Shown here one piece after another: positions 1 to 64,000 of a stretch of 64,000 bases of DNA; within the stretch, counting starts at the first letter, position 1; the number at the start of each line of letters is the position of its first letter. Under the pieces are notes generated by a model that saw only the letters and a list, made by a program, of their open reading frames with translations, was not told where the DNA came from and ran no database searches. The translations under genes and the position numbers were made by a program. This DNA comes from Pseudomonadota bacterium (lineage in GTDB: Bacteria > Pseudomonadota > Alphaproteobacteria > Caulobacterales > Parvularculaceae): positions 30,469-94,468 of the forward strand of contig JBCBBT010000001.1 of NCBI GenBank assembly GCA_038531315.1, given 5' to 3'.

Positions 1-1
1 G

Positions 2-616
2 CTGATGACGCTGCATGCGGCGAAGGGCCTTGAGTTTCCCGTCGTCTTTCTCGCCGGATGGGAAGAAGGCATCTTCCCCTCGCAGCGCGCGCTCGATGAA
101 AAAGGAACCGTCGCCCTGGAGGAGGAGCGCCGGCTCGCCTATGTCGGCGTCACGCGCGCCCAGGAAAGTTGCCGGATTTCCTTCGCCGCCAACCGCCAGG
201 TTTATGGCCGCTGGCAGAACGCGATCCCCTCGCGCTTCATCGACGAGTTGCCGGAAGCCCATGTCGAGGTCGTCTCCGAGCCCGGGCTCTACGGGAACAC
301 GGCATCCTCGCTCGCCGCGCATTCGCAATTCACCGCCGACCGCCTGAAAGACGATACCTATTATGACAATCCGGCCTGGCGGCGCGCGCGCGCGGCGGCG
401 ACAAGACCGGCGACCGAGGCGCCGATGATCGACGGGCGCGCCCATACGGTGTCGGTGAACGCGCCGGGTAAGTCGAAATTCGCCATCGGCGCGCGCGTGT
501 TTCATCAAAAGTTTGGCTACGGAAAAGTCACCGCCTCGGAAGGCCAGAAGCTGACCGTCGACTTCGACCATTCAGGACCGAAAAAAGTCATCGATTCCTT
601 TCTCGAAGCCGCCTAG
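2..616 (+). CDS. uvrD: UvrD/Rep/PcrA-family DNA helicase II, C-terminal ~200 aa (5' end outside window)
   Basis: The ORF is open to the window edge. It carries a helicase motif VI-like region ([15 protein letters not shown] ... YVGVTRA) and a C-terminal KFGYGKV tail typical of UvrD. Confidence 0.85.
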
Positions 617-641
617 CGTCGCAATCGTTCAGGGCACGAGC

Positions 642-1550
642 ATGTCATCCCACACATCCTTCAAAGCGGTCTGGCGCGGGCCCCGCGCGGCGATGGAAAT
701 CGCCGAGACCTGGTTTTCAGAAATCTGCGACCCGCCGGCGGACGCCGTCTGGCTGACCAACAGGCGGCCGGTCGAGGCGGAGAGCGACGATTGGGCGGTC
801 GAAGTTTATTTCGCAGAAAAGCCCGACCTGTCGGCGCTCGCGCACGCGATCGCAGACTATGATCCGCGCTGGCGCGGCATTGCGCCCGGCGCGATCGAGA
901 CCGTGCCGGATAAAGACTGGGTCGCGCACGCCCTTGAGGGGCTCGGCGTCGTCGAAGCGGGGCGCTTTGTTCTTTACGGCGTTCACGATGCGGACAAAGT
1001 CGCCGATCAGAACGGCGACAAAATTACAATCCGGATCGACGCCAATCAGGCCTTCGGCACCGGCCACCACCCCACCACGGCCGGCTGTCTGATGTTGCTC
1101 GACCGGCTGGCGGGCGTCGCGCCAAAGAAGGTCCTCGATCTTGGATGCGGCTCGGCTGTGCTTGCAATCGCTGCGGCGAAACTCTGGCGCCGCGCCGCGC
1201 TCGCCACCGATATCGATGCGGCCTCGGTTGAGATCGCCCGCGAAAACGTTCTGCTGAACGACGCGGACGGTTACGTCACCGTCGAAGAGGCCGACGGGTT
1301 CGACCATCCGCTGACCGCCGACGCGGCGCCGTTTGATTTCGTCTTCGCCAATATCCTGGCCGGCCCGCTGAAAGAATTCGCCCCGGCGATGGCCGCCCAC
1401 ACCGCAAAGAACGGCCGCGTCATGCTCGCCGGCCTGATGCGCGAACAAGAGGCCGGCGTACTGGAAGCCTATGAAGCGCAGGGTTTCCGGCTTCTCAACC
1501 GGATCGACCATGAAACCTGGCCTGTCCTCCTGCTTGTCTGGCGCGGTTAA
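642..1550 (+). CDS. prmA: Ribosomal protein L11 methyltransferase
   Basis: 302 aa with the GTGHHPTT motif and the SAM-binding VLDLGCGSAVLAI. Confidence 0.9.
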   Translation: MSSHTSFKAVWRGPRAAMEIAETWFSEICDPPADAVWLTNRRPVEAESDDWAVEVYFAEKPDLSALAHAIADYDPRWRGIAPGAIETVPDKDWVAHALEGLGVVEAGRFVLYGVHDADKVADQNGDKITIRIDANQAFGTGHHPTTAGCLMLLDRLAGVAPKKVLDLGCGSAVLAIAAAKLWRRAALATDIDAASVEIARENVLLNDADGYVTVEEADGFDHPLTADAAPFDFVFANILAGPLKEFAPAMAAHTAKNGRVMLAGLMREQEAGVLEAYEAQGFRLLNRIDHETWPVLLLVWRG

Positions 1551-1619
1551 GCCAGCGCCGTCTTGATGGCGGGCCCGCGAGGCGCGATAGTAAAAGCCCC
1601 ATGCTCGAAAGGCCGTTCG

Positions 1620-3440
1620 ATGTTTCAGACTTATGAACCCGTTTCCGATCGCAGTTTTGCGGCGAAAAACCTGCCGCGCCTGCGCGCCGCCCTCGCTGAG
1701 CGCGCTCTCGACGGGTTTATTGTTCCGCATGACGATGAATATCAGAATGAATATATCCCCGATTACGCCGAACGCCTGATGTGGGTGTCAGGGTTTTCCG
1801 GATCCGCGGGCTCGGCCATTATCATGTCCGACAGCGCCGTTATTTTTGTAGACGGGCGCTATACGTTGCAGGTCCGCCAGCAGGTCGATGAGAAATTCTT
1901 TACCTTCGAAGACGTCGCCGAGGTGACGCCGGACAAATGGCTCGCCGACCATGCGCCGGAAAAAGCCCGTATCGGTTATGACCCGATGCTGCATACGAGC
2001 GCGGGCGTCGAAAAACTGAAAGCCGCCGCGGCAAAGAAAGGCTTTACGCTCGTCGCCATTGACGACAATCCGGTTGATGCGGCGTGGACGGACCAACCGG
2101 CAAAACCCTCAGCGCCGGTCAGCGCCCATGCGCTTACATTCGCCGGGCGCGACTCTGAGGAAAAGCGCCGAGAGATTGGCGAGGCCCTGAAAGAAGCGGG
2201 CGCCGACGCCGTCATTCTCACCGCGCCGCCGTCAATCGCCTGGACCTTCAATATTCGCGGCGGCGACGTTGCGCGCAGCCCCCTGCCGCTTGGGCGCGCC
2301 ATCGTCCGTCAGGACGGGTCGGCGGCATTGTTTCTGGCGCCGGAGAAAACCGATAACGCCTTGCCGGCGTTTCTCGGCGACACGGTCGATCTGAAACCGG
2401 AAGCCGGCGTCGGCGATGCGCTCGCAAAACTCGGCGCGGCGGGCGCCAGGGTGGCGCTCGATCCGGCGCTGGCGCCCTCCAAATATCGCGACATCCTCGC
2501 CGATGCGGGGGCGGAAATCGTGACCATGGACGACCCCGCCGCGTTGCCGCGCGCCTGCAAAAATTCCGTCGAACAGGACGGCGCCCGCGCGGCCCATGTC
2601 CGCGACGGGGCCTCGGTGACGCAGTTTCTCCACTGGATCGCGACCAACGCACAGTCCGGAAATGTCGATGAAATCACGGCGGCCAAAAAGCTTGAAGAAT
2701 TCCGCCGCCAGTCGGAAGACCTCGCCGATATTTCGTTCGACACGATTTCCGGCGCAGGCTCCAACGGCGCCATCTGCCACTATCGCGTCTCCACCGAAAC
2801 CGCGCTGAAACTCGCGCCCGGCACGCTCTATCTTGTTGACTCCGGCGGTCAGTACCCTGACGGCACAACCGATATCACGCGCACCATGGCGATCGGCAAA
2901 CCGAGCGATGAGATGCGCGACCGCTTCACCCGCGTCCTGAAGGGCCATATCGCGCTCGCGACCATGCGGTTTCCGGCGGGCACCACGGGCACACAGCTCG
3001 ACGCATTCGCGCGCAAACCGCTCTGGGATGTCGGGCTCGATTATGATCACGGCACGGGCCACGGGGTCGGCAGTTTTCTGGGCGTTCATGAAGGCCCGCA
3101 ACGCATCGCCAAAGCGCCCAACGCCCAGGCGCTGAAGCCCGGTATGATCCTTTCGAATGAACCGGGCTTTTACAAGGAAGGCGAATTCGGCATACGGATT
3201 GAAAATCTGGTGATCGTCACCGAGCCGCAACCGCTGCAAGGAGGCGAGCGGCCGATGATGGGGTTTGAAACGATCACGCTCGCGCCGATCAGCCTCGATC
3301 TTGTGATGGCCGCGCTTCTGAGCGAAGCGGAAAAACACTGGCTCAACAAATACCACGCACGGGTGCGCCAGACGCTGACGCCTCTCCTGCCGGAGCCGGT
3401 CGCGGCATGGCTCGCCCACGAAACCCGCTCGATTTCTTGA
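1620..3440 (+). CDS. pepP: Xaa-Pro aminopeptidase (M24B family, aminopeptidase P)
   Basis: M24 metal-ligand motifs HGTGHGVGSFLGVHEGP, SNEPGFY and IRIEN, with a long N-terminal creatinase/prolidase-like region. Start placed at ATG 1620 (MFQTYEP); the track ORF opens at 1563. Confidence 0.88.
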   Translation: MFQTYEPVSDRSFAAKNLPRLRAALAERALDGFIVPHDDEYQNEYIPDYAERLMWVSGFSGSAGSAIIMSDSAVIFVDGRYTLQVRQQVDEKFFTFEDVAEVTPDKWLADHAPEKARIGYDPMLHTSAGVEKLKAAAAKKGFTLVAIDDNPVDAAWTDQPAKPSAPVSAHALTFAGRDSEEKRREIGEALKEAGADAVILTAPPSIAWTFNIRGGDVARSPLPLGRAIVRQDGSAALFLAPEKTDNALPAFLGDTVDLKPEAGVGDALAKLGAAGARVALDPALAPSKYRDILADAGAEIVTMDDPAALPRACKNSVEQDGARAAHVRDGASVTQFLHWIATNAQSGNVDEITAAKKLEEFRRQSEDLADISFDTISGAGSNGAICHYRVSTETALKLAPGTLYLVDSGGQYPDGTTDITRTMAIGKPSDEMRDRFTRVLKGHIALATMRFPAGTTGTQLDAFARKPLWDVGLDYDHGTGHGVGSFLGVHEGPQRIAKAPNAQALKPGMILSNEPGFYKEGEFGIRIENLVIVTEPQPLQGGERPMMGFETITLAPISLDLVMAALLSEAEKHWLNKYHARVRQTLTPLLPEPVAAWLAHETRSIS

Positions 3441-3766
3441 AAATACTTTTGCAGCGCCCGCAAAATAGGCGCTGCGGCGCACAGCGCAGCATAACCTAAC
3501 CGCCTCAAATCAAAGAGATTTCGGGCCCTCACTATACAAACTGTAGGAAACTTATCCCCGCCCCCCTTCGCCGGTCTTAGACTTGCCGCTGTCCGATTGT
3601 GAGGCCAGCCCATGGCGACGTAGCGTATTGGGTAGTCCCCCTCGCGAAAGGATGGCTGGGCGCTTTTGGCGGCGACGCTGATGGCGCTGGTCGTTTGACA
3701 TCGTGAATAGGGGTTTCCGCGTCGGTCCGCCGATCTGCTCGTCAGTCTGTCCGGGAACAGAACATT

Positions 3767-3788
3767 AAAACCGCCAATCGTCGGCGGG
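3767..3788 (-). terminator. Candidate intrinsic terminator downstream of ligA
   Basis: The minus strand reads CCGCC-GACGATT-GGCGG followed by TTTTAATG, about 70 nt after the ligA stop. The stem is short (5 bp). Confidence 0.35.
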
Positions 3789-3859
3789 CGCGCCGCTGCG
3801 CCAATGGGCGCGCCGCGTCCGCCGCGATCGGGGGGCGAGCCCGCGTGCGCGCTCCTGGG

Positions 3860-7784
<3,925 letters not shown>

Positions 7785-7989
7785 GACGGCCGGTTCTGCG
7801 CAGGAACAGCGCTTGCCCAACCAAGCGCGCCCGCCGACGCTAGCCGGTTTCGCCGATCCGGAAAAGGCGCATGCTGTCGGCGCCGATCAAAACGGCGCGG
7901 CGGCCCCGCCTCAAAACATAAAACCGCACCAAAACAAAACGCGCGCTCACAGACCGCGGCAAAACTGGCGCAGATGACCTGTTGAGAGC

Positions 7990-8973
7990 CTAAAGGGAGG
8001 CTTTCTTCTCGCGCTTGCGGCGTTCCTTGGCGGCGGCTTTTTCCGCCTCGACGCGCTCGGCGGCCTCGCGCTCGGCTTCGGCTTTCGCTTCCGCTTCAGC
8101 GCTTTCGCGCTCGCGATCAGCCTCTGTCGCGGACTTGCCGTCGACGAGAATGCGCTGGCCGGCGTCGATCGCGGCCCATTTGTCAACCAGACCATTCCGG
8201 CGCAGCAATTTGTATGTGTCTTCATACCATGGCGAGCCGGGATAGTTGTGCGCCAGCACCGCTGCGGCGGCGCGCGCTTCGGTCTCAATGCCAATCTCTA
8301 GATAGGCTTCGACAAGCCGGTGCAGCGCCTCGGCGACATGGGTCGTCGTCTGGTAGTTGTTGATCACGAATTTGAAGCGATTGATCGCCGCGATGTGTTT
8401 GTTCTGCTTCAGATAGAACAGCCCGACATACATCTCCTTGCCGGCGAGATGGTCCGATGTCAGATCAAGCTTCAGCCGCGCATCGCGCGCATATTCCGTC
8501 CCCGGATAGCGGCGCACGACATCGTTCAAGGAGGCGACGGCGTTATCGGTGAACCCCTGGTCGCGCCCGACGTCGCGGATGCGCTCGTAAAAGCTCATCG
8601 CTTTCAGATAATACGCGTACGGCACATCTTTGTTGCCGGGATGGAGGGCGATGAACTGGTCAAGCGCCGTAATCGCCTCTTCATAGTCGTTCGCCTGATA
8701 CCGCGAAAACGCCTTCATCAACTGCGCGCGGCGCGCCCAGTCCGAATAAGGATGCTGGCGTTCAACTTCTTCAAAGAAGGCGACCGCTTCGTCATAGCGC
8801 TTTTGCTCAAGCCGTTTGGTCGCTTCGCCGTAGAGCGTTTCCACCGGCCGCTCGACATAATCGAATTTCTTCTTCTGTCCGGTTGAAGAACAGCCGGCGG
8901 CGACGAGCGCCGCAGCGACAAGGGCGATTTTCCCGAGACCCGATCGCGAGAAACCTACGCGTGAAATTGCCAT
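7990..8973 (-). CDS. bamD: Outer membrane protein assembly factor BamD (TPR lipoprotein) with an Ala/Glu/Lys-rich C-terminal tail
   Basis: Lipobox LVAAGCSS after MAISRVGFSR..., TPR-like repeats (YPYSDWARRAQL, YPGTEYARDA, YPGSPWYED), and conserved position next to lpxC. The tail reads ERESAEAEAKAEAEREAAERVEAEKAAAKERRKREKK. Confidence 0.85.
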   Translation of the reverse strand: MAISRVGFSRSGLGKIALVAAALVAAGCSSTGQKKKFDYVERPVETLYGEATKRLEQKRYDEAVAFFEEVERQHPYSDWARRAQLMKAFSRYQANDYEEAITALDQFIALHPGNKDVPYAYYLKAMSFYERIRDVGRDQGFTDNAVASLNDVVRRYPGTEYARDARLKLDLTSDHLAGKEMYVGLFYLKQNKHIAAINRFKFVINNYQTTTHVAEALHRLVEAYLEIGIETEARAAAAVLAHNYPGSPWYEDTYKLLRRNGLVDKWAAIDAGQRILVDGKSATEADRERESAEAEAKAEAEREAAERVEAEKAAAKERRKREKKASL

Positions 8974-9102
8974 AAACGAAAAACTCTCAAAGTGGCGACC
9001 ATCGCAAAGCCAGCCAGCGCCGGCGCGCTTCATCGTAAGGCCCCTTCGCTGTGATAATGTAAAGGCCTCGCCGAACCCGGTCAAATCTTAACACGCCGCG
9101 CT

Positions 9103-9150
9103 GCGCCCCGAAGCGCCCTGAGCGCCCTGAAGCACCCTGAAGCACCCTGG
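9103..9150. repeat. Five tandem copies of a degenerate 9-10 bp unit (GCRCCCTGAA) upstream of bamD
   Basis: The plus strand reads GCGCCCCGAA GCGCCCTGA GCGCCCTGAA GCACCCTGAA GCACCCTGG. It is intergenic between lpxC and bamD. Confidence 0.8.
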
Positions 9151-9391
9151 CTCACGTTGGCCGAAACACCGCGGGCGCGGTTAAGGATAACCGCCGAATT
9201 TGGCGATTTTTTGGAGCGCCCCGCCCCCAATGCCGCCGGCGCAACTTATCGGGCAAAATTTTCGGGCAAAAGGGTTTGGGAATGGCGTCGGACAGAAGCC
9301 TCTGACCGGGCTTGCCACGCACACGTGGGCGCCCCCGCCACGGCCGTCATTTACAGAACCACGTCTTAAGCAGACAAAATTCAGATCGACT

Positions 9392-9411
9392 AAATTGAGA
9401 CCGTCTCAATT
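9392..9411 (-). terminator. Palindrome/hairpin at the lpxC stop codon
   Basis: AATTGAGAC-C-GTCTCAATT overlaps the lpxC stop. On the minus strand it is followed by TTTAGTCGATCTGAATTTTG. Confidence 0.35.
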
Positions 9412-10412
9412 CAGGCGGAAAGCCGCGCAGCGACCGCGGTCGCCGCAGGGCTTTTCGGTTGCGTCGCGGCGTTGGCGATCGCCGCCGCAAGGCGCGTGTT
9501 GAGGTCATGGCCGGGCTTCTCGGCGATGATGCGCGCGCCCAACGGCGCCCCGATCAGCGCCAGATCCCCCAGAAGATCAAGCGCCTTGTGCAAGACAAAC
9601 TCCTGCGGATCGCGCAGGCCTTGCGGGTTCTTCACTTCGCCGCCGTCGACGACGACAGCGTTTTCGAGCGAGCCGCCCTGACAAAGCCCCGCCGCCTTCA
9701 ACGCGTCCACCTCGCTCAATCGACAGAACGTGCGCGCGCCCGCGATGCGGCCGCGCAGCGCCTCGATATCGGTGAAATCAAGATCGACCGACTGACGGCC
9801 GATGCAGGCCTCATCGGCGAAGTCGATTGCGACCTGCATGGAAAAGCGTTGCGCGGGCTCGGCGCGGACAACCCTGTCGCCGTCGCGCACCTCAACAGGC
9901 TCGCGCAGTAAAAGCCGACGACGCGGCGCGCCCTGGCTGGCGACACCTGCTTCCATGAACGCGGAAACGAACGGCGCCGCGCTTCCGTCCATGATCGGCA
10001 GCTCAGCCGCATTCAGTTCCGCAACCACATTATCGACGCCGCAAATCGCGAGCGCCGCCATTAAATGCTCAACGGTGGAAACAATGACGCCGTCCGCGTT
10101 GGACAGGGTTGTGCCGAGCCGCGTCGTCGTCACCGCATGCGGCGATGCTTTGATGACATTTGCCCGGGAGGTCGACCGCGCGGCGCCGGACACATTGCTT
10201 CCGGACCCACTGCTTCGGGACCCAATGCTGCCAGGCCCAGTACAGCCGGACCCAGTGCGCAAGAGCGCGTCGGTTCTGATGAATACAATGCCGGTGTTTT
10301 CAGACGCCGGTTTGAGCGTGAGCCGCACGGCCTTGCCGGAGTGAACGCCGACGCCGTCAAAGACGACCGGAGCCGTCAGCGTCGCCTGTCCGCCTCCATC
10401 AATGAATGGCAT
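9411..10412 (-). CDS. lpxC: UDP-3-O-acyl-N-acetylglucosamine deacetylase, carrying a Gly/Ser-rich insertion
   Basis: Motifs TVEHLMAAL, ELPIMDGSAAPF and HKALDLLGDL. The segment between the RTD and TVEHL motifs is about 30 aa longer than I recall for E. coli LpxC. Confidence 0.92.
   Translation of the reverse strand: MPFIDGGGQATLTAPVVFDGVGVHSGKAVRLTLKPASENTGIVFIRTDALLRTGSGCTGPGSIGSRSSGSGSNVSGAARSTSRANVIKASPHAVTTTRLGTTLSNADGVIVSTVEHLMAALAICGVDNVVAELNAAELPIMDGSAAPFVSAFMEAGVASQGAPRRRLLLREPVEVRDGDRVVRAEPAQRFSMQVAIDFADEACIGRQSVDLDFTDIEALRGRIAGARTFCRLSEVDALKAAGLCQGGSLENAVVVDGGEVKNPQGLRDPQEFVLHKALDLLGDLALIGAPLGARIIAEKPGHDLNTRLAAAIANAATQPKSPAATAVAARLSA
10182..10256 (-). repeat. In-frame tandem repeat, 5 x 15 bp, inside lpxC
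   Basis: The minus strand reads ACTGGGTCCGGCTGT ACTGGGCCTGGCAGC ATTGGGTCCCGAAGC AGTGGGTCCGGAAGC AATGTGTCCGGCGCC, which encodes TGSGC TGPGS IGSRS SGSGS NVSGA. Confidence 0.85.
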
Positions 10413-10571
10413 TCAAAACCCTTCTCCGCGCGCGGCCCCTCACGCCCGTTCAAACTCTACTACGTGAGGTCGATTCCGCCACGCAAATAACGGATTATTT
10501 CGGTTTATTCAGGACGCGCAGGAACGCGTCCACCGGCGTGCGAGAGGTAACCGGAAAAGCCTATGGAAATG

Positions 10572-10606
10572 ACAACAGCCGCCCTTTTTACGGGAGCGGC
10601 TGTTGT
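10572..10606 (-). terminator. Hairpin downstream of ftsZ (candidate terminator)
   Basis: 11-bp perfect stem ACAACAGCCGC / GCGGCTGTTGT with a 13-nt loop, about 50 nt after the ftsZ stop. On the minus strand it is followed by CATTTCCATAGGCTTTTCC. Confidence 0.5.
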
Positions 10607-10642
10607 GATTTGCACGCCGGACGAGGCTTGCCGCCCGGCCAT

Positions 10643-10658
10643 TTAACCAATTTTTAAC
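10643..10658 (+). promoter_or_regulatory. Perfect CtrA box TTAA-N7-TTAAC at the ftsZ 3' end, upstream of lpxC
   Basis: TTAACCAATTTTTAAC. It overlaps the ftsZ stop codon (10654-10656) and lies about 230 bp upstream of the lpxC start. Confidence 0.55.
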
Positions 10659-12339
10659 CGGCTTTTTTCTTCCGCAGGAAAGACGGGATTTCGAGTTCGG
10701 CCTCATCGTCCTCGTCAAAGAGATCGCCGCGCATCATCGAGCTTGGCTTGGCGCTCTCCGGCGGGCGCGCCGGCGGCGTCTCGCGCTTCGGCGGCGCGCC
10801 AATCGATTTCAACATGTCGACGGCGACTTCAATCGAATGTTTGCCCAGCGACTGCGCCTCGCGGAAGGGATTGCGCGCCGCTTTGCCGGCGTCCGCCGGT
10901 TGCGGACGCGCCGCGGGCCGGCGCACCGGCGATTTCGCCGCCGGCGCCGGGCTCGTCTGGCCGAGGGTCGATGGCGGCATTGATTGCGCGTTCGTCTCGG
11001 TGAGCATCTTCTTGATCCGCTCGTGGACATCGCCGACCGGGTTGGCGCCGTCGATTGCGGAGGCCGGCGCGGAAACGGGCGCCGTTGCGCCGCGCACCGG
11101 CGGTTGCTGTGGCGGTTGGTTCGGTGCGGCGGGGCGGCTGCGGCCCGGCGCTTTCGCGGCGAGGTTTGAGGCGTCGGCGGCGCGTTTTACGGAAACCGTT
11201 TGTACAGGAACGGATTGCGCTGCGGCGTGCTGCGCGCCGGCGTCTTGCGCGAGGACCGGTTGCGGCGCCGGATCAGCGGCGGCTTGCGGCGGCGCATCAG
11301 CAGAAACCGGATCGCGCCATGGCCGCGCGGCGGGGGCCTGCGTCTTGACTTCCGGCGGGCGGTTCTCGCGCACCGCTGTGTCGATCCCGGTCGCGACCAC
11401 GGAAACCCGGACCTTGCCTTCAAGGTCCTGATTGAACGTCGATCCGACAATAATATTCGCATCGGGATCAACTTCGGCGCGGATACGGTTCGCCGCCTCG
11501 TCAACCTCAAAGAGCGTCATATCCATGGAACCGGTGATGTTGATGAGAACGCCGCGCGCGCCCTTCATCGAGACCTCGTCGAGCAGCGGATTGGAGATCG
11601 CCGCTTCGGCCGCCTGTATGGCGCGCTTGTCGCCTTCGGCCTCGCCGGTGCCCATCATGGCCTTGCCCATCTCGCTCATCACGGTGCGGACATCGTTGAA
11701 GTCAAGATTGATCAGTCCCGGCATCACCATGAGATCGGTGATCCCGCGCACGCCCGAATGCAGCACCTGATCGGCGAGCGCGAAGGCTTCGTGGAAGGTC
11801 GTGCGTTCATTGGCGATCGAGAAAAGGTTCTGGTTCGGAATAATCAGAAGCGTGTCGACATGTTCCTGCAGCGCTTCGATGCCGGCGGAGGCGATCTTCA
11901 TGCGGCGCGCGCCTTCGAAGTGGAACGGCTTGGTGACAACGCCGACGGTCAGGATATCGCGCTCCTTGGCGGCTTTGGCGATGACGGGCGCCGCGCCGGT
12001 GCCGGTGCCGCCGCCCATGCCGGCGGTGACAAACAGCATGTGGGCGTTGCCGACATGTTCGAGCAGTTCATCGAGCGACTCTTCGGCGGCGGCGCGCCCA
12101 ACGTCAGGCAGCGAGCCGGCGCCGAGCCCTTGCGTCGTTGAGACGCCGAGCTGAATGCGCTTTTCGGCCTTGGAAAGACCGAGCGCTTGCGCATCGGTGT
12201 TGGCGACCAGAAATTCAACGCCCTCGAGCGCGCTGTCGATCATGTTGTTGACCGCATTGCCCCCCGCGCCGCCGACGCCGATCACGGAAATCCGTGGCTT
12301 GAGTTCCGTCATTTCCGGCACGCTGAGGTTTAGAGGCAT
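10654..12339 (-). CDS. ftsZ: Cell division protein FtsZ
   Basis: Motifs [13 protein letters not shown] and the tubulin signature [13 protein letters not shown]. It has a long Pro/Ala-rich linker and the conserved C-terminal peptide [20 protein letters not shown]. Start at [10 protein letters not shown] (ATG 12339). Confidence 0.97.
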
Positions 12340-12401
12340 GTCACTCTCCGGTTCGCCCAAATTGGTTTTAATTGTGAATTTAAAGACTTCGTTCAGACCC
12401 C

Positions 12402-12417
12402 TTAACAAATGGTTAAC
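12402..12417 (+). promoter_or_regulatory. Perfect CtrA box TTAA-N7-TTAAC in the ftsA-ftsZ intergenic region
   Basis: TTAACAAATGGTTAAC, 63-78 bp upstream of the ftsZ ATG. A nearby TTAA-N8-TTAA lies at 12368-12383. Confidence 0.65.
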
Positions 12418-12445
12418 GCGGGCCTTTTGGACGGATGAAAACGGC

Positions 12446-13831
12446 TTAAAAATTGGCCTTCAGCCATTCCGCAGCGCTCGCCAGGACGCCCCGGCGCTTG
12501 AGCGCGAGCGTGTCGATGCGGCGATAATCCGTATCGGCGCCAAAACGGGCCGCAGTGCGAATATCCTGGTGCGGGCGCGCGCGCGAAAGGAGCGCGCCGA
12601 CGCAGGCGGAAAACTGCGCCGAGGAGGCCGCATCCGGCGCACCGGTCAGCGACACTGGCCGACCGAGCCGCGTCTTGACGCCAAAAATCCGCTCCGCCGT
12701 CTCGCGCGCGCCGGTCAGAAGACTGCCGCCGCCGGTCAGCACCGCCCGGCGCATGCCGCGATGGGCGCGCTCAAAACCCATGGCGTCGTGGCCGCCGCCG
12801 GCGACCGCACAGACCCGCGCCGCCTCCTCGCGGACCAGCGTCAGCGTTTCTTCCAGACGCGGCGCGATCACCGCGCTGACGTCGGCCCGCGCCGCGCGCA
12901 GGGCGTTTTTGTTTTCGCCGAGCTGCGGGAAATCGACAAACCGATGGTCGTCGCCGAGCCCGGCGAGCGCCGAGCCATGCAGCGCCTTGACCCGTTCGGC
13001 ATGGGCAATTGCGCCGCCAAAAATATGCGCCAGATCGCGCGTGATATGCTCCCCGCCCATCGCAACGCCGCCGCAGCCGATCAGCGCGCCATCCTCATAA
13101 ACCGCGAAATCGGTGTTGCGCGCGCCCATATCGATGATGGTGACGCCGAGCTCTTTTTCATCGTCGATCAGGACCGCCTCACCGGTCGCAACCGGCCCCG
13201 GCACGATCTTGTCGATCCCGATATCGCAGCGCTCCAAAAGCGCGCGCATATTGCCGTCATAGCCGTCGCGGACGGCGAGCCCAACAAGCTCCGCAGACAG
13301 AATATCGCCGACATAGCCGCACGGATTGGCGCCGGTTTTTTCACCGTCCACGGAAAAATCAATCGGGGCCGCATGGATCGCGCGCGCGCCCTCGCGGGCG
13401 GCGAGCCCGGCGCCTTCTCGCAGGCAATCAAGAACGTCTTCGGCCGTCACCGCGCCGCCGGCAAGGTCAAGATCGACGCCGATCCGGCGCGACAGAAGCT
13501 GGCGGCCCGGCGCGCTGATCGAGACGGCGCGCACCCGTTCTCCGGCCATGCGCTCCGCCGCTTCCAGCGCCGCGCGAAAGGCCGTCTCCGCAGCGCCAAG
13601 GCGATCGGTACGCGCATCGCGCGGCGCAATCCCCTGCTGGCCGGCGCCGATCACCTCAATGTCGATGTCGCCGTCGGCTGACTCAAGGACGGAAGCAATC
13701 AGACAGGCGGCCTTGGACGCGCCGAGATCGGCCGCTGCGATCAATCCGTTTGGGCGGCGGCGCGGGGTCAGGCGCGAATGGCGTACGGGCTCGGATGCGA
13801 AGAGGTCATGCTGGGCGGCGCGCTGGGTCAT
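12446..13831 (-). CDS. ftsA: Cell division protein FtsA
   Basis: Actin-fold motifs ([33 protein letters not shown]) and a position between ftsQ and ftsZ. Confidence 0.93.
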
Positions 13832-13876
13832 CGCAATGCGTCTCCGAACTGTTCTGGCGGCGCAAAAGAGCCGGCG

Positions 13877-14749
13877 CTATTGCGCCGCTTCCGGCGCATT
13901 TTCCCGCGGACGGATGACGACGTCGGGATTGCGAAGGTCGATATATTCGTTGTCCTGGTCAAGAATGCCGTGAGCGCTCTGCAGGATTGCAAGATAGTCG
14001 AGCGCGTCGGCGAACCCGTGTTCCGGCAGTTTAACGTCGACTTTGTTCCGCAGACGCATGTTCCAGCGGCGCTCTCCGACCCGCACAAGCGCGGCGGTGC
14101 GTTCTTCAAGATCGGGATGGGCCGCCAGCGCCTGCAGGATTTCTGCGGTCGCGTCCGGCGCGCCGGCTCCGACGATCAGGGGCAGCGACGCATATTCATA
14201 CGCGCTTACTTCTTTGATGATCGCGCCTTCATCATCGATCAGATGCAGCGCGCCGGACAATTGCCAGACCGCTGCCGGTTCGCGCTCGCGGATCGAGACA
14301 TGAATGGTGTTCGGCCAGAGCCGGGAGACGGCCGCCGTGCGGACCCAACCGAGATCTTCGACCCGCGCTTTCGCCGCATCGAGATCGAAATGGCCGATTG
14401 ACGCGCCGACCACGGGCCCGATCGCCACCTCGACATCGGAAAACGCCGCCTGCTGACGGCCCATGAGCGTGATGCGACGGATATCGAACCCGGACGCGAT
14501 GGCGGCGCCGCGCATCGCCCGGTCGGCGCGCTCGCTCATCAGGCCGACATAACCGCCCGCCCACAACGCAGCGACAATGCCCACCGTGATCATCGTCGCG
14601 CCGACGACGCCGGCGAGGGTCAACCGGTGAAACTGGCCGAGGGAGCGCTCGATAAAAGAGGGCGCGCGCCGCGCCGTCCGGCTGCGGGCGCTTTTCGCCG
14701 CCTTACCGGTTTTGCGCTTGGCGGCGGTCTTCTTTTTCACCTTTGGCAT
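13877..14749 (-). CDS. ftsQ: Cell division protein FtsQ
   Basis: Lys/Arg-rich N-terminus, a single TM segment ([26 protein letters not shown]), a POTRA-like region, and dcw synteny. Confidence 0.85.
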
Positions 14750-15672
14750 GATGCGTCCTCAGTGATCCATGCGCACAGCTCCGGAAAGGTCATGCCGAGA
14801 TAAGCGGCCTGTTCCGGCGCCAGCGATGTCGGGGTTAGACCCGGTTGGGTATTGACTTCAAGGCAGTAAAGCCCGCCGCCTTTATCGGCCGCGTCCGGAT
14901 CAAACCGGAAATCGGCGCGCGACAGACCGCGACAGCCGAGCGCGCGGTGCGCCCGCAACGCCACCGCCAGCGCCTCCTCCGTCACCGCCGCCGGTAGGTC
15001 GGCCGGCAACACATGGCGCGAGCCGCCATCGGCGTATTTCGCTTCGTAATCGTAAAATGCGGTCGCCGGCAGGATTTCCGTCACGCAAAGCGGCTTGTCG
15101 CCGAGCACCGCCACCGTCAGCTCACGGCCCGGAATGAATTTCTCAACCAGCACGTCCTCGCCCAGATTCCATTTCGGATCGCTGAGCGCTTCGGGCGGGC
15201 GATTGTCGCCTTCATAAACGATATAAACGCCGACGGACGAACCCTGATCGTTTGGTTTGACCACATAAGGCGCCTTGATCACGCCGCCGCCTGCGGCCTC
15301 ATCGCGGGAGACGATTTTGCCAAACGGCGCAAGGATGCCCGCATCTTCAAACACCGCTTTGGCGCGCTGTTTGTCCATCGCAAGCGAAGACGCGAGGACG
15401 CCGGAGTGCGTGTACGGAATTTCCATGACTTCGAGGAGACCCTGAACGCAGCCGTCCTCGCCCCATTTGCCGTGCAGCGCATTGAAGGCCGCGTCTGGTT
15501 TCACTTCAGCGAGCTGTTCAGCAAGATTGTGGCCCGCATCGATCTCGACCGCATCATAGCCCGCTTCCCGCAAGGCCTTCGCCGCCTCCGCGCCGGAGCT
15601 GAGCGAGACCTCGCGCTCCGGCGACCAGCCGCCTTTCAGGACGGCGATGCGTTTGTATTGACGCGCGCTCAT
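14737..15672 (-). CDS. ddl: D-alanine--D-alanine ligase
   Basis: ATP-grasp protein of 311 aa with [13 protein letters not shown] and [10 protein letters not shown]. It overlaps ftsQ and murB. Confidence 0.95.
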
Positions 15673-16598
15673 GGCCGCTCCCCTACCCGCCTGATCTCCC
15701 AGCGCAGGGCGACGCCGGTCTCGCGTTCAACGTCTGTACGCAGAGATTCAATCAGGGTCTCAAGGTCGCCCGCTGTCGCCGCGCCGCGATTGATCATGAA
15801 GTTGCAATGCTGTTCGGAGACCTGCGCGTCGCCGACGATGCGTCCGCGCCCGCCGACTTCGTCAATCAACTGCCAGGATTTGCGCCCGCCCGACAAGGCG
15901 AGATCCGGATTGGCGAAGGTCGACCCACCGGTGCGCGCCCTGATCGGCTGGCTTTCTTCCCGGCGGCGCATGATCTCGGCCATGCGCGCCTCAATCGCGT
16001 CCGGATCGCCCTCGTGTCCCTTGAACGTTGCTTCAGTGAACACAAGCCAGCGATCGTCGAGCGCGCCGCAATGGCGATAGGCGAATTTCATATCCTCATT
16101 AGACAGAACATGGCGCGCGCCGGCCCGGTCGATGGCGACAGCCTCAACAAGATTGTCTTTGGTCTCGCCGCCATAAGCTCCCGCATTCATCGCGAGCGCG
16201 CCGCCGATCGCGCCCGGCACGCCGCGGTAAAACTCAAGGCCCGCGACCCCCGCCGCGCCCGCTTTCTTCGCGACCTGCGCGTCGAGCGCCGCTGCGCCCG
16301 CCGTAACGGTCAGGCCGCTGACGTCGATTTTGTTGAACCCCGCGCCGAGGCGAATAACGACGCCGCGCACGCCGCCGTCGCGCACCAGAAGATTTGAACC
16401 GACGCCCATGACAAACACCGGCACGGCCGGGTCAAGCGAGGCCAGAAACTGCGCAAGGTCGTCTTCATCGGCTGGCGAAAAGAGGACGTCAGCCGGGCCG
16501 CCGACGCGAAACCACGTGACCCCCGACAGGTCCGCGCCTTCGATAATCCGACCACGGACCGGCGGCAGGGCGCTGATATTAAACGCCGCCGGCGTCAT
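15669..16598 (-). CDS. murB: UDP-N-acetylenolpyruvoylglucosamine reductase
   Basis: FAD-binding N-terminus ([23 protein letters not shown]), C-terminal TGGSTFANP, and dcw synteny. Confidence 0.93.
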
Positions 16599-18046
16599 GT
16601 CGCGCGGGCCTCAAGGGCGGCGACAAGCCCGTTGGCGTGCCGCGTGATATCGCCGGCCCCGAGGCACACGACATAATCGCCGGGCTCGGCGAGCGCCGCG
16701 ATTTCCGCCGGCAAATCTTCAAGGCTCTTCAGCGCGCGCACATCCTTATGGCCGTGAGCGGCGGCGCCGGCGACAAAGGCGTCGCGGTCAACGCCGTCGA
16801 TGGGTTGTTCGCCGGCGGCGAAAATGTCCGTGACAAACGCGATATCGGCTTCGTTCAGGCACGCGCAAAATTCGTCGAACAGCGCTTGCAGCCGCGAATA
16901 ACGATGCGGCTGTACGACCGCGATGATCTTGCCCCTGGCGACGTTGCGCGCCGCGCGCAGGACGGCGGTGATCTCCGCGGGATGGTGGCCATAGTCGTCG
17001 ATTATCACGGCGCCGTTCCAGGCGCCGACCTTCGTAAAGCGGCGCTTGACGCCCTCGAACTTTGCGAAACCCGACTTGATCGACGCGGCGCTGGCGCCCA
17101 GCTCACGCGCGACGATCGCCGCGGCCAGCGAATTCAACACGTTATGCACCCCCGGCATCGGCAGGCTGACATCGTCGATCCGCGTCACCTCGGCGCCGCG
17201 CTCGCGGAACACAATATCGTATCGCGCAAAACCTTCTTCAAAGCGAATGTTCTCAGCGCGAACATCCGCCTGCGGATTGGCGCCATAGGTGATGAGCTTT
17301 CTGTCAGTAACGCGCCCGACAAGCGCCTGCACTTCCGGATGGTCAAGACAAACGACGCCGAACCCGTAAAACGGCGTGTTCTCAATAAAGGCGTCGAAGG
17401 CGTCCTTCAGGCTTTCAAAATCGCCCCAATGGTCGAGATGTTCCGGATCGATGTTAGAGACGACCGCCACCGTCGTCGGCAGGCGGAGGAAAGCGCCGTC
17501 GGACTCATCGGCCTCGACCACCATCCAGTCGCCTTCCCCGACCCGCGCATTCGCGCCATAGGCGTTAATGACGCCGCCATTGATCACCGTCGGATCAAGA
17601 CCCGCCTCATCGAGGAGCGCTGCGACCATGGTTGTGGTTGTGGTTTTTCCGTGGGTGCCGGCGACCGATATCGTCCATTTCAGCCGCATCAGTTCGGCCA
17701 GCATATCGGCGCGCTTGACGACGGGAATATGCTTGGCGCGCGCGGCCCTTACTTCCGGATTGTCCGCCCTGATCGCCGTCGAGACGACCACCGCTTCGGC
17801 GCCGTCCACATTGGCGGGGCTGTGGCCGATGACGACGTCAATGCCCTTGTCGCGCAGCTGTTGCACATTGGGTCCGTCCGCCACATCGGAGCCGCGCACC
17901 TGATAGCCGAGATTGCGCATCACCGAGGCGATCCCCGACATGCCGATGCCGCCAATGCCGACGAAATGGACAACGCCCACATTGAACGGCAGCTTGATCT
18001 TGATTTCCGGGGCGGCTTGCGGCCGTGTGCTGACTTTTTCGCTCAT
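16595..18046 (-). CDS. murC: UDP-N-acetylmuramate--L-alanine ligase
   Basis: [14 protein letters not shown] and P-loop [12 protein letters not shown]. Confidence 0.95.
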
Positions 18047-18055
18047 CGGATACTC

Positions 18056-19201
18056 TTATACATCGCCGCGCAGCGTAATCGCTTCAACGAGATCGGCAAG
18101 GGCCGTCGCCGCCCCCTGACGCACGCGGCCCCGGGCCGCCGCCGCCATGACGCCAAGCCGGCGCGGCTCTTGAAGGAGCGGCTTTAGCGCCGCCGTCAGG
18201 GCCTCTTCGCTAAAGCCTGCTTCCGGCAAAAGAATGGCGCCCTGCGCCCCATCGGCGCCGCTATCGGACAAGGCGCGCGCATTGCCGGTCTGGTGATCGT
18301 CCATCGCGATGGCGAGCGGCACAAGCACCGAGGGACGCCCGATAATCGACAACTCCGTCACCGTCGACCCGCCGGCGCGCGCCAACACAAGATGCGCGTT
18401 GGCGATGCGCGCGGGCAAATCCTTAAAGAACGGCGCGATCTCCGCCGCGATGCCGGCTTGGTCATAGACCGCCTTGACCATCGCGGCCTCTGCGTCGCGC
18501 GCCTGGTGGACAACGTAAAGCCGGCTGCGGATCGCTTTCGGCAGCCGCTCCAGCGCGCGCGGCGCAATCTCGGAAAAAAGCGATGCGCCCTGGCTGCCGC
18601 CAAAGATCAAAAGCCGGATGGGCGCGTCCGGTTCCGGGCTGGCGAAGTCGCTGTCAGCCAACGCTTTGACAGCATCGCGCACCGGATTGCCGACCTCGTG
18701 CAGGCGCCCCGCCGCGCTGAGGGTGCGCTGTGCTTTGGCCGGCATTTTTTCCAGAATGGGAAACGCATGGGCGACGAAAGCCGCGCGGCCGACGAGCAGG
18801 CGGTTGGCGCGACCGAGAACGCCATTTTGTTCGTGTACGCCATAGGGAATGTTGAGGGCGCTCGCCGCCTGCATCCCGGCGAAAGAAGGATAGCCGCCGA
18901 AGCCAACAGCGGCGGCCGGTTGCATGCGTTTCAGCGCGCGCCGCGCGGTTAAAAACCCGCCCGCCAGCGACACCGCGGCCGCGGCCTTGGCGACGGGGCC
19001 GCCGATTGAGGGACTGGCGGCGGAAATCTCTATGCGGTCGTCGTCGCCGAAATTTTCCGCAAAGCGCGCGCCGCGCTTGTCCGTGACCAGCAGGATGCGC
19101 GCACCGCGGCGCTTTAGTTCCTGCGCCAGCGCTTGCGCGGGAAACATATGACCGCCCGTGCCGCCGGCGGCGAGCGCAATCAGTTTGCCGCTCACCGTCA
19201 C
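18056..19201 (-). CDS. murG: Undecaprenyl-PP-MurNAc-pentapeptide GlcNAc transferase
   Basis: AAGGTGGHMFPAQALA N-terminal motif, GT28 architecture, and dcw synteny. Confidence 0.95.
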   Translation of the reverse strand: MTVSGKLIALAAGGTGGHMFPAQALAQELKRRGARILLVTDKRGARFAENFGDDDRIEISAASPSIGGPVAKAAAAVSLAGGFLTARRALKRMQPAAAVGFGGYPSFAGMQAASALNIPYGVHEQNGVLGRANRLLVGRAAFVAHAFPILEKMPAKAQRTLSAAGRLHEVGNPVRDAVKALADSDFASPEPDAPIRLLIFGGSQGASLFSEIAPRALERLPKAIRSRLYVVHQARDAEAAMVKAVYDQAGIAAEIAPFFKDLPARIANAHLVLARAGGSTVTELSIIGRPSVLVPLAIAMDDHQTGNARALSDSGADGAQGAILLPEAGFSEEALTAALKPLLQEPRRLGVMAAAARGRVRQGAATALADLVEAITLRGDV

Positions 19202-20337
19202 GGCATGATTTCCTTGCGCCGGCGCGCCAGTCCGGGCGAGCGCGTCAGGGCGAAGATCAATCCGAATGACAGCCCCACCGCTAACATCGACGATCCGCCA
19301 TACGAGATAAACGGCAACGTCATGCCCTTGGCCGGCAAGGCGCGCAAATTAACGCCGATATTGATAAAACTCTGTAGGCCGATCATCGCAGCGAGCCCGC
19401 ATACGGCGCATTGGGCGAAGAGGCTTTTCAGCGTCGAGGCGCGTAGATAAAGCCGCGCGACAAGAGCGGCGAACAGCGCCAGGATCACGCAACAAAAGAA
19501 GAAGCCAAACTCTTCCGCCGCGACGGCGAAAATAAAATCCGTATGCGCATCCGGCAGTTGCAGCTTGTAAGACGGGTCCTGGGGATTGCGTCCGAACGCC
19601 GCCCCGTTTTGAACCGCCTGCATCGCCTTGTCGACCTGATAGGTTTCCGCGCTTGCCGGATTGAGAAAGCCGTCAATGCGCCGCGCCAGATGCGGCGAGA
19701 ACGCATAGCCGCCCCACAAGGCCGCCGCCCCAATGGCGCCGAGCCCGGCGATCCAAAGCCAGCTCCAGCCGGCGATAAAGAACATGATCATCCAGACCGC
19801 CGTCAGGAGCGCAGCCTGTCCGAAATCGGGCTGCATGACCATAAGCCCGCCGCACACAAGGTAGAGCGCCATGGCGATCATCGCGCCGGGAAACCCGGGA
19901 CGGCGGGCGCCTTCCGCCAGCATCCACGCGGCCACAACAATAAAGCCAGGCTTGAGGAATTCCGACGGCTGCAACAGATAAGACCCGATCGAAAGCCAGC
20001 GATGGGCGCCGTTGATTTCAGGGCCGATCGTCACCGCCGCAATCATCAACAAAAGCGCGCCCGCAAAAACCAGCACGCCAAACCGGCGCGCCTGCAGCGG
20101 CGACAACATCGAGACGCCGGCCATCAAAACCAGCGACGGGCCGAGAAACAGCAATTGGCGTACGGAGAAATGAAAGTCATTATCGATGCCGAACCGCACC
20201 GCGGCGCCCGGCCCGGCGGCGAGCAATAACACCAGCCCGATCGAAAGGATCGCCGCCACCAGAAGGGCGCTGACGCGATCAAGCGACCACCACCACCGCG
20301 CCAGCGGCGAGGTGTCGATGCGCGAGGGCGCCTTCAC
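19198..20337 (-). CDS. ftsW: SEDS-family peptidoglycan polymerase FtsW
   Basis: Polytopic membrane protein with LPDAHTDFIFAVAAEEFG and LPFISYGGSS, located between murD and murG. Confidence 0.93.
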   Translation of the reverse strand: MKAPSRIDTSPLARWWWSLDRVSALLVAAILSIGLVLLLAAGPGAAVRFGIDNDFHFSVRQLLFLGPSLVLMAGVSMLSPLQARRFGVLVFAGALLLMIAAVTIGPEINGAHRWLSIGSYLLQPSEFLKPGFIVVAAWMLAEGARRPGFPGAMIAMALYLVCGGLMVMQPDFGQAALLTAVWMIMFFIAGWSWLWIAGLGAIGAAALWGGYAFSPHLARRIDGFLNPASAETYQVDKAMQAVQNGAAFGRNPQDPSYKLQLPDAHTDFIFAVAAEEFGFFFCCVILALFAALVARLYLRASTLKSLFAQCAVCGLAAMIGLQSFINIGVNLRALPAKGMTLPFISYGGSSMLAVGLSFGLIFALTRSPGLARRRKEIMP

Positions 20338-21791
20338 GCCGCCGCTCCGCCGGTCGACGGCGCCGCATCGTCGCCTTGCGCGCGAATGGCTTCGGCTTCA
20401 TCCATGACGAGACGGCGAAAGGTCTCGCCGCGGTCTTCAAAGTTCTTGAACTGGTCCTGGGAGGCGCAGGCGGGCGACAAAAGGACGACCGCCTCCTCGC
20501 CGGTGCGGCGGCGAAATTCGAGCGCGTCGCGCGTCGCCGCGGCGACAGCGACAGCGAGGTTGCCGCACTGGACGCTCGCGACAGCCGCGCCAAGCGCGCG
20601 CTCGAAATCCTCGGCCGCATCGCCAATCAGATAGGTCCTCTGTACACGGCTCATCAACGTCTTCAACGGCGCTGCGCCGTCCTGTTTCGCGCGCCCGCCG
20701 GCGATCCAGAAGATATTGTCAAACGCCGTCAGGGCGCGCGCCGCGGCGTCCACATTGGTCGCTTTGGAATCATTGACGAAACTGACGCCGTCGAGACGCG
20801 CAATCGTCTCTGATCGGTGAGGAAGGCCTTTAAAACGCTCCATCGCTTTGATCGACACCGACGGCGCGACGCCCAGAATGCTGCAGGCGGCGAGCGCCGC
20901 GGCGGCGTTCTGGCGGTTATGGGCCCCGCGCAAGGTCGGTATCTGGTCAACGGCGCCGGCCTCGCCGCTTTTGCCGCTGAGGTTGTAATAAAGATTGCCG
21001 CCCAGCGAATAGACGCCGTGCCCGAGCGCGCCCTTCACCGAAATCGGGTAGACGCGCGCCTCCTGCTTGCCGGAAAGGGTTGCGCAGATGCCTTGCGCAT
21101 ATTCATCGTCAACGCCGATGATCGCCACATCGTCTTTCGTCTGATTAAAAAATATCCGCTGTTTCGCCGCCGCGTAGCCCGCCATATCCCCGTGGCGATC
21201 GAGATGGTCCGGAGAAAGATTAAGAAGAATGGCGATGTCTGCATGAAACGATGACGCCAGATCGAGCTGGTATGATGACAGCTCCAGCACGTAGACGCGG
21301 TCTTTATGGAACGGCGCCATCGCGAGGAGCGGCTCGCCGATATTGCCGCCCACGCCGACTTCGCGGCCGGTGTCTTTGAGAATATGACCGATCAGCGCCG
21401 TTGTTGTGGATTTACCGTTCGAGCCGGTGATCGCAACGATGTTTGGGCGCTCGGCTTTGGTGCGCGCCGACAAGGCCATGGCGAAGAGTTCGAGATCGCC
21501 GAGAATTCTGACCTTGGCCGAGCGCGCCTTGCGCACGATGGCGTGGGGTTTTGGATGGGTCAGCGGCACGCCAGGGCTCAACGCCAGAAACTGAAGCTCC
21601 GCCCACGGCCAGTTTTTCGGATGTTCGCAAGAATAGGCCGTGTTCGCCGCGCGCTCCCTGGCGGCGGGATATTCGTCCCAGGTAAAAACCTGCGCGCCCG
21701 AGGCCGAGAGCGCTTTTGCGGTCGCAAGACCCGTTGCGCCCAGCCCGAAGACGGCGGTCTTTCTGTTTTTCAGATCGGGCAGAATGATCAT
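20334..21791 (-). CDS. murD: UDP-N-acetylmuramoylalanine--D-glutamate ligase
   Basis: VFGLGATGLA Rossmann N-terminus and P-loop TGSNGKSTTTAL. Confidence 0.95.
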   Translation of the reverse strand: MIILPDLKNRKTAVFGLGATGLATAKALSASGAQVFTWDEYPAARERAANTAYSCEHPKNWPWAELQFLALSPGVPLTHPKPHAIVRKARSAKVRILGDLELFAMALSARTKAERPNIVAITGSNGKSTTTALIGHILKDTGREVGVGGNIGEPLLAMAPFHKDRVYVLELSSYQLDLASSFHADIAILLNLSPDHLDRHGDMAGYAAAKQRIFFNQTKDDVAIIGVDDEYAQGICATLSGKQEARVYPISVKGALGHGVYSLGGNLYYNLSGKSGEAGAVDQIPTLRGAHNRQNAAAALAACSILGVAPSVSIKAMERFKGLPHRSETIARLDGVSFVNDSKATNVDAAARALTAFDNIFWIAGGRAKQDGAAPLKTLMSRVQRTYLIGDAAEDFERALGAAVASVQCGNLAVAVAAATRDALEFRRRTGEEAVVLLSPACASQDQFKNFEDRGETFRRLVMDEAEAIRAQGDDAAPSTGGAAA

Positions 21792-21837
21792 CGATGGAGC
21801 CCTTCAGGTCGGCGTCAGTTCATTGTCTTCAATGGCG

Positions 21838-22944
21838 TTAGCGTAGTTTGAGCGTCGCAAGACCGATCAGCGCGAGGATCACCGCAATGATCCAGAAACG
21901 AATGACAATCGTCGATTCCTTCCAGCCGAGTTGTTCAAAATGGTGGTGGATCGGCGCCATCCTGAACACGCGCTTGCCGGTCAGCTTGAACGAGGCGATC
22001 TGGATCATGACCGAGACGCCCTCAAGCACGAAAAGCCCGCCGACAATGGCGAGAACGATTTCATGTTTGGTGGCGACCGCAATCGACCCGATCGTGCCGC
22101 CGAGCGCCAGCGAGCCGGTGTCGCCCATGAAGATTGCAGCGGGCGGCGCGTTGAACCACAAAAAGCCCAGCCCCGCGCCGATGATCGCGCCGCAAATGAC
22201 GGCCATCTCGCCGACGCCGGGCACATAGGTCACTTGCAGATAGCCGGCGAAATCAGCCCGGCCCACAAGATAAGCGATAATCGCATAGGTCGCGGCCGCG
22301 ATCATGACGGGCACAATCGCAAGCCCGTCGAGGCCGTCGGTGAGGTTGACCGTGTTCGAGGCGCCGACAATCACAAACGCCGCAAACGGAATAAAAAGCA
22401 GGCCGAGCGGAATAAACAAATCCTTGAAGAACGGGAGCGGCACCGAGGTCTCAAGACCCGCCGGAATATCGGGCGATGCGCCAAGCGTGCGCATGCAATA
22501 CCAACCGGCGAGAAGCGCGACGGCGAACTGAAAAATCAGCTTGAAGGAGCCGACGACGCCGCTCGCCGATTGTTTCGTGACTTTGAGATAATCATCGACA
22601 AAGCCGAGGAGCCCGAAGGTCAGCGTTACGCCCATCACGACCCAGACATAAGGATTGTCGAGGCGGGCCCATAAAAACGTCGCCACACTGAGCGAAAGGA
22701 GGATCAGGACGCCGCCCATGGTCGGCGTGCCGGCTTTTTCAATGATGTGGCTCTGCGGGCCGTCCTGACGAATTGGCTGGCCCTTGCCCTGTTTGCGACG
22801 CATCCACCGGATCAAGGACGGGCCCAGGACAAACGACATCAACAGCGCCGTCATGACGGCGCCGCCGGTTCTGAATGTCAGATAGCGGAAAACATTAAAA
22901 AGCTGAAAGTCTTCAGCGAGCGGCGTTAAAAGGTAATACAGCAT
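21838..22944 (-). CDS. mraY: Phospho-N-acetylmuramoyl-pentapeptide transferase
   Basis: [17 protein letters not shown] and [12 protein letters not shown] motifs, with 10-TM character. Confidence 0.96.
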
Positions 22945-23007
22945 GAATGTTTCAAAAGGCCCTCAATGAGGCGCGCCCGTGACGCAACCCGATTATTTTT
23001 GTGGTGT

Positions 23008-24459
23008 TCACCCGGTTTGTTGTTTCACATCAAGCCCCGCCGCACGCAACTGCGCCACAACGGCCCCGAGGCCGGAGGCGTTCGATCCTTTGACCATGAC
23101 GATATCGCCGTCGCGCAGATCGCCGATCAGCGCCTGCGCCAGGGCGTCCGCGTCGCGGCTGTGCTCGGCCTTCATGCCGTCGGGAACCGCGTCCCACAAG
23201 TGCGCCATCGCCTCGCCCGCCGCGTAGAGACAGTCGACTTGCGCCTCGATCAGGGGCTGCGCGATATCGCGGTGAAGCGCCGCCGACGCGGGCCCGAGTT
23301 CCAGCATATCGCCGAGCACCGCGATCCGCCGCCCGCCAGCGGCCGGCGCTTGCGCGCCGAGGAGTGCGATAGACGACGCCATCGACGCCGGATTTGCGTT
23401 GTAGCTTTCATCGATGAGGGTGATGCGGGCGCCGGCGATCTCAATCAACTGCATCGCGCCGCGCCCGGCCCCGGCGCCAAACCCGGCGAGCGCATTGACA
23501 GCGGCGTCAAGATCGGCGCCGACCGCCTCAGCGGCGGCGAGCGTCGCCAGCGCATTCACCGCCTGATGGCGCCCCGGCGCGCCAAGGCGAAAACTCTGCG
23601 CGTCGCCGCGGATCTCTGCGGTCACCGATGACCCGCCGGCTTTGTCCGGCGCGCAATCAATCAGGCGAAAATCGGCGCCGCGCGATGCGCCGAACGTTAC
23701 CCGGGAACCAGCCCCCGCTTCGTCAGCGCGGCGGCTCAACAAGTCAAAATAGTCATTGTCAGCCGGCAATACCGCAACGCCGTCTTTCGTCAGTCCCGTG
23801 AAGATTTCCGCTTTGGCTTCAGCGATCCCTTCGATGGAGTCAAAGAACTCCAGATGCGCCGCCGCGACCGTCGTGACGATGGCGACGTGCGGTTCGACCA
23901 GCCCGGTCAGCGGCGTGATTTCACCGGCATGGTTCATGCCGATTTCGAAGACGCCAAAATCGGTGCGCATGGGCATCGACGCCAGCGTCAGCGGCACGCC
24001 CCAGTGGTTATTGAAACTTTTGTCAGCAGCATGAACAACCCCGCTCGGCGCCAGCGCCACGCGCAGCATTTCTTTCACACTGGTCTTTCCGACGCTGCCG
24101 GTGACGGCGACGCGTTTGCCAAAATTACGTAGCCGCGCGGCCCGCGCAAGATCGCGCAATCCTTCGAGCGTATCGCGAACCACAAGCAGCGGCTTTCCTT
24201 CGGGCGCATCCGCCGGCGCACGCGCGACAAGCGCCGCGGACGCGCCGCGATCAAAGGCGTTCGCAATAAAATCATGGCCGTCGCGCGCATCCTGTAATGC
24301 GACAAACATTTGTCCCGGTTTCAGCGTGCGCGAATCGATCGAAACGCCGCGCGCCGCCCATTCCTCCGCCTCCCAACGGTTCGGATCACCGCCCCGCGCA
24401 CAGAGCGCGCCGCCCGTCGCCGCCGCCGCCTCGTAGGCCGTCCAGAACCCGTCGCTCAT
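23008..24459 (-). CDS. murF: UDP-MurNAc-tripeptide--D-alanyl-D-alanine ligase
   Basis: P-loop VTGSVGKTSVKEM, Mur ligase middle and C domains, and overlap with the murE stop. Confidence 0.94.
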   Translation of the reverse strand: MSDGFWTAYEAAAATGGALCARGGDPNRWEAEEWAARGVSIDSRTLKPGQMFVALQDARDGHDFIANAFDRGASAALVARAPADAPEGKPLLVVRDTLEGLRDLARAARLRNFGKRVAVTGSVGKTSVKEMLRVALAPSGVVHAADKSFNNHWGVPLTLASMPMRTDFGVFEIGMNHAGEITPLTGLVEPHVAIVTTVAAAHLEFFDSIEGIAEAKAEIFTGLTKDGVAVLPADNDYFDLLSRRADEAGAGSRVTFGASRGADFRLIDCAPDKAGGSSVTAEIRGDAQSFRLGAPGRHQAVNALATLAAAEAVGADLDAAVNALAGFGAGAGRGAMQLIEIAGARITLIDESYNANPASMASSIALLGAQAPAAGGRRIAVLGDMLELGPASAALHRDIAQPLIEAQVDCLYAAGEAMAHLWDAVPDGMKAEHSRDADALAQALIGDLRDGDIVMVKGSNASGLGAVVAQLRAAGLDVKQQTG

Positions 24460-25946
24460 GTTGTTTCTCCTCCACCATACGCCCCATCGCCGCCCCGACG
24501 CCCTACCCCGAGGGCGGCGCGCTTTTCAACGGCCTTCACCGCCTCCTCGCCATCACTGAACGCAATGGTCTTTGTCCCAATTGTTTGACCGGTCTCGTGC
24601 CCCTTGCCGGCGATCAACAGGACGTCGCCCTCACGCATCATGTCGACGCCGGCCTGAATAGCTGCGCCGCGATCGCCGATTTCATGCACGTCAAGGGCCG
24701 CGCCGGCGCCCTGCATGACGCTTGCGCGGATCGCGGACGGGTCTTCGCGGCGAGGATTATCATCGGTGACGATGACGCAGTCGGCGCTTGCCGCCGCCGC
24801 GCCCATAAGCGGTCTCTTTTCGCTGTCGCGGTCGCCGCCTGCACCGAGAATAATGATGATGCGGCCCGCCGTATGCGGACGGATAGCGCTGATTGCCGTC
24901 GCCACGGCGTCTGGCGTATGCGCATAGTCCACATAAACGCCGCCGACGCCGTCAATCTCAGCGACTTTTTCCATCCGCCCCGGCGCGCCGCGCAAGGAAC
25001 TGAGAAGCGGCGCAATATCTTCGATCGCAAAACCGGATGCGGCGACAATCGCGGCGGCGAGCAACGCGTTTTCAGCCTGAAACGCGCCGACAAGCGGCAA
25101 ATCGATTTCGACGTCAGTGTTCGCGGCGCGAAAGCGGACGAGGAGCCCCGACGCTGTCGGCTGAATATCGTTTGTCGCGATAAAGTCGCCGTTTGCGCCG
25201 ACGGTCAGTACGCGCCGGGCGTCGGCGCGCATCGCCGCCGCCAAGTCCGCGCCGCCGGCGCCGTCGACATTGACAATTGCGGCGCCGTCGTCGCTCAAAA
25301 GATCCGTAAACAGTCTTTTCTTGGCGCTGAAATACGCATCGAACGTCGCGTGATAATCGAGGTGATCCTGGGTAATGTTTGTGAATGCAGCGATAGAAAA
25401 CCGGACGCCGTCGGCGCGATATTGCGCAAGCGCATGGCTCGATACTTCCATCGCTGCATGCGTGACGCCGACGCGCGCCATGTCACGCAGGGTCTCGTGG
25501 AGGACAACCGGTTCCGGCGTCGTATGGTCAAGCGGGCGTTGATAATTTGGCCCCGATGCGCCGAGCGTGCCGATTGAGCCGGCGGCGACGCCCAATAAAG
25601 TCCAGAGCTGCGCAGCGAAACTGACGACGGAGGTTTTGCCGTTGGTGCCTGTGACGCCGACCATGGTTGCGGGCGCCGGGCGGTAGAATTTCGACGCCAT
25701 CATGGCGAGGCGCCGGCGCGGCAGCGCATCTTCGATTGTGATGACCGAAGCCTTGACCCCCGGAGAAGCCAATACGGCGACAGCGCCATTTTGCTCTGCT
25801 TGCGGAATAAAGCGCGCGCCGTCGATTTCAACACCGGGCAACGCGGCGAACAAATAGCCGGGCTTGACCTGCCGGCTGTCCGACGCAAGCCCGGTGATAA
25901 CCGGATCTTCCTCGCGGGTCTCGCCGCTCAATTCCGACAGTCTCAT
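24456..25946 (-). CDS. murE: UDP-MurNAc-L-Ala-D-Glu--2,6-diaminopimelate ligase
   Basis: P-loop VTGTNGKTSV and the DNPR motif (TDDNPRRED) typical of mDAP-adding MurE. Confidence 0.94.
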   Translation of the reverse strand: MRLSELSGETREEDPVITGLASDSRQVKPGYLFAALPGVEIDGARFIPQAEQNGAVAVLASPGVKASVITIEDALPRRRLAMMASKFYRPAPATMVGVTGTNGKTSVVSFAAQLWTLLGVAAGSIGTLGASGPNYQRPLDHTTPEPVVLHETLRDMARVGVTHAAMEVSSHALAQYRADGVRFSIAAFTNITQDHLDYHATFDAYFSAKKRLFTDLLSDDGAAIVNVDGAGGADLAAAMRADARRVLTVGANGDFIATNDIQPTASGLLVRFRAANTDVEIDLPLVGAFQAENALLAAAIVAASGFAIEDIAPLLSSLRGAPGRMEKVAEIDGVGGVYVDYAHTPDAVATAISAIRPHTAGRIIIILGAGGDRDSEKRPLMGAAAASADCVIVTDDNPRREDPSAIRASVMQGAGAALDVHEIGDRGAAIQAGVDMMREGDVLLIAGKGHETGQTIGTKTIAFSDGEEAVKAVEKRAALGVGRRGGDGAYGGGETT

Positions 25947-27754
25947 GGCGAGCCGGCCCCGTCCGCCGACGCCTCAGCGCGGCTTTCCAGCGCCGGCGCA
26001 AGCGCCGCCTGTTTTTGAAATTCGGGAAAGAAGCCGGCGAGCGCTTCGGTTTCGTCAACCGGCATCACGCCCAGAACAGGCGCGATCTGGGTGACGATGG
26101 TTGCGAATGCGGGCGCGGCGTTCCACCCGGCCGTCGCATAACCGAAGGTGGCTTTGGTCGGTTGCGGCTCATCGAGCGATACAAGAACCGCATAGCGCGG
26201 CGCATGGCCGGGAAACGCGCCGACAAAGCTCGAGATACGCGCGTTCTTCGCGTAAGCGCCGGCCACGGGTTTGTCAGCGGTCGCCGTTTTCCCGATGGGA
26301 AAATACCCCGGCGCTTCGGCTTTGCTTGCGGTGCCGTCCGTAACAACCCGTCTCAGGATGCGACGCATGGCGATGCTTGTCGCCGGCGAGAACGCGGCTT
26401 GCGCAGACCGCGGCGCCGCGGTTTTGAAAAATGTCGGCGTCACATACTGACCGCCATTCACGACAGCCGCATAGGCGGCGATCATGTGAAGGGGCGTCAC
26501 CGAAATACCGTGCCCGTAAGAAACGGTCGCTGCCTCGACGGGCCCCCACTTGAGGGGTAATTGCGGCGGGCGGTTCTCGAGAAGCTCAATCGCGACAGGG
26601 TCAAAAAGGCCGAGCCGGTCAAGCCCGGCCCTTTGGCGATCAACGCCGAGCAACGCGGCCAGTTGCGCCGCGCCAATATTAGATGAGTACTGAACGACTT
26701 CTGACAGCGTCAATACGCGATTTTCGCCATGGAAATCGGAGATCGTCCGGTCAGCGATTTTATAAACGCCGCGCGCATCAAACATCGTCCGCTCTTCGGC
26801 GACGCCGGCGTCGAGCGCGCTCGCCGCCGTCAACGCCTTGAACATCGACCCAAGTTCATAGCGGTCATAGGTGGCGCGATTGCGGCGCGCATCGGCGGGA
26901 AAAGCGCCCGGACTGTTCGGATCGAAATCCGGGAGGCTGGAAAGCGCGATAATCTCGCCGGTCGCAACATCCATCACAAGCGCCCAGCCGGCGCGCGCGG
27001 AAAATTCTGCGATGGCGTCCGCCAGCGTCGCCTCGACAATGCGCTGAACACGCATATCGAGCGACGCGGCGACCGGCGCGCCGCGATTAGACCACGCCGC
27101 CTCATCGGCGCCGCCGGTCCGCTCCAGCGCCGCCTCAAGGCCCATCACGCCGCCGCGGCCGCGCTCGGTGTGACCGACGACATGGGCGCCGAGAGCGCCT
27201 TGGGGATAATATCGTTTGTACCGGGACTGAAAACGCACACCCGGCAAGCCGAGCCTGAACACGGCGCGCTTTTGATCGGGCGTCAGATCGGCCGCGACTT
27301 CGACATACCGGCCGGCGGCGAGTTTTTGCGCCAGCGCCGCGCCGTCAAGGTCCGGCATCACGCCGGCGAGCGCCTGCGCCGTTTCTACGGGATCCCAGAC
27401 TTCCGACCCCGCAACCTCAAGCGTCACCATGGGCAGGTTGGTGGCGATAAGCGCGCCGGTGCGGTCGGTAATTTCAGGACGGCGCCCGTCTTGTTGCGCA
27501 TCGGCCGTGAAGATCTTGCGCCCTATATCGGCGGCGCCGAACGCGACATAGGCGAGCCGCACGCCGAGGGCCGCGAAGCCGAGACAAAATACCACTGCGC
27601 ACATCGCGATGCGCCGGCGCGACTGGCTGGCGATGCGCGTGCGCGTCATGGCGCGCGCCGCAACCGCCGGCGACGCCGCGCTTGGCGCGCGCTCGTCGAT
27701 AACATAGCCCTTCGGCTTTGCTTTTCGGCGCCAGAATGCCATTCCTATCCGCAA
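25943..27754 (-). CDS. ftsI: Division-specific class B penicillin-binding protein (PBP3)
   Basis: N-terminal TM segment, SxxK (GSMFKAL), SxN (YSSNIG), a KTG-like GKTATA, and dcw position. The start may be a few codons internal (MAFWRRK). Confidence 0.9.
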   Translation of the reverse strand: MRIGMAFWRRKAKPKGYVIDERAPSAASPAVAARAMTRTRIASQSRRRIAMCAVVFCLGFAALGVRLAYVAFGAADIGRKIFTADAQQDGRRPEITDRTGALIATNLPMVTLEVAGSEVWDPVETAQALAGVMPDLDGAALAQKLAAGRYVEVAADLTPDQKRAVFRLGLPGVRFQSRYKRYYPQGALGAHVVGHTERGRGGVMGLEAALERTGGADEAAWSNRGAPVAASLDMRVQRIVEATLADAIAEFSARAGWALVMDVATGEIIALSSLPDFDPNSPGAFPADARRNRATYDRYELGSMFKALTAASALDAGVAEERTMFDARGVYKIADRTISDFHGENRVLTLSEVVQYSSNIGAAQLAALLGVDRQRAGLDRLGLFDPVAIELLENRPPQLPLKWGPVEAATVSYGHGISVTPLHMIAAYAAVVNGGQYVTPTFFKTAAPRSAQAAFSPATSIAMRRILRRVVTDGTASKAEAPGYFPIGKTATADKPVAGAYAKNARISSFVGAFPGHAPRYAVLVSLDEPQPTKATFGYATAGWNAAPAFATIVTQIAPVLGVMPVDETEALAGFFPEFQKQAALAPALESRAEASADGAGSP

Positions 27755-27798
27755 CTCCTTGACCGCGCATCGCTCACCCGGGAGCGTCTTTGGCGCGC

Positions 27799-28215
27799 TT
27801 ATTCGTCCTGATCGTCGTCGCTGTCTTCAGGCCGCGCAAAAGAAGCGTCGACCATGGCGATCGCCTGCATGATCGTATCGCCGGTGGGCGGCGCCGGCCG
27901 GCGCAGCGGCCCCTTGCCGTTTTCATTATCGCCGCCGCCGAAGGCGACGATAAAATCGTCAGCGGTCATCAGTTGTTTACCGCTCATCGGCTCCAGAGCC
28001 GTCACTTTGCCGGCGATCGCCGCGAGACGCTCGGGGCTTTCAAGGTACGCAATCTCAGCGCGCAGGAGCTGTATCTCGGTCGCTTCTTGAACCTTGGCGC
28101 GCTCAATAGCGTTGATTTCCTCGCGTAATTGCTTGACGCGCACCTCTGCCTGGTACCGCCCCGCCGCCGCTGCGGCGAGCATCAAACACAAAAGAACCAT
28201 CGTAATACGGATCAT
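27799..28215 (-). CDS. ftsL: FtsL-like division protein (single TM plus coiled coil)
   Basis: MIRITMVLLCLMLAAAAAG TM segment followed by the heptad-like QLREEINAIERAKVQEATEIQLLRAEIAYLE, located between rsmH and ftsI. Start set at ATG 28215; the upstream part of the track ORF overlaps rsmH. Confidence 0.75.
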   Translation of the reverse strand: MIRITMVLLCLMLAAAAAGRYQAEVRVKQLREEINAIERAKVQEATEIQLLRAEIAYLESPERLAAIAGKVTALEPMSGKQLMTADDFIVAFGGGDNENGKGPLRRPAPPTGDTIMQAIAMVDASFARPEDSDDDQDE

Positions 28216-28219
28216 AAGA

Positions 28220-29239
28220 TTACAAACTCCACTGATTAAGAGAGGCGGTAAGAGTATTGGAAAGCGACAAGGCGCGCGGCGCAAAGGCGTCGACGTCGTC
28301 GCGGGCGGGACTGTCGAGGCGAATGCCGGCGCGCAGCTTTGCTGACCGGGCGCGCGGATTTGCGACAATTTCGTCCGGTTGCGGTGTTTGTGCTTTAGCG
28401 TGAAGACGGCGAAATGTCTGCGTCTTCGGCGCAGTGGCGGGCGCATGGCGAGACGGCGCGCCGCTTGCACCGCTGCGATCGGCGAAAAAACGCTTCACGA
28501 TGCGGTCCTCAAGGGAATGAAAAGTGACGACGACGAGCCTGCCCGCCGGCGCCAGCATTTTCTCCGCCGCCGCGAGGGCGCGCGCCAGTTGGCCGAGCTC
28601 ATCATTGACGAAAATCCGAAGCGCCTGGAAAACCCGGGTCGCCGGATGGATCTTGTCCTGCGGTCTTGCCGGCGCGGCCTTGGCGACAATATCGGCGAGC
28701 CGGTCGGTGGTCTCGATCGCTCTTTCGGTCCGGGCGCTGACGATGGCGCGCGCAATATGGCCGGCGCGTCGTTCTTCGCCATAGGCTTTGAAGATCGCCG
28801 AGAGATCGCCGGCCTCACCATTGTTGATCACGTCGCGCGCATCGGGGCGCGCCTTGTCCATCCGCATTGATAAGGGCCCTGCCCGCAAAAACGAAAAGCC
28901 GCGCTCGGCTTCGTCAAGCTGCATGGAGGAGACGCCGAGATCGAAGACGACGCCGTCCAGTTGTTCAATGTTCTGCGCAGCGCAAACGTCTTCAAGCTGG
29001 TCGAACGGGCTCTGCACCAGCCGTAACCGGCCGCCATAGCCTCGCGACCAGGCCGCAGCGCGTTCGATTGCGGTCGGATCGCGGTCTAATCCGTAAACGG
29101 TGCATTGTGCTGAGGCGAGGATGGCGCGCGTATACCCGCCCGCTCCAAAGGTGGCGTCAATATAGGCGCCGCCATTTTGAGGCGACAGCGCGGCGACCGC
29201 CTCGTTGACCAAAACAGGGATATGCGGCTGTCCGCTCAC
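28220..29239 (-). CDS. rsmH: 16S rRNA (cytosine1402-N4)-methyltransferase
   Basis: HIPVLVNE, DATFGAGGYTRAIL and DLGVSSMQLD motifs. Confidence 0.95.
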   Translation of the reverse strand: MSGQPHIPVLVNEAVAALSPQNGGAYIDATFGAGGYTRAILASAQCTVYGLDRDPTAIERAAAWSRGYGGRLRLVQSPFDQLEDVCAAQNIEQLDGVVFDLGVSSMQLDEAERGFSFLRAGPLSMRMDKARPDARDVINNGEAGDLSAIFKAYGEERRAGHIARAIVSARTERAIETTDRLADIVAKAAPARPQDKIHPATRVFQALRIFVNDELGQLARALAAAEKMLAPAGRLVVVTFHSLEDRIVKRFFADRSGASGAPSRHAPATAPKTQTFRRLHAKAQTPQPDEIVANPRARSAKLRAGIRLDSPARDDVDAFAPRALSLSNTLTASLNQWSL

Positions 29240-29739
29240 GAGACCGCTTCCTTCGGCGCCGAAGCCGGCGCCGGCGCAACCCCGCTGCGCAACGAAAAGC
29301 GTGCTTTTTGCGCGCGCTCGACAGCCGCAGCGAGACGTTCTTTCATGACGCCCGAATTCCAGATCTGAAAAAAATCACCGCGCCCGACAAAATCAGCTGC
29401 GCCGTCGAGTTGCGCGTGCGCGATAAAAGCTTTCGGCAGACTGATGCGTCCGTCCTTGTCGAGACCGAGTTTGCGCAGACGTCCCATGATGGCGATTTCC
29501 ATCGCCTCGCGATTGGGATCATACGGGTCGAGCGTTGAAAGGCGCGATTGCAAGCGCGCCAACAAGTCGAGCCCGCCGCAGTCGAGATAAGGTCCTTCAA
29601 GCGACGGCACGCAAACGAAGCCGTTGAATGCGGCGGTGTCGAGCGCACGCCGAAAGTCAGCCGGCGTCGCCAGCCGTCCTTTCGCATCGATCTTGTTGGT
29701 GTGCGACCCCGTGAAGAGCGCTTCCGCCGACCGCATCAT
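29236..29739 (-). CDS. mraZ: Transcriptional regulator MraZ
   Basis: Two SpoVT/AbrB-type repeats (KIDAKGRLATPADFR and LDKDGRISLPKAF), and it is the first gene of the dcw cluster. Start at MMRSAEALF. Confidence 0.9.
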   Translation of the reverse strand: MMRSAEALFTGSHTNKIDAKGRLATPADFRRALDTAAFNGFVCVPSLEGPYLDCGGLDLLARLQSRLSTLDPYDPNREAMEIAIMGRLRKLGLDKDGRISLPKAFIAHAQLDGAADFVGRGDFFQIWNSGVMKERLAAAVERAQKARFSLRSGVAPAPASAPKEAVS

Positions 29740-29827
29740 GATGTTCGCCCTGCCGTTTGATGGGATTGGCGAGCCCGCCGCCCCGCATCGACCCCGCACG
29801 GTCCTTCCGCGCGTTGTCTGCCATTTT

Positions 29828-29853
29828 ATGGGATATCATGGGAAATTATGGGG
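29828..29853. promoter_or_regulatory. Three direct TGGGN repeats in 10-bp phase (MraZ-type operator) upstream of mraZ
   Basis: The plus strand reads ATGGGA-tatc-ATGGGA-aatt-ATGGGG at 29828, 29838 and 29848, about 90-115 bp upstream of the mraZ start. Confidence 0.65.
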
Positions 29854-29954
29854 CGTCAAACGCCAATCGCGGTGCGGGACGCTTTTGTCCAAGACGATTC
29901 CGGATCGGAAACGTCGGAATAGAGCCCTCGAATCACAACGAAGTCTCTGAAATC

Positions 29955-29970
29955 GTTAACAAACAATTAA
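29955..29970 (-). promoter_or_regulatory. Perfect CtrA box TTAA-N7-TTAAC upstream of mraZ, in the same orientation as the operon
   Basis: The minus strand reads TTAATTGTTTGTTAAC. It lies about 220 bp upstream of the mraZ start, in the fliJ-mraZ intergenic region. Confidence 0.65.
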
Positions 29971-30011
29971 GGAAAGCGGCGCTCGCCGACGGCGGCGTCG
30001 CCATGGGCCGC

Positions 30012-30431
30012 TCAGCGGACCACCCGCGTCGCCATTTCGGTGGATTGGGCCGTGGCGCGCCGGGACTTGTTTTTTTGCGCCGTTTTTCGCCGCACCTCCA
30101 GGAGGTGCTCGATTTTTTTGACCTCGCGAAACGCGTCCGCCAGCTCAGCCCGCGCGTCGTCGATCTCCCGGGTCAGCCGCTCACAAGTCGCATCCAGCGC
30201 CCGGCTCTTTTCCTCAACGCCGCCCATATAACTTTGCAGGGAATAGAGGTTGGGGTTTTCAGCGCTCAATACGGCGTTGCTTTCCGCCGACGCCGTTTGT
30301 TTCAGCCAGTCCCGCGAGGTTTGCGCAGACGCCAGCGCGGCTTCAAGATTGGCGACATGACGCCGGCGCTCGTCGGACGTCGCCGCCGCCACCTTCAACA
30401 GCTTTTCAAGGTTCTTTTCTTCGCGGGTCAT
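30012..30431 (-). CDS. fliJ: Flagellar export chaperone FliJ-like coiled-coil protein
   Basis: 139-aa, all-helical, charged protein immediately downstream of fliI. The family call rests mainly on size, composition and position. Confidence 0.65.
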   Translation of the reverse strand: MTREEKNLEKLLKVAAATSDERRRHVANLEAALASAQTSRDWLKQTASAESNAVLSAENPNLYSLQSYMGGVEEKSRALDATCERLTREIDDARAELADAFREVKKIEHLLEVRRKTAQKNKSRRATAQSTEMATRVVR

Positions 30432-30470
30432 CAGGGCCGCTCACCCTTTGTTCTGATCAAGCCCCACCGG

Positions 30471-31997
30471 TCAGAGGCTCACTGTTTCCTCAACCGGCGC
30501 CGCTTGGAGGATTTTCTCCAGGGCGGCGCCCGTGCTCTCCATCGAGACGCGATGGTCACGCGATTGCGTTAAGAACTCCTCAAGCCGGCCGTGAAAGGCG
30601 ATCGCGTCGTCCGTCTCGGCGTTTGTCCCCGGCTGATAGGCGCCGATACGGATCATCTCACGCATGTCTTCGTAAAGGCTCTCATGGCGGCGCGCCGTGG
30701 TCGCGAGTGCGGCAAAGCGCGGGTCAATTTGGGACGCCGATAGCCGCGAGACCGACTTTAAAATATTAATGGCGGGAAAACGCCCGCTTTCTGCGACGCG
30801 GCGATCAAGAACGACATGGCCGTCCAATAACGCGCGACAGGCGTCTGCGACCGGTTCATCGTGATCGTCGCCGTCAACCAGAACAGAAAAAACGCCGCTG
30901 ACCGCGCCAGAGCGAGCGCCTTTGGGCGTATCGCGTCCTGGACCGGCGCGTTCGAGGATCTGGGGCAACAAAGAAAAGACCGACGGCGGATAGCCGCGCG
31001 CCGCTGCGGGCTCACCGGCGGCAAGGCCAATCTCGCGCTGGGCGGCGGCGACGCGGGTCAAAGAATCCATCAGACACAAAACATGAGGGCCCTGAATATG
31101 AGGGCGTTGTGCACCCTCGCCTTGCACGGCGTAATCGCGAAAATATTCGCAAAGCGTCATCGCCAGAAATGCCGCCTCGCGGCGCATGAGAGCGCTCTCA
31201 TCGGAGGTGGCGACAACAACGACAGACCGGGCCAGACGCTCAGCGCCCAAATGATCCTCAACAAACTCGCGCACCTCGCGCCCGCGCTCGCCGATCAATG
31301 CGATCACAGCAATATCGCATTCGGTATTGCGTGCGATCATTGAGAGTAGCGATGATTTTCCAAGGCCGGCGGCCGCGAAGACGCCCAGCCGCTGACCGGC
31401 GCGGGCCGGCGTGAAAGCGTTCATCGCCGCAACGCCAAAATCGAGCGGCGCGCCAAGCCGCGCGCGCTGCGCCGCCCGGGGCGGCCTGGCGCGGGTCGGA
31501 AACGACGCCGCGCCGCGGGGCAATGGACCAAGTCCGTCAACGGGATCGCCAAACGCATTGACGATCCGGCCGAGCCACGCCGGCGAGGGCGACACTTTTT
31601 GCTGCGCGGGACAAAAATTGACGCGCGCGCCGCGCCTGACGCCGTCCACCGCCTGAAACGGCAGCGCAAGCGCGTGTCCCGCTTCGACGCCGATCACCTC
31701 GCCGACAAGCAAACCCTTGGTCGTTTCGATTTCGATCCGCGCGCCGAGCGCCAATAATCCGAGACGATCTTCAATCGCAACGCCCGCGCTGGTCACCGCG
31801 GCGACGACGCCGGTCGCGACAAAAGGGTTGAAGTCGCGCGCCAAATCATGCGTCCGTGCGGTCAACTTGTCTTCGTATGGCAAAGCGTTTTGCTCACTGC
31901 TTGAGGAGACGTCAAATTCGTTTCTGTAAGAATTAACGCGGAAGGCCTTAAATCGGCGTAAACTGGTAAATCGCAAAACGTCAGCCGCGCCCCGCAA
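30471..31997 (-). CDS. fliI: Flagellum-specific type III secretion ATPase FliI
   Basis: Walker A AAGLGKSSLLSMI, Walker B VLCLMDSLTR, and IGERGREVREF. The track ORF (508 aa) is longer than typical FliI, so the true start may be an internal non-ATG codon. Confidence 0.9.
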   Translation of the reverse strand: MRGAADVLRFTSLRRFKAFRVNSYRNEFDVSSSSEQNALPYEDKLTARTHDLARDFNPFVATGVVAAVTSAGVAIEDRLGLLALGARIEIETTKGLLVGEVIGVEAGHALALPFQAVDGVRRGARVNFCPAQQKVSPSPAWLGRIVNAFGDPVDGLGPLPRGAASFPTRARPPRAAQRARLGAPLDFGVAAMNAFTPARAGQRLGVFAAAGLGKSSLLSMIARNTECDIAVIALIGERGREVREFVEDHLGAERLARSVVVVATSDESALMRREAAFLAMTLCEYFRDYAVQGEGAQRPHIQGPHVLCLMDSLTRVAAAQREIGLAAGEPAAARGYPPSVFSLLPQILERAGPGRDTPKGARSGAVSGVFSVLVDGDDHDEPVADACRALLDGHVVLDRRVAESGRFPAINILKSVSRLSASQIDPRFAALATTARRHESLYEDMREMIRIGAYQPGTNAETDDAIAFHGRLEEFLTQSRDHRVSMESTGAALEKILQAAPVEETVSL

Positions 31998-32232
31998 GGC
32001 GTTAACGACAAAATGGCGTTCTCAATGATTTGCAGGCGATTAGCGCCGGAGCGGATTCATCAAGTTTTCCGCGGCCTTAATCGGATGAAAGAAATGCGCG
32101 AGGCTTTAGCGCCGTTATTAACCTTTGTGAAATGTTATCAACCTTAAGATCAGGCCATCAAAACGACAAAATGCGGCGCAGTGACGAAAAACTGAGGGGC
32201 GGCGCAAGACATGCGAATAGGAGACGGGCCTC

Positions 32233-32934
32233 ATGCGGGTACTGCTAATCGAAGATGACGGCGCCACGGCGCAGAGCATTGAATTGATGCTCAAGTCCGA
32301 CGGCTTCAACGTCTATACGACCGATCTCGGCGAAGAGGGCGTCGATCTTGGCAAGGTCTATGACTACGACATTATCTTGCTTGATCTGAACCTACCTGAC
32401 ATGACCGGGTTTGACGTCCTCAAAACACTGCGCGTTTCGAAAGTGAATACGCCGATTTTGATCCTGACGGGCCAGGGCGACATCGAAACGAAAGTGCGCG
32501 GGCTCGGGTTCGGCGCTGACGATTATATGACCAAGCCGTTCCACAAGGACGAGCTGGTCGCGCGCATCCACGCCATTGTTCGCCGCTCGAAAGGCCACTC
32601 ACAGTCGGTCATCACGACCGGCGATCTGGTGGTGAACCTTGACGCCAAAACCGTCGAGGTCGCCGGTCAGCGCGTTCACCTCACCGGCAAAGAATACCAG
32701 ATGCTGGAACTGCTCTCGTTGCGCAAAGGCACGACGCTCACAAAAGAGATGTTTCTGAACCATCTTTACGGCGGCATGGACGAGCCGGAACTGAAAATCA
32801 TCGACGTTTTCATCTGCAAGCTGCGCAAGAAGCTCGCGGCCGCAACATCGAACGAACACTACATCGAGACCGTCTGGGGACGCGGCTATGTGCTGCGCGA
32901 CCCCGCCGAAGAAAAGGCCGCGTCCGTCGCCTGA
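32233..32934 (+). CDS. ctrA: Cell-cycle response regulator CtrA (OmpR family)
   Basis: MRVLLIEDD...[20 protein letters not shown] receiver domain, and the winged helix [52 protein letters not shown]...[13 protein letters not shown], which closely matches my recollection of CtrA. Confidence 0.95.
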
Positions 32935-32990
32935 ACCGGCCCGGCTCTTGCAGCCGATCCGGCAAACGTACACCACTTGCACACTCAAAA

Positions 32991-33023
32991 AGGGCGTCTT
33001 TCCTCGGAAAGGCGCTCTTTTTT
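32991..33023 (+). terminator. Intrinsic terminator after ctrA
   Basis: About 13-bp stem AGGGCGTCTTTCC / GGAAAGGCGCTCT (two G-U pairs) followed by TTTTTT. Confidence 0.8.
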
Positions 33024-33215
33024 GTGATCTGCAGCGGCTCGAATTCGGGCTTTCGACGGCCTATAATCGCAAACAGCGGCGGCGAACCCGGCCGATTTTG
33101 GGCGGGTTATCCTTTGTTGGCGCGCTTGCGACAAATCTCGCTTTGAGACGTCTTTAATCCGACGGATTTAAGCTTTCGTACCGTTTCAATAACAAACAAT
33201 ATAAAGGCCGGTCCT

Positions 33216-34400
33216 ATGAGACCCCTGATTTTGGGCTTACTTTGCGGCGCAGTCGCTGGCGCGACCGCTACAGCGACTATCACGATGTGGCGCTCGGGCG
33301 ACGACACGCCCGGTCAGGCTGCGACCCAACAGGCCCGTCCGGGCGGCGCGGCTGCGGGGCGCCCAAATCCGGGACGGCGGGGCGGCGGACGCGGTTATGC
33401 GCCCGCTGTCGAAATGGCGACCGCCGAAGAAGCGGCCATCAAAAAAGTCATCTCCGTGATCGGCGAGGCCCGCGCGCTCCGCAGCGTCGCGATTACGTCC
33501 GAAGTCACCGGCCTTGTCGAACAGGTCGCCATTGTTTCCGGACAGAAAGTCAAACGGGGCGATGTTCTTGTTCAGGTGGAAAATGACGGCCCGACCATCG
33601 ATCTGAACCGGGCGCGCGCGCAATACCCTATCGCAAAAGCCAACGCCGCGCGTTTTAAAGAACTGGCCGCCGCCGACGCCGCCTCCGAACAAGAAGCCGA
33701 AACGGCATTCAACGCGCTCAAAACATTGGAGGCAGAACTTCAAGCCGCCGAATATGCGCTGGCGCAACGATCGATTGCGGCGCCGTTTGACGGCATCGCC
33801 GGCCTCACCGACATTGAGCCCGGCGATTACATTCGGGCCGGCGACATCGTCACGACGCTGGACGACACCTCATCGGTCGTTATTCAGTTCGCCGTGCCCC
33901 AGGAATTGGCGGCGTTCATCAACATCGGGCAATCCGTCAACGCGCGGCTGACCTCCGGCGGCGGCGTTAAGCTCGATGGATCCGTTACAGCACTCGACAG
34001 CCGGATCGACCCGCAATCGCGGACGCTGCGTGTGGAAGCGACGGTCAACAACCCCAATGGCGCACTCATTCCTGGCGCTGTTTTCAACATCGAGGCGACA
34101 AGCGACGGCGCTCCGGCGATTGCAGTCCCGGGGCTCGCTCTGCAATGGGATCGCTCGGGCGCTTATGTCTGGAAGCGCGGCGAGGATGGGGCCGCAGTGC
34201 GCGCCGGCGTTTCTATTCTCCAGCGCAACGACGACATCATACTTGTTGAAGGCGACATCGCTGTTGGCGATCTGATCGCCGCGGATGGCGCCGACCGCGT
34301 ACGCCGCGGCGTACCGCTGCCGGCCCCACAAACGCGTTCAAAACCGTCAGTGAACAGACAACGCTCCGGCGCCGCGGCTCCGGCCATTTTAGGCAACTGA
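33216..34400 (+). CDS. RND efflux periplasmic adaptor (membrane fusion protein)
   Basis: N-terminal anchor, lipoyl/hairpin/beta-barrel pattern (GDVLVQVEN, coiled-coil AELQAAEYALAQRSIAAPFDG), and translational coupling to the RND pump (its TGA is immediately followed by the pump GTG start). Confidence 0.88.
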   Translation: MRPLILGLLCGAVAGATATATITMWRSGDDTPGQAATQQARPGGAAAGRPNPGRRGGGRGYAPAVEMATAEEAAIKKVISVIGEARALRSVAITSEVTGLVEQVAIVSGQKVKRGDVLVQVENDGPTIDLNRARAQYPIAKANAARFKELAAADAASEQEAETAFNALKTLEAELQAAEYALAQRSIAAPFDGIAGLTDIEPGDYIRAGDIVTTLDDTSSVVIQFAVPQELAAFINIGQSVNARLTSGGGVKLDGSVTALDSRIDPQSRTLRVEATVNNPNGALIPGAVFNIEATSDGAPAIAVPGLALQWDRSGAYVWKRGEDGAAVRAGVSILQRNDDIILVEGDIAVGDLIAADGADRVRRGVPLPAPQTRSKPSVNRQRSGAAAPAILGN

Positions 34401-34401
34401 C

Positions 34402-37400
34402 GTGGCGCATAGCGATAAGTTCCCACACGCGTCTGAACACACGCCGCCGACAACCGCATCGGGAGACTTGAGCGGCGGCGTCATCGGCGTCTTTATTCGC
34501 AGGCCCATTCTAGCGGCTGTTGTCAGTATGCTCATCGTTCTCGCCGGGCTCGCCGCCATGACCGGGGTTGAGGTGCGCGAGCTTCCGGAAGTCGATCAAC
34601 CGGTCATCTCCGTTCGCACCACCTATCCGGGCGCCTCTCCGGAATCAATCGACGCTGAGTTGACATCGGTGCTTGAAAGCGCCGTGGCGCAAGTGAACGG
34701 CGTTGAAACGATCTCATCGACGTCATCGTTCGCCCAAAGCCGCATCACCATCGCCTTTTCCGGCTCGGTCGATATCGATATCGCCGCGACGGACGTAAAG
34801 AACGCAATTTCAGGGATTGGCCGCGATCTGCCCGAGGGCATCGAAGAGCCGGTCGTCAGAAAAGCCGATACGGACGCCTCGCCAATCATGCGGTTATCGG
34901 TTTCAGCCGCGGACATGGAGCCTGGCGCCCTCGCCGATCTCGTCGATGACGTCATCCTGCCCCGCTTGCAAGCGGTGGAAGGCGTCGCGCAAGCGGACGA
35001 TTACGGCGTTCGTAATCGCGTAATCCGTGTCCGTATTGTTCCGGCATCTCTGTCGGCGCGTAACTATACGGTCGCCGACGTTAATCGATTACTCGCAACC
35101 GCATCGCAAACCGCCCCGAGCGGGCGCATTCGCAACAGCACGCAGCAAATTCTGATTCAAACCGATGCACAGGCCGTGACGCCTGAGAAGATTGCCGACC
35201 TTCGGCTCGACGAAATGACCCGCCTGGCCGATGTCGCCATCGTCGAATGGGGCTTTGAAGACGAGACGACGACGGCGCGCGTTGACGGCAAACCGGGCAT
35301 CGGGATTGGTATTATCCGACAGGCGCAGTCAAATACGGTGGCGGTGTCGGCGGGCGTGCGCGAAGCGGTTGCCGAACTTCAGGCCAGTCTGCCGCCCGAG
35401 GTCGACATCGACGTCTCGGTTGACGATTCAATTTTTATCAATGCGGCGATCAGCGAAGTCTTCAAAAGCCTTCTGCTTGCCACATGCGTCGTGTTGCTGG
35501 TTATCCTGGTCTTTTTGCGCAGCCTCCGCGCAACGATCATTCCCGCGGTGACCATTCCGATATCGCTCCTCGGCACCGTAGCGGCGCTTTGGCTTGCGGG
35601 ATTTTCCATAAATCTGATCACGTTGCTTGCCCTTGTCATGGCGACGGGCCTTGTCGTCGACGACGCCATTGTCGTGACGGAAAATATACAACGCTGGCGT
35701 TTCAAAGGCGCCGGCAAACGGGCGGCTGCGGTCGTCGGCGCGCGTGAGATCATTTTTGCCGTGCTTTCAACAACCGTAACACTCGCCGCTGTCTTTATCC
35801 CAATATCATTTCTGCCGGGACAGGCGGGGCGGCTGTTTTCCGAGTTTGGCTTCGTTATGGCGTTCGCCGTCCTGGTGTCCTCGTTTGTTGCGTTGACTTT
35901 ATGTCCGGTACTGACGGTCCTTCTTGGCCGCGACGCCCGCAAAGGCGATCTCGCAGAAGACCGTCACCTGCCTGCACATAAACGCAAGGCCAGCGGCCCG
36001 TTGACGGCGTTTTACGGATCTGTATTGCGCTTTTGCCTGCGCGCGCCGCTGATCCCTATCGCCCTGTCGCTGGTGTTTGCGGCGGGCGCGCTCACCTTGT
36101 TGACCTCGGCGCCGCGCGAGCTCACGCCCGTCGAAGACCGCGGCCGCGTCTTCGCGATGGTCATCGGTCAGGACAGCGCGAGCTTTGATTATCTCGACCG
36201 CCGCGTTCTTGAAATGGAAGCGCGCATGGGCGCGTTTGTCGAGGACGGCGAAGCAACGAGCGTGATGTCAATCAACGGGATTGGCGGCGGCAACCGTTCT
36301 TTCGTAATCTTGCGTCTGCCGGACTGGGCCGAACGCGACAAGACACAGGCGGTATTTGAACGCGAAGTGCGCGCCATGATCAGTGATATCGCCGGCGCGA
36401 CAGCTTTTGTGCGCCGTGGGAACTCACTCGGAATTCGCGGCGCTGGCCAGGGTTTGCAATTTGCAATTGTCGGCGACGACTACGACGCCGCCGCTGAGGC
36501 GGCGGAAGCCTTGAGCGCGCGCTTGCGCGAGAGCGACACCTTCACCAACGTCCGCCTCAATTTCCAAATTTCCCAGCCCCAGGTGACGATAGAAATAGAT
36601 CGCGAGGCGGCGACGGCGCTGGGCGTTCCAATCCTCGATATCACCAGTGCGATCCAGACGCTTGCGGACGAGACGCGCGCGGCGCGCGTTTTTGTCGGCG
36701 ATAACGCGATCGATATATTGACGTCATCGGCCGGCCTTCCTGTCAATGATCCTACCGACCTTGAAAATATCTTTGTACGCACGGCTTCGGGGAATACAGT
36801 CCCGTTATCGTCAGTGGCGACGGTGCGCGAAGTGGCGGTCGCGGCGAGCTTGCCGCGCGAACAACGCCGCCGCGCCGTGCCGGTATCCGCCTCGCTTGCA
36901 GAAAGCGCCCGCCTCGGCGATGCGATCAGCGAGATGCGCGCCGCTTCTGAGGAGGTCTTATCAGGTTCATTATCGGTTGCGCTTCTTGGCGAGGCGCGCG
37001 TTCTTCAGGAATCAAACAACGCGACGCTGTTAGTGTTCGGTTTCGCAGCGCTTATTGTCTTTCTCGTGTTGGCCGCCCAATTCGAGAGCTTTATCAGCGC
37101 CTTGATCATTATGACGACCGTGCCGTTCGGCCTTGCGGCGGCGCTTTACGCCATCGTTTTAACCGGCGGGTCGATCAACTATTACAGCCAGATCGGGCTC
37201 GTCTTGCTGATCGGCATCATGGCCAAAAACGGCATCCTGATTGTTGAGTTCGCCAACAAACTTCGCGACGAAGGCGAAAGCGTCGCCGAAGCGATTGAAC
37301 ATGCGGCGATGACGCGATTGCGCCCGGTGCTGATGACCGCAATTTCAACATTGCTTGGCGGCTTGCCGCTCATTCTCGGCAGCGGGGCCGGCGCTGAATC

Positions 37401-37569
37401 GCGCGCCGCCCTCGGGTGGGTTATTGTCGGCGGGCTCGGCTTCGCCACCGTCTTTACGCTCTTCCTTACGCCGGTTGCATTCAGGCTGCTTGCAGGATTA
37501 GCACGCCCCCGCGGCAGCGAAGGCGCGAAGGTTGCGGAGGAATTAAAAGAGCTGGAAGCCGCCTATTAG
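34402..37569 (+). CDS. RND family inner-membrane efflux transporter (AcrB/Mdt-like)
   Basis: 1055 aa with a 12-TM, two-large-loop architecture and typical motifs (FIRRPILA, GLVVDDAIVVTENI, AKNGILIVEFAN). GTG start. Confidence 0.92.
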   Translation: MAHSDKFPHASEHTPPTTASGDLSGGVIGVFIRRPILAAVVSMLIVLAGLAAMTGVEVRELPEVDQPVISVRTTYPGASPESIDAELTSVLESAVAQVNGVETISSTSSFAQSRITIAFSGSVDIDIAATDVKNAISGIGRDLPEGIEEPVVRKADTDASPIMRLSVSAADMEPGALADLVDDVILPRLQAVEGVAQADDYGVRNRVIRVRIVPASLSARNYTVADVNRLLATASQTAPSGRIRNSTQQILIQTDAQAVTPEKIADLRLDEMTRLADVAIVEWGFEDETTTARVDGKPGIGIGIIRQAQSNTVAVSAGVREAVAELQASLPPEVDIDVSVDDSIFINAAISEVFKSLLLATCVVLLVILVFLRSLRATIIPAVTIPISLLGTVAALWLAGFSINLITLLALVMATGLVVDDAIVVTENIQRWRFKGAGKRAAAVVGAREIIFAVLSTTVTLAAVFIPISFLPGQAGRLFSEFGFVMAFAVLVSSFVALTLCPVLTVLLGRDARKGDLAEDRHLPAHKRKASGPLTAFYGSVLRFCLRAPLIPIALSLVFAAGALTLLTSAPRELTPVEDRGRVFAMVIGQDSASFDYLDRRVLEMEARMGAFVEDGEATSVMSINGIGGGNRSFVILRLPDWAERDKTQAVFEREVRAMISDIAGATAFVRRGNSLGIRGAGQGLQFAIVGDDYDAAAEAAEALSARLRESDTFTNVRLNFQISQPQVTIEIDREAATALGVPILDITSAIQTLADETRAARVFVGDNAIDILTSSAGLPVNDPTDLENIFVRTASGNTVPLSSVATVREVAVAASLPREQRRRAVPVSASLAESARLGDAISEMRAASEEVLSGSLSVALLGEARVLQESNNATLLVFGFAALIVFLVLAAQFESFISALIIMTTVPFGLAAALYAIVLTGGSINYYSQIGLVLLIGIMAKNGILIVEFANKLRDEGESVAEAIEHAAMTRLRPVLMTAISTLLGGLPLILGSGAGAESRAALGWVIVGGLGFATVFTLFLTPVAFRLLAGLARPRGSEGAKVAEELKELEAAY

Positions 37570-37787
37570 GCGTCGGCGTCGCGCTTGACAAACGTGACGG
37601 CGAACAGCGGCTCACCGTCAAAGATATCCTTAGGTTGCTCAACACCTTCAATCATCTTGAAGGTCCGCGGCGTGATAGAGCCTTCCATCCGGTAGCCCTT
37701 TTCCGCCATGTTGCCGCGGTGAAATTCAAGGGCGGCAGCGGTGAATTCGCGGGCCAGTATCGTGATGCGCTCGGGATCGTTCGCCAT
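37566..37787 (-). CDS. Small hypothetical protein (73 aa)
   Basis: Balanced, non-repetitive composition in an otherwise unassigned slot. No family recognised. Confidence 0.45.
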   Translation of the reverse strand: MANDPERITILAREFTAAALEFHRGNMAEKGYRMEGSITPRTFKMIEGVEQPKDIFDGEPLFAVTFVKRDADA

Positions 37788-37902
37788 TGGTCAACCTCTA
37801 TAAACCGTGATTTGCGTTTTGGTGCAGATTAGGCCGCAATATGGCGGCGCATGCGTGACTTGTCCATCGCGACATTAAGGTATGATCGCACGGGAGACGC
37901 CA

Positions 37903-38940
37903 ATGAAAATTCGGAACGTTTTGGCGATAGACGGCGGCGGCGTTCGCGGCATTGTCGCCGCAGTGTTGCTCGACGCCCTTGACGGCGAGCGGCGCGCCCT
38001 TGGCGCGCAGCGGCCGCTATCGGATTGTTTCGATCTTCTTGCGGGCACATCGACCGGTGCGATCATCGCCGGCGGCCTCGTTGCGCCCGATAAGACGGGC
38101 GAAGGCCCGCGCGCGACGCCTGCGGTGCTGCGCGATTTGTATCGAAGTGAATCAGCGAACATCTTCCCGCGGCGGTTTTGGTGTCGCTTGCCGGTTATCG
38201 GACGGCTAAGGCAGTTTTTTGGTCCGCTCTATCGTCCTGACGCGCTGATCCGAATTCTTACCAATCTGTTGGGGGACGCATCTTTTTCGGATTTGCGCCG
38301 GAACCTGATTATTTCAAGCTATGCAATCGACCCGCGCGGCGCCGCATTCTTTCGCGGCGGCCCTGACTATGCCGGCAAAACGCTGCCCCAAGGCGTGACG
38401 CCGCCGGCGCTGGGCGTTTCTCTCGTTGACGCCATCGTCGGCTCGGCCGCTGCGCCGACCTTTTTCCCGCCGCATCAAATACGCGACCGAAATACGGGGG
38501 ACATTTCTACGGTGATTGACGGCGGTGTCTTTCTAAACGATCCCGCGCTCCTCGCGCTGGCGGAAGCGGTAATGTTGTTTCCCGACGACGACATCCGCGT
38601 GATTTCGGTGGGCACGGGCAGGCTGACCAACCCCTACCCCTTCAATCGCGCCAGAAGCTGGGGGTTTTTCGAATGGCTGTCGCCGGTCGGCGAATTCCGC
38701 ACACCACTGATCTCGGCCATTTCCGATGGCCAAGCGCGCGCCGTTAATGCGCAGATGAAGAAACTTTTGGGCGCGTCACACTATCATCGCTTCGACTATG
38801 ATTTATCGCTCGGATACGGCTCGCCCAATCTTGACGATGCGTCTCGGACCAATATGAAACGGCTTGAAGAGGGCGCGCTCAAAATGGCCGAGAAAATGCG
38901 CCCCCAAATACGAGAAGTGGCGAAGCTTCTCGATCCCTAA
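37903..38940 (+). CDS. Patatin-like phospholipase
   Basis: Oxyanion motif IDGGGVRG, nucleophile elbow GTSTGAIIA, and catalytic Asp motif DGGVFLNDP. Start placed at MKIRNVLAIDGGG. Confidence 0.88.
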   Translation: MKIRNVLAIDGGGVRGIVAAVLLDALDGERRALGAQRPLSDCFDLLAGTSTGAIIAGGLVAPDKTGEGPRATPAVLRDLYRSESANIFPRRFWCRLPVIGRLRQFFGPLYRPDALIRILTNLLGDASFSDLRRNLIISSYAIDPRGAAFFRGGPDYAGKTLPQGVTPPALGVSLVDAIVGSAAAPTFFPPHQIRDRNTGDISTVIDGGVFLNDPALLALAEAVMLFPDDDIRVISVGTGRLTNPYPFNRARSWGFFEWLSPVGEFRTPLISAISDGQARAVNAQMKKLLGASHYHRFDYDLSLGYGSPNLDDASRTNMKRLEEGALKMAEKMRPQIREVAKLLDP

Positions 38941-39055
38941 TCTGTCAGCGCTATTGGTTATGTTGCTTACGCACGTCGCTCACGAATGGCGCCGGCGTTT
39001 ATTGTAGAAAGAACACCGGCGCAAATGTCTGCGAAGCGATTGGGTTGTTTGGAAT

Positions 39056-40093
39056 TTAAACCGAAGCGGTTTCGCGTTTTTCCATCAGCGTATCGAAGTT
39101 CGCCCAGACGCCGTCCGAGCCATGCCACTCGCCGCGCGTCGCAGCTTTTGAATACTCCGTTGCGCGCGCCTCAAAGAAATTCGCATGCTCGACGCCGTTG
39201 AGAATTTCGGTGAGCCAAGGCAGCGGGTGTTTCTCAGCGCCGTAGATTTTTGGCAAGTCGAGTTGGCCCAACCGCCAGTCCGCAATGTAACGAATATAGG
39301 CTTTTATATCGTCTGCCGTCATACCTTCCACCGGTCCCATCTCAAAGGCGAGATCGATGAACTTGTCTTCCAGACCGACAACCGTGCGACAGCAATCAAT
39401 GATGTCGTCAGCAACGCTTTTCGTCACGCAGCCGGTTTCTTTGGCGAAGGCGTGATAGAGTTTGACCATGCCCTCGCAATGGAGACTTTCATCGCGGATC
39501 GACCAGGTGACAATCTGGCCCATGCCCTTCATTTTGTTGAGGCGCGGAAAATTCATCAACATGGCAAATGATGCAAAGAGTTGAAGCCCTTCGGTAAAGG
39601 CCCCGAACATCGCAAGCGTGCGCGCAATATCCGCTTCGTTATCGACGCCGAATTGCTGCATGTAATTATGCTTGTCCGCCATTTCCTCATATTCAAGAAA
39701 CGCGGAGAATTCTGATTCCGGCATGCCGATCGTCTCAAGCAGCAATGCGTAGGCTGCGATGTGGATCGTCTCGATATTTGAAAACGCCGACAGCATCATT
39801 TTTACTTCAGTCGGCTTAAATACCCGCGCGTAGCGCTCCATGTAATTGTCGTTCACCTCGACGTCGGACTGAGTAAAAAAGCGGAAGATTTGCGTCAGCA
39901 AATTCCGCTCCGCATCAGTGAGCTTGTTGGCCCAATCCTTACAGTCTTCACCCAGCGGCACCTCTTCCGGCATCCAGTGCACCTGCTGCTGGCGCTTCCA
40001 GAAATCGTAGGCCCACGGATAGCGAAACGGCTTGTAGGAATGCGACGATGTTAAAAGGCCCGGACGGGCGGCGGTTTCGAGCGTATCCAGCAT
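39056..40093 (-). CDS. nrdB: Class I ribonucleotide reductase small (beta) subunit
   Basis: Ferritin-like di-iron protein with FRFFTQSDVEVNDNY, NIETIHIAAY and IRDESLHCEG. No nrdA is adjacent. Confidence 0.9.
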   Translation of the reverse strand: MLDTLETAARPGLLTSSHSYKPFRYPWAYDFWKRQQQVHWMPEEVPLGEDCKDWANKLTDAERNLLTQIFRFFTQSDVEVNDNYMERYARVFKPTEVKMMLSAFSNIETIHIAAYALLLETIGMPESEFSAFLEYEEMADKHNYMQQFGVDNEADIARTLAMFGAFTEGLQLFASFAMLMNFPRLNKMKGMGQIVTWSIRDESLHCEGMVKLYHAFAKETGCVTKSVADDIIDCCRTVVGLEDKFIDLAFEMGPVEGMTADDIKAYIRYIADWRLGQLDLPKIYGAEKHPLPWLTEILNGVEHANFFEARATEYSKAATRGEWHGSDGVWANFDTLMEKRETASV

Positions 40094-40337
40094 TTTGAGG
40101 TCCGTTTTTCAGTTTTTTGGGCATTTGGATGACAGGAAATACATACTACATGTGGTATCCCACCGCCGCAAGCTATCTACGGGTAGTTATTTCCACAAGT
40201 GGGCTGGTTTGTCGCGATGCGCCGGCGGCCCGGCGCTTGCACCGAACGCGGCGATTATCGCCTTGCGTTCCGGACCGAGCGATTGGATGAAAGCGCAGCA
40301 ACATCCGACCGCCGCAACGGCATAGCGATTTCCCGAG

Positions 40338-41720
40338 ATGAAGGCCGTGCCAATGGGCGAGAGACCGCCAGAAACAACGCCCTCACTGAAGCGGCGCGCG
40401 TTTTTCGGCAGCGCCACCACACTTGCGGGCTTTAGCGTGACCCAGGCGATCAGGCTCGCCAGCAATCTCATCATGACGCGTCTGCTTGCGCCGGAGGCGT
40501 TTGGCCTCATGGCGATCGCTGTCGCCGTCAATATGTGGATATCGATGCTCACCGATTTCGGCGTAAAGGCCAGCATCATCCGCAGCAATAACGCCAACGA
40601 TCCGGCATTTCTCGCAACCGCGTGGATGACGCAAGTCGTGCGCGGCGCCGTCATCGCCCTTGGCATCGTCGCGATCGCGGGGGTGCTGTGGTTATTTCAA
40701 AAAGATGGCGCGCTGCCTCCTGACAAAATCTACAGCGATCCGCGCCTAATCGTATTCCTCCTCGGCATTGCATTTTCCGTTTTTCTGACGGGGTTGCGGT
40801 CCATCAAAGCGACGCTCGCCGAGCGTGACATGAAACTGCAGCGCGTCGTCGCTTTGGAAATCAGCGGACAGCTGGTTGCGATATTTGTTTCGATCGCATT
40901 CGCCGCACGCGGCGCCGGGGCCTACTCGTTGATCTACGGGATCGTCGCCGCAGCGCCATTTATTGCGATTGGATCTTTTGTCGCGTTTTCAGGACCGAAG
41001 TCGCGGCTCGGATTTCACAAAACTTATTTTCTGGAGATCTTCAACTACGGAAAGTGGTTGTTGTTGGCGTCTTTGTTTGGGTTCGTGATCAATCGCGGCA
41101 ACCAGGTAATTTTTGGCGCCTTAATGACCAAGCTGGCGTTCAGTTTTCTGGCGATCGCCACAATCTGGATCAACGCCGCCGAAGCGGTGGTGACGACGGT
41201 AATGCAACGCATCGCCTATCCTGCATTTTCAGAAATTCATCGCACGCGCCCTGCCAATATTGAAAAGGCCTATCGATCTTTCCGACTGCTCGCAGATATC
41301 GCTTGCGTTGCAATCTTCGTCAGTATCGTGCTTTTTGCCGACGCCGCCCTCGCGATCCTGTATACGGAAGACTACGCGACCAATATTGCACCGTTCATGA
41401 AGTTGCTCTCGGTGACGATCCTGTTTCTGCCGTATAATTTGTTGAATACAGTGATGCTGGCGGCCGGCGACAGCAAACGCTTTACGACGGTTGTTTTCGC
41501 GCCGGCGATCGCGCTGATCGCGCTGACGCCGCCGGTCTTTGGACAATTTGGTGAAACCGCAGCCATTCTTTTCGCCGCCGGCATTAGGGCGCTATCCTTG
41601 CCGCTAATGTGGCGCTACGCCAATCGCGTGATGCGGGTTGATTACCGGCGCGAACTAATCCCACTGATAATCGCCTTCGGATTTATCTTCGCGGCCCTAG
41701 CTACTGACACAATAGTTTAG
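40338..41720 (+). CDS. Polysaccharide/oligosaccharide flippase (Wzx, MOP superfamily)
   Basis: 460 aa with about 12-14 TM segments. The N-terminal FSVTQAIRLASNLIMTRLLAPEAFG pattern is typical of Wzx/RfbX-type exporters. Confidence 0.72.
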   Translation: MKAVPMGERPPETTPSLKRRAFFGSATTLAGFSVTQAIRLASNLIMTRLLAPEAFGLMAIAVAVNMWISMLTDFGVKASIIRSNNANDPAFLATAWMTQVVRGAVIALGIVAIAGVLWLFQKDGALPPDKIYSDPRLIVFLLGIAFSVFLTGLRSIKATLAERDMKLQRVVALEISGQLVAIFVSIAFAARGAGAYSLIYGIVAAAPFIAIGSFVAFSGPKSRLGFHKTYFLEIFNYGKWLLLASLFGFVINRGNQVIFGALMTKLAFSFLAIATIWINAAEAVVTTVMQRIAYPAFSEIHRTRPANIEKAYRSFRLLADIACVAIFVSIVLFADAALAILYTEDYATNIAPFMKLLSVTILFLPYNLLNTVMLAAGDSKRFTTVVFAPAIALIALTPPVFGQFGETAAILFAAGIRALSLPLMWRYANRVMRVDYRRELIPLIIAFGFIFAALATDTIV

Positions 41721-41736
41721 GAATGCCGCGCGGCGA

Positions 41737-43773
41737 TTATCGACCGCCGACAACACGCCGCTCGACTTCCTGCTTCAGGGGGGTTTCCTCATTCCACATA
41801 TGCTCCATCCAAGGAGGGCGCGGCTTTGAGGGGTCAAAGGCGTAAATTCTGCCGAAGTCGGAATTGATCGTACCGGGGAAACGCGCGGCAATCGCGCTAT
41901 CGACGCTGGCCCTAATCCGGGCTGCCTGCGGCGACGTGCGGAACTCATTGTAAAAATCGAGCGCGGCCTTATTGCTGTTAAGCGCGGGTTCCAAGGTGTC
42001 GTGATCGCCGCCCTCGTAATCGCCCAAATAGCGAACGCCCCGATCGCGCGCGATCTGTCGATGCTCGCTCTTCTGTTTGAGCATCCAGGCGCGGTTATAA
42101 GGGATCGGCTGTTCATTCAGGATCCAGCGCTCAATCCGGTTCCTCAGCGCTTCGGGATCTTCTTCAAGATCAGCAAGAAACCGACGCATCCATGTCTCCC
42201 GCGTTGGCGCGTTATACATATTGCCGTTGCGATTCCACTTGAAACCACCGCCAAAGTAGCTGGTCGTCGCCAGTCCGAACCGTTGAAGCTGCTGCGCCGA
42301 CGGCCCGCCGCCCCGCTCGGTTTGGTAATAGTTTTCGACACCGTCGATAATCCGCCGGGTTGGCCCGGCGACTGCCGTTTGCACGCCGAGCACCAGCGTC
42401 CATTCCTGGTCGCGTCCCGCTCGCGTTAACGCATCTTCGAAAGCATGCGCCAGTCGGGCGGACAAGAAGCCATAGGCGTAACGCGCGTTGACTTCACGAC
42501 CGCGCCCTTCTCGCAAGGCGTCAGACATGCCGAAAAAGAAACTCGCCGTTTTTGCAAAGCCCGGCGCGTAGTTCCAGATCTCATTTGCGAGTTCGAGATA
42601 CAACATCCGGTCTGCCGGATAATCCTGTTCGATCAATGACTGAACGAGCGCATCCGCATACCGATCAAGTTCGTTACTCGCAAAGATGTCACCGGCATGC
42701 TGCGCAACGCGTTCTCGCAAAACCCCGCGCCTGCCGCCGCCAGCTTGCGGTACGGTTATCTCGCGGAAGTAATCCTCCTGATCAAAAACATCGGGAGCGC
42801 CAAGCATGTGCGGCACATTGAGCCACAGCGCAGCCCCCGTTTCAGTCGCCAGCTTTACATTCGCAGACAAGGGCAGCCCGCGCGCAAAATCAGTTGGATA
42901 AAACTCAGACGGATGAAACCCAAAGCTAACATCATCAATTTTCGCAATTTGATCGACGTTTCGCACCCACGAGTTATTGGCGCCGTTCATGTCCATCGTG
43001 CGCACAATGTCGTATTTGGAAACCAGATCGCGAAAGCGCGTTGAAAAAATCGCTCCATTTTTCAAAGCTGCTTCATCCTCAGCTCTGAAAACTCTCACGT
43101 TGCGGACGCCTGCTTTTCCAATGCGCGTTATCTGGACGAGCGTCCACCGCGCGCGGTCGGGTGAGAAAGTAAGTTCGATACGATTTTTACCGACGCGGCG
43201 CACAGAACTTGGCTCGCCCAACCGAAATGCCAGATCGCCGTCACCTTCCCAGGTCGCCACATAGCGGCCGCTATAATATTCCGGATACCTCGCCGCCTGC
43301 CCCCGGATGAAGCCAAGTTCAATTGGCTTTCGGTTTGGCAGCGACAGCCACGTTTTCGTGTTCGGATCAAAATGACCCTGTTCGATCATTTCAGCGAGCC
43401 TGATCGGCTGGCCGCCTTGCGTGCGCCCGGCGACATTACCGTAAGAGTTCACCGCCAACAGATTGATCAGGTGGTCTTCAGCTGATCCATGACCCATCCG
43501 GCTTGGACCGTACTGGTCCTGCAAGGACGCGCTTCGCGGCGAAGATGCGGGCTGAGCAGGCGACTGGGACGCCGTATTAGCGACCGGGGCTTCAGTTTGC
43601 GGCGAAAAACCGGCGCTTTCGACGGCTTCAACGCAACCGGGCGAAGCAAAAACTCCGCATAGCGCCAAAACAGCTGGCTTTAAAAACACTCTTATGGAAA
43701 GTCTTTGTTTCTTCACGGTGCGGCTTCTCGTTGTTCTAGCGTCTAGTTGTTTTTGCATCCGGCCGTCGCTCAC
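41737..43773 (-). CDS. Secreted hypothetical protein, possibly a clan GH-A-like glycoside hydrolase
   Basis: N-terminal signal-like segment (AVLALCGVFASPGCVEA). It has LELANEIWNY (an Asn-Glu acid/base-like motif) and a later DYEGGDH. This is a weak, motif-only inference. Confidence 0.5.
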   Translation of the reverse strand: MSDGRMQKQLDARTTRSRTVKKQRLSIRVFLKPAVLALCGVFASPGCVEAVESAGFSPQTEAPVANTASQSPAQPASSPRSASLQDQYGPSRMGHGSAEDHLINLLAVNSYGNVAGRTQGGQPIRLAEMIEQGHFDPNTKTWLSLPNRKPIELGFIRGQAARYPEYYSGRYVATWEGDGDLAFRLGEPSSVRRVGKNRIELTFSPDRARWTLVQITRIGKAGVRNVRVFRAEDEAALKNGAIFSTRFRDLVSKYDIVRTMDMNGANNSWVRNVDQIAKIDDVSFGFHPSEFYPTDFARGLPLSANVKLATETGAALWLNVPHMLGAPDVFDQEDYFREITVPQAGGGRRGVLRERVAQHAGDIFASNELDRYADALVQSLIEQDYPADRMLYLELANEIWNYAPGFAKTASFFFGMSDALREGRGREVNARYAYGFLSARLAHAFEDALTRAGRDQEWTLVLGVQTAVAGPTRRIIDGVENYYQTERGGGPSAQQLQRFGLATTSYFGGGFKWNRNGNMYNAPTRETWMRRFLADLEEDPEALRNRIERWILNEQPIPYNRAWMLKQKSEHRQIARDRGVRYLGDYEGGDHDTLEPALNSNKAALDFYNEFRTSPQAARIRASVDSAIAARFPGTINSDFGRIYAFDPSKPRPPWMEHMWNEETPLKQEVERRVVGGR

Positions 43774-44083
43774 TGCGGCGCCAGCATAAGCGCGGTTTCA
43801 AATGGAGATTGAGGAATTTCCTTCGTTGAGACGTTACCGTCTTTCACAGCCTCGCGCCATCCGGGACTTAACGCTTTTTGTCCGAACGTTGAGTTGCGCA
43901 AGCAATGATAAGCGCGCTTTTCACATTATGGCGCACGCCTTTATCGGTCAAATGGTCAGGCAAACGGCTTGCGCAAATGTCATGATGGCTCATCGTCACC
44001 GTTAAAACACCGTAAGAGGAGCAATTGTCAGGTTATTGACCCCTCGACCACCCGAAATGTGGGCGCGTCCCAAACCGAGCGCT

Positions 44084-45700
44084 TTACGTCTCGCGTCTGA
44101 CATATTGACGTAGATGCACTGGCAACGCCGTGGGGGCTGGATATTTTTTTGACGCCGGCTCGACCGATTCTTCAACGGCTGGATCAACGGGCGCAGCGGC
44201 GGGCGCAAGTCCTTCAACGCTGAGCTCGCGGGCGCGAACGACGCGCGCCATGGCCACGGCGAACCCTGTCAAAAACCAGTCGATCTGTTCTGTTTGCGCG
44301 GAGCTGCTGGTTATTGCCATCATCGCCATCAACGCGGCGAGCGCGACAAAGACGCCGCGACATAATTCTGCGAGTTCCGGCGCAACACTGCGCGCTTTTT
44401 TGAAGGCCGACCAGATCATGCTCAAGGCGCATAAATGTGCGCCAAGATAAAAGGCGAGCCCGACATAACCGACCTCGAAGGCGATCTGCAGATATGAGTT
44501 CACGACGTCGATGATCCCCTGCCCCTGGATGAGCACCTGCATCTTCGGGTGTTCGTATACGTCGATACCGCCAAAAAGCGGCTTCTCACTTAAGACTTCC
44601 AGTGAAATATTCAGAAGGTCAAAACGATAATCGATCGTCTCCTGATCCCTGCCGCCAATGAACGGCAAAAGATCGGCGATCGTCCGTCCAAAGGGGCTAA
44701 ACAGACCTGCGATCATACCGACAATCGCGACCCCGCCAAACTTGAAAAGACGCTGAACGGCCTTCTGCCCGGTCAGGATATACAGCACCCCCGCCCCTGC
44801 AAGGCCTACCCACGCGCCGCGGGATAACGTGGAAAGAACGCCGATGACCGCCGCAAACAGAACGCCGTAGAACATGAATTTTCCACGCTTTACGAGCGAC
44901 AATAGCGGCAGGGTCAAAATGATCGCGAGGGTGACGGCGCTGCCAAAAAAGATCGGTGCAAATGTTGATCCGTATGCACGCAGATAACCGGATCGTTGGC
45001 TGTATAGTGAGGTTTGCGTACCGGCGCCCCACTGACCAGGTATGTGCCCATAAAAGTGCCAATGGCGCAGTGTTTCCAAAATGGCGAGACCGCCAAGCGT
45101 CAGGAGTGGAATCGCGAATGCGAGCGCCATCACGCGGCCGTCTTCGAGCGACTTTGGCCAGCGGCTGAAAACCACATAGGGCGCGGCGAGTGTGATCAAT
45201 ATCGTCACAGATCCGCGTAATCCGGTCGTCAGGTTTTCGTCACGGAAACCCAAAATCACGGAAAGCCCAAAAAAGAGAACGAAGAATAAATCCGTTAAGG
45301 AACCAATTGGGGCCGACTTGCGCATGCGCACGCCGATAAACATCGACGGGATCAATATCAGCACCGACAGCAACACGGCTGGTTTCAGTTCAATAAGGCT
45401 GTTGATGGGACCAAGCGAAATGATCCGGCCGAGGGGCGGCAGACACAACAGTAAGAGCAGATAAATGGCGGGATAAAATTTCTCGCCCCTGCCAAGCAGC
45501 AGGATCAAAATGCCGCTCAGGATCATGGCGACCCAGAAATCGGGGCTAAGGAATACGATGACCGTCGCGCCGAAAACGAGGGTCATCCAGACCGTAAGGC
45601 GCGCGCCGCCTATACTGTCGCGAAAAGACGTTCTGACGCTGAAAAACACTGCGCCGAAGGCGACCAGCAACACGACCAGTGCCCGTATCGACAAATCCAC
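44084..45700 (-). CDS. O-antigen ligase / Wzy-like polymerase family membrane protein
   Basis: Polytopic protein (at least 10 TM) with the Wzy_C-type loop motif LSTLSRGAWVGLAGAG. Confidence 0.72.
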   Translation of the reverse strand: MDLSIRALVVLLVAFGAVFFSVRTSFRDSIGGARLTVWMTLVFGATVIVFLSPDFWVAMILSGILILLLGRGEKFYPAIYLLLLLCLPPLGRIISLGPINSLIELKPAVLLSVLILIPSMFIGVRMRKSAPIGSLTDLFFVLFFGLSVILGFRDENLTTGLRGSVTILITLAAPYVVFSRWPKSLEDGRVMALAFAIPLLTLGGLAILETLRHWHFYGHIPGQWGAGTQTSLYSQRSGYLRAYGSTFAPIFFGSAVTLAIILTLPLLSLVKRGKFMFYGVLFAAVIGVLSTLSRGAWVGLAGAGVLYILTGQKAVQRLFKFGGVAIVGMIAGLFSPFGRTIADLLPFIGGRDQETIDYRFDLLNISLEVLSEKPLFGGIDVYEHPKMQVLIQGQGIIDVVNSYLQIAFEVGYVGLAFYLGAHLCALSMIWSAFKKARSVAPELAELCRGVFVALAALMAMMAITSSSAQTEQIDWFLTGFAVAMARVVRARELSVEGLAPAAAPVDPAVEESVEPASKKYPAPTALPVHLRQYVRRET

Positions 45701-45842
45701 GAAAAACCTCTTAAGCGCCTGCCTGAACGCGCCAACTGCGCCCGGCTTTTACTAGCCGTGATTTTTCGCTTTGTCCCGCAATTTGCGCGCCAGAAGACGA
45801 TCGGTCCGGGGGCGCGCCGTCAGAAGCGGGTTCGCGCGCCGA

Positions 45843-46493
45843 TCAGGCGCGCGCGATCGCGTAGCCCTTTTCCGTTTTGCGGGTGACGACGCCCTGAACG
45901 ACGCCGATTTTGACGGTTTCGCCAATATTGAGCGATTGCGTCGTGATGATTTCAATCCCGCTAAAGGAGATATTTGCAACTGAACAGCGAAAAACTTCAT
46001 TATTTGCGCGCGCACCGTCAATGAAATCAAGATCGACGGTGCGCCGCTCGTGTTGCCGTCTGTCGCTGATTTTGCCGCGCCGGTCAGAAAGGTCGCTTTC
46101 AATATCCTCGCGCGCAAAAAATGCTTCGATCGAGCGCTCGAGGCGCGCGAGTTTCGGCGTCGTCAAGTTCATTTTTACAGCGAAAGCGCCCTCTTCATGA
46201 CGCACGACGCGGCCTTCAAAGCGGCCGATTTCATCCATGTACGCGACGACCGTATCGCCGATATTGGGGAGTTTGCTGCCGCCAATCCGAAAGCCGTCCG
46301 GCGAGATATCGAGCAATTCGCCCTGATCTTCGAACCGGTCGATAACCATGAAACGCACCAGCGTATTAAGCTGACGGCGTTCGTGCTTGCGCCGATCATA
46401 TTTGCGCCGCGGCGGGACCGCTTCTCCCGAAAGACTGTCGAGCGATTCATCTAATGCGCGGTCTTGCCAACGGCTTTCAAGCGCTTCAGACAT
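45843..46493 (-). CDS. Tandem PilZ-domain protein (putative c-di-GMP receptor)
   Basis: Two RxxxR ... D/NxSxxG pairs: RRKHERR...DISPDGFRI and RRQHERR...ANISFSGIEI. Confidence 0.8.
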   Translation of the reverse strand: MSEALESRWQDRALDESLDSLSGEAVPPRRKYDRRKHERRQLNTLVRFMVIDRFEDQGELLDISPDGFRIGGSKLPNIGDTVVAYMDEIGRFEGRVVRHEEGAFAVKMNLTTPKLARLERSIEAFFAREDIESDLSDRRGKISDRRQHERRTVDLDFIDGARANNEVFRCSVANISFSGIEIITTQSLNIGETVKIGVVQGVVTRKTEKGYAIARA

Positions 46494-46631
46494 GATGTTC
46501 TCCCTTCATCATATCGGCGGCTGTGCAATGGTTTTTCAACGCCGCCCACGGATAGAACGGTAAACCGCCAGAAACTATCATTTCGTATCTGAATTGTATA
46601 AAAATCTAATTAAAAGCGATTTTTTCTCATT

Positions 46632-47504
46632 TTATAATATTTTTTCTACTTCTGATTGCTTCGGTAAGGCTGATTGAGCGCCCAAACGCGTTGTCGCCAG
46701 CGCCCCGGCGGCGCAGGCCTGCGTCAACGCGTCCTCAGGCGCCGCGCTGGCGGCCAGCGCCGTCGTCAGCGCAGCGCTGAAACAATCGCCGGCCCCGGTC
46801 GTGTCCATGACAACGACTTGCGGCGGGCGCGCCCGCGCAAGCTCGACGCCGGCGCGGCTCAAAATGGCGCCCTCGCCGCCGAGGGTCACCGCCAGCAGGC
46901 CTTTAAATTGCGCCATCGCATCCGGCGCGTCTTTCTTTAGGGCGTCATATTCGCCTTCATTAACAATCAGGAGGTCGGCGCGCGCCAGAAGCGCCGGACC
47001 GATCGGGGCCATGGGCGCGGCGTTGAGCGCAAAAAAGACGTCGCGATTTTCAACCGCTTTCAACGTTGCGGCCTGCGGCGTTTCAAGCTGCGCCAACACC
47101 GCGTCGGCGGCGCAGTCAGGCACATGCGCCGGTGCGAGCTCATAATTGGCGCCGGAAGCAACCGCGATCTGGTTTTCACCATCGCCGGCGACGACAATGA
47201 AAGCGGCGCCGGTCGGAGCCGTCTCGCTGCGCGACACGGCGCTGAGATCAACACCGTCAGCGTGAAGATTTGAAAGGGCGGCTTGTGCGTATGCGTCCGT
47301 CCCGACGCGCGCGCAGAGCGTGACGTCCGCGCCGAGCCGGCGGGCCGCCAGCGCCTGGTTCGCGCCTTTGCCGCCGGGCGTGGTCGTGAAGGCCCCGCCC
47401 GTGACCGTCTCACCCGGCGCCGGCAGGCTCTTTGCGGTGATGACAAAGTCGAGATTGACCGATCCGACCACCAACAACTTCACTGGTTTCCTTGTCCCCG
47501 TCAT
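46632..47504 (-). CDS. rbsK: Ribokinase (PfkB family)
   Basis: VVGSVNLDF, GGKGANQALAA and the C-terminal DTTGAGDCF motif. Confidence 0.85.
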   Translation of the reverse strand: MTGTRKPVKLLVVGSVNLDFVITAKSLPAPGETVTGGAFTTTPGGKGANQALAARRLGADVTLCARVGTDAYAQAALSNLHADGVDLSAVSRSETAPTGAAFIVVAGDGENQIAVASGANYELAPAHVPDCAADAVLAQLETPQAATLKAVENRDVFFALNAAPMAPIGPALLARADLLIVNEGEYDALKKDAPDAMAQFKGLLAVTLGGEGAILSRAGVELARARPPQVVVMDTTGAGDCFSAALTTALAASAAPEDALTQACAAGALATTRLGAQSALPKQSEVEKIL

Positions 47505-48454
47505 GAGAGCTTTTCCAGGTATGAGAGCAGAAGCGCAAAAAACCCGTCGCGATTGACGCTATGGGCCCAACGCGCGTTCGCCGGCAGGTCGGTCGCATTC
47601 CAGAAATCGACCGATGTATGACCGAGGGTCACCGGCGACTGCGTTTCAATCCTGATATTACAGTCTTTGAACTGAAAGAGCGACGGCTCAAGCAAATATC
47701 CAATGGTGCACGGATCATGGAGCGGCGCGCCGTCGGTTTGGAAACGATTGGCGTCGACGAACGCATATTTCGCCAGAATATCATGCGCCGCGCTCGCAGC
47801 GTTGCGGCCGGTTGCGCGCAATGCCTCCAACAGCGCCGGCGTTGTAATCAGCTGATGCGTCACATCGAGCCCAATCGCCGTGATCGGGCGTCCACAATCG
47901 AAAACGATCGCCGCGGCGTCAGGGTCGGCAAAAATATTGTATTCCGCCGACGGCGTGACATTGCCGCCTTCGCGCATCGCCCCGCCCATGATGACGATCT
48001 CGGCGACGCCGCTGAGCGCGTCCGGCGCGGTCTCAATGAGCTGCGCAACGTTGGTGAGCGGGCCCGTGGCGACAAGCGTGACCTCGTTTGGCGCGCAGGC
48101 GCGCAAATGATCGATCATGAACGCGACGCCGCCCTGAGGCTGTAACGGCGTGCGCGGCTCGAAAATCTCGATCCCCTCCAGCCCCTCGCGCCCGTGCACG
48201 TGGTCGGCGACTTCAAGCGCGCGCTTCAATGGCCGATCGGCGCCGGCGTAGATCGCAACATCCGTGCGCCCCGCAATATCGGCGATAAGCCGCGCATTGC
48301 GCGCCGTCTTGTCGAGCGACACATTACCCGCGACGGCGACAATCGCGCGAATGTCGAGCGCGTCATGCGCCGCAAAGGCGAGCAATAGCATTATCGCATC
48401 GTCCTGGCCCGGATCGCAGTCGATGATAATCGGGCGTTTTTCTGCTTGCGTCAC
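47501..48454 (-). CDS. Inosine/uridine-preferring nucleoside hydrolase
   Basis: N-terminal IIIDCDPGQDDAIMLLLA aspartate cluster of the IUNH family. It overlaps both neighbouring genes. Confidence 0.9.
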   Translation of the reverse strand: MTQAEKRPIIIDCDPGQDDAIMLLLAFAAHDALDIRAIVAVAGNVSLDKTARNARLIADIAGRTDVAIYAGADRPLKRALEVADHVHGREGLEGIEIFEPRTPLQPQGGVAFMIDHLRACAPNEVTLVATGPLTNVAQLIETAPDALSGVAEIVIMGGAMREGGNVTPSAEYNIFADPDAAAIVFDCGRPITAIGLDVTHQLITTPALLEALRATGRNAASAAHDILAKYAFVDANRFQTDGAPLHDPCTIGYLLEPSLFQFKDCNIRIETQSPVTLGHTSVDFWNATDLPANARWAHSVNRDGFFALLLSYLEKLS

Positions 48455-49293
48455 GCTTGCGCCTCCGCAATTTGCGGCGCCAGACGCTCAATGAGCGCGC
48501 TGATATTCTCGCCGGCGACGCGCGCATGGGCCAAAACTTCTTCGATTGTGTCGGGCTGTTGGTTGGGCCCGCCGTCGGCCTTGTTGGTGATGGCTGACAA
48601 TCCGAGAACTTTCATGCCGCAATGATTGGCCGCGATGACTTCTAGAACCGTCGACATGCCGACCGCGTCGGCGCCCATTTGATGAAACGAGCGGCGCTCG
48701 GCGGATGTCTCCAGCGAGGGGCCGAGCACGCCGGCGTATACGCCCTCGCGCAAGACGATGCCCGCCTCTTGCGCGACCGCGCGCGCCGCTGCGCGCAACG
48801 CGCGGTCATAAGCTTGCGACATATCGACGAAGCGCGGCCCGATCTCAGGGGTCTCCTCGCCAAGCGTCGGGTTCGCGCCCGTCAGATTAATGTGATCGCT
48901 GATCGCCATGATCTCGCCCGGCGCATAGCCCGGGTTCAGGCCGCCAGCCGCATTGGTGACGATCAAGGTGCGCACGCCGAGACTGTGGAGCATATAGACC
49001 GGCATCGCGACATCGAGCGCGCTCGCGCCCTCGTAAAGATGAATGCGCCCCTCACAAATCGCAACGCGCGTCCCGGCGATGACCCCGGCGCGCAGCCGTC
49101 CGGCATGGCCCGGCGCTGTCGCCGCCGTCAGACCGTCAATCGCGCTATACGCCAAGCCAGGCCCGTCGCCCGCTTTTTCCGCGAGCGCGCCGAGGCCGCT
49201 GCCGAGGACCAAACCGATGGGCGCACGCCAGTCGCCGCCCGCCGTCTTCAAAGACGCCGCCGTCCGCGCCAGACGCGCGCGCAACGCCGTCAT
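48451..49293 (-). CDS. Purine nucleoside phosphorylase (trimeric PNP/XapA-type family)
   Basis: LVLGSGLG, TNAAGGL and GADAVGMSTVLEV motifs. Start set at ATG 49293, which forms an ATGA overlap with the upstream small ORF. Confidence 0.88.
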   Translation of the reverse strand: MTALRARLARTAASLKTAGGDWRAPIGLVLGSGLGALAEKAGDGPGLAYSAIDGLTAATAPGHAGRLRAGVIAGTRVAICEGRIHLYEGASALDVAMPVYMLHSLGVRTLIVTNAAGGLNPGYAPGEIMAISDHINLTGANPTLGEETPEIGPRFVDMSQAYDRALRAAARAVAQEAGIVLREGVYAGVLGPSLETSAERRSFHQMGADAVGMSTVLEVIAANHCGMKVLGLSAITNKADGGPNQQPDTIEEVLAHARVAGENISALIERLAPQIAEAQA

Positions 49294-49544
49294 TGGCCGC
49301 GTCCCATCATCAACGCCCGCGTCAGGCCGACGGCGCTGATCGCCAGCCAAAACAATTCGATCACAAACGATGCGGTGTTGAAGGTGTGCATCAGTGAAAA
49401 CAGGATCAAAAGCGCGCCCAGGCCGTTGAGCGTGGGATAAAGCGGGCGATTGACGTCCATCTTTCCGATTTGTGAAAGAAAGTAGGTCGCGACGATAAAA
49501 AAGACGCCGACGAGGCCGACGCCGTCCGCGAAAGTCAGGGCCAT
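49290..49544 (-). CDS. Small (84 aa) three-TM membrane protein, first gene of the nucleoside operon
   Basis: MALTFADGVGLVGVFFIVATYFL...LGALLILFSLMH...FVIELFWLAISAVGL. It is translationally coupled to the PNP gene. The upstream part of the track ORF looks non-coding. Confidence 0.55.
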   Translation of the reverse strand: MALTFADGVGLVGVFFIVATYFLSQIGKMDVNRPLYPTLNGLGALLILFSLMHTFNTASFVIELFWLAISAVGLTRALMMGRGQ

Positions 49545-49658
49545 AAAGTCATCAAGCTCCAAAATAACGGGTCGAACGAACAAATTCGCGGCGGCGACGC
49601 CGCCGCCAACGCGGTGTTTCCACAGCGCCGGCCAGTATAATGGCGGTTCAGGGGGGCG

Positions 49659-49672
49659 GGGAAACGTTTCCC
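49659..49672. promoter_or_regulatory. LacI/GalR-type operator-like perfect palindrome GGGAAACGTTTCCC
   Basis: 14-bp perfect palindrome with a central CG, about 115 bp upstream of the nucleoside operon start. Confidence 0.5.
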
Positions 49673-50211
49673 ACAAACTGTAGGAAAGTTTTCCGCATAT
49701 CCTGCTATCGCCCTGTTTTTCGCACGCTTTTTCTAAGGTCGCCAGGCGCAAATAAGTGCGCGCGCGCCGCGTCGCGGACACAGCCGCGAGCGCACGCGAT
49801 TTGCGCGCGACGCCATGTGTCGCCTTTTCCCGCGACTGTGTCCGCAAGCACGCAGTTCGATGACAGATTTATGATAAGACGCGGTCGCGCGACCGAAGAA
49901 TCGCCGCAGTTTTTGTTTCGCGGCGCTCGCCGCCACACGGCGACAAGCGGCCGTACCGAACCGAACGCATTTAACGAAGCGCCATGAAAAAGGGCGCACA
50001 AAAAATCATATCAAGGGGCGCGAAATGGCCAACGATAAAATCGCCATCTGGTTGCGTATTCGGCGATAGTGTCTCAGGGGGTTTTTGGGGGTTACGAGTG
50101 GCCAGTTAGGAATGGCCAATTACGAGTGGCGGATTATGATCGGCAAGTCAGCACACTGATTTCCGGATGATAGCGCTGGCTCTAGTTCGACGGGTCAAGA
50201 TAGGGAAAACC

Positions 50212-52596
50212 ATGTCACGCACAAAAATCTTTTTCATGAACACGATTGCGGCGACAGCAATGATCGCATCCAGTGCAATAGCTCAAGAAGGCGGGGGCCT
50301 TGATGAGATCACTGTCACGGCCACGCGCCAGAGCGAGAACCTGCAGGATATTCCAGTGTCCGTCGCCGTTGTGTCAGGTGAGAAACTCGATGTTCTCGGA
50401 TCCGGCGGCCTTGACGTCCGGTTTTTGTCGGCGCGCATTCCGAGTTTGCAAATTGAATCCTCCTTTGGACGGACCTTCCCGCGGTTTTACATTCGCGGCC
50501 TCGGCAACACCGATTTCGACCTCAACGCCTCGCAGCCGGTATCCCTCGTATTTGACGATGTCATCCTTGAAAACCCGATCCTCAAAGGGTTTCCTGTTTT
50601 TGACCTTGAACGGATCGAGGTGTTGCGCGGCCCGCAGGGCACGCTCTTTGGACGCAATACGCCGGCTGGCATCGTCAAATTCGATTCTAAGAAACCAACC
50701 GATGAATTCGACGCCTACGGACAGGTTTCCTATGGCCGGTTCAACGCCGTAAACTGGGAAGGCGCCATTGGCGGGCCGATCTCAGATACGCTTTCGGTGC
50801 GCGTTTCGACGCTTTTTCAACGCCGCGACGATTTTGTCGATAACCTTGCGCCGGGTTTTGAACAGGAAGACGCCCTTGAAGGCTTTAATGAGTTTGCCGG
50901 CCGGGCGCAGGTCTTGTGGGAGCCGAACGACCGTTTGTCCGTCCTCGGCAACGCCCATGGGCGACGCCTGCGCGGCACGGCGCGTTTGTTCCGCGCCAAC
51001 ATCGCGACCGGCGACAGCGACGGCGTCGCCGATACGCTGACTATCCAGAACGATCCGCTTGACCCGACGGCGGGATCGCAGACCTTTGATTTTGATCGCC
51101 AGCAGGCGTTTGTCGACGGCGTCAACTTTCAGGAAGTCAACGAATTCGGCGCCATCTTGAACGCGAGCTATGATTTCGGCCCTGTGACGCTGACGTCGAT
51201 TTCCGGCTATGAAAGCGCTGAAATTTTCACGCGCGGCGATATTGACGGCGGCACGGGCGATTTCTTCGAGGCGGACTTTTTGCAAAACGTTCTCGGCCTG
51301 CCGCCGACGCCGATTGGCCCCGGCGCCGGCGTAAACCCGCTCATTATCCCCTTCCGCGCCGATACGCAGGATAATATTCCGAGCCTCAATCAGTTGACGC
51401 AGGAATTCCGCCTCGCTTCAAACGGCGACGGGCGTTTCAATTGGCAGACCGGCTTCTTCTACTTCTACGAGGAAGTCGACATTGAAACGATCGACTTCGG
51501 CGATGAAGCGGTGGCGCCGGGCGAAGACACCCCGCAGGCGCTCTCGACGCAGACGCAGATCACGAATTCCTGGGCGCTTTTCGGCTCTGTCGATATTGAT
51601 GTGACCGACCGTCTCAATCTACGCGGCGGCGTTCGGTATACGGATGAGGAAAAGAGCCTATCCGCCTTTCGCCCGATCGATGGTCGCCCTGGGTTCCTCG
51701 GCTTTGGCGGGCCTTTCACGCCGCAACAGGTCGACACCGAAGACGGGGTCGTGAGCTGGGACGTATCGGCGACCTATGCGCTCGACCAGGACACCAACCT
51801 TTACGCGCGCATCGCCCGCGGCTTCCGCGCACCGAGTATTCAGGGCCGTATCGCCTTTTTTGCCTTCGACGGAACCAACGCCGCAAACTCGGTGACAGTC
51901 GGCGATACGGAAACCAACATCTCGTTTGAAGGCGGCATCAAATCGACGCTGGCCGGCGGGCGGGCGCGCCTTAATCTTGGCGGCTTTTATTACACCATCG
52001 ATAACCAGCAGCTGACCGCTGTGGGCGGCACGCAAAACTTCAACTCGCTGTTGAACGCGGATGAGACCGTCGGTTACGGGTTTGAATTCGATCTCGACTG
52101 GCAGGTGAACGACAATCTTCTCGTTACAGCGGGCACAAGCTACAACTTTACGGAAATTCGCGACCCCGGCCTGACGACGGCGGGGTGCGGTTTTCTTCAG
52201 TGCACGATCACCGACCCGTTCACAGTGGTTGGCGGCGTACCGATCGTGAATATTGACGGCAACCGCCTGCCCCAGGCGCCGCGCTGGATCGCCAACTGGA
52301 CAGCGCGCTACGGCGTTCCGTTCCGCGATGGCGAATTGTTCGTCTTCACAGACTGGGCGCTCCGCACCCGGGTGAATTTCTTCCTGTATGAGTCGCTCGA
52401 ATTCCAGGACGACTTCCTGATCGAAGGCGGCCTGCGGGCCGGCTATGTCTGGGCGGACGGCAAGCGCGAACTTGCGGCGTTCGGGCGCAACATCACGAAC
52501 GATCTGTCGCTTACGGGGGCGATCGACTTCAACAACCTCACCGGCTTTATCAACGAGCCGCCTACCTGGGGCGTTGAATTCAGAACCAGTTTCTAA
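50212..52596 (+). CDS. TonB-dependent outer-membrane receptor
   Basis: Signal peptide, TonB-box/plug region (LDEITVTATR, ERIEVLRGPQGTLFGRNTPAG), a long beta-barrel, and a terminal aromatic residue (EFRTSF). Confidence 0.92.
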   Translation: MSRTKIFFMNTIAATAMIASSAIAQEGGGLDEITVTATRQSENLQDIPVSVAVVSGEKLDVLGSGGLDVRFLSARIPSLQIESSFGRTFPRFYIRGLGNTDFDLNASQPVSLVFDDVILENPILKGFPVFDLERIEVLRGPQGTLFGRNTPAGIVKFDSKKPTDEFDAYGQVSYGRFNAVNWEGAIGGPISDTLSVRVSTLFQRRDDFVDNLAPGFEQEDALEGFNEFAGRAQVLWEPNDRLSVLGNAHGRRLRGTARLFRANIATGDSDGVADTLTIQNDPLDPTAGSQTFDFDRQQAFVDGVNFQEVNEFGAILNASYDFGPVTLTSISGYESAEIFTRGDIDGGTGDFFEADFLQNVLGLPPTPIGPGAGVNPLIIPFRADTQDNIPSLNQLTQEFRLASNGDGRFNWQTGFFYFYEEVDIETIDFGDEAVAPGEDTPQALSTQTQITNSWALFGSVDIDVTDRLNLRGGVRYTDEEKSLSAFRPIDGRPGFLGFGGPFTPQQVDTEDGVVSWDVSATYALDQDTNLYARIARGFRAPSIQGRIAFFAFDGTNAANSVTVGDTETNISFEGGIKSTLAGGRARLNLGGFYYTIDNQQLTAVGGTQNFNSLLNADETVGYGFEFDLDWQVNDNLLVTAGTSYNFTEIRDPGLTTAGCGFLQCTITDPFTVVGGVPIVNIDGNRLPQAPRWIANWTARYGVPFRDGELFVFTDWALRTRVNFFLYESLEFQDDFLIEGGLRAGYVWADGKRELAAFGRNITNDLSLTGAIDFNNLTGFINEPPTWGVEFRTSF

Positions 52597-52620
52597 AAGC
52601 TGGCGGTTTTTGCATTTTAC

Positions 52621-52656
52621 CCCCTCCGCAGCGCTGCGCTGCGGAGGGGTTTTTTT
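52621..52656 (+). terminator. Strong intrinsic terminator after the TonB-dependent receptor gene
   Basis: 13-bp perfect stem CCCCTCCGCAGCG-ctg-CGCTGCGGAGGGG followed by TTTTTTT. Confidence 0.9.
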
Positions 52657-52684
52657 CGCCGCAAATCTCACGCCCCCTCGCGAT

Positions 52685-54811
52685 TTATTGGTTGGCCGTT
52701 CCCTTCGGCTTGAGGACCGTCAGCCTTTCGCCGGGTCGGCGCTCATTTGAAATATCTTCAAGGACGCCGTTTTCCATTTTTAAAACGCGGTCGGCGATAC
52801 GGATCAGCTCCGGGCGATGGGCGATGACAAATTTTGTCATCGCCATCGATTTCAGGACAATGCCGATCTCTTTTTCAGCCGCTTCATCGAGATTGGCCGT
52901 TCCCTCATCAAGAAACAGCATCTCCGGATTTCGATAGAGCGCCCTCGCCAACAGCAGCCTCTGGCGCTGGCCCCCGGACAAGGCTGCGCCCATGTCGCCG
53001 ATATAGGAAAAATAACCCATGGGCATCGCCTCGATTTCATCGGCGATACGCGCGGCGGCCGCGGCCTTCTTCACACGCTCATCGTCAAGCTCAGGATCAA
53101 AAAAAGCAATATTTTCCGATATCGTGCCCGACAACAGATTATCGTCCTGCATGACAACGCCAATCTGTGAACGGAAGTTCCTCAATCCGTGCGCAGCAAT
53201 CGAACGACCGTCAACGAGGACGCTGCCGGAAGACGGCGCCAATAGGCCGAGCATCACTTTCAACAGTGTCGTCTTACCGCCGCCCGAGGGGCCCGTAAGG
53301 GCGACAAACTCGCCGGCGCCGATCTCAACATTCACATTCTCGAACACACAAGGTTCGTGCACGCTATAGCGAAAGCTGAGATTGTCGAGCTTCATCGCGC
53401 CCGTTAGCGCGGCTTGCCCGTGCGCAGCGGCGCGATCAAGGCCCTCCTCCCGCGGGGTTTGCACGATATCGGTCAGCCGGTCGACATGGAGCCCGAGCAT
53501 TCGAAACTCAATGCCCTTTTCAACTAGCCCCAATACGCGCTCGACGAAATTCTGCCTGTACGCCATGAATGCGAAAAGCATCCCGATGGTCATATCGCCG
53601 CTCATCACAAATAACGAGCCGGCGAAAACGATCAGCACCACCTGAAAGCCAAAGGCCAGCGCATTGGCCAGCTTCAGGATGATTGTCAGTTTTTCTTCCG
53701 CAATCGTCGCATTGACAACGCGGGTATAAGCATTGCGCCAACCCGCTTCGCGATCGGCCTCTCCGCCAAAAAGTTTAATCGCGCGGGCGCCGTTCAGCGT
53801 CTCCATCAGGAAAGTCTGCTCGACCGCCTTGTCGATAATCTTCTGCTCATTGCGACGGCGGAGCATAGGGAAAAGAATGAGCGATACGCCAGCGAATATC
53901 GCAGTCGTAAAGAATACGATCAGAGCGAGCCGCCAGTCGTAATAGATGATCAGCGCCGCTGTCGTCAGCGCCATCAAGCCATCGATCAAGGCTGCGACAA
54001 CGCCTTGCGTCATCGCTTCTTGTATCGGCTGCACCGACATCATGCGGGAAATAATGTCGCCCATGTGACGTTTTTCAAAATACGATGTCGGTAGCCTGAT
54101 CAAATGGCGCAGAACATTGCCGGCCATTTGAAAGGTCAGCGATTGACCGATCAGCAGGATGACGAGCGACCGCAGGGCTTCGGTCGCCGCGCTCAGGAGA
54201 TACAAAAACCCAAATCCCAGCGCGAGGATCAACAAAAAATTCTGGTCATATCGGATGATCGCTTCGTCGACGGCGATTTGCAGATAGAGCGGCAACGCAA
54301 GAACAAAGGCCTGATAAATAACCGATAGCAAAATGATTTGCGCCAGCGCCCTTTTGAGGCCGCTCATCTTGCTCCAGAAATCTGTCAACCGCGTACGGAC
54401 CAGATGTGATTGCGGTTTGAAGCTGGCCGTGGGCGAAAGCTCCAGCGCCACACCGGTGAAATGGCTTGACGCCTCCGACAGCGACATCTGAATGCGGCCG
54501 CGCGCCGGATCGTTGATCACAAGCTTGTCGCCGCGGGTTTTCACCAGAACGACAAAGTGGCTCATGTCCCAGTGTAAGATCGCCGGACAGGAGAGATCGG
54601 GCAGGCTCTCCAGCTCCAGCTTGACGGCGCGCGCGCTCAGCTCAAGGTCGTCAGCGATCGCAATGAGCTGGCGCAGCGTCGCGCCTTTTAACGACGGCGC
54701 ATATTTCTGTCGCAACTGAAGAATATCGATGTGGAGGCCATAATGTGAAGCGACCATTGCAAGACTTGCAAGGCCGCATTCGGTCGCTTCGCCCTGAATG
54801 ATTGTTTTCAT
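52685..54811 (-). CDS. lanT: Bacteriocin/lanthipeptide ABC exporter with N-terminal C39 leader peptidase (LanT/CvaB-like)
   Basis: C39 domain with catalytic Cys (QGEATECGLASLAM), His (HWDMSHFVVL) and Asp (NDPARG). It has six TM segments, Walker A GPSGGGKTTLLK, signature LSGGQRQRLLLARAL and Walker B MLFLDEGT. Confidence 0.92.
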   Translation of the reverse strand: MKTIIQGEATECGLASLAMVASHYGLHIDILQLRQKYAPSLKGATLRQLIAIADDLELSARAVKLELESLPDLSCPAILHWDMSHFVVLVKTRGDKLVINDPARGRIQMSLSEASSHFTGVALELSPTASFKPQSHLVRTRLTDFWSKMSGLKRALAQIILLSVIYQAFVLALPLYLQIAVDEAIIRYDQNFLLILALGFGFLYLLSAATEALRSLVILLIGQSLTFQMAGNVLRHLIRLPTSYFEKRHMGDIISRMMSVQPIQEAMTQGVVAALIDGLMALTTAALIIYYDWRLALIVFFTTAIFAGVSLILFPMLRRRNEQKIIDKAVEQTFLMETLNGARAIKLFGGEADREAGWRNAYTRVVNATIAEEKLTIILKLANALAFGFQVVLIVFAGSLFVMSGDMTIGMLFAFMAYRQNFVERVLGLVEKGIEFRMLGLHVDRLTDIVQTPREEGLDRAAAHGQAALTGAMKLDNLSFRYSVHEPCVFENVNVEIGAGEFVALTGPSGGGKTTLLKVMLGLLAPSSGSVLVDGRSIAAHGLRNFRSQIGVVMQDDNLLSGTISENIAFFDPELDDERVKKAAAAARIADEIEAMPMGYFSYIGDMGAALSGGQRQRLLLARALYRNPEMLFLDEGTANLDEAAEKEIGIVLKSMAMTKFVIAHRPELIRIADRVLKMENGVLEDISNERRPGERLTVLKPKGTANQ

Positions 54812-54851
54812 TGCGGCGTCCACAGATAAAAAATGGCCCGGTCCATATTGC

Positions 54852-56072
54852 TCAGGTCCCGGACTGCAAAAGGCGCCACATGCGCCGCCGCTCAAGCAAA
54901 ATGTCGGCCTTTAAAAGCATGCCCGCTTGCAGCGGAAAGCGATCGTCATTGAAGGAAATCGACTGCTCCTCGATATCGACTGTGACGCTGTAGACCGGCT
55001 CTTCAAGCGCAACCGAAATCGGCAGCTCGCTCGGATTATAAACCGACCGCGAAATGGTATTCACGGTGCCGCGCACGACGCCGAATTTCTGATGGGGAAA
55101 CGCGTCCAGGCGCAGGTTCACATCCTGGCCGGATTTTACAAAGCCGGCCGCACTGGTCGGCACGAACAATTCGACTTGCAGGTACCCGCCCTCCGGGATA
55201 AGCGCCATCAGCATTCTGCCGCCGCCGGCGGTCTGCCCTTTGCGTAGCGGCGCCGCGGCGATAGAGCCCGCGACGGGCGCCGTCAGAACGATGCTCCGGC
55301 TCGCTTCATATTCCGCGCGTTGACGTGAAAGCGTCTCCAACTGGTTTCTCAATTCCGACGCCGCCGCTTGCCGGTCGCCGGGAAGATCGACAAGCACCCC
55401 TTCCGCCTCCTCGATCTGACGGGTAATCGCCAGCCGCTCACGCCCCAGCTGGGTCTGGTTTTGCGTCAAAATCAGCAAGGCTTCTTCATGCTCAAGCACT
55501 TCGATATCGGACGCATTATCTTCGGCGGCGAGCGCGCGATAACGCCCGAGCACCTGATCAGCAATTCTGACGCGCTGCTTCTGGGCTCTTTCCTGTTGTT
55601 GGACGGCGGCCAGTTCAACCTTCAGGCTTTCGACGCGCGCCCTCAGCTGTCGCTCTTTTGCGTCATACTGTTTTTGAAGCGGCGCGAGGCGCTCATAAAC
55701 CTCGTTGTACTGCGCATTGAGGCTTTCCAGTTTCACGGTCGCAGCGCTTCGCCCGTCGGTCAGCGCGTTGTCGAAGTCAAGCGTCACAAGCCGCGCGCCG
55801 GCGGCGACCACATCGCCTTCTTTTGCATGAACTTCCTGGATTACTCCTTCTTGCGAAGAGACAATTCGTACAAGGCCTTTATCGGGGGCCAGCCATCCGA
55901 TTACCGTTTGCTTTCGCGTATAAGAAGCAAAGACCAGAAAAATGAGAAGGCCGATGAACAATAGCGATAATAGAAGCGTGATCGTCCAGTGAGATAACGG
56001 CGTATCAAGGCGCACTTCGCCGTAGAGGCGTTGCGTTTGTTTCTCGACGACTTCTTTTCGAAAAAGTGCCAT
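54852..56072 (-). CDS. HlyD-family secretion adaptor (CvaA/LcnD-like bacteriocin export accessory protein)
   Basis: N-terminal LFRKEVVEKQTQRLYGEV plus a TM segment, a long coiled coil, and a C-terminal beta-barrel (LLKADILLERRRMWRLL). Start placed at MALFRKE; the track ORF opens at 56093. Confidence 0.88.
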   Translation of the reverse strand: MALFRKEVVEKQTQRLYGEVRLDTPLSHWTITLLLSLLFIGLLIFLVFASYTRKQTVIGWLAPDKGLVRIVSSQEGVIQEVHAKEGDVVAAGARLVTLDFDNALTDGRSAATVKLESLNAQYNEVYERLAPLQKQYDAKERQLRARVESLKVELAAVQQQERAQKQRVRIADQVLGRYRALAAEDNASDIEVLEHEEALLILTQNQTQLGRERLAITRQIEEAEGVLVDLPGDRQAAASELRNQLETLSRQRAEYEASRSIVLTAPVAGSIAAAPLRKGQTAGGGRMLMALIPEGGYLQVELFVPTSAAGFVKSGQDVNLRLDAFPHQKFGVVRGTVNTISRSVYNPSELPISVALEEPVYSVTVDIEEQSISFNDDRFPLQAGMLLKADILLERRRMWRLLQSGT

Positions 56073-56114
56073 AGCGTTGATTATGACCGGCAAAATCCGT
56101 GATGACGAGGAATT

Positions 56115-59100
56115 TTAGCGCGGCGGCTCAAGCGCCAATATCGACGGCGTTTCGGGATCGGCGCACCGCAAGAGGCCATAACCGATCCCGGCGACGCCGG
56201 ACATCATGCCAAGCGGCTGCACCTGCGGGGCAAAACCGGTCCGCCAGCCGACTTTGGAGATGCTTTTGAGGACGCCGGCGGCGATCCGGTCGACGGCGTC
56301 CGACAAGTCCGGCTTGTCCAGTGCGGCCGCCATGACGCGCATACAATCGAGATTTCCAAAATCGCCGTGGCAAAGGCTGTGATTGCGGCCAAACCCTTCC
56401 GTGCGCGTCGTTGCGGCGGCTGTAAGAATCTCCTCGTCAACGTCGCCGCCGGACGGCGCCAGACCCTGCCGTTTCATCAGGGCCCGACTGAGACCGATCC
56501 CCGGCGCGCCGTGGCACCAGGCGACAACAAAGTTCTCAGATTGCGCTTCGGTTTCGCCGGGCCTCAGCCCTTCACGGACGTCGCGCCAATTGCCTTCTCG
56601 CGGGGCGAAAAGACTTCGATCATAGGCCAGCGCTTTCTCGCCAACTGCAGAAAATCGCTGGTCGCCAAATGCTTTGCCAAGCCGTCGCAATGCCAGTGCA
56701 ATGCCGGCAGCCCCGTGGGAAAATCCACCCAGCGGTTTTGGGCCGGCGACGTCCAGCAACCAGCCGGCGCCAGTTTCAGTTTCTACAACATTCGTCAGCA
56801 AATGGTCGCCGCAGGCAAGCGCATGGTCGCGCAGGTCGGGGTCGCCGCAATCGATCAGATTTAGCGCGCTTAACAAAAATCCGGCCGCGCCCCCCACGAC
56901 GTCGTAGATCCTGTCATCGCGCGCGAGCGTTTCGGCCGGCGGCAGCAGCTCCATGATGTCTGAGACAGTCGACGGATCATCCCACAACGACGACAAATGA
57001 TGCGCCGTATAGAGAAGGCTTCCCCATCCGGTGAAAGCGCCGATGCCGTCGACCTGTCGCCGCCCGCCGCGCAAGATAAATACCGTATTTCGCCAGGCCG
57101 CTTCAGCGATATCACGATAGGCGCCCTCGCCCGACGTCTTTGCAAGATAGGCGAAAAAGAGCGCCATGCCCGGCAAACCGGAATAAAGGTCCTCTCCAGC
57201 GTCGCGGTAGACCCAATGTACGCTTTCGCCAGGCACACACGTGAACCACGAGGCGCCGCCGCCGCCGCGAAAACTCAACCGCGCAAGATATTCAGCAACG
57301 TCCCTCGCGGCGTTCAGATAGTCCTGCGGCGGACAAACCGACGGCGCCGCATCAATGGGGTAATCTTCAAACCCGCCGGCGCCCGCATTCGCCGCGCGCA
57401 CGGACAGTGATTTCTCGATTAGCCAACTCTGTCGCAGCCGGTCGGCGGGGCCGAAGTTTTCGAGCTTTTCGGCCATCGTTTCGCGCGCTGAGACGGGGAA
57501 AAAATCGTCGAAGGTTTCACCATTGCAAGCTGTCAGCGACCGTTCGCCGACAAGCGTTGAAAAAGCCGGAATATCATTGCGCCAATAGGCTGCGCGCTCG
57601 GCTTCAGCGACGTGCGCCAGGACAGGATATCGCACGACATCGACCCAAAGCCGATCGAAATAAAGATCCCGCTCAAGCGCGTTGCCCAGCATTCGTGGAT
57701 GAAATGCGTCCGATAGTTGCAGCCCATAATAAAATGTCGGCCGCAGAATAATTCGGACCTGCGCATCGTCGAACACGCTGAGAGGTCCGCGCTTTGACAA
57801 TAAGAATTCTCGATTTTTCGCGAGCATGTCATAAGCGTCATGAAAGCCATCGAGGAGGTCGGCAAGGAAGTCGCTCGCGTCAACTGGCGCGCCTTGCAAG
57901 GTTGCGAGATGATTGCCAGGCGGGATCGGCGTCTTTTCACGTATTAGCCGCATGCGATCCGTACCGGGATCAGCAATGACGAGCAACGCCACAGACGATA
58001 ACTGGTCGCCCGCGGTCAAGCCGCCGATATCGACGCCGTCGCGGGCGTCGCCGGTTTTCCAAATCTGTTGCGGCAAGAGGCCAGGCCCGAGAACTGACCT
58101 GAACACTTCGTTTCCTGGCGGCGCATGGTCGCCGAGAAATCCAAGTAACGACAAATCTGGCTGGATCAGCGTTTCAAGATCGACGAGCATGGGAAACGCG
58201 CCGGCGGCGATAATGTTCTCGTGGTGAAAGTCGCTCGCGTTGAACAGATAAAGCAAGCCCAAATAAGCGCCTTGCCGGTAGAAAAAATCCTTGACCTCGC
58301 CTGCGTCAGCGCAGGGCTTTTGCTCGATATATTCGACCCAGCCATATCCATCTTGCGCCAGGACCTGCGGGAGCTTCAGGTCTTTTTTCAGATCCTGCGC
58401 ATTCACCCAATCAATGAAGCCTGCGAATGCGCAATAGATCGAGAGCGACTGCGGCCGATATACGAGTTTCTCCCCCGTTGAAAATTTTAGGATCGATACA
58501 GATCGTCCGCCATGGTGATCATCGCCAGCTTCAAGCACAATTGACGCAAGCTGTTTTGCCTCCCCCGAAAAGAACATTTCGAAAATCGCCGCTTCATCGC
58601 GAACGTAGGCGTCCAGCAGCTCGCTGACAAAGCGCTCCCATTGCGCAATCGCCTCCAGCAAGAGCCTCAACAGCACCGGATAAGCCTCAAGCAACGTGTT
58701 CCGGTAGTCGGGCTCACCCACAAGCGCGCAGAAATGATCGAAACGGGCCCGCGGCGTTGTTCCGTCTAATTCCTTGTGCTCTCGCTTGCGTTCCAGTTCT
58801 TGCAGAAGCGCGCGCTGCGCCATTCTCGCGACTTTGCCCAGCAGAAATGAAAATGCGTCGTCGACAAATTCCCGCCTGTTTAGGTGGGATTGCGCACCCG
58901 CCGCGACGCTATATTGGTCAATCCGGGCATAGGCGGCGGCTAACTCAGGGCCGACAAGCGCCGGGAAAACCTCAAGGTGTTCGGCGTTCGCCGGCGGAAT
59001 GCGCGCTAACAACTCACGCCATTTTTCGTCATAGCCGCCAGTTTCGCGGACATGCTCTTGGGGGATATGGCCGACAATGTTGCCGTGTAACGCATGGTTG

Positions 59101-59549
59101 TCGCGTGACGCACGGCTATCAGATGACGCATTGACCAGATCGTCCTGCGTGCGGCGCTTAGTTTCTGGATTCACGGAGAAAAGCCGCCGACCGGTATCGT
59201 TGTCCGAAGCGCCCGCAAGTTCCGCCGGCGTCGGTTCTAACGACAGAACATCGATAAAACCCTCAAAGGTGAGGTCGGAGGCTTCGAGGCGCCGGCTAAA
59301 AACATCGTCATTTTCAAAGGGACGTTGCGCGCGCCACCGCTGCACCAAATCTAGCAAGTCAATGTTCGAGCCGCGCGTTGCGTAATTTTCATGCTTATCG
59401 ACGTGCAGCGCCTCAGCACCCAGCCCATCGACATAATTGTCGCCGCCGTCGCTAACGAGGCCACGCGACATCGTGCGCGCTGCAATCAGTTTTTTTCGGT
59501 CGTTAAGGTTTAGAGCGCGTGCGCGCGATCCCATCTTGCGTTCCAACAT
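56115..59549 (-). CDS. lanM: Class II lanthipeptide synthetase (LanM: dehydratase plus LanC-like cyclase)
   Basis: Dehydratase region motifs GDDHHGGRSV, YRPQS, DFHHENIIA and LVDLET. The C-terminal cyclase carries GFSHGAAGIALAL, WCHGAPGIGLSR and SLCHGDFGN (Cys/Cys/His zinc ligands). It is about 1140 aa; the start could be the second ATG at 59534. Confidence 0.93.
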   Translation of the reverse strand: MLERKMGSRARALNLNDRKKLIAARTMSRGLVSDGGDNYVDGLGAEALHVDKHENYATRGSNIDLLDLVQRWRAQRPFENDDVFSRRLEASDLTFEGFIDVLSLEPTPAELAGASDNDTGRRLFSVNPETKRRTQDDLVNASSDSRASRDNHALHGNIVGHIPQEHVRETGGYDEKWRELLARIPPANAEHLEVFPALVGPELAAAYARIDQYSVAAGAQSHLNRREFVDDAFSFLLGKVARMAQRALLQELERKREHKELDGTTPRARFDHFCALVGEPDYRNTLLEAYPVLLRLLLEAIAQWERFVSELLDAYVRDEAAIFEMFFSGEAKQLASIVLEAGDDHHGGRSVSILKFSTGEKLVYRPQSLSIYCAFAGFIDWVNAQDLKKDLKLPQVLAQDGYGWVEYIEQKPCADAGEVKDFFYRQGAYLGLLYLFNASDFHHENIIAAGAFPMLVDLETLIQPDLSLLGFLGDHAPPGNEVFRSVLGPGLLPQQIWKTGDARDGVDIGGLTAGDQLSSVALLVIADPGTDRMRLIREKTPIPPGNHLATLQGAPVDASDFLADLLDGFHDAYDMLAKNREFLLSKRGPLSVFDDAQVRIILRPTFYYGLQLSDAFHPRMLGNALERDLYFDRLWVDVVRYPVLAHVAEAERAAYWRNDIPAFSTLVGERSLTACNGETFDDFFPVSARETMAEKLENFGPADRLRQSWLIEKSLSVRAANAGAGGFEDYPIDAAPSVCPPQDYLNAARDVAEYLARLSFRGGGGASWFTCVPGESVHWVYRDAGEDLYSGLPGMALFFAYLAKTSGEGAYRDIAEAAWRNTVFILRGGRRQVDGIGAFTGWGSLLYTAHHLSSLWDDPSTVSDIMELLPPAETLARDDRIYDVVGGAAGFLLSALNLIDCGDPDLRDHALACGDHLLTNVVETETGAGWLLDVAGPKPLGGFSHGAAGIALALRRLGKAFGDQRFSAVGEKALAYDRSLFAPREGNWRDVREGLRPGETEAQSENFVVAWCHGAPGIGLSRALMKRQGLAPSGGDVDEEILTAAATTRTEGFGRNHSLCHGDFGNLDCMRVMAAALDKPDLSDAVDRIAAGVLKSISKVGWRTGFAPQVQPLGMMSGVAGIGYGLLRCADPETPSILALEPPR

Positions 59550-59560
59550 CTGAAACGACA

Positions 59561-59585
59561 GGCCGGCCTCAAAAAGAGGCCGACC
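59561..59585 (-). terminator. GC-rich hairpin between the precursor gene and lanM (candidate attenuator)
   Basis: The minus-strand RNA is GGUCGGCCUC-UUUUU-GAGGCCGGCC (10-bp stem, one mismatch). It lies 16 nt after the lanA stop and 11 nt before the lanM ATG. Confidence 0.6.
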
Positions 59586-59600
59586 CTTGATCGTCGCCGA

Positions 59601-59786
59601 TCAATAGCAGTGCTTCGGCGGGCAAGGCGAGCTAAACGGCGACGGGCCGCCGCAACCGCCGGAAACGCTGGCGAGCGCTTCGTCGTCGAGCTCGAGAATA
59701 TCCCCGGCCGCGCTCTTCTTCGGCTCGGCAAGTGCTTCTCTCTTCTTGGGGTCACGCAACGCTTTGAGCAAGTCTTCTTTTTTCAC
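59601..59786 (-). CDS. lanA: Lanthipeptide precursor peptide (LanA), double-glycine leader plus a 17-aa Cys/Ser/Pro-rich core
   Basis: MKKEDLLKALRDPKKREALAEPKKSAAGDILELDDEALASVSGG | CGGPSPFSSPCPPKHCY. GTG start 4 nt after the strong SD GAAGGAGG. It sits immediately upstream of lanM, and I translated it by hand from the DNA. Confidence 0.85.
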   Translation of the reverse strand: MKKEDLLKALRDPKKREALAEPKKSAAGDILELDDEALASVSGGCGGPSPFSSPCPPKHCY

Positions 59787-59916
59787 AAGTCCTCCTTCAG
59801 CGACGCAGAGGTCACTGTTGTTAATGTAAAAATGCTAGACACTCTAAGGCTTGAAAGAAGTCTTTGACGCCACTCGCATTGAGCAATACTAGCTATACGG
59901 ATCAAAAACGTCTTCC

Positions 59917-59930
59917 GTTTACAGGTAAAC
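59917..59930. promoter_or_regulatory. Perfect inverted repeat GTTTAC-AG-GTAAAC in the AT-rich region upstream of lanA
   Basis: 6+2+6 palindrome about 130 bp upstream of the lanA start, within a 280-bp stretch of markedly lower GC. Confidence 0.4.
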
Positions 59931-60066
59931 ACCTTTTTCATTCGCCAACAAGTAAAAAATCGATCATGTCGGCTCGACGCCCGGAGTAAACTACACGGTG
60001 TACAAACTTTTACCTGATCGTTTTCAAACCGCTGGCTACGCATCAATGCGGAAACCGGCGCCAAAA

Positions 60067-61626
60067 TCAGCCAAGCATTGCGACGATTCGGCGCGCAACT
60101 CGGAAACTGTTGGCGAGAATCGTCAGCGTCGGCGGGGAACCGCCGGACGTCGGCATAAAGGAGCCGTCGACAACGAAAACCCCCCGGGTCCCGTGGAGTT
60201 GGCAATCCCTATCGAGCACGGAGACCGACGGATCAACGCCAGCGCGGCACGTGCCCATGACAAGATAGGACGATGTCGCACCGATATCGGTGAGCTTTAC
60301 AGATGTCGCGCCTACATCTTCGAGGATTTCCCCAGCGCGCGCGCCAAGCCATGCGCCGACTTTTCTGTGATGCGGATGCGGATCGAGGTGTATCCGCGCG
60401 ACCGGCAGTCCCCAACGGTCTGTGACGTTATCATCTAACTCAATAAATGTGTCATCCGTAGCGAGATAATCGTGGAAAACTTCAAAGTGTAGACGCTTTG
60501 ACCGACCATCATGACGCGCGTCGTCGTCCGGCCTTAGCTGCGGTTCAAAATCAAAGCGGATGACGCCGCCCTTTGCCAGCGCGCAGACATCGTCCGGCAG
60601 GAAGTAATAATCCATGACTGAGCGACCGACGAAGGGATCGCCGCTCTCGTCAGCATTGCCGGCGCCTTGCGGCAGGTCGCCATGGCCCATGGTGACCGCG
60701 TGAAATTGCAAATTGCGGCCAACGAGACCATTGTCGTTGCCGAGGCCGTCAGGAAACCGGGCCGATTTTGACAACAAAAGAAGGCGCGCCGATTCAATGG
60801 CTGAGGCGCAGATGCAAACGATCTTCGCTTCGACTTCAATGTCAGCGCCGGCCTCGTTGCGGTAAACAACGCCCTTTGCGCCGCTATGTCCGACGCGCAC
60901 CTCGCGGACCATTGCATTTGCTTCAACGCGGCAAAAACCGGTTGCTTCCGCGCGCGGCAACAGGGCTGCCTGCGTTGACCCGCGCGCGCCCGTCGGACAA
61001 CCGAACCCCGCACATGACGGGCAATAGGAGCACGCCGGCCGGCCCTGATACGCTGATGAATTCACGGCGCGCGGCGTCGGGAAAGCCGTGAGCCCGCGCG
61101 CCCTGCATGCGCTTTCAATATCGGCGGCGATCGGATGGGCGCGCAACGGGGCCATCGGATAGGCCGACGAGCGCGCGCCTTCGAACGGGTTGGCGCCGCT
61201 AAGACCGCTGACCCCCGCCTCACGTTCCGCCTCTGTGTAGAAGGGCTCCAGGTCGTGATAGCCAAAGGGCCAGTCGGCAAGCCCGAAGCCGCCTCCAAAG
61301 CGAGACCGCATCCGGAAATCATCCGGATGAAACCGATAGAAGTAAGCGCCCATATGCGCCGTTCCGCCGCCGACGCATGAGGCGACCCAGCCCAGCGTTG
61401 TCCGGTGCGCCATTGTCGTTTTTTTGGTTACAACAGTGTGGGGATCATCTTCAATCGAGGGCGTGAACAGGCCGTGTTCAATGACAAGCGGGTCATGAAC
61501 ATAATCGTCCGGATCAAAGCGCGGGCCTTTTTCAAGGACCAGCACGTTCTTTTTCGCCTGCGACAAGCGCAACGCCAACGGGCCGCCGCCCGCGCCGCTT
61601 CCAATGATGACAACATCAACGCGCAT
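60067..61626 (-). CDS. GMC-family FAD-dependent oxidoreductase
   Basis: N-terminal dinucleotide fold VDVVIIGSGAGGGPLALRL, and the length and C-terminal region are typical of GMC oxidoreductases. Start placed at MRVDVV; the track ORF opens at 61680. Confidence 0.85.
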   Translation of the reverse strand: MRVDVVIIGSGAGGGPLALRLSQAKKNVLVLEKGPRFDPDDYVHDPLVIEHGLFTPSIEDDPHTVVTKKTTMAHRTTLGWVASCVGGGTAHMGAYFYRFHPDDFRMRSRFGGGFGLADWPFGYHDLEPFYTEAEREAGVSGLSGANPFEGARSSAYPMAPLRAHPIAADIESACRARGLTAFPTPRAVNSSAYQGRPACSYCPSCAGFGCPTGARGSTQAALLPRAEATGFCRVEANAMVREVRVGHSGAKGVVYRNEAGADIEVEAKIVCICASAIESARLLLLSKSARFPDGLGNDNGLVGRNLQFHAVTMGHGDLPQGAGNADESGDPFVGRSVMDYYFLPDDVCALAKGGVIRFDFEPQLRPDDDARHDGRSKRLHFEVFHDYLATDDTFIELDDNVTDRWGLPVARIHLDPHPHHRKVGAWLGARAGEILEDVGATSVKLTDIGATSSYLVMGTCRAGVDPSVSVLDRDCQLHGTRGVFVVDGSFMPTSGGSPPTLTILANSFRVARRIVAMLG

Positions 61627-61709
61627 AAGCTTGCCGAAGGCTAAAGCAAAAGGCCCTTGACGCCTATAGCGCGCCGTCATCTATTCAGGCGGCGGAAGGA
61701 CGCGGACGC

Positions 61710-62741
61710 ATGACCGATACCGACACATCAACCACGCCGCCTGACGCCGCAGCCGAGGACCGGTTTCGAAAACTCGCCAATGCCTATCAGATTTCCTGCG
61801 CCGTGAACGCAGCGGCGCGACTGCGGCTATACGAAAATCTGGACCATGCGCCGGTTCCGGCCAACATATTGGCGGAACGCGTTGGCGCGAGCGCCGGACC
61901 GTTTCGGCGACTACTCGATTTTTTGGCGCAACTCGGCGTGGTACGGATCAATTCCAGCGCTCACGTATCGCAAACCGACTTAACGCCGTTGCTCGCATCT
62001 GTTGACTCGATTGCAGAAGGTGATCACGCCGTCGACGCGTGGCAAGCCTTGCCCGAGGCGCTCAAAACCGACAAGACGCCTTTTGAAGTTGCGCATGGCG
62101 CGCCATTTTACGCCGTTGCGAAAAACAACGACGCCCGGGCGGCGGCCTGGATCGATCGGAACCGTCGGATCGCGGCGCGCTGGGCCGGTCCTGTGGCCGA
62201 CGCGCTTCCTTTGCGCGCTGGCGCACGGATCGCCGATCTCGGCGCCGGCAATCTGGCGCTTGCGCGCGCCGTCGCGCGCCGCCAGAACGACGCCGACATC
62301 ATTGTTGCGGACTTGCCTTTTGTCATCGAGGAACTCGGCGGCGCCGATCGATCGCCCCTCGACGACCGCCACATCAGTCTGCTCCCGTGTAATCTTCTGG
62401 AAGACCCGATCCCCGAAGCAGACGCGTTTACACTGTCACGCGTGCTCTTGAATTTCGGCGATAAAGACGTGATCGCGATCTTGCAAAAATGTCGTCAGTC
62501 GCTGCGCGAAGACGGCAGGATATTTATCGCCGAAACCCTGATGCCGGCGCCAGACGACCCGCGCCGGGCCTTCCAGGCGGCGCACGATCTTCATCTTCAC
62601 GTATTGTGGGGTAGCAAACAGCGCACCTTCGAGGCCTTCGCCGAATTGATAACTGAAGCAGGCCTCGCCCCTACAGAAACAATCGACGTTTTCGATCAGG
62701 GCCAATCTCTGTGCACCGTCGTCGTTGCAGGCCACAGATAA
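61710..62741 (+). CDS. Class I SAM-dependent O-methyltransferase (COMT/ASMT-like, with N-terminal dimerisation/winged-helix domain)
   Basis: 343 aa. An N-terminal helix-rich region is followed by a SAM motif I-like IADLGAGNLALARAV and acidic loop IVADLP. The overall pattern matches small-molecule O-methyltransferases. Confidence 0.8.
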   Translation: MTDTDTSTTPPDAAAEDRFRKLANAYQISCAVNAAARLRLYENLDHAPVPANILAERVGASAGPFRRLLDFLAQLGVVRINSSAHVSQTDLTPLLASVDSIAEGDHAVDAWQALPEALKTDKTPFEVAHGAPFYAVAKNNDARAAAWIDRNRRIAARWAGPVADALPLRAGARIADLGAGNLALARAVARRQNDADIIVADLPFVIEELGGADRSPLDDRHISLLPCNLLEDPIPEADAFTLSRVLLNFGDKDVIAILQKCRQSLREDGRIFIAETLMPAPDDPRRAFQAAHDLHLHVLWGSKQRTFEAFAELITEAGLAPTETIDVFDQGQSLCTVVVAGHR

Positions 62742-62860
62742 TACCTCAAGAAACGGACCTCGCACCGCTCCGTTCAATGGCGTTGGGTCAAGCCTGTCGG
62801 TCTTCGCCGACGGGCGGCAAGATGACCACCGATCGTCCAACGGGGCTCCACCCCCGTTGA

Positions 62861-63127
62861 AACGATCAAGCCTATGAGTATGACGCTGAAAACCGCCTCA
62901 ATAAGGTGTTCGCGTCTGCGGGCGGGGCGCAGATCGCCGGTTATTTCTACAACGCCGACGGCACCCGCCGCTATTCCAATGAGCAGACCCAGCAGCATGC
63001 GTATTACGATGGCGACCAGGAGATCTACAACACCGACGGCGCCGGCGGCTCAAACTTCGATCTCAACGACGTGATCCGCCGCTATATCCGCCTGCCCGGC
63101 CCGCGCGCGAAGCCGCGCTTTCTATAA
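62861..63127 (+). pseudogene. RHS/YD-repeat fragment (5'-truncated, ends at an in-frame TAA)
   Basis: The frame reads YEYDAENRLNKV...GYFYNADGTRRYSNEQ...YYDGDQEIYNTDG, which are YD repeats. There is no upstream RHS shell, and a stop lies at 63125-63127. The RHS reading continues in another frame from 63132. Confidence 0.65.
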
Positions 63128-63167
63128 GTAACATCGCCTTCGCGATCGGGTCGATGAAGTATTGCTG

Positions 63168-64000
63168 ATGATCGACTATGCGGCCGGCAATCCGGACGGC
63201 GGCGCAGACGGCAAAGAGGTCTGGGCCCACGCCGACCGCCTGGGCACCGTCGTCGCAACCACGGATGCGTTTGGAGTGGTCATCGACCGCTATACCTACT
63301 CCCCCTACGGAGAAGTAGGCCCGGAAGGCTCAAGCGGTTTCCCCTTCCGCTTCACCGGCCAGCGCATCGACGCCGCAACCGGGCTCTATTACTACAAAGC
63401 CCGGTATTACGCCCCCGAAGTCGGCAGATTCCTCCAGACCGATCCGATTGGGTATGAGGATCAGCAGAATTTGTATGCCTATGTCCACAACGATCCGGTG
63501 AATTCCACGGATCCTACTGGAGAATGTGGAGCTTCGCCTTATGCTTATCACCATATTCCTTTTTGCCAAGGCATTGCTTCTGTTACTCAAGCGTATGCTA
63601 ATTTTGCTCAGCACAGTTATAATCTAAGGAGTGCTGACCCTAGAGTTCGCGCCAGAGCCAAAGCCGTAAATAATGCTTTGCTCGTGGCGAGCAGGTTCTT
63701 TGCTAATAACCCTGTCGAGTCGGTCGAATTAGCTGCAAAAGGCGTTAAGGAGAATAGAGCCTTTGCTGCAGGCCGTACGGTTGCGAGTATTGGTCTCGGT
63801 GTTGCGCAAACTAGAGGCTCCGGTGCAGCTGGTGCTGCAGCGGCGGGTCTCGCGGTCGCTAATTTTTCTGTAACTCAAGTTGGTAGCGCGATAGGCGCAA
63901 TTGATGGTCTTTTTAGTAAAATTGAATCAAGAGGCTTCGACCCTTCGGCACTTTCTGATGATGCCATTGTAAATGTATTTTATGCAGGTGCTTCAGGCAT
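63168..64000 (+). CDS. RHS repeat-associated core end plus C-terminal polymorphic toxin domain (3' end outside window)
   Basis: Hand translation gives [11 protein letters not shown]...[60 protein letters not shown], followed by an unrelated AT-rich-codon domain ([16 protein letters not shown]...). The frame is open from 63132. Confidence 0.75.

What the first reader, a model, noticed from the sequence alone, without database searches (positions are those of the whole stretch)
52685..59786. Complete class II lanthipeptide gene cluster with Gram-negative (CvaAB-like) export in an alphaproteobacterial genome
Four co-directional, tightly spaced minus-strand genes form a full set to make, modify, cleave and export a lanthipeptide. 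First is a 61-codon precursor with a strong SD. Second is a ~1140-aa LanM, with dehydratase motifs GDDHHGGRSV, DFHHENIIA and LVDLET, and a LanC-like cyclase carrying GFSHGAAG, WCHGAPGIG and SLCHGDFGN. Third is an HlyD-family adaptor. Fourth is an ABC exporter whose N-terminal C39 peptidase retains its Cys/His/Asp triad. Characterised lanthipeptides come mostly from Firmicutes, Actinobacteria and cyanobacteria. A proteobacterial cluster using a microcin-style three-component exporter is unusual, especially with a single short precursor and no recognisable LanFEG/LanI immunity or LanKR regulation. The cluster sits in an accessory region between a TonB-dependent receptor gene and an RHS toxin remnant, which suggests a role in interbacterial competition. 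I cannot tell from the sequence alone whether this product has been described.
Basis: partly seen in the sequence, partly recalled or inferred. Interest (0 to 1): 0.85.

Follow-up and report, generated by a model that had tools for sequence, protein, structure and literature searches.

The report
Thiazole-type class II lanthipeptide gene cluster
The four genes are a real class II lanthipeptide (ring-containing peptide) cluster, but it also includes two overlooked neighbours: a flavoenzyme 58% identical to one shown in 2026 to build a thiazole ring exactly at the predicted leader-cleavage site, and a methyltransferase.

Summary
lanA (59601-59786), LanM (56115-59534; TIGR03897 835 bits against a cut-off of 304), an HlyD adaptor and a C39-peptidase ABC exporter are all intact on the minus strand.

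The cluster is not complete as described. Both stay next to lanA-lanM in three lineages (LanM 44-57% identical) whose outer flanks differ.

The GMC protein is 58% identical over its full length to ThaO and 62% (partial sequence) to TheO. Those enzymes were shown in 2026 (PMC13083261) to turn Gly(-1)-Cys1 of a LanM precursor into a thiazole. The window precursor has the same GG-C-G junction. All five GMC homologues whose neighbourhoods I inspected sit beside LanM. Cys at core position 1 tracks with the presence of the GMC gene.

The likely product is a thiazole-bearing, two-ring, possibly methylated lanthipeptide. Its core ends in a widespread but uncharacterised motif, [ST]PCPPxHC[YL]. The thiazole would consume the bond that the C39 peptidase normally cuts, so leader removal is unresolved.

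Verdict: a new variant of a recently described kind, of moderate interest.

The parts
52685..54811 (-). Bifunctional exporter: N-terminal C39 peptidase, ABC transmembrane domain and ATPase (708 aa from the ATG start)
   Evidence: Pfam Peptidase_C39 2.4e-35, ABC_membrane 2e-36, ABC_tran 5.6e-31. Best solved structure is PCAT1 4ry2, E 2.6e-97, with the Cys/His/Asp motifs aligned. The start is set by the 708-aa gene call in the 99-100% identical contig L009. 79% identical in L002.
54852..56072 (-). HlyD-family periplasmic adaptor (406 aa)
   Evidence: Pfam HlyD_3 2.3e-17 and HlyD_D23. TIGR01843 type_I_hlyD scores 122 bits, below its cut-off of 208. 59% identical in L002.
56115..59534 (-). LanM class II lanthipeptide synthetase (1139 aa): dehydratase plus LanC-like cyclase
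   Evidence: TIGR03897 834.6 bits (cut-off 304), DUF4135 plus LANC_like. LicM2 6st5 E 2e-105, with WCHGAPG and SLCHG aligned. C1007, C1055 and H1056 are invariant in alignment A1.
59560..59586 (-). G+C-rich stem-loop with 11 base pairs just after the lanA stop codon; probable attenuator or mRNA-stabilising hairpin between lanA and lanM
   Evidence: Fold of 59535-59605: -37.5 kcal/mol, z -6.6, 0 of 200 shuffles fold as well. Hairpins of 12-13 bp occupy the same place in L002 and L006 despite different sequence. Function is inferred.
59601..59786 (-). lanA precursor (61 aa): double-glycine leader, GG-C-G junction, core CGGPSPFSSPCPPKHCY
   Evidence: Homologues P0076-P0078 are 72-87% identical. 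Leader and GGC are shared with ThaA and TheA. TIGR03898 scores 19.4 bits, below its cut-off of 23.5.
59787..60066 (-). Intergenic region upstream of lanA, with sequence blocks conserved between the window and L002 (candidate promoter or operator)
   Evidence: Alignment A4. No consensus sigma-70 site was found here. Function is inferred.
60067..61626 (-). ThaO-type GMC-family FAD oxidoreductase (519 aa); predicted to convert Gly(-1)-Cys1 of LanA into a thiazole
   Evidence: GMC_oxred_N/C domains. 58% identical over 519 aa to ThaO (P0118) and 62% over 369 aa to TheO. 75% and 63% identical in L002 and L006. All five GMC homologues whose neighbourhoods were inspected lie next to LanM. The chemistry is inferred from PMC13083261.
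61710..62741 (+). Methyltransf_2-family SAM-dependent methyltransferase (343 aa), divergent from the operon; candidate extra tailoring enzyme with unknown target
   Evidence: Pfam Methyltransf_2 3.9e-25 plus Dimerisation. Nearest structures are 6c5b, DnrK and MmcR. It holds the same divergent position in L002/L005 (49-51% identical), L006/L007 (40-41%) and L011 (35%).

Best explanation
This is a six-gene chromosomal cluster for a thiazole-containing class II lanthipeptide. Steps 1, 4 and 5 below are inferred from sequence and conservation. Steps 2 and 3 are inferred by homology to experimentally studied enzymes. Nothing has been shown for this locus itself.

1. lanA is translated into a 61-aa precursor. 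A conserved hairpin after its stop codon probably raises lanA message over the downstream genes.
2. LanM binds the mersacidin/lichenicidin-like leader and dehydrates Ser5, Ser8 and/or Ser9. It then closes two thioether rings onto Cys11 and Cys16, within the conserved [ST]PCPPxHC[YL] tail.
3. The ThaO-like GMC flavoprotein oxidises Cys1. The sulfur closes onto the Gly(-1) carbonyl and water is lost, giving a thiazole (-20.03 Da) at the GG-C-G junction.
4. The divergent methyltransferase probably adds a methyl group at an unknown site. This is the least certain step, about 50%.
5. The C39-ABC pump and HlyD adaptor, with an outer-membrane channel encoded elsewhere, export the peptide.

The thiazole uses the amide bond that a C39 peptidase normally cuts. 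So either cleavage moves to another bond, or cleavage and thiazole formation compete.
For: - Family models and catalytic motifs for LanM, C39-ABC and HlyD.
- The GMC protein is 58% identical over its full length to ThaO and 62% (partial sequence) to TheO. L097 was confirmed as the published tha cluster, with ThaA and ThaO sequences matching the paper's supplement.
- The paper shows by mutagenesis, isotope labelling and NMR that ThaO makes a thiazole from Gly(-1)-Cys1. In TheA, G(-1)A and G2A impair the reaction while G(-2)A does not. The window precursor reads S-G-G-C-G-G.
- The block OMT-GMC-lanA-lanM is conserved in the window, L002/L005 and L006/L007, with unrelated outer flanks.
- All five inspected GMC homologues are adjacent to LanM: P0131, P0096, P0123 and P0148 (chosen by GMC similarity and contig length) plus P0118, later identified as ThaO itself. 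All have GGC precursors.
- 0 of 80 metagenome loci with a LanM 32-39% identical carry a GMC gene. Their plausible precursors do not start with Cys, whereas 9 of 10 precursors in GMC-linked clusters do.
- Hairpins after lanA in three lineages.
Against: - No expression or chemistry data exist for this locus.
- The ring pattern is only inferred. The core has 3 Ser and 3 Cys, so other patterns are possible.
- ThaO needed ThaM while TheO did not. The order of steps here is unknown.
- The methyltransferase is absent from five other GMC- or PCPP-type lineages (L010, L013, L094, L095, L096). Comparing cores with and without it gives no clue to its target.
- An intact C39 triad beside a junction that would be made uncleavable is unexplained.
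- No outer-membrane factor, immunity gene or regulator is seen in the block.
Confidence: 0.75

Rival explanations
1. This is a plain class II lanthipeptide system. LanM modifies the peptide, the C39 domain cuts after GG and the peptide is exported. The GMC oxidoreductase and methyltransferase are unrelated neighbours.
For: The four genes alone form a recognised minimal set. The leader has the canonical hydrophobic residues at -4, -7, -12 and -15 and an intact C39 triad. The paper's authors saw no clearly conserved cluster architecture when querying with ThaA and ThaO.
Against: The GMC protein is better conserved than LanM across lineages: 75% and 63% against 57% and 44%. It stays adjacent while outer flanks change. 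It is 58% identical to ThaO. All five inspected GMC homologues are LanM-adjacent. Cys at core position 1 tracks with the presence of the GMC gene.
Confidence: 0.07
2. This is a thiazole-lanthipeptide cluster of five genes. The methyltransferase is a bystander or acts on a small molecule unrelated to the peptide.
For: The methyltransferase is absent from L010, L013, L094, L095 and L096, and from the tha cluster (L097) within 10 kb; the paper's text and supplements never mention a methyltransferase. Its nearest structures are small-molecule methyltransferases: LaPhzM-like 6c5b, DnrK and MmcR. Near-identical cores occur with it (L006, CCYPGQTTALCSPCPPQYCL) and without it (L013, CCQPGQTTVICTPCPPKVCL).
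Against: It holds the same divergent position next to the first operon gene in three lineages: the window/L002 clade, L006/L007 and L011 of an Acidobacteriota genome. Identity is only 35-51% and the outer flanks differ.
Confidence: 0.35
3. The peptide is a metal-binding or otherwise receptor-recognised molecule that is re-imported through the adjacent TonB-dependent receptor, by analogy with methanobactin-type peptides, rather than an antibiotic.
For: A TonB-dependent receptor lies convergent to the exporter here (50167-52596). One lies shortly after the precursor gene (one gene between) in L094 and 6 kb downstream in L006. The core has a thiazole nitrogen and a conserved His.
Against: No receptor gene is seen in L002, L013, L095 or L096. 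Such receptors are numerous in these bacteria. If the predicted rings form, no free thiol is left in this core. There is no metal-related gene in the block.
Confidence: 0.06
4. The cluster is silent or decaying and makes no product.
For: No expression data exist. No regulator is visible. It lies in a lower-G+C stretch next to an RHS remnant.
Against: All six reading frames are intact with catalytic motifs. Copies 99-100% identical recur on several independent metagenome contigs. The block is under evident purifying selection across 44-79% identical orthologues.
Confidence: 0.1

Closest known systems
tha and the clusters (ThaA/ThaM/ThaO; TheA/TheM/TheO) of Thermoanaerobaculia, Nature 2026, PMC13083261
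   Same: A mersacidin/lichenicidin-like leader ending in GG followed by Cys. A LanM synthetase (36% identical to ThaM). A GMC flavoprotein 58% and 62% identical to ThaO and TheO. A C39-type exporter in the tha cluster. The G-C-G context matches that of TheA.
   Different: The core is unrelated to ThaA (CSGICTYGGWPTCFCC) and TheA. Here it is a short PCPP-type core ending SPCPPKHCY. A conserved divergent methyltransferase is present, and the paper never mentions one. A separate HlyD adaptor is present. [quoted passage not shown] The host is a Pseudomonadota genome rather than Acidobacteriota.
Lichenicidin beta / LicM2 and the mersacidin-lichenicidin class II lantibiotics
   Same: LicM2 (6st5) is the best solved-structure match of the LanM (E 2e-105). 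[quoted passage not shown] Both have a double-glycine leader and a C39-ABC.
   Different: The precursor scores below the TIGR03898 cut-off (19.4 against 23.5). From my own knowledge, the core lacks the lipid II-binding TxS/TxEC-type ring of mersacidin. A thiazole-forming GMC enzyme is present. The export system is Gram-negative.
Colicin V CvaAB and PCAT-type double-glycine peptide exporters
   Same: C39 peptidase, ABC pump and HlyD-family adaptor, with the outer-membrane channel encoded elsewhere. The catalytic triad is conserved.
   Different: The cargo is a modified lanthipeptide. The predicted thiazole would remove the bond normally cut. The closest NCBIfam models (NHLM_micro_ABC1, type_I_sec_HlyB) are matched only below their cut-offs.
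YcaO/dehydrogenase azole formation, and LanD-type flavoproteins of AviCys peptides
   Same: The end product is a backbone thiazole, as with YcaO systems. The proposed chemistry is flavin-dependent oxidation of a Cys, as with LanD (mechanism discussed in the paper's supplement).
   Different: There is no YcaO, no ATP-dependent cyclodehydratase and no HFCD-fold LanD here. The enzyme has a GMC fold, closest to the FAD-glucose dehydrogenase alpha subunit (8hdd/6a2u, E about 4e-49 to 8e-49).

Membership tests
Class II (LanM) lanthipeptide gene cluster | Single bifunctional synthetase with a DUF4135 dehydratase domain and a LanC-like cyclase domain | tested here: met
   TIGR03897 834.6 bits (cut-off 304). 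PF13575 1e-110, PF05147 5.6e-61.
Class II (LanM) lanthipeptide gene cluster | Cyclase zinc ligands (Cys, Cys, His) present | tested here: met
   WCHGAPG and SLCHG align with LicM2. C1007, C1055 and H1056 are invariant in 9 LanMs.
Class II (LanM) lanthipeptide gene cluster | Adjacent precursor with a leader and a Ser/Thr- and Cys-containing core | tested here: met
   61-aa ORF 51-66 nt upstream of lanM (depending on the lanM start), with 3 Ser and 3 Cys in the 17-aa core. It is conserved in homologous loci.
Class II (LanM) lanthipeptide gene cluster | Dehydration and thioether rings actually installed | not testable with these tools
   Needs co-expression and mass spectrometry.
ThaO-type thiazole-forming GMC oxidoreductase system (PMC13083261) | GMC-fold FAD enzyme closely related to ThaO/TheO | tested here: met
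   PF00732 plus PF05199. 58% identical over 519 aa to ThaO. 62% over 369 aa to TheO.
ThaO-type thiazole-forming GMC oxidoreductase system (PMC13083261) | Encoded next to a LanM and its precursor | tested here: met
   280 nt upstream of lanA on the same strand. The same adjacency holds in L002, L006, L010, L013, L094, L095, L096 and L097.
ThaO-type thiazole-forming GMC oxidoreductase system (PMC13083261) | Substrate motif Gly(-1)-Cys1 (with Gly2, as in TheA) at the leader-core junction | tested here: met
   ...SVSGG-C-GGPS. The requirement is documented. Cys1 co-varies with GMC presence.
ThaO-type thiazole-forming GMC oxidoreductase system (PMC13083261) | Thiazole (-20.03 Da) formed on the peptide | not testable with these tools
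   Needs co-expression, MS/MS and NMR.
[quoted passage not shown] | Score at or above the curated cut-off of the family model | tested here: not met
   19.4 bits against a cut-off of 23.5, E 7.5e-4. The resemblance is in the leader only.
C39-peptidase ABC exporter with HlyD adaptor (CvaAB/PCAT type) | N-terminal C39 domain with catalytic Cys, His and Asp, then a transmembrane domain and an ATPase | tested here: met
   Pfam domains. Alignment to PCAT1 4ry2 with ECG, SHFVV and NDP conserved.
C39-peptidase ABC exporter with HlyD adaptor (CvaAB/PCAT type) | Membrane-fusion (HlyD-family) partner gene adjacent | tested here: met
   HlyD_3 2.3e-17. It scores below the curated cut-offs of TIGR01843 and TIGR03794.
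C39-peptidase ABC exporter with HlyD adaptor (CvaAB/PCAT type) | TolC-like outer-membrane channel | not tested
   None lies in the conserved block. It may be elsewhere in the genome, which is not available.
Methyltransf_2 (COMT/DnrK-like) SAM-dependent methyltransferases | Dimerisation domain plus Rossmann methyltransferase domain with a glycine-rich SAM motif | tested here: met
   PF08100 plus PF00891. DLGAGN aligns with DIGAGYG of 6c5b. The substrate is unknown.

The most novel reading that the evidence does not exclude
The thiazole is built across the very Gly-Cys bond that the intact C39 peptidase should cut. That would force an undescribed way of removing the leader. Examples are cleavage one residue upstream, leaving an N-terminal aminomethyl-thiazole, or a branch point where thiazole formation and cleavage yield two different exported products. 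The conserved methyltransferase would add a further, so far unreported, methylation to a widespread uncharacterised PCPP-type lanthipeptide scaffold.
Probability: 0.3. Interest if true: 0.65.

Novelty: new variant of a known kind. Interest (0 to 1): 0.5.

Why it matters
GMC-type thiazole formation in ribosomal peptides was reported only in February 2026, for two Acidobacteriota clusters. The authors saw no conserved gene neighbourhood, and the mature natural products were not determined.

This locus and its relatives add three things.
- The enzyme family is tightly and broadly tied to LanM clusters. There are more than 2000 homologues at E < 1e-60, and all five inspected lie beside a LanM.
- Cys at core position 1 is a predictor of the modification.
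- A large uncharacterised precursor family, GG-C...[ST]PCPPxHC[YL], exists in Pseudomonadota, Myxococcota and Acidobacteriota.

The window offers a compact six-gene version with its own C39 exporter and a conserved methyltransferase. That makes it a convenient system for two questions: how a leader is removed when its scissile bond has become a thiazole, and what the methyltransferase does. The thiazole-forming enzyme also has biocatalytic interest.

Tried and rejected
- Megablast of the 10-kb block against plasmids gave no match. The window carries the dcw cell-wall cluster, so it is chromosomal.
- An Rfam scan of the window found nothing.
- RHS adjacency: the fragment is real, but it lies beyond the methyltransferase and is not conserved in related loci. 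I rejected it as part of the system.
- TonB-dependent receptor linkage: present in 3 lineages and absent in 4, so not retained.
- Searching 80 metagenome loci with related LanM for GMC or methyltransferase genes found none. I used this as a negative control, not as evidence against the link.
- I tried to infer the methyltransferase target by comparing cores with and without the gene. No discriminating residue emerged; Tyr is not universal.
- A consensus sigma-70 scan found no convincing promoter upstream of lanA.
- Literature searches combining lanthipeptide with GMC, methyltransferase, Alphaproteobacteria or myxobacteria found only PMC13083261 as relevant.
- A second precursor gene was searched for in all six frames of the window. 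None was found.
- The exact taxon of the window could not be fixed.

Full report

Yes. Four minus-strand ORFs lie at 52685-59786.
- The 61-codon ORF (59601-59786) starts at a GTG, 6 nt after AGGAGG. It encodes VKKEDLLKALRDPKKREALAEPKKSAAGDILELDDEALASVSGG-CGGPSPFSSPCPPKHCY.
- The large ORF matches DUF4135 (1e-110) and LANC_like (5.6e-61). It matches the LanM model TIGR03897 at 834.6 bits against a cut-off of 304. Its best solved relative is LicM2 (6st5, E 2e-105), with the WCHGAPG and SLCHG zinc-ligand motifs aligned.
- The third ORF carries HlyD_3 and HlyD_D23 domains.
- The fourth carries Peptidase_C39, ABC_membrane and ABC_tran domains. It aligns end to end with PCAT1 (4ry2, E 2.6e-97), with its Cys, His and Asp motifs conserved.

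Gene calls on homologous contigs move three starts: LanM to 59534 (1139 aa), HlyD to 56072 (406 aa) and ABC to 54811 (708 aa). Only one precursor-like ORF exists in the whole window.

**2.

The region between lanA and the RHS remnant is not empty.
- The RHS remnant itself is real: YD repeats and a core-end motif at 62861-63998, +.
- 60067-61626 (-) encodes a GMC-family FAD oxidoreductase.
- 61710-62741 (+) encodes a Methyltransf_2 methyltransferase with its dimerisation domain.

The arrangement methyltransferase (divergent) - GMC - lanA - lanM recurs in three places:
- a 99-100% identical metagenome contig (L009);
- a Parvularculaceae MAG and a Pseudomonadota MAG (L001/L005 and L002; LanM 56-57% identical);

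Identities of the window proteins to L002 and L006 are:

| Protein | L002 | L006 |
|---|---|---|
| GMC | 75% | 63% |
| Methyltransferase | 49% | 40% |
| LanM | 57% | 44% |
| HlyD | 59% | absent |
| ABC | 79% | absent |

Genes outside the block are unrelated in the three contexts. So the conserved unit is larger than reported, and the GMC gene is its best-conserved member after the ABC.

**3. What the GMC enzyme is**

A full-text search found one paper linking GMC enzymes to lanthipeptides: Nature 2026, PMC13083261. It reports the following.
- In the tha cluster of a coral-associated Thermoanaerobaculia MAG, ThaM installs two (methyl)lanthionine rings.
- The GMC oxidoreductase ThaO then removes 20.03 Da by converting Gly(-1)-Cys1 into a thiazole. 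The evidence is a C1A mutant, isotope labelling and NMR.
- In a second cluster, TheO does this without TheM. G(-1)A and G2A impair the reaction while G(-2)A does not.

Looking up one of my GMC hits, P0118, returned GCA_977880245, the genome named in that paper. The neighbouring 64-aa gene translates exactly to ThaA, and P0118 matches the ThaO sequence printed in the supplement.

The window GMC is 58% identical to ThaO over 519 residues. It is 62% identical to the available part of TheO. The window precursor reads S-G(-2)-G(-1)-C1-G2-G3, which is the TheA context.

**4. Is the link general or a coincidence?**

The GMC query found 2056 proteins at E < 1e-60, many 55-63% identical. I chose four by GMC similarity and contig length only: Myxococcus stipitatus P0131, plus P0096, P0123 and P0148. 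All four lie directly beside a LanM and one to two precursor genes. The fifth neighbourhood inspected, P0118, is ThaO itself beside ThaM.

As a control, I fetched 80 metagenome loci by LanM similarity (32-39% identical to the window LanM). None has a GMC or this methyltransferase.

A pattern scan for precursors showed co-variation.
- In GMC-linked clusters, 9 of 10 non-redundant precursors begin their core with Cys.
- In the 80 GMC-free loci, no plausible precursor does. The single Cys-first hit lies antisense inside a LanM gene.
- L029 has a PCPP-type core that begins with Ile and has no GMC gene.

Cys1 therefore tracks the enzyme, as expected if Cys1 is its substrate.

**5. The precursor family**

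The cores of GMC-linked relatives are:

| Source | Core |
|---|---|
| Window | CGGPSPFSSPCPPKHCY |
| L002 | CGGPSPFSTPCPPRHCY |
| L006 | CCYPGQTTALCSPCPPQYCL |
| L013 | CCQPGQTTVICTPCPPKVCL |
| L094 | CSYGTFCPTSAICSPCPPKHCY |
| L095 | CSVLEGCPTSAICTPCPPKHCY |
| L096 | CCTVDYCTGPSCNGTAICTPCPPHHCL |

A profile of the window-clade precursors found 26 representatives among 1.84 billion cluster representatives. Most carry GG-C and the tail C[ST]PCPPxxC[x].

ThaA and TheA share the leader but not this core. So the PCPP-type scaffold has, as far as the held literature shows, not been studied.

If Cys1 goes to the thiazole, the window core keeps Ser5, Ser8 and Ser9 against Cys11 and Cys16. This suggests two rings, most simply Ser8-Cys11 and Ser9-Cys16. 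That assignment is inference only.

**6. The methyltransferase**

It belongs to the DnrK/MmcR/LaPhzM-like family and has a recognisable SAM motif.

It occupies the same divergent position in the window clade and in L006/L007. It does so again in L011, a second LanM cluster of the ThaO genome that has PCPP/GGC precursors but no GMC gene within 10 kb.

It is absent from L010, L013, L094, L095 and L096 and from the tha cluster (L097) within 10 kb; the paper does not mention a methyltransferase for either the tha or the 'the' cluster.

I judge a tailoring role to be about as likely as not. Its target could not be inferred.

**7. Export and the cleavage paradox**

The leader has the canonical double-glycine signature: Val-4, Leu-7, Leu-12 and Ile-15. 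The C39 triad is intact. On its own, this predicts cleavage between Gly(-1) and Cys1.

But in ThaA and TheA the thiazole is made from exactly that amide. The paper released its peptides with trypsin and AspN and did not determine the natural mature product. How the leader is removed from a thiazole-bearing peptide is open, and it is the most interesting question this compact cluster could answer.

**8. Other features**
- A strong hairpin follows the lanA stop codon (z -6.6). Hairpins sit at the same place in L002 and L006.
- Sequence blocks upstream of lanA are conserved with L002.
- The GMC enzyme carries CxxCxxCxxxxC where the FAD-glucose dehydrogenase alpha subunit has its Cys-rich segment. 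From my own knowledge, that segment ligates a 3Fe-4S cluster.
- The window is chromosomal, with the dcw cluster at 20-28 kb.
- The block has lower G+C than the 1-30 kb part of the window.

**9. Verdict**

The locus is a new variant of the ThaO-type thiazole lanthipeptide systems described in 2026.

It differs in five ways:
- an uncharacterised PCPP-type core;
- a conserved methyltransferase;
- a separate HlyD adaptor;
- no TheB-like gene;
- a Pseudomonadota host.

A proteobacterial LanM cluster is not surprising in itself. Interest is moderate at 0.5. The enzymology is already published, but the family's breadth, the Cys1 rule, the methyltransferase and the cleavage paradox are new and testable.

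Noticed in passing
window 62861-63998 (+): RHS/YD-repeat C-terminal fragment. It has the conserved core-end motif (...[46 protein letters not shown]) followed by a C-terminal tip with no Pfam match. It is split over two frames and runs off the window end. It is not conserved next to the cluster in related loci.
   Followed up: partly
window 60067-61626 (-), residues about 196-212 (RPACSYCPSCAGFGCP); also ThaO and TheO: ThaO-type GMC enzymes carry a conserved CxxCxxCxxxxC motif. It aligns with the Cys-rich segment of the FAD-glucose dehydrogenase alpha subunit (8hdd/6a2u), which from my own knowledge binds a 3Fe-4S cluster. The sections of the 2026 paper that I read describe the enzyme as FAD-dependent and do not mention an iron-sulfur cluster.
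   Followed up: partly
L011 (TARA scaffold; same genome as the tha cluster, GCA_977880245) 8749-17265: A second LanM cluster lies in the ThaO-encoding genome: divergent methyltransferase, LanM, two GGC/PCPP-type precursors (CSFWGACPTSSICTPCPPNYCH and CSFWGACPTSAICSPCPPLQCH) and a long C39-ABC. There is no GMC gene within 10 kb, so ThaO might act in trans.
   Followed up: partly
L029 6623-6709; P0223, P0225, P0227, P0243: PCPP-type cores exist without Cys at position 1, for example IATRLDTCSAICTPCPPRHCF. In L029 there is also no GMC gene on the contig. The PCPP ring module and the thiazole therefore seem to be separable.
   Followed up: partly
window 50167-52596 (+); L094 14552-16447; L006 19307-21604: A TonB-dependent receptor gene lies near the cluster in three lineages but not in four others. 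This could be chance or a possible uptake link.
   Followed up: partly
L008 1037-5783: A LanM 43% identical to the window's (P0004) sits with a different precursor (leader ...LDLVAGG, core SNCDTTGATIGGFTICTDEDHNVHTDSSDIND) and a weak ATP-grasp-like 336-aa gene between lanA and lanM. It has no GMC or methyltransferase gene. It may be another tailoring variant.
   Followed up: no
window 59787-60066 (-): The region upstream of lanA contains blocks conserved with L002, for example TGTACACCG..GTTTAC, ACATGATC..TTTTTT.ACTTGT and GTCTAG.ATTTTT. These are candidate promoter or operator elements. No sigma-70 consensus site was found.
   Followed up: partly
window 20334-27754 (-), 33216-37569 (+), 38000-46000: Also in the window: a dcw cell-wall cluster (three Mur ligases and an FtsI-like PBP); an RND efflux pair (membrane-fusion protein plus AcrB-like pump); and a lower-G+C stretch (0.55) with a polysaccharide flippase-like gene, an O-antigen-ligase-like gene and a PilZ gene.
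   Followed up: no
P0220 (2456 aa), P0230 (764 aa), P0241 (272 aa): Large proteins with 4-8 repeated matches to the leader part of the LanA profile. They were not examined and may be low-complexity or repeat artefacts.
   Followed up: no

What the first reader, a model, noticed from the sequence alone, without database searches (positions are those of the whole stretch)
59601..59786. Atypical precursor: 44-aa double-glycine leader and a 17-aa proline-rich core CGGPSPFSSPCPPKHCY
The leader ends with ILELDDEALASVSGG, a good match to the ELxxxxLxxVxGG double-glycine motif processed by C39 exporters. The predicted core occupies 59604-59654. It has 3 Cys (positions 1, 11, 16), 3 Ser (5, 8, 9), no Thr and 5 Pro. 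Cys1 has no upstream Ser/Thr partner within the core. It would therefore need a reverse-direction ring, stay free or form a disulfide. It could instead belong to the leader if cleavage uses the second Gly-Gly (GGCGG | PSPF...). At most two conventional Ser-to-downstream-Cys lanthionines are then possible, in a very rigid Pro-rich scaffold. I do not recognise this core from known lanthipeptides.
Basis: partly seen in the sequence, partly recalled or inferred. Interest (0 to 1): 0.8.

Follow-up and report, generated by a model that had tools for sequence, protein, structure and literature searches.

The report
Thiazole-capped lanthipeptide precursor gene
This small gene encodes the precursor of a ring-bridged bacterial peptide. 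Its puzzling first cysteine is probably turned into a thiazole by the flavoenzyme encoded next door, a chemistry first described in 2026, which makes this a new relative of a recently discovered natural-product family.

Summary
A 61-aa ORF at 59601-59786 (-) has a 44-aa double-glycine leader and the core CGGPSPFSSPCPPKHCY. It lies directly upstream of an intact LanM, a HlyD adaptor and a C39-ABC exporter. Orthologues show purifying selection.

This GMC-family flavoprotein is 57% and 62% identical to ThaO and TheO. Those enzymes were shown in 2026 (PMC13083261) to convert the Gly(-1)-Cys1 pair of a ...S-x-S-G-G-C motif in LanM precursors into a thiazole.

The window peptide carries that motif (SVSGG-C-GG). 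Of 114 unique related cores, 112 start with Cys. GMC presence tracks Cys1: five of five Cys1 loci found through the precursor have the enzyme, and two of two loci without Cys1 lack it.

So Cys1 is most likely a thiazole. That leaves Ser5 and Ser/Thr9 to form two lanthionines with Cys11 and Cys16. The Pro-rich tail [ST]PCPPxxCY is a module shared by 92 of 114 cores, none of them characterised.

A conserved O-methyltransferase is an extra element. How the C39 peptidase removes a leader whose scissile bond has been consumed by the thiazole is unresolved. I rate this a new variant of a very recently described kind, of moderate interest.

The parts
59601..59786 (-). lanA precursor gene: leader codons 59655-59786 (44 aa), core codons 59604-59654 (17 aa, CGGPSPFSSPCPPKHCY), stop 59601-59603
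   Evidence: The ORF is conserved and under purifying selection, and its leader matches a non-circular ThaA/TheA-type leader HMM at 24.5 bits.
59649..59660 (-). Codons for Gly43-Gly44-Cys45-Gly46, the GG-C-G junction. This is the predicted thiazole site (Gly44 carbonyl plus Cys45) and also the canonical C39 cleavage site.
   Evidence: The motif is identical in kind to ThaA SISGG-C and TheA TISGG-C-G, where thiazole formation was demonstrated. Of 114 unique family cores, 112 start with Cys.
59791..59798 (-). Shine-Dalgarno GAAGGAGG, 4 nt upstream of the GTG start
   Evidence: GAAGGAGGA is conserved in L002 and L005.
59560..59586 (-). GC-rich 11-bp hairpin between lanA and lanM, probably a partial terminator or stabiliser that sets the precursor:enzyme ratio
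   Evidence: MFE -30.3 kcal/mol for the 54-nt spacer, z = -4.9. Hairpins of different sequence occupy the same place in L002 and L005.
60067..61680 (-). GMC-family FAD oxidoreductase, a ThaO/TheO orthologue and the predicted thiazole synthase. The true start is probably Met19 at 61626.
   Evidence: It is 57% identical to ThaO and 62% to TheO, and falls inside the LanM/GGC-associated clade. Cys217/223/228 align with the 3Fe-4S ligands of FAD-glucose dehydrogenase 6a2u_B.
56115..59549 (-). LanM class II lanthipeptide synthetase (dehydratase plus cyclase)
   Evidence: It contains DUF4135 and LANC_like domains, scores 835 bits against TIGR03897 and 357 bits against LicM2 (6st5). The motifs DFHHENIIA...VDLETL, GFSHG, WCHGAPGI and NHSLCHG are present.
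54852..56093 (-). HlyD-family periplasmic adaptor for export
   Evidence: It is conserved at 58-59% identity in L001/L002.
52685..54895 (-). Bifunctional C39 peptidase / ABC exporter (LanT type). The probable start is Met29 at 54811.
   Evidence: Read from the translation, the catalytic residues Gln6, Cys12, His85 and Asp101 are present (numbered from Met29).
61710..62741 (+). O-methyltransferase (PF08100 plus PF00891), divergent from the GMC gene and a probable extra tailoring enzyme
   Evidence: It is conserved in all alphaproteobacterial loci at 50-51%. It recurs next to GMC and LanM in the unrelated locus L099 at 36% over 310 aa.

Best explanation
The ORF is the precursor (LanA) of a thiazole-capped class II lanthipeptide of the ThaA/TheA type. 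It is encoded in a six-gene island: O-MT <-|-> GMC - lanA - lanM - hlyD - C39/ABC.

Proposed pathway:
1. LanA is made in excess over LanM, helped by a strong Shine-Dalgarno and a hairpin after lanA. This step is inferred.
2. LanM binds the divergent mersacidin-type leader and dehydrates Ser5 and Ser9 (Ser8 possibly as well). Its zinc cyclase domain then adds Cys11 and Cys16, giving two lanthionines. The rings are either nested (Ser5-Cys16 with Ser9-Cys11, as determined for ThaA) or overlapping (Ser5-Cys11 with Ser9-Cys16). The enzyme is intact; the ring pattern is inferred.
3. The upstream GMC flavoenzyme, a ThaO/TheO orthologue, oxidises Cys1 and closes it onto the Gly(-1) carbonyl. This gives a thiazole (-20.03 Da) and leaves no free thiol. 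The step is inferred from homology, motif and co-occurrence.
4. The O-methyltransferase may add a methyl group. Its closest solved relatives are phenolic natural-product O-methyltransferases, so the invariant C-terminal Tyr17 is a candidate substrate. This is speculative.
5. The C39-ABC/HlyD pair exports the product. The thiazole consumes the Gly(-1)-Cys1 amide, so the canonical GG| cut cannot be made on the fully modified peptide. The true N-terminus of the product is therefore open.
For: - Gene reality and selection.
- LanM is intact, with kinase/lyase and zinc-ligand motifs.
- The GMC is 57% identical to ThaO (397 aa) and 62% to TheO (369 aa), whereas LanM is only about 37% identical to ThaM/TheM.
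- In an NJ tree the window GMC falls inside the clade holding ThaO, TheO and every LanM/GGC-linked GMC. It is separate from a TheB-linked sister clade that has no LanM, and from generic relatives at about 35% identity.
- The published experiments show a -20 Da shift and NMR evidence for a thiazole at Gly(-1)-Cys1. C1A abolishes it. In TheA, G(-1)A abolishes it, G(-2)A is tolerated, and cores of 8 or more residues suffice (PMC13083261).
- The window has SVSGG-C-GG, with three residues between Cys1 and the first Ser, as in the LanM-independent substrate TheA.
- Family survey: 112 of 114 unique cores start with Cys directly after GG.
- Natural experiment: precursors found independently of the GMC and carrying Cys1 all have a ThaO-clade GMC beside LanM (L094, L096, L097, L098, L099; 5/5). 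The Myxococcota locus L093, syntenic with L094, lacks the GMC and has only GG|R and GA|D precursors. Cystobacter fuscus L092 has GG|G and no GMC.
- After removing Cys1, the residues conserved in the four subfamily sequences are exactly two Ser/Thr (5, 9) and two Cys (11, 16). This matches the two lanthionines of ThaA.
- The six-gene module is conserved while its flanks differ.
Against: - Nothing has been tested for this peptide or for any PCPP-type core. Only ThaA and TheA, which have different cores, were characterised.
- The cluster encodes a catalytically complete C39 peptidase and an invariant GG. That argues for cleavage at the very bond the thiazole would remove, so the two processes conflict and one may not occur on the same molecule.
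- ThaO needed ThaM, and TheO activity was impaired by G2A, so substrate rules are not fully transferable.
- The window lacks the TheB small subunit found in the 'the' cluster.
- The leader falls below the curated TIGR03898 cut-off (19.4 against 23.5 bits).
- The context test is small: 5/5 against 0/2, Fisher p about 0.05.
Confidence: 0.75

Rival explanations
1. This is a plain class II lanthipeptide. The C39 transporter cuts after Gly44. Cys1 stays free, forms a disulfide, or makes a reverse-direction lanthionine with Dha5. The GMC enzyme plays no part.
For: The double-glycine leader and a complete C39 catalytic set are present. The core has three Ser and three Cys, which numerically allows three rings. 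From my own knowledge, not tested here, reverse Cys-before-Dhx rings and N-terminal Cys disulfides are known in the mersacidin/haloduracin family.
Against: Ser8 is Gly in homologue P0003, so only two Ser/Thr are conserved against three Cys. The GMC gene is conserved in the island, is more conserved than LanM across phyla, and tracks Cys1 in related loci. Its orthologues act on exactly this Cys.
Confidence: 0.13
2. Cys1 belongs to the leader. The transporter cuts after the second Gly-Gly (GGCGG|PSPF...), giving a 14-residue product with two lanthionines. Any thiazole is discarded with the leader.
For: C1-G2-G3 is invariant in the four alphaproteobacterial sequences. A cut there would avoid the conflict between the thiazole and the C39 cut.
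Against: Outside this subfamily residues 2-3 are mostly not Gly-Gly (S-Y, S-F, G-T, C-L). The hydrophobic -4/-7/-12 register of the leader fits the first GG. Pro (Val in P0003) would sit at P1', which proteases generally disfavour. Making a thiazole only to discard it has no obvious purpose.
Confidence: 0.05
3. The GMC enzyme modifies this peptide, but in a different way. It could oxidise another Cys or a Ser/Thr side-chain alcohol, or it could act on a small molecule that the O-methyltransferase also uses.
For: GMC enzymes typically oxidise alcohols. The nearest solved structures are sugar dehydrogenases. The O-methyltransferase resembles small-molecule phenol O-methyltransferases.
Against: The 57-62% identity to two enzymes with a demonstrated thiazole-forming activity and the shared GGC motif make a change of reaction unlikely. 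The other Cys residues are preceded by Pro or His rather than the required Gly.
Confidence: 0.06
4. The ORF is not expressed. It is either a chance ORF or a decayed gene.
For: It uses a GTG start, and no promoter was detected by the consensus scan in the GMC-lanA spacer.
Against: It has a strong Shine-Dalgarno, and orthologues carry ATG at the same codon. Synonymous changes exceed non-synonymous ones (21 against 8). The downstream hairpin is conserved, and the tailoring and export genes are intact.
Confidence: 0.01

Closest known systems
tha and the clusters (ThaA/ThaM/ThaO; TheA/TheM/TheO) of Thermoanaerobaculia, PMC13083261 (Nature 2026)
   Same: All have a mersacidin-type leader ending S-x-S-G-G, followed directly by Cys. 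All have a LanM. The GMC-family oxidoreductase is 57-62% identical. The tha cluster also has a C39/ABC exporter. ThaA has two lanthionines plus one thiazole, which matches the conserved 2 Ser/Thr + 3 Cys of the window core.
   Different: The host is an alphaproteobacterium rather than an acidobacterium. The core is unrelated in sequence to ThaA and TheA: it is the PCPP type, 17 aa with only 3 Cys. The window has no TheB or TheN. It has an added O-methyltransferase and a HlyD adaptor. The gene order is GMC-lanA-lanM. Nothing has been tested experimentally.
[quoted passage not shown]
   Same: They share the GG|C junction and the C-terminal module [ST]-P-C-P-P-x-x-C-Y. The ending PCPPKHCY is identical in many. 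LanM, GMC and C39-ABC are neighbours.
   Different: Those cores are typically 21 aa with 5 Cys, with consensus CS-x3-CPTSA[YI]C[ST]PCPPK[HY]CY. The window subfamily lacks the CPTSAxC unit and has Ser/Gly where 88 of 92 have Cys before [ST]PCPP. Its N-terminal half instead resembles the 3-Cys subfamily CG[TR]P[ST]TFVSSCV[KH]PPxxCP.
Mersacidin / lichenicidin alpha / haloduracin alpha precursors (TIGR03898)
   Same: They share a long leader of the same family, LanM processing and a C39-type exporter. LicM2 is the closest solved LanM.
   Different: The match is below the curated cut-off (19.4 against 23.5 bits). From my own knowledge, the window has no CTxTxEC lipid II-binding motif. It has no LanD and no C-terminal Cys. 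It has a GMC enzyme and a GG-C junction.
YcaO/azoline-dehydrogenase thiazole formation (microcin B17, cyanobactins, thiopeptides)
   Same: The end product is a thiazole built from an X-Cys dipeptide in a ribosomal peptide.
   Different: None of the six cluster genes has a YcaO, E1-like or FMN-dehydrogenase Pfam domain. The chemistry is proposed to be FAD-dependent Cys oxidation followed by cyclodehydration, without ATP.
FAD-glucose dehydrogenase and fructose dehydrogenase catalytic subunits (6a2u_B, 7w2j_A)
   Same: These are the closest solved folds to the GMC enzyme (171 and 140 bits). The Cys-rich segment aligns with their 3Fe-4S ligands.
   Different: Their substrates are sugars. They work with a small Tat subunit and a cytochrome c subunit, and neither is encoded in the window.

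Membership tests
Class II (LanM) lanthipeptide precursor | A bifunctional LanM synthetase with dehydratase and LanC-like cyclase domains is encoded next to the peptide gene. | tested here: met
   PF13575 plus PF05147, TIGR03897 at 835 bits against a cut-off of 304. The kinase motif DFHHENIIA..VDLETL and the zinc-ligand motifs WCHGAPGI and NHSLCHG are present.
Class II (LanM) lanthipeptide precursor | The peptide has an N-terminal leader and a C-terminal core containing Ser/Thr and Cys. | tested here: met
   Ser5, Ser/Thr9, Cys11 and Cys16 are conserved in all four subfamily sequences.
Class II (LanM) lanthipeptide precursor | Dehydration and thioether rings are actually installed. | not testable with these tools
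   This needs MS/MS and thiol labelling of the co-expressed peptide.
Double-glycine leader / C39-ABC export | The leader has the GG motif with hydrophobic -4/-7/-12 residues, and the transporter has a catalytically complete C39 domain. | tested here: met
   The leader ends ...L(-12)DDEAL(-7)ASV(-4)SGG. PF03412 matches at 122 bits. Gln6, Cys12, His85 and Asp101 (numbered from Met29) were read from the translation.
Mersacidin/lichenicidin precursor family (TIGR03898) | The score reaches the curated NCBIfam cut-off. | tested here: not met
   19.4 bits against a cut-off of 23.5 (E = 7.5e-4). The 87%-identical homologue P0001 carries that name at NCBI. The window peptide is a divergent relative rather than a scoring member.
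ThaA/TheA-type GMC-thiazole lanthipeptides (PMC13083261) | A GMC-family oxidoreductase orthologous to ThaO/TheO is in the cluster. | tested here: met
   57% and 62% identity, and placement inside the clade containing ThaO, TheO and all LanM/GGC-linked GMCs.
ThaA/TheA-type GMC-thiazole lanthipeptides (PMC13083261) | The leader-core junction is Gly-Gly-Cys, with Gly at position -1. | tested here: met
   SVSGG-C-GG; 112 of 114 unique family cores start with Cys.
ThaA/TheA-type GMC-thiazole lanthipeptides (PMC13083261) | The leader is homologous to those of ThaA and TheA. | tested here: met
   an HMM built without alphaproteobacterial sequences gives 24.5 bits over leader residues 1-44. It is divergent, lacking the Trp of RAW and the LPxxPA segment.
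ThaA/TheA-type GMC-thiazole lanthipeptides (PMC13083261) | A thiazole (-20.03 Da) is formed from Gly(-1)-Cys1. | not testable with these tools
   This needs co-expression with MS/MS and NMR.
YcaO-dependent azole RiPPs | A YcaO cyclodehydratase and an azoline dehydrogenase are in the cluster. | tested here: not met
   none of the six cluster genes carries such a domain. The rest of the window was not scanned for them.
AviCys lanthipeptides (LanD/HFCD) | The core has a C-terminal Cys and the cluster has an HFCD flavoprotein decarboxylase. | tested here: not met
   The core ends in Cys16-Tyr17, and no HFCD gene is in the cluster.

The most novel reading that the evidence does not exclude
In this family the thiazole is built on the very amide bond that the cluster's own C39 peptidase is expected to cut. 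The system must therefore use a non-canonical way to release the peptide. The cut could be shifted, leaving an N-terminal aminomethyl-thiazole. A second protease could be involved. Alternatively, thiazole formation could act as a switch between a released and a leader-attached product.

The product of this minimal alphaproteobacterial version would be a thiazole-capped, bicyclic and possibly Tyr-O-methylated 18-mer. Its hypervariable residue after Pro-Pro (K/R/M/L) might work as a protease-inhibitor P1 loop rather than as part of an antibiotic. In addition, the GMC enzyme may carry an Fe-S cluster and act as a dehydrogenase rather than an oxidase.
Probability: 0.25. Interest if true: 0.7.

Novelty: new variant of a known kind. 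Interest (0 to 1): 0.5.

Why it matters
YcaO-independent, flavin-dependent thiazole formation in ribosomal peptides was reported only in 2026, and only for two acidobacterial substrates. This window offers a compact six-gene proteobacterial version with the smallest substrate seen in the survey (17 aa, 3 Cys).

- **The dominant core type.** The core belongs to the PCPP type, which accounts for 92 of 114 unique related cores, and none of these has been studied.
- **Wider evidence for the enzyme-substrate link.** The survey extends the GMC-Cys1 link to Alphaproteobacteria and Myxococcota. It includes a natural loss-of-gene / loss-of-Cys comparison.
- **An extra tailoring enzyme.** A recurrent O-methyltransferase appears in this cluster and in an unrelated one.
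- **An open mechanistic question.** The original paper did not address how a C39 double-glycine peptidase deals with a leader-core junction that has been turned into a heterocycle.
- **Practical use.** The enzyme is a candidate biocatalyst for installing thiazoles. The ThaA product inhibited neutrophil elastase, so bioactivity is plausible.

Tried and rejected
- **Pfam scan of the 61-aa peptide:** no hit.
- **TheB and TheN homologues in the window:** tblastn found none.
- **Literature search for the core motif** (PCPPKHCY, CPPKHC, SPCPP, TPCPP): no relevant paper.
- **Myxococcus class II lanthipeptide literature:** nothing on this family.
- **Promoter scan of 52-62 kb:** no convincing sigma-70 site ahead of lanA. 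The terminator scan caught only part of the hairpin.
- **Reverse Cys1-Dha5 ring or Cys1 disulfide:** considered and set aside. Only two Ser/Thr are conserved against three Cys, and a dedicated Cys1-modifying enzyme is present.
- **Second-GG cleavage:** rejected on family conservation and Pro at P1'.
- **AviCys formation:** rejected because the C-terminal residue is Tyr and there is no HFCD gene.
- **YcaO route:** rejected because the cluster has no such gene.
- **Ring topology from family covariation:** attempted, but the data do not distinguish nested from overlapping rings.
- **tRNA or other integration-site marks:** none found in 48-64 kb.
- **Not attempted:** I did not try to identify the host organism beyond its similarity to Parvularculaceae MAG loci.

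Full report
**1. Observation**

It starts at a GTG that lies 4 nt after a GAAGGAGG Shine-Dalgarno. In three orthologous loci the same codon is ATG. It is the only small ORF in the window with a double-glycine motif followed by a Cys-containing tail.

A GC-rich 11-bp hairpin at 59560-59586 separates it from lanM. The 54-nt spacer folds at -30.3 kcal/mol with z = -4.9. Hairpins of different sequence occupy the same position in two orthologous loci.

Compared with the L002 orthologue, 21 codons differ only synonymously and 8 change the amino acid. In the core, 6 changes are synonymous and 2 are conservative. The gene is therefore under purifying selection.

**2. Surroundings**

Four genes follow on the same strand, downstream of the GMC gene:
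- lanA.
- A LanM at 56115-59549. It carries PF13575 and PF05147 and scores 835 bits against TIGR03897. Its closest solved structure is LicM2 (6st5). The kinase and zinc-ligand motifs are intact.
- A HlyD adaptor at 54852-56093.
- A C39-peptidase ABC exporter at 52685-54895, with the Gln/Cys/His/Asp catalytic set.

Immediately upstream of lanA, on the same strand, lies a GMC-family FAD oxidoreductase (60067-61680). A PF08100/PF00891 O-methyltransferase is transcribed divergently from it (61710-62741).

The same six-gene module occurs in Parvularculaceae and other Pseudomonadota MAG contigs. Identities there are GMC 75%, LanM 56-57%, HlyD 58-59%, ABC 79% and O-MT 50-51%. The genes outside the module are unrelated between those contigs and the window. 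The module also has a somewhat lower G+C than its flank. It behaves as a discrete island.

**3. The key lead**

A literature search for lanthipeptide plus GMC oxidoreductase returned PMC13083261 (Nature 2026). Each has a mersacidin-like precursor, a LanM and a GMC-family oxidoreductase (ThaO, TheO).

The paper's findings:
- The oxidoreductase converts Gly(-1)-Cys1 of the junction ...S-I-S-G-G-C into a thiazole. This was shown by a -20.03 Da shift, isotope labelling, MS/MS and NMR.
- C1A abolishes the modification.
- In TheA, G(-1)A abolishes it, G(-2)A is tolerated and G2A impairs it.
- Cores of 8 or more residues suffice.
- ThaA also carries two nested lanthionines, Ser2-Cys16 and Thr6-Cys13.

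The sequences are ThaA = ...DLQSISGG|CSGICTYGGWPTCFCC and TheA = ...ILKTISGG|CGITSTK.... The window peptide has the same junction...ALASVSGG|CGG.

**4. Tests of that lead**

*Enzyme identity.* The window GMC is 57% identical to ThaO over 397 aa and 62% identical to TheO over 369 aa. LanM is only about 37% identical to ThaM and TheM.

*Enzyme clade.* A metagenome scan with a GMC alignment gave 80 loci, with a bimodal identity distribution. In an NJ tree the window enzyme lies inside the clade that contains ThaO, TheO and every GMC linked to a LanM or a GGC precursor. A sister clade is linked to TheB-like small subunits and has no LanM. Generic relatives sit at about 35% identity.

*Precursors near the enzyme.* A leader HMM finds precursors only beside clade members, and every one has Cys directly after GG.

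*Leader homology.* An HMM built without the alphaproteobacterial sequences still aligns the whole window leader, at 24.5 bits.

*Family size.* A profile search of the large protein collection gave 1759 hits. Among the best 120 plus the earlier ones there are 114 unique cores, and 112 of them begin with Cys.

*Context test free of selection on the GMC.* Five Cys1 precursors chosen from the profile hits all have a clade GMC next to LanM: L094, L096, L097, L098 and L099. The two profile hits without Cys1 do not. L093 is syntenic with the Myxococcus locus L094, yet it has no GMC gene between the helicase and LanM, and its precursors read GG|RSEPEQ... and GA|DSCEQ.... Cystobacter fuscus L092 reads GG|GILEP... 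and has no GMC within 10 kb.

The sample is small, but the pattern is what a dedicated Cys1-modifying enzyme predicts.

**5. The core**

The Pro-rich tail is not idiosyncratic. The module [ST]-P-C-P-P-x-x-C-(Y/F/P/L) closes 92 of 114 unique cores, and PCPPKHCY itself is common. Typical members are 21 aa with 5 Cys, for example CSYEYCPTSAYCSPCPPKHCY.

The window subfamily is the shortest, at 17 aa with 3 Cys. It has Ser/Gly where 88 of 92 cores have Cys before [ST]PCPP. Its N-terminal half resembles a second 3-Cys subfamily, CG[TR]P[ST]TFVSSCV[KH]PPxxCP.

Within the four subfamily sequences the conserved reactive residues are Cys1, Ser5, Ser/Thr9, Cys11 and Cys16. Ser8 is Gly in P0003. With Cys1 assigned to the thiazole, two Ser/Thr and two Cys remain, enough for two lanthionines as in ThaA. 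Both Ser precede both Cys, so the rings must be nested or overlapping. The data do not decide which.

No paper in the searchable library mentions this motif.

**6. Mechanism proposed**

- LanM dehydrates Ser5 and Ser9 and forms two thioethers.
- The GMC flavoenzyme oxidises Cys1 and cyclises it onto the Gly44 carbonyl to give a thiazole.
- The O-methyltransferase may add a methyl group. Its nearest solved relatives are phenolic natural-product O-methyltransferases such as 6c5b, DnrK and MmcR. A 36%-identical copy sits in the same position in the unrelated cluster L099.
- The C39-ABC/HlyD pair exports the product.

What is shown here is gene integrity, homology, motif conservation and co-occurrence. 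The chemistry on this peptide, the ring pattern, the methylation and the order of steps are inferred.

**7. An unresolved conflict**

The thiazole consumes the Gly(-1)-Cys1 amide, which is the canonical scissile bond of the cluster's own C39 peptidase. That peptidase appears catalytically complete. Gly(-2) is invariant in nature even though TheO tolerates Ala there, which suggests selection by the peptidase.

The paper does not address leader removal. In Myxococcus L094 one transporter serves GG|D, GA|D and GG|C precursors. The N-terminus of the mature thiazole peptide is therefore unknown. Possibilities are a shifted cut, a second protease, or retention of the leader.

**8. Comparison and novelty**

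The system works like the tha/the pathway and meets the testable membership criteria: an orthologous GMC, the GGC junction, a homologous leader and a LanM.

It differs in these respects:
- host phylum;
- core type (an uncharacterised PCPP core in minimal form);
- gene order;
- the added O-methyltransferase and HlyD adaptor;
- absence of TheB and TheN.

It does not reach the curated cut-off of the mersacidin/lichenicidin model. It has no YcaO or LanD component.

I rate it a new variant of a very recently described kind. Interest is moderate. The window nevertheless supplies a minimal, compact example of the largest uncharacterised branch of the family, and it raises an open mechanistic question.

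Noticed in passing
window 60067-61680 (-), GMC residues 214-231: The invariant segment RPAC-xY-C-xx-CAG-x-GC (Cys217, 220, 223, 228) is conserved in ThaO and TheO. Cys217, 223 and 228 align with Cys212, 218 and 222 of Burkholderia FAD-glucose dehydrogenase (6a2u_B). From my own knowledge those are its 3Fe-4S ligands. The thiazole-forming enzymes may therefore carry an Fe-S cluster and act as dehydrogenases. I did not find this in the parts of the paper I read.
   Followed up: partly
window 61710-62741 (+); L099 5530-6531: A PF08100/PF00891 O-methyltransferase is conserved in all alphaproteobacterial copies of the island. A 36%-identical one sits between GMC and LanM in an unrelated cluster whose precursor core is CCYPGNNTVTLCTGICSPCPPVHCY. 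It is a recurrent accessory enzyme with an unknown substrate.
   Followed up: partly
L093 vs L094/L095 (Myxococcota); L092 (Cystobacter fuscus CP022098): Syntenic loci differ by presence or absence of the GMC gene. Correspondingly, one precursor reads GG|C... where the gene is present and GG|R... where it is absent. Other precursors in the same operons (GG|D, GA|D) carry the PCPP module without Cys1.
   Followed up: yes
window 59550-59603 (-): Two adjacent hairpins follow the lanA stop codon, and the second has an 11-bp GC-rich stem. The U-tract after it is weak (UGUCGUUUCAG), so it may be an attenuator or an mRNA stabiliser rather than a full terminator.
   Followed up: partly
window 58950-59549 (-), LanM residues 1-200: LanM has an N-terminal extension of about 200 aa before the region that aligns with LicM2 and CylM. 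The LanM of L099 aligns from residue 57 onward, so part of the extension is shared outside the alphaproteobacterial group. Gene callers start the orthologues about 59 codons later than the longest ORF.
   Followed up: no
family cores, window core positions 14-15: The two residues between Pro-Pro and the last Cys are the most variable of the C-terminal module. The first is K, R, A, V, Q, M, Y and others, and it is K/R/M/L within the window subfamily. This pattern is reminiscent of a specificity (P1-like) position. The ThaA product was reported to inhibit neutrophil elastase.
   Followed up: no
L098 7827-8258 and 13731-14579: A 3-Cys-type cluster carries a Gluconate_2-dh3 (TheB-like) small subunit overlapping the GMC start. 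It also has a PCMT-family methyltransferase (protein isoaspartate O-methyltransferase type) next to LanM.
   Followed up: no
window 50167-52596 (+) and 52621-52649: A TonB-dependent receptor gene converges on the ABC exporter gene and ends in a strong 13-bp terminator hairpin. It is absent from the orthologous islands, so it is probably not part of the cluster.
   Followed up: no
window 52500-62700 vs 48000-49500: The island has G+C of about 0.53-0.62, against 0.64-0.65 in the neighbouring nucleoside-metabolism genes. The last 500 bases of the window drop to 0.48. This is compatible with horizontal acquisition. No tRNA gene lies nearby.
   Followed up: partly
L007, L011 (ENA records DRIS22-1_SAMN24661225 / SAMN24661204): Contig names of the closest homologous loci follow the same naming style as the external MAG sets listed in the coral-microbiome paper's supplementary tables. 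This hints that the alphaproteobacterial relatives may come from reef-associated samples.
   Followed up: no
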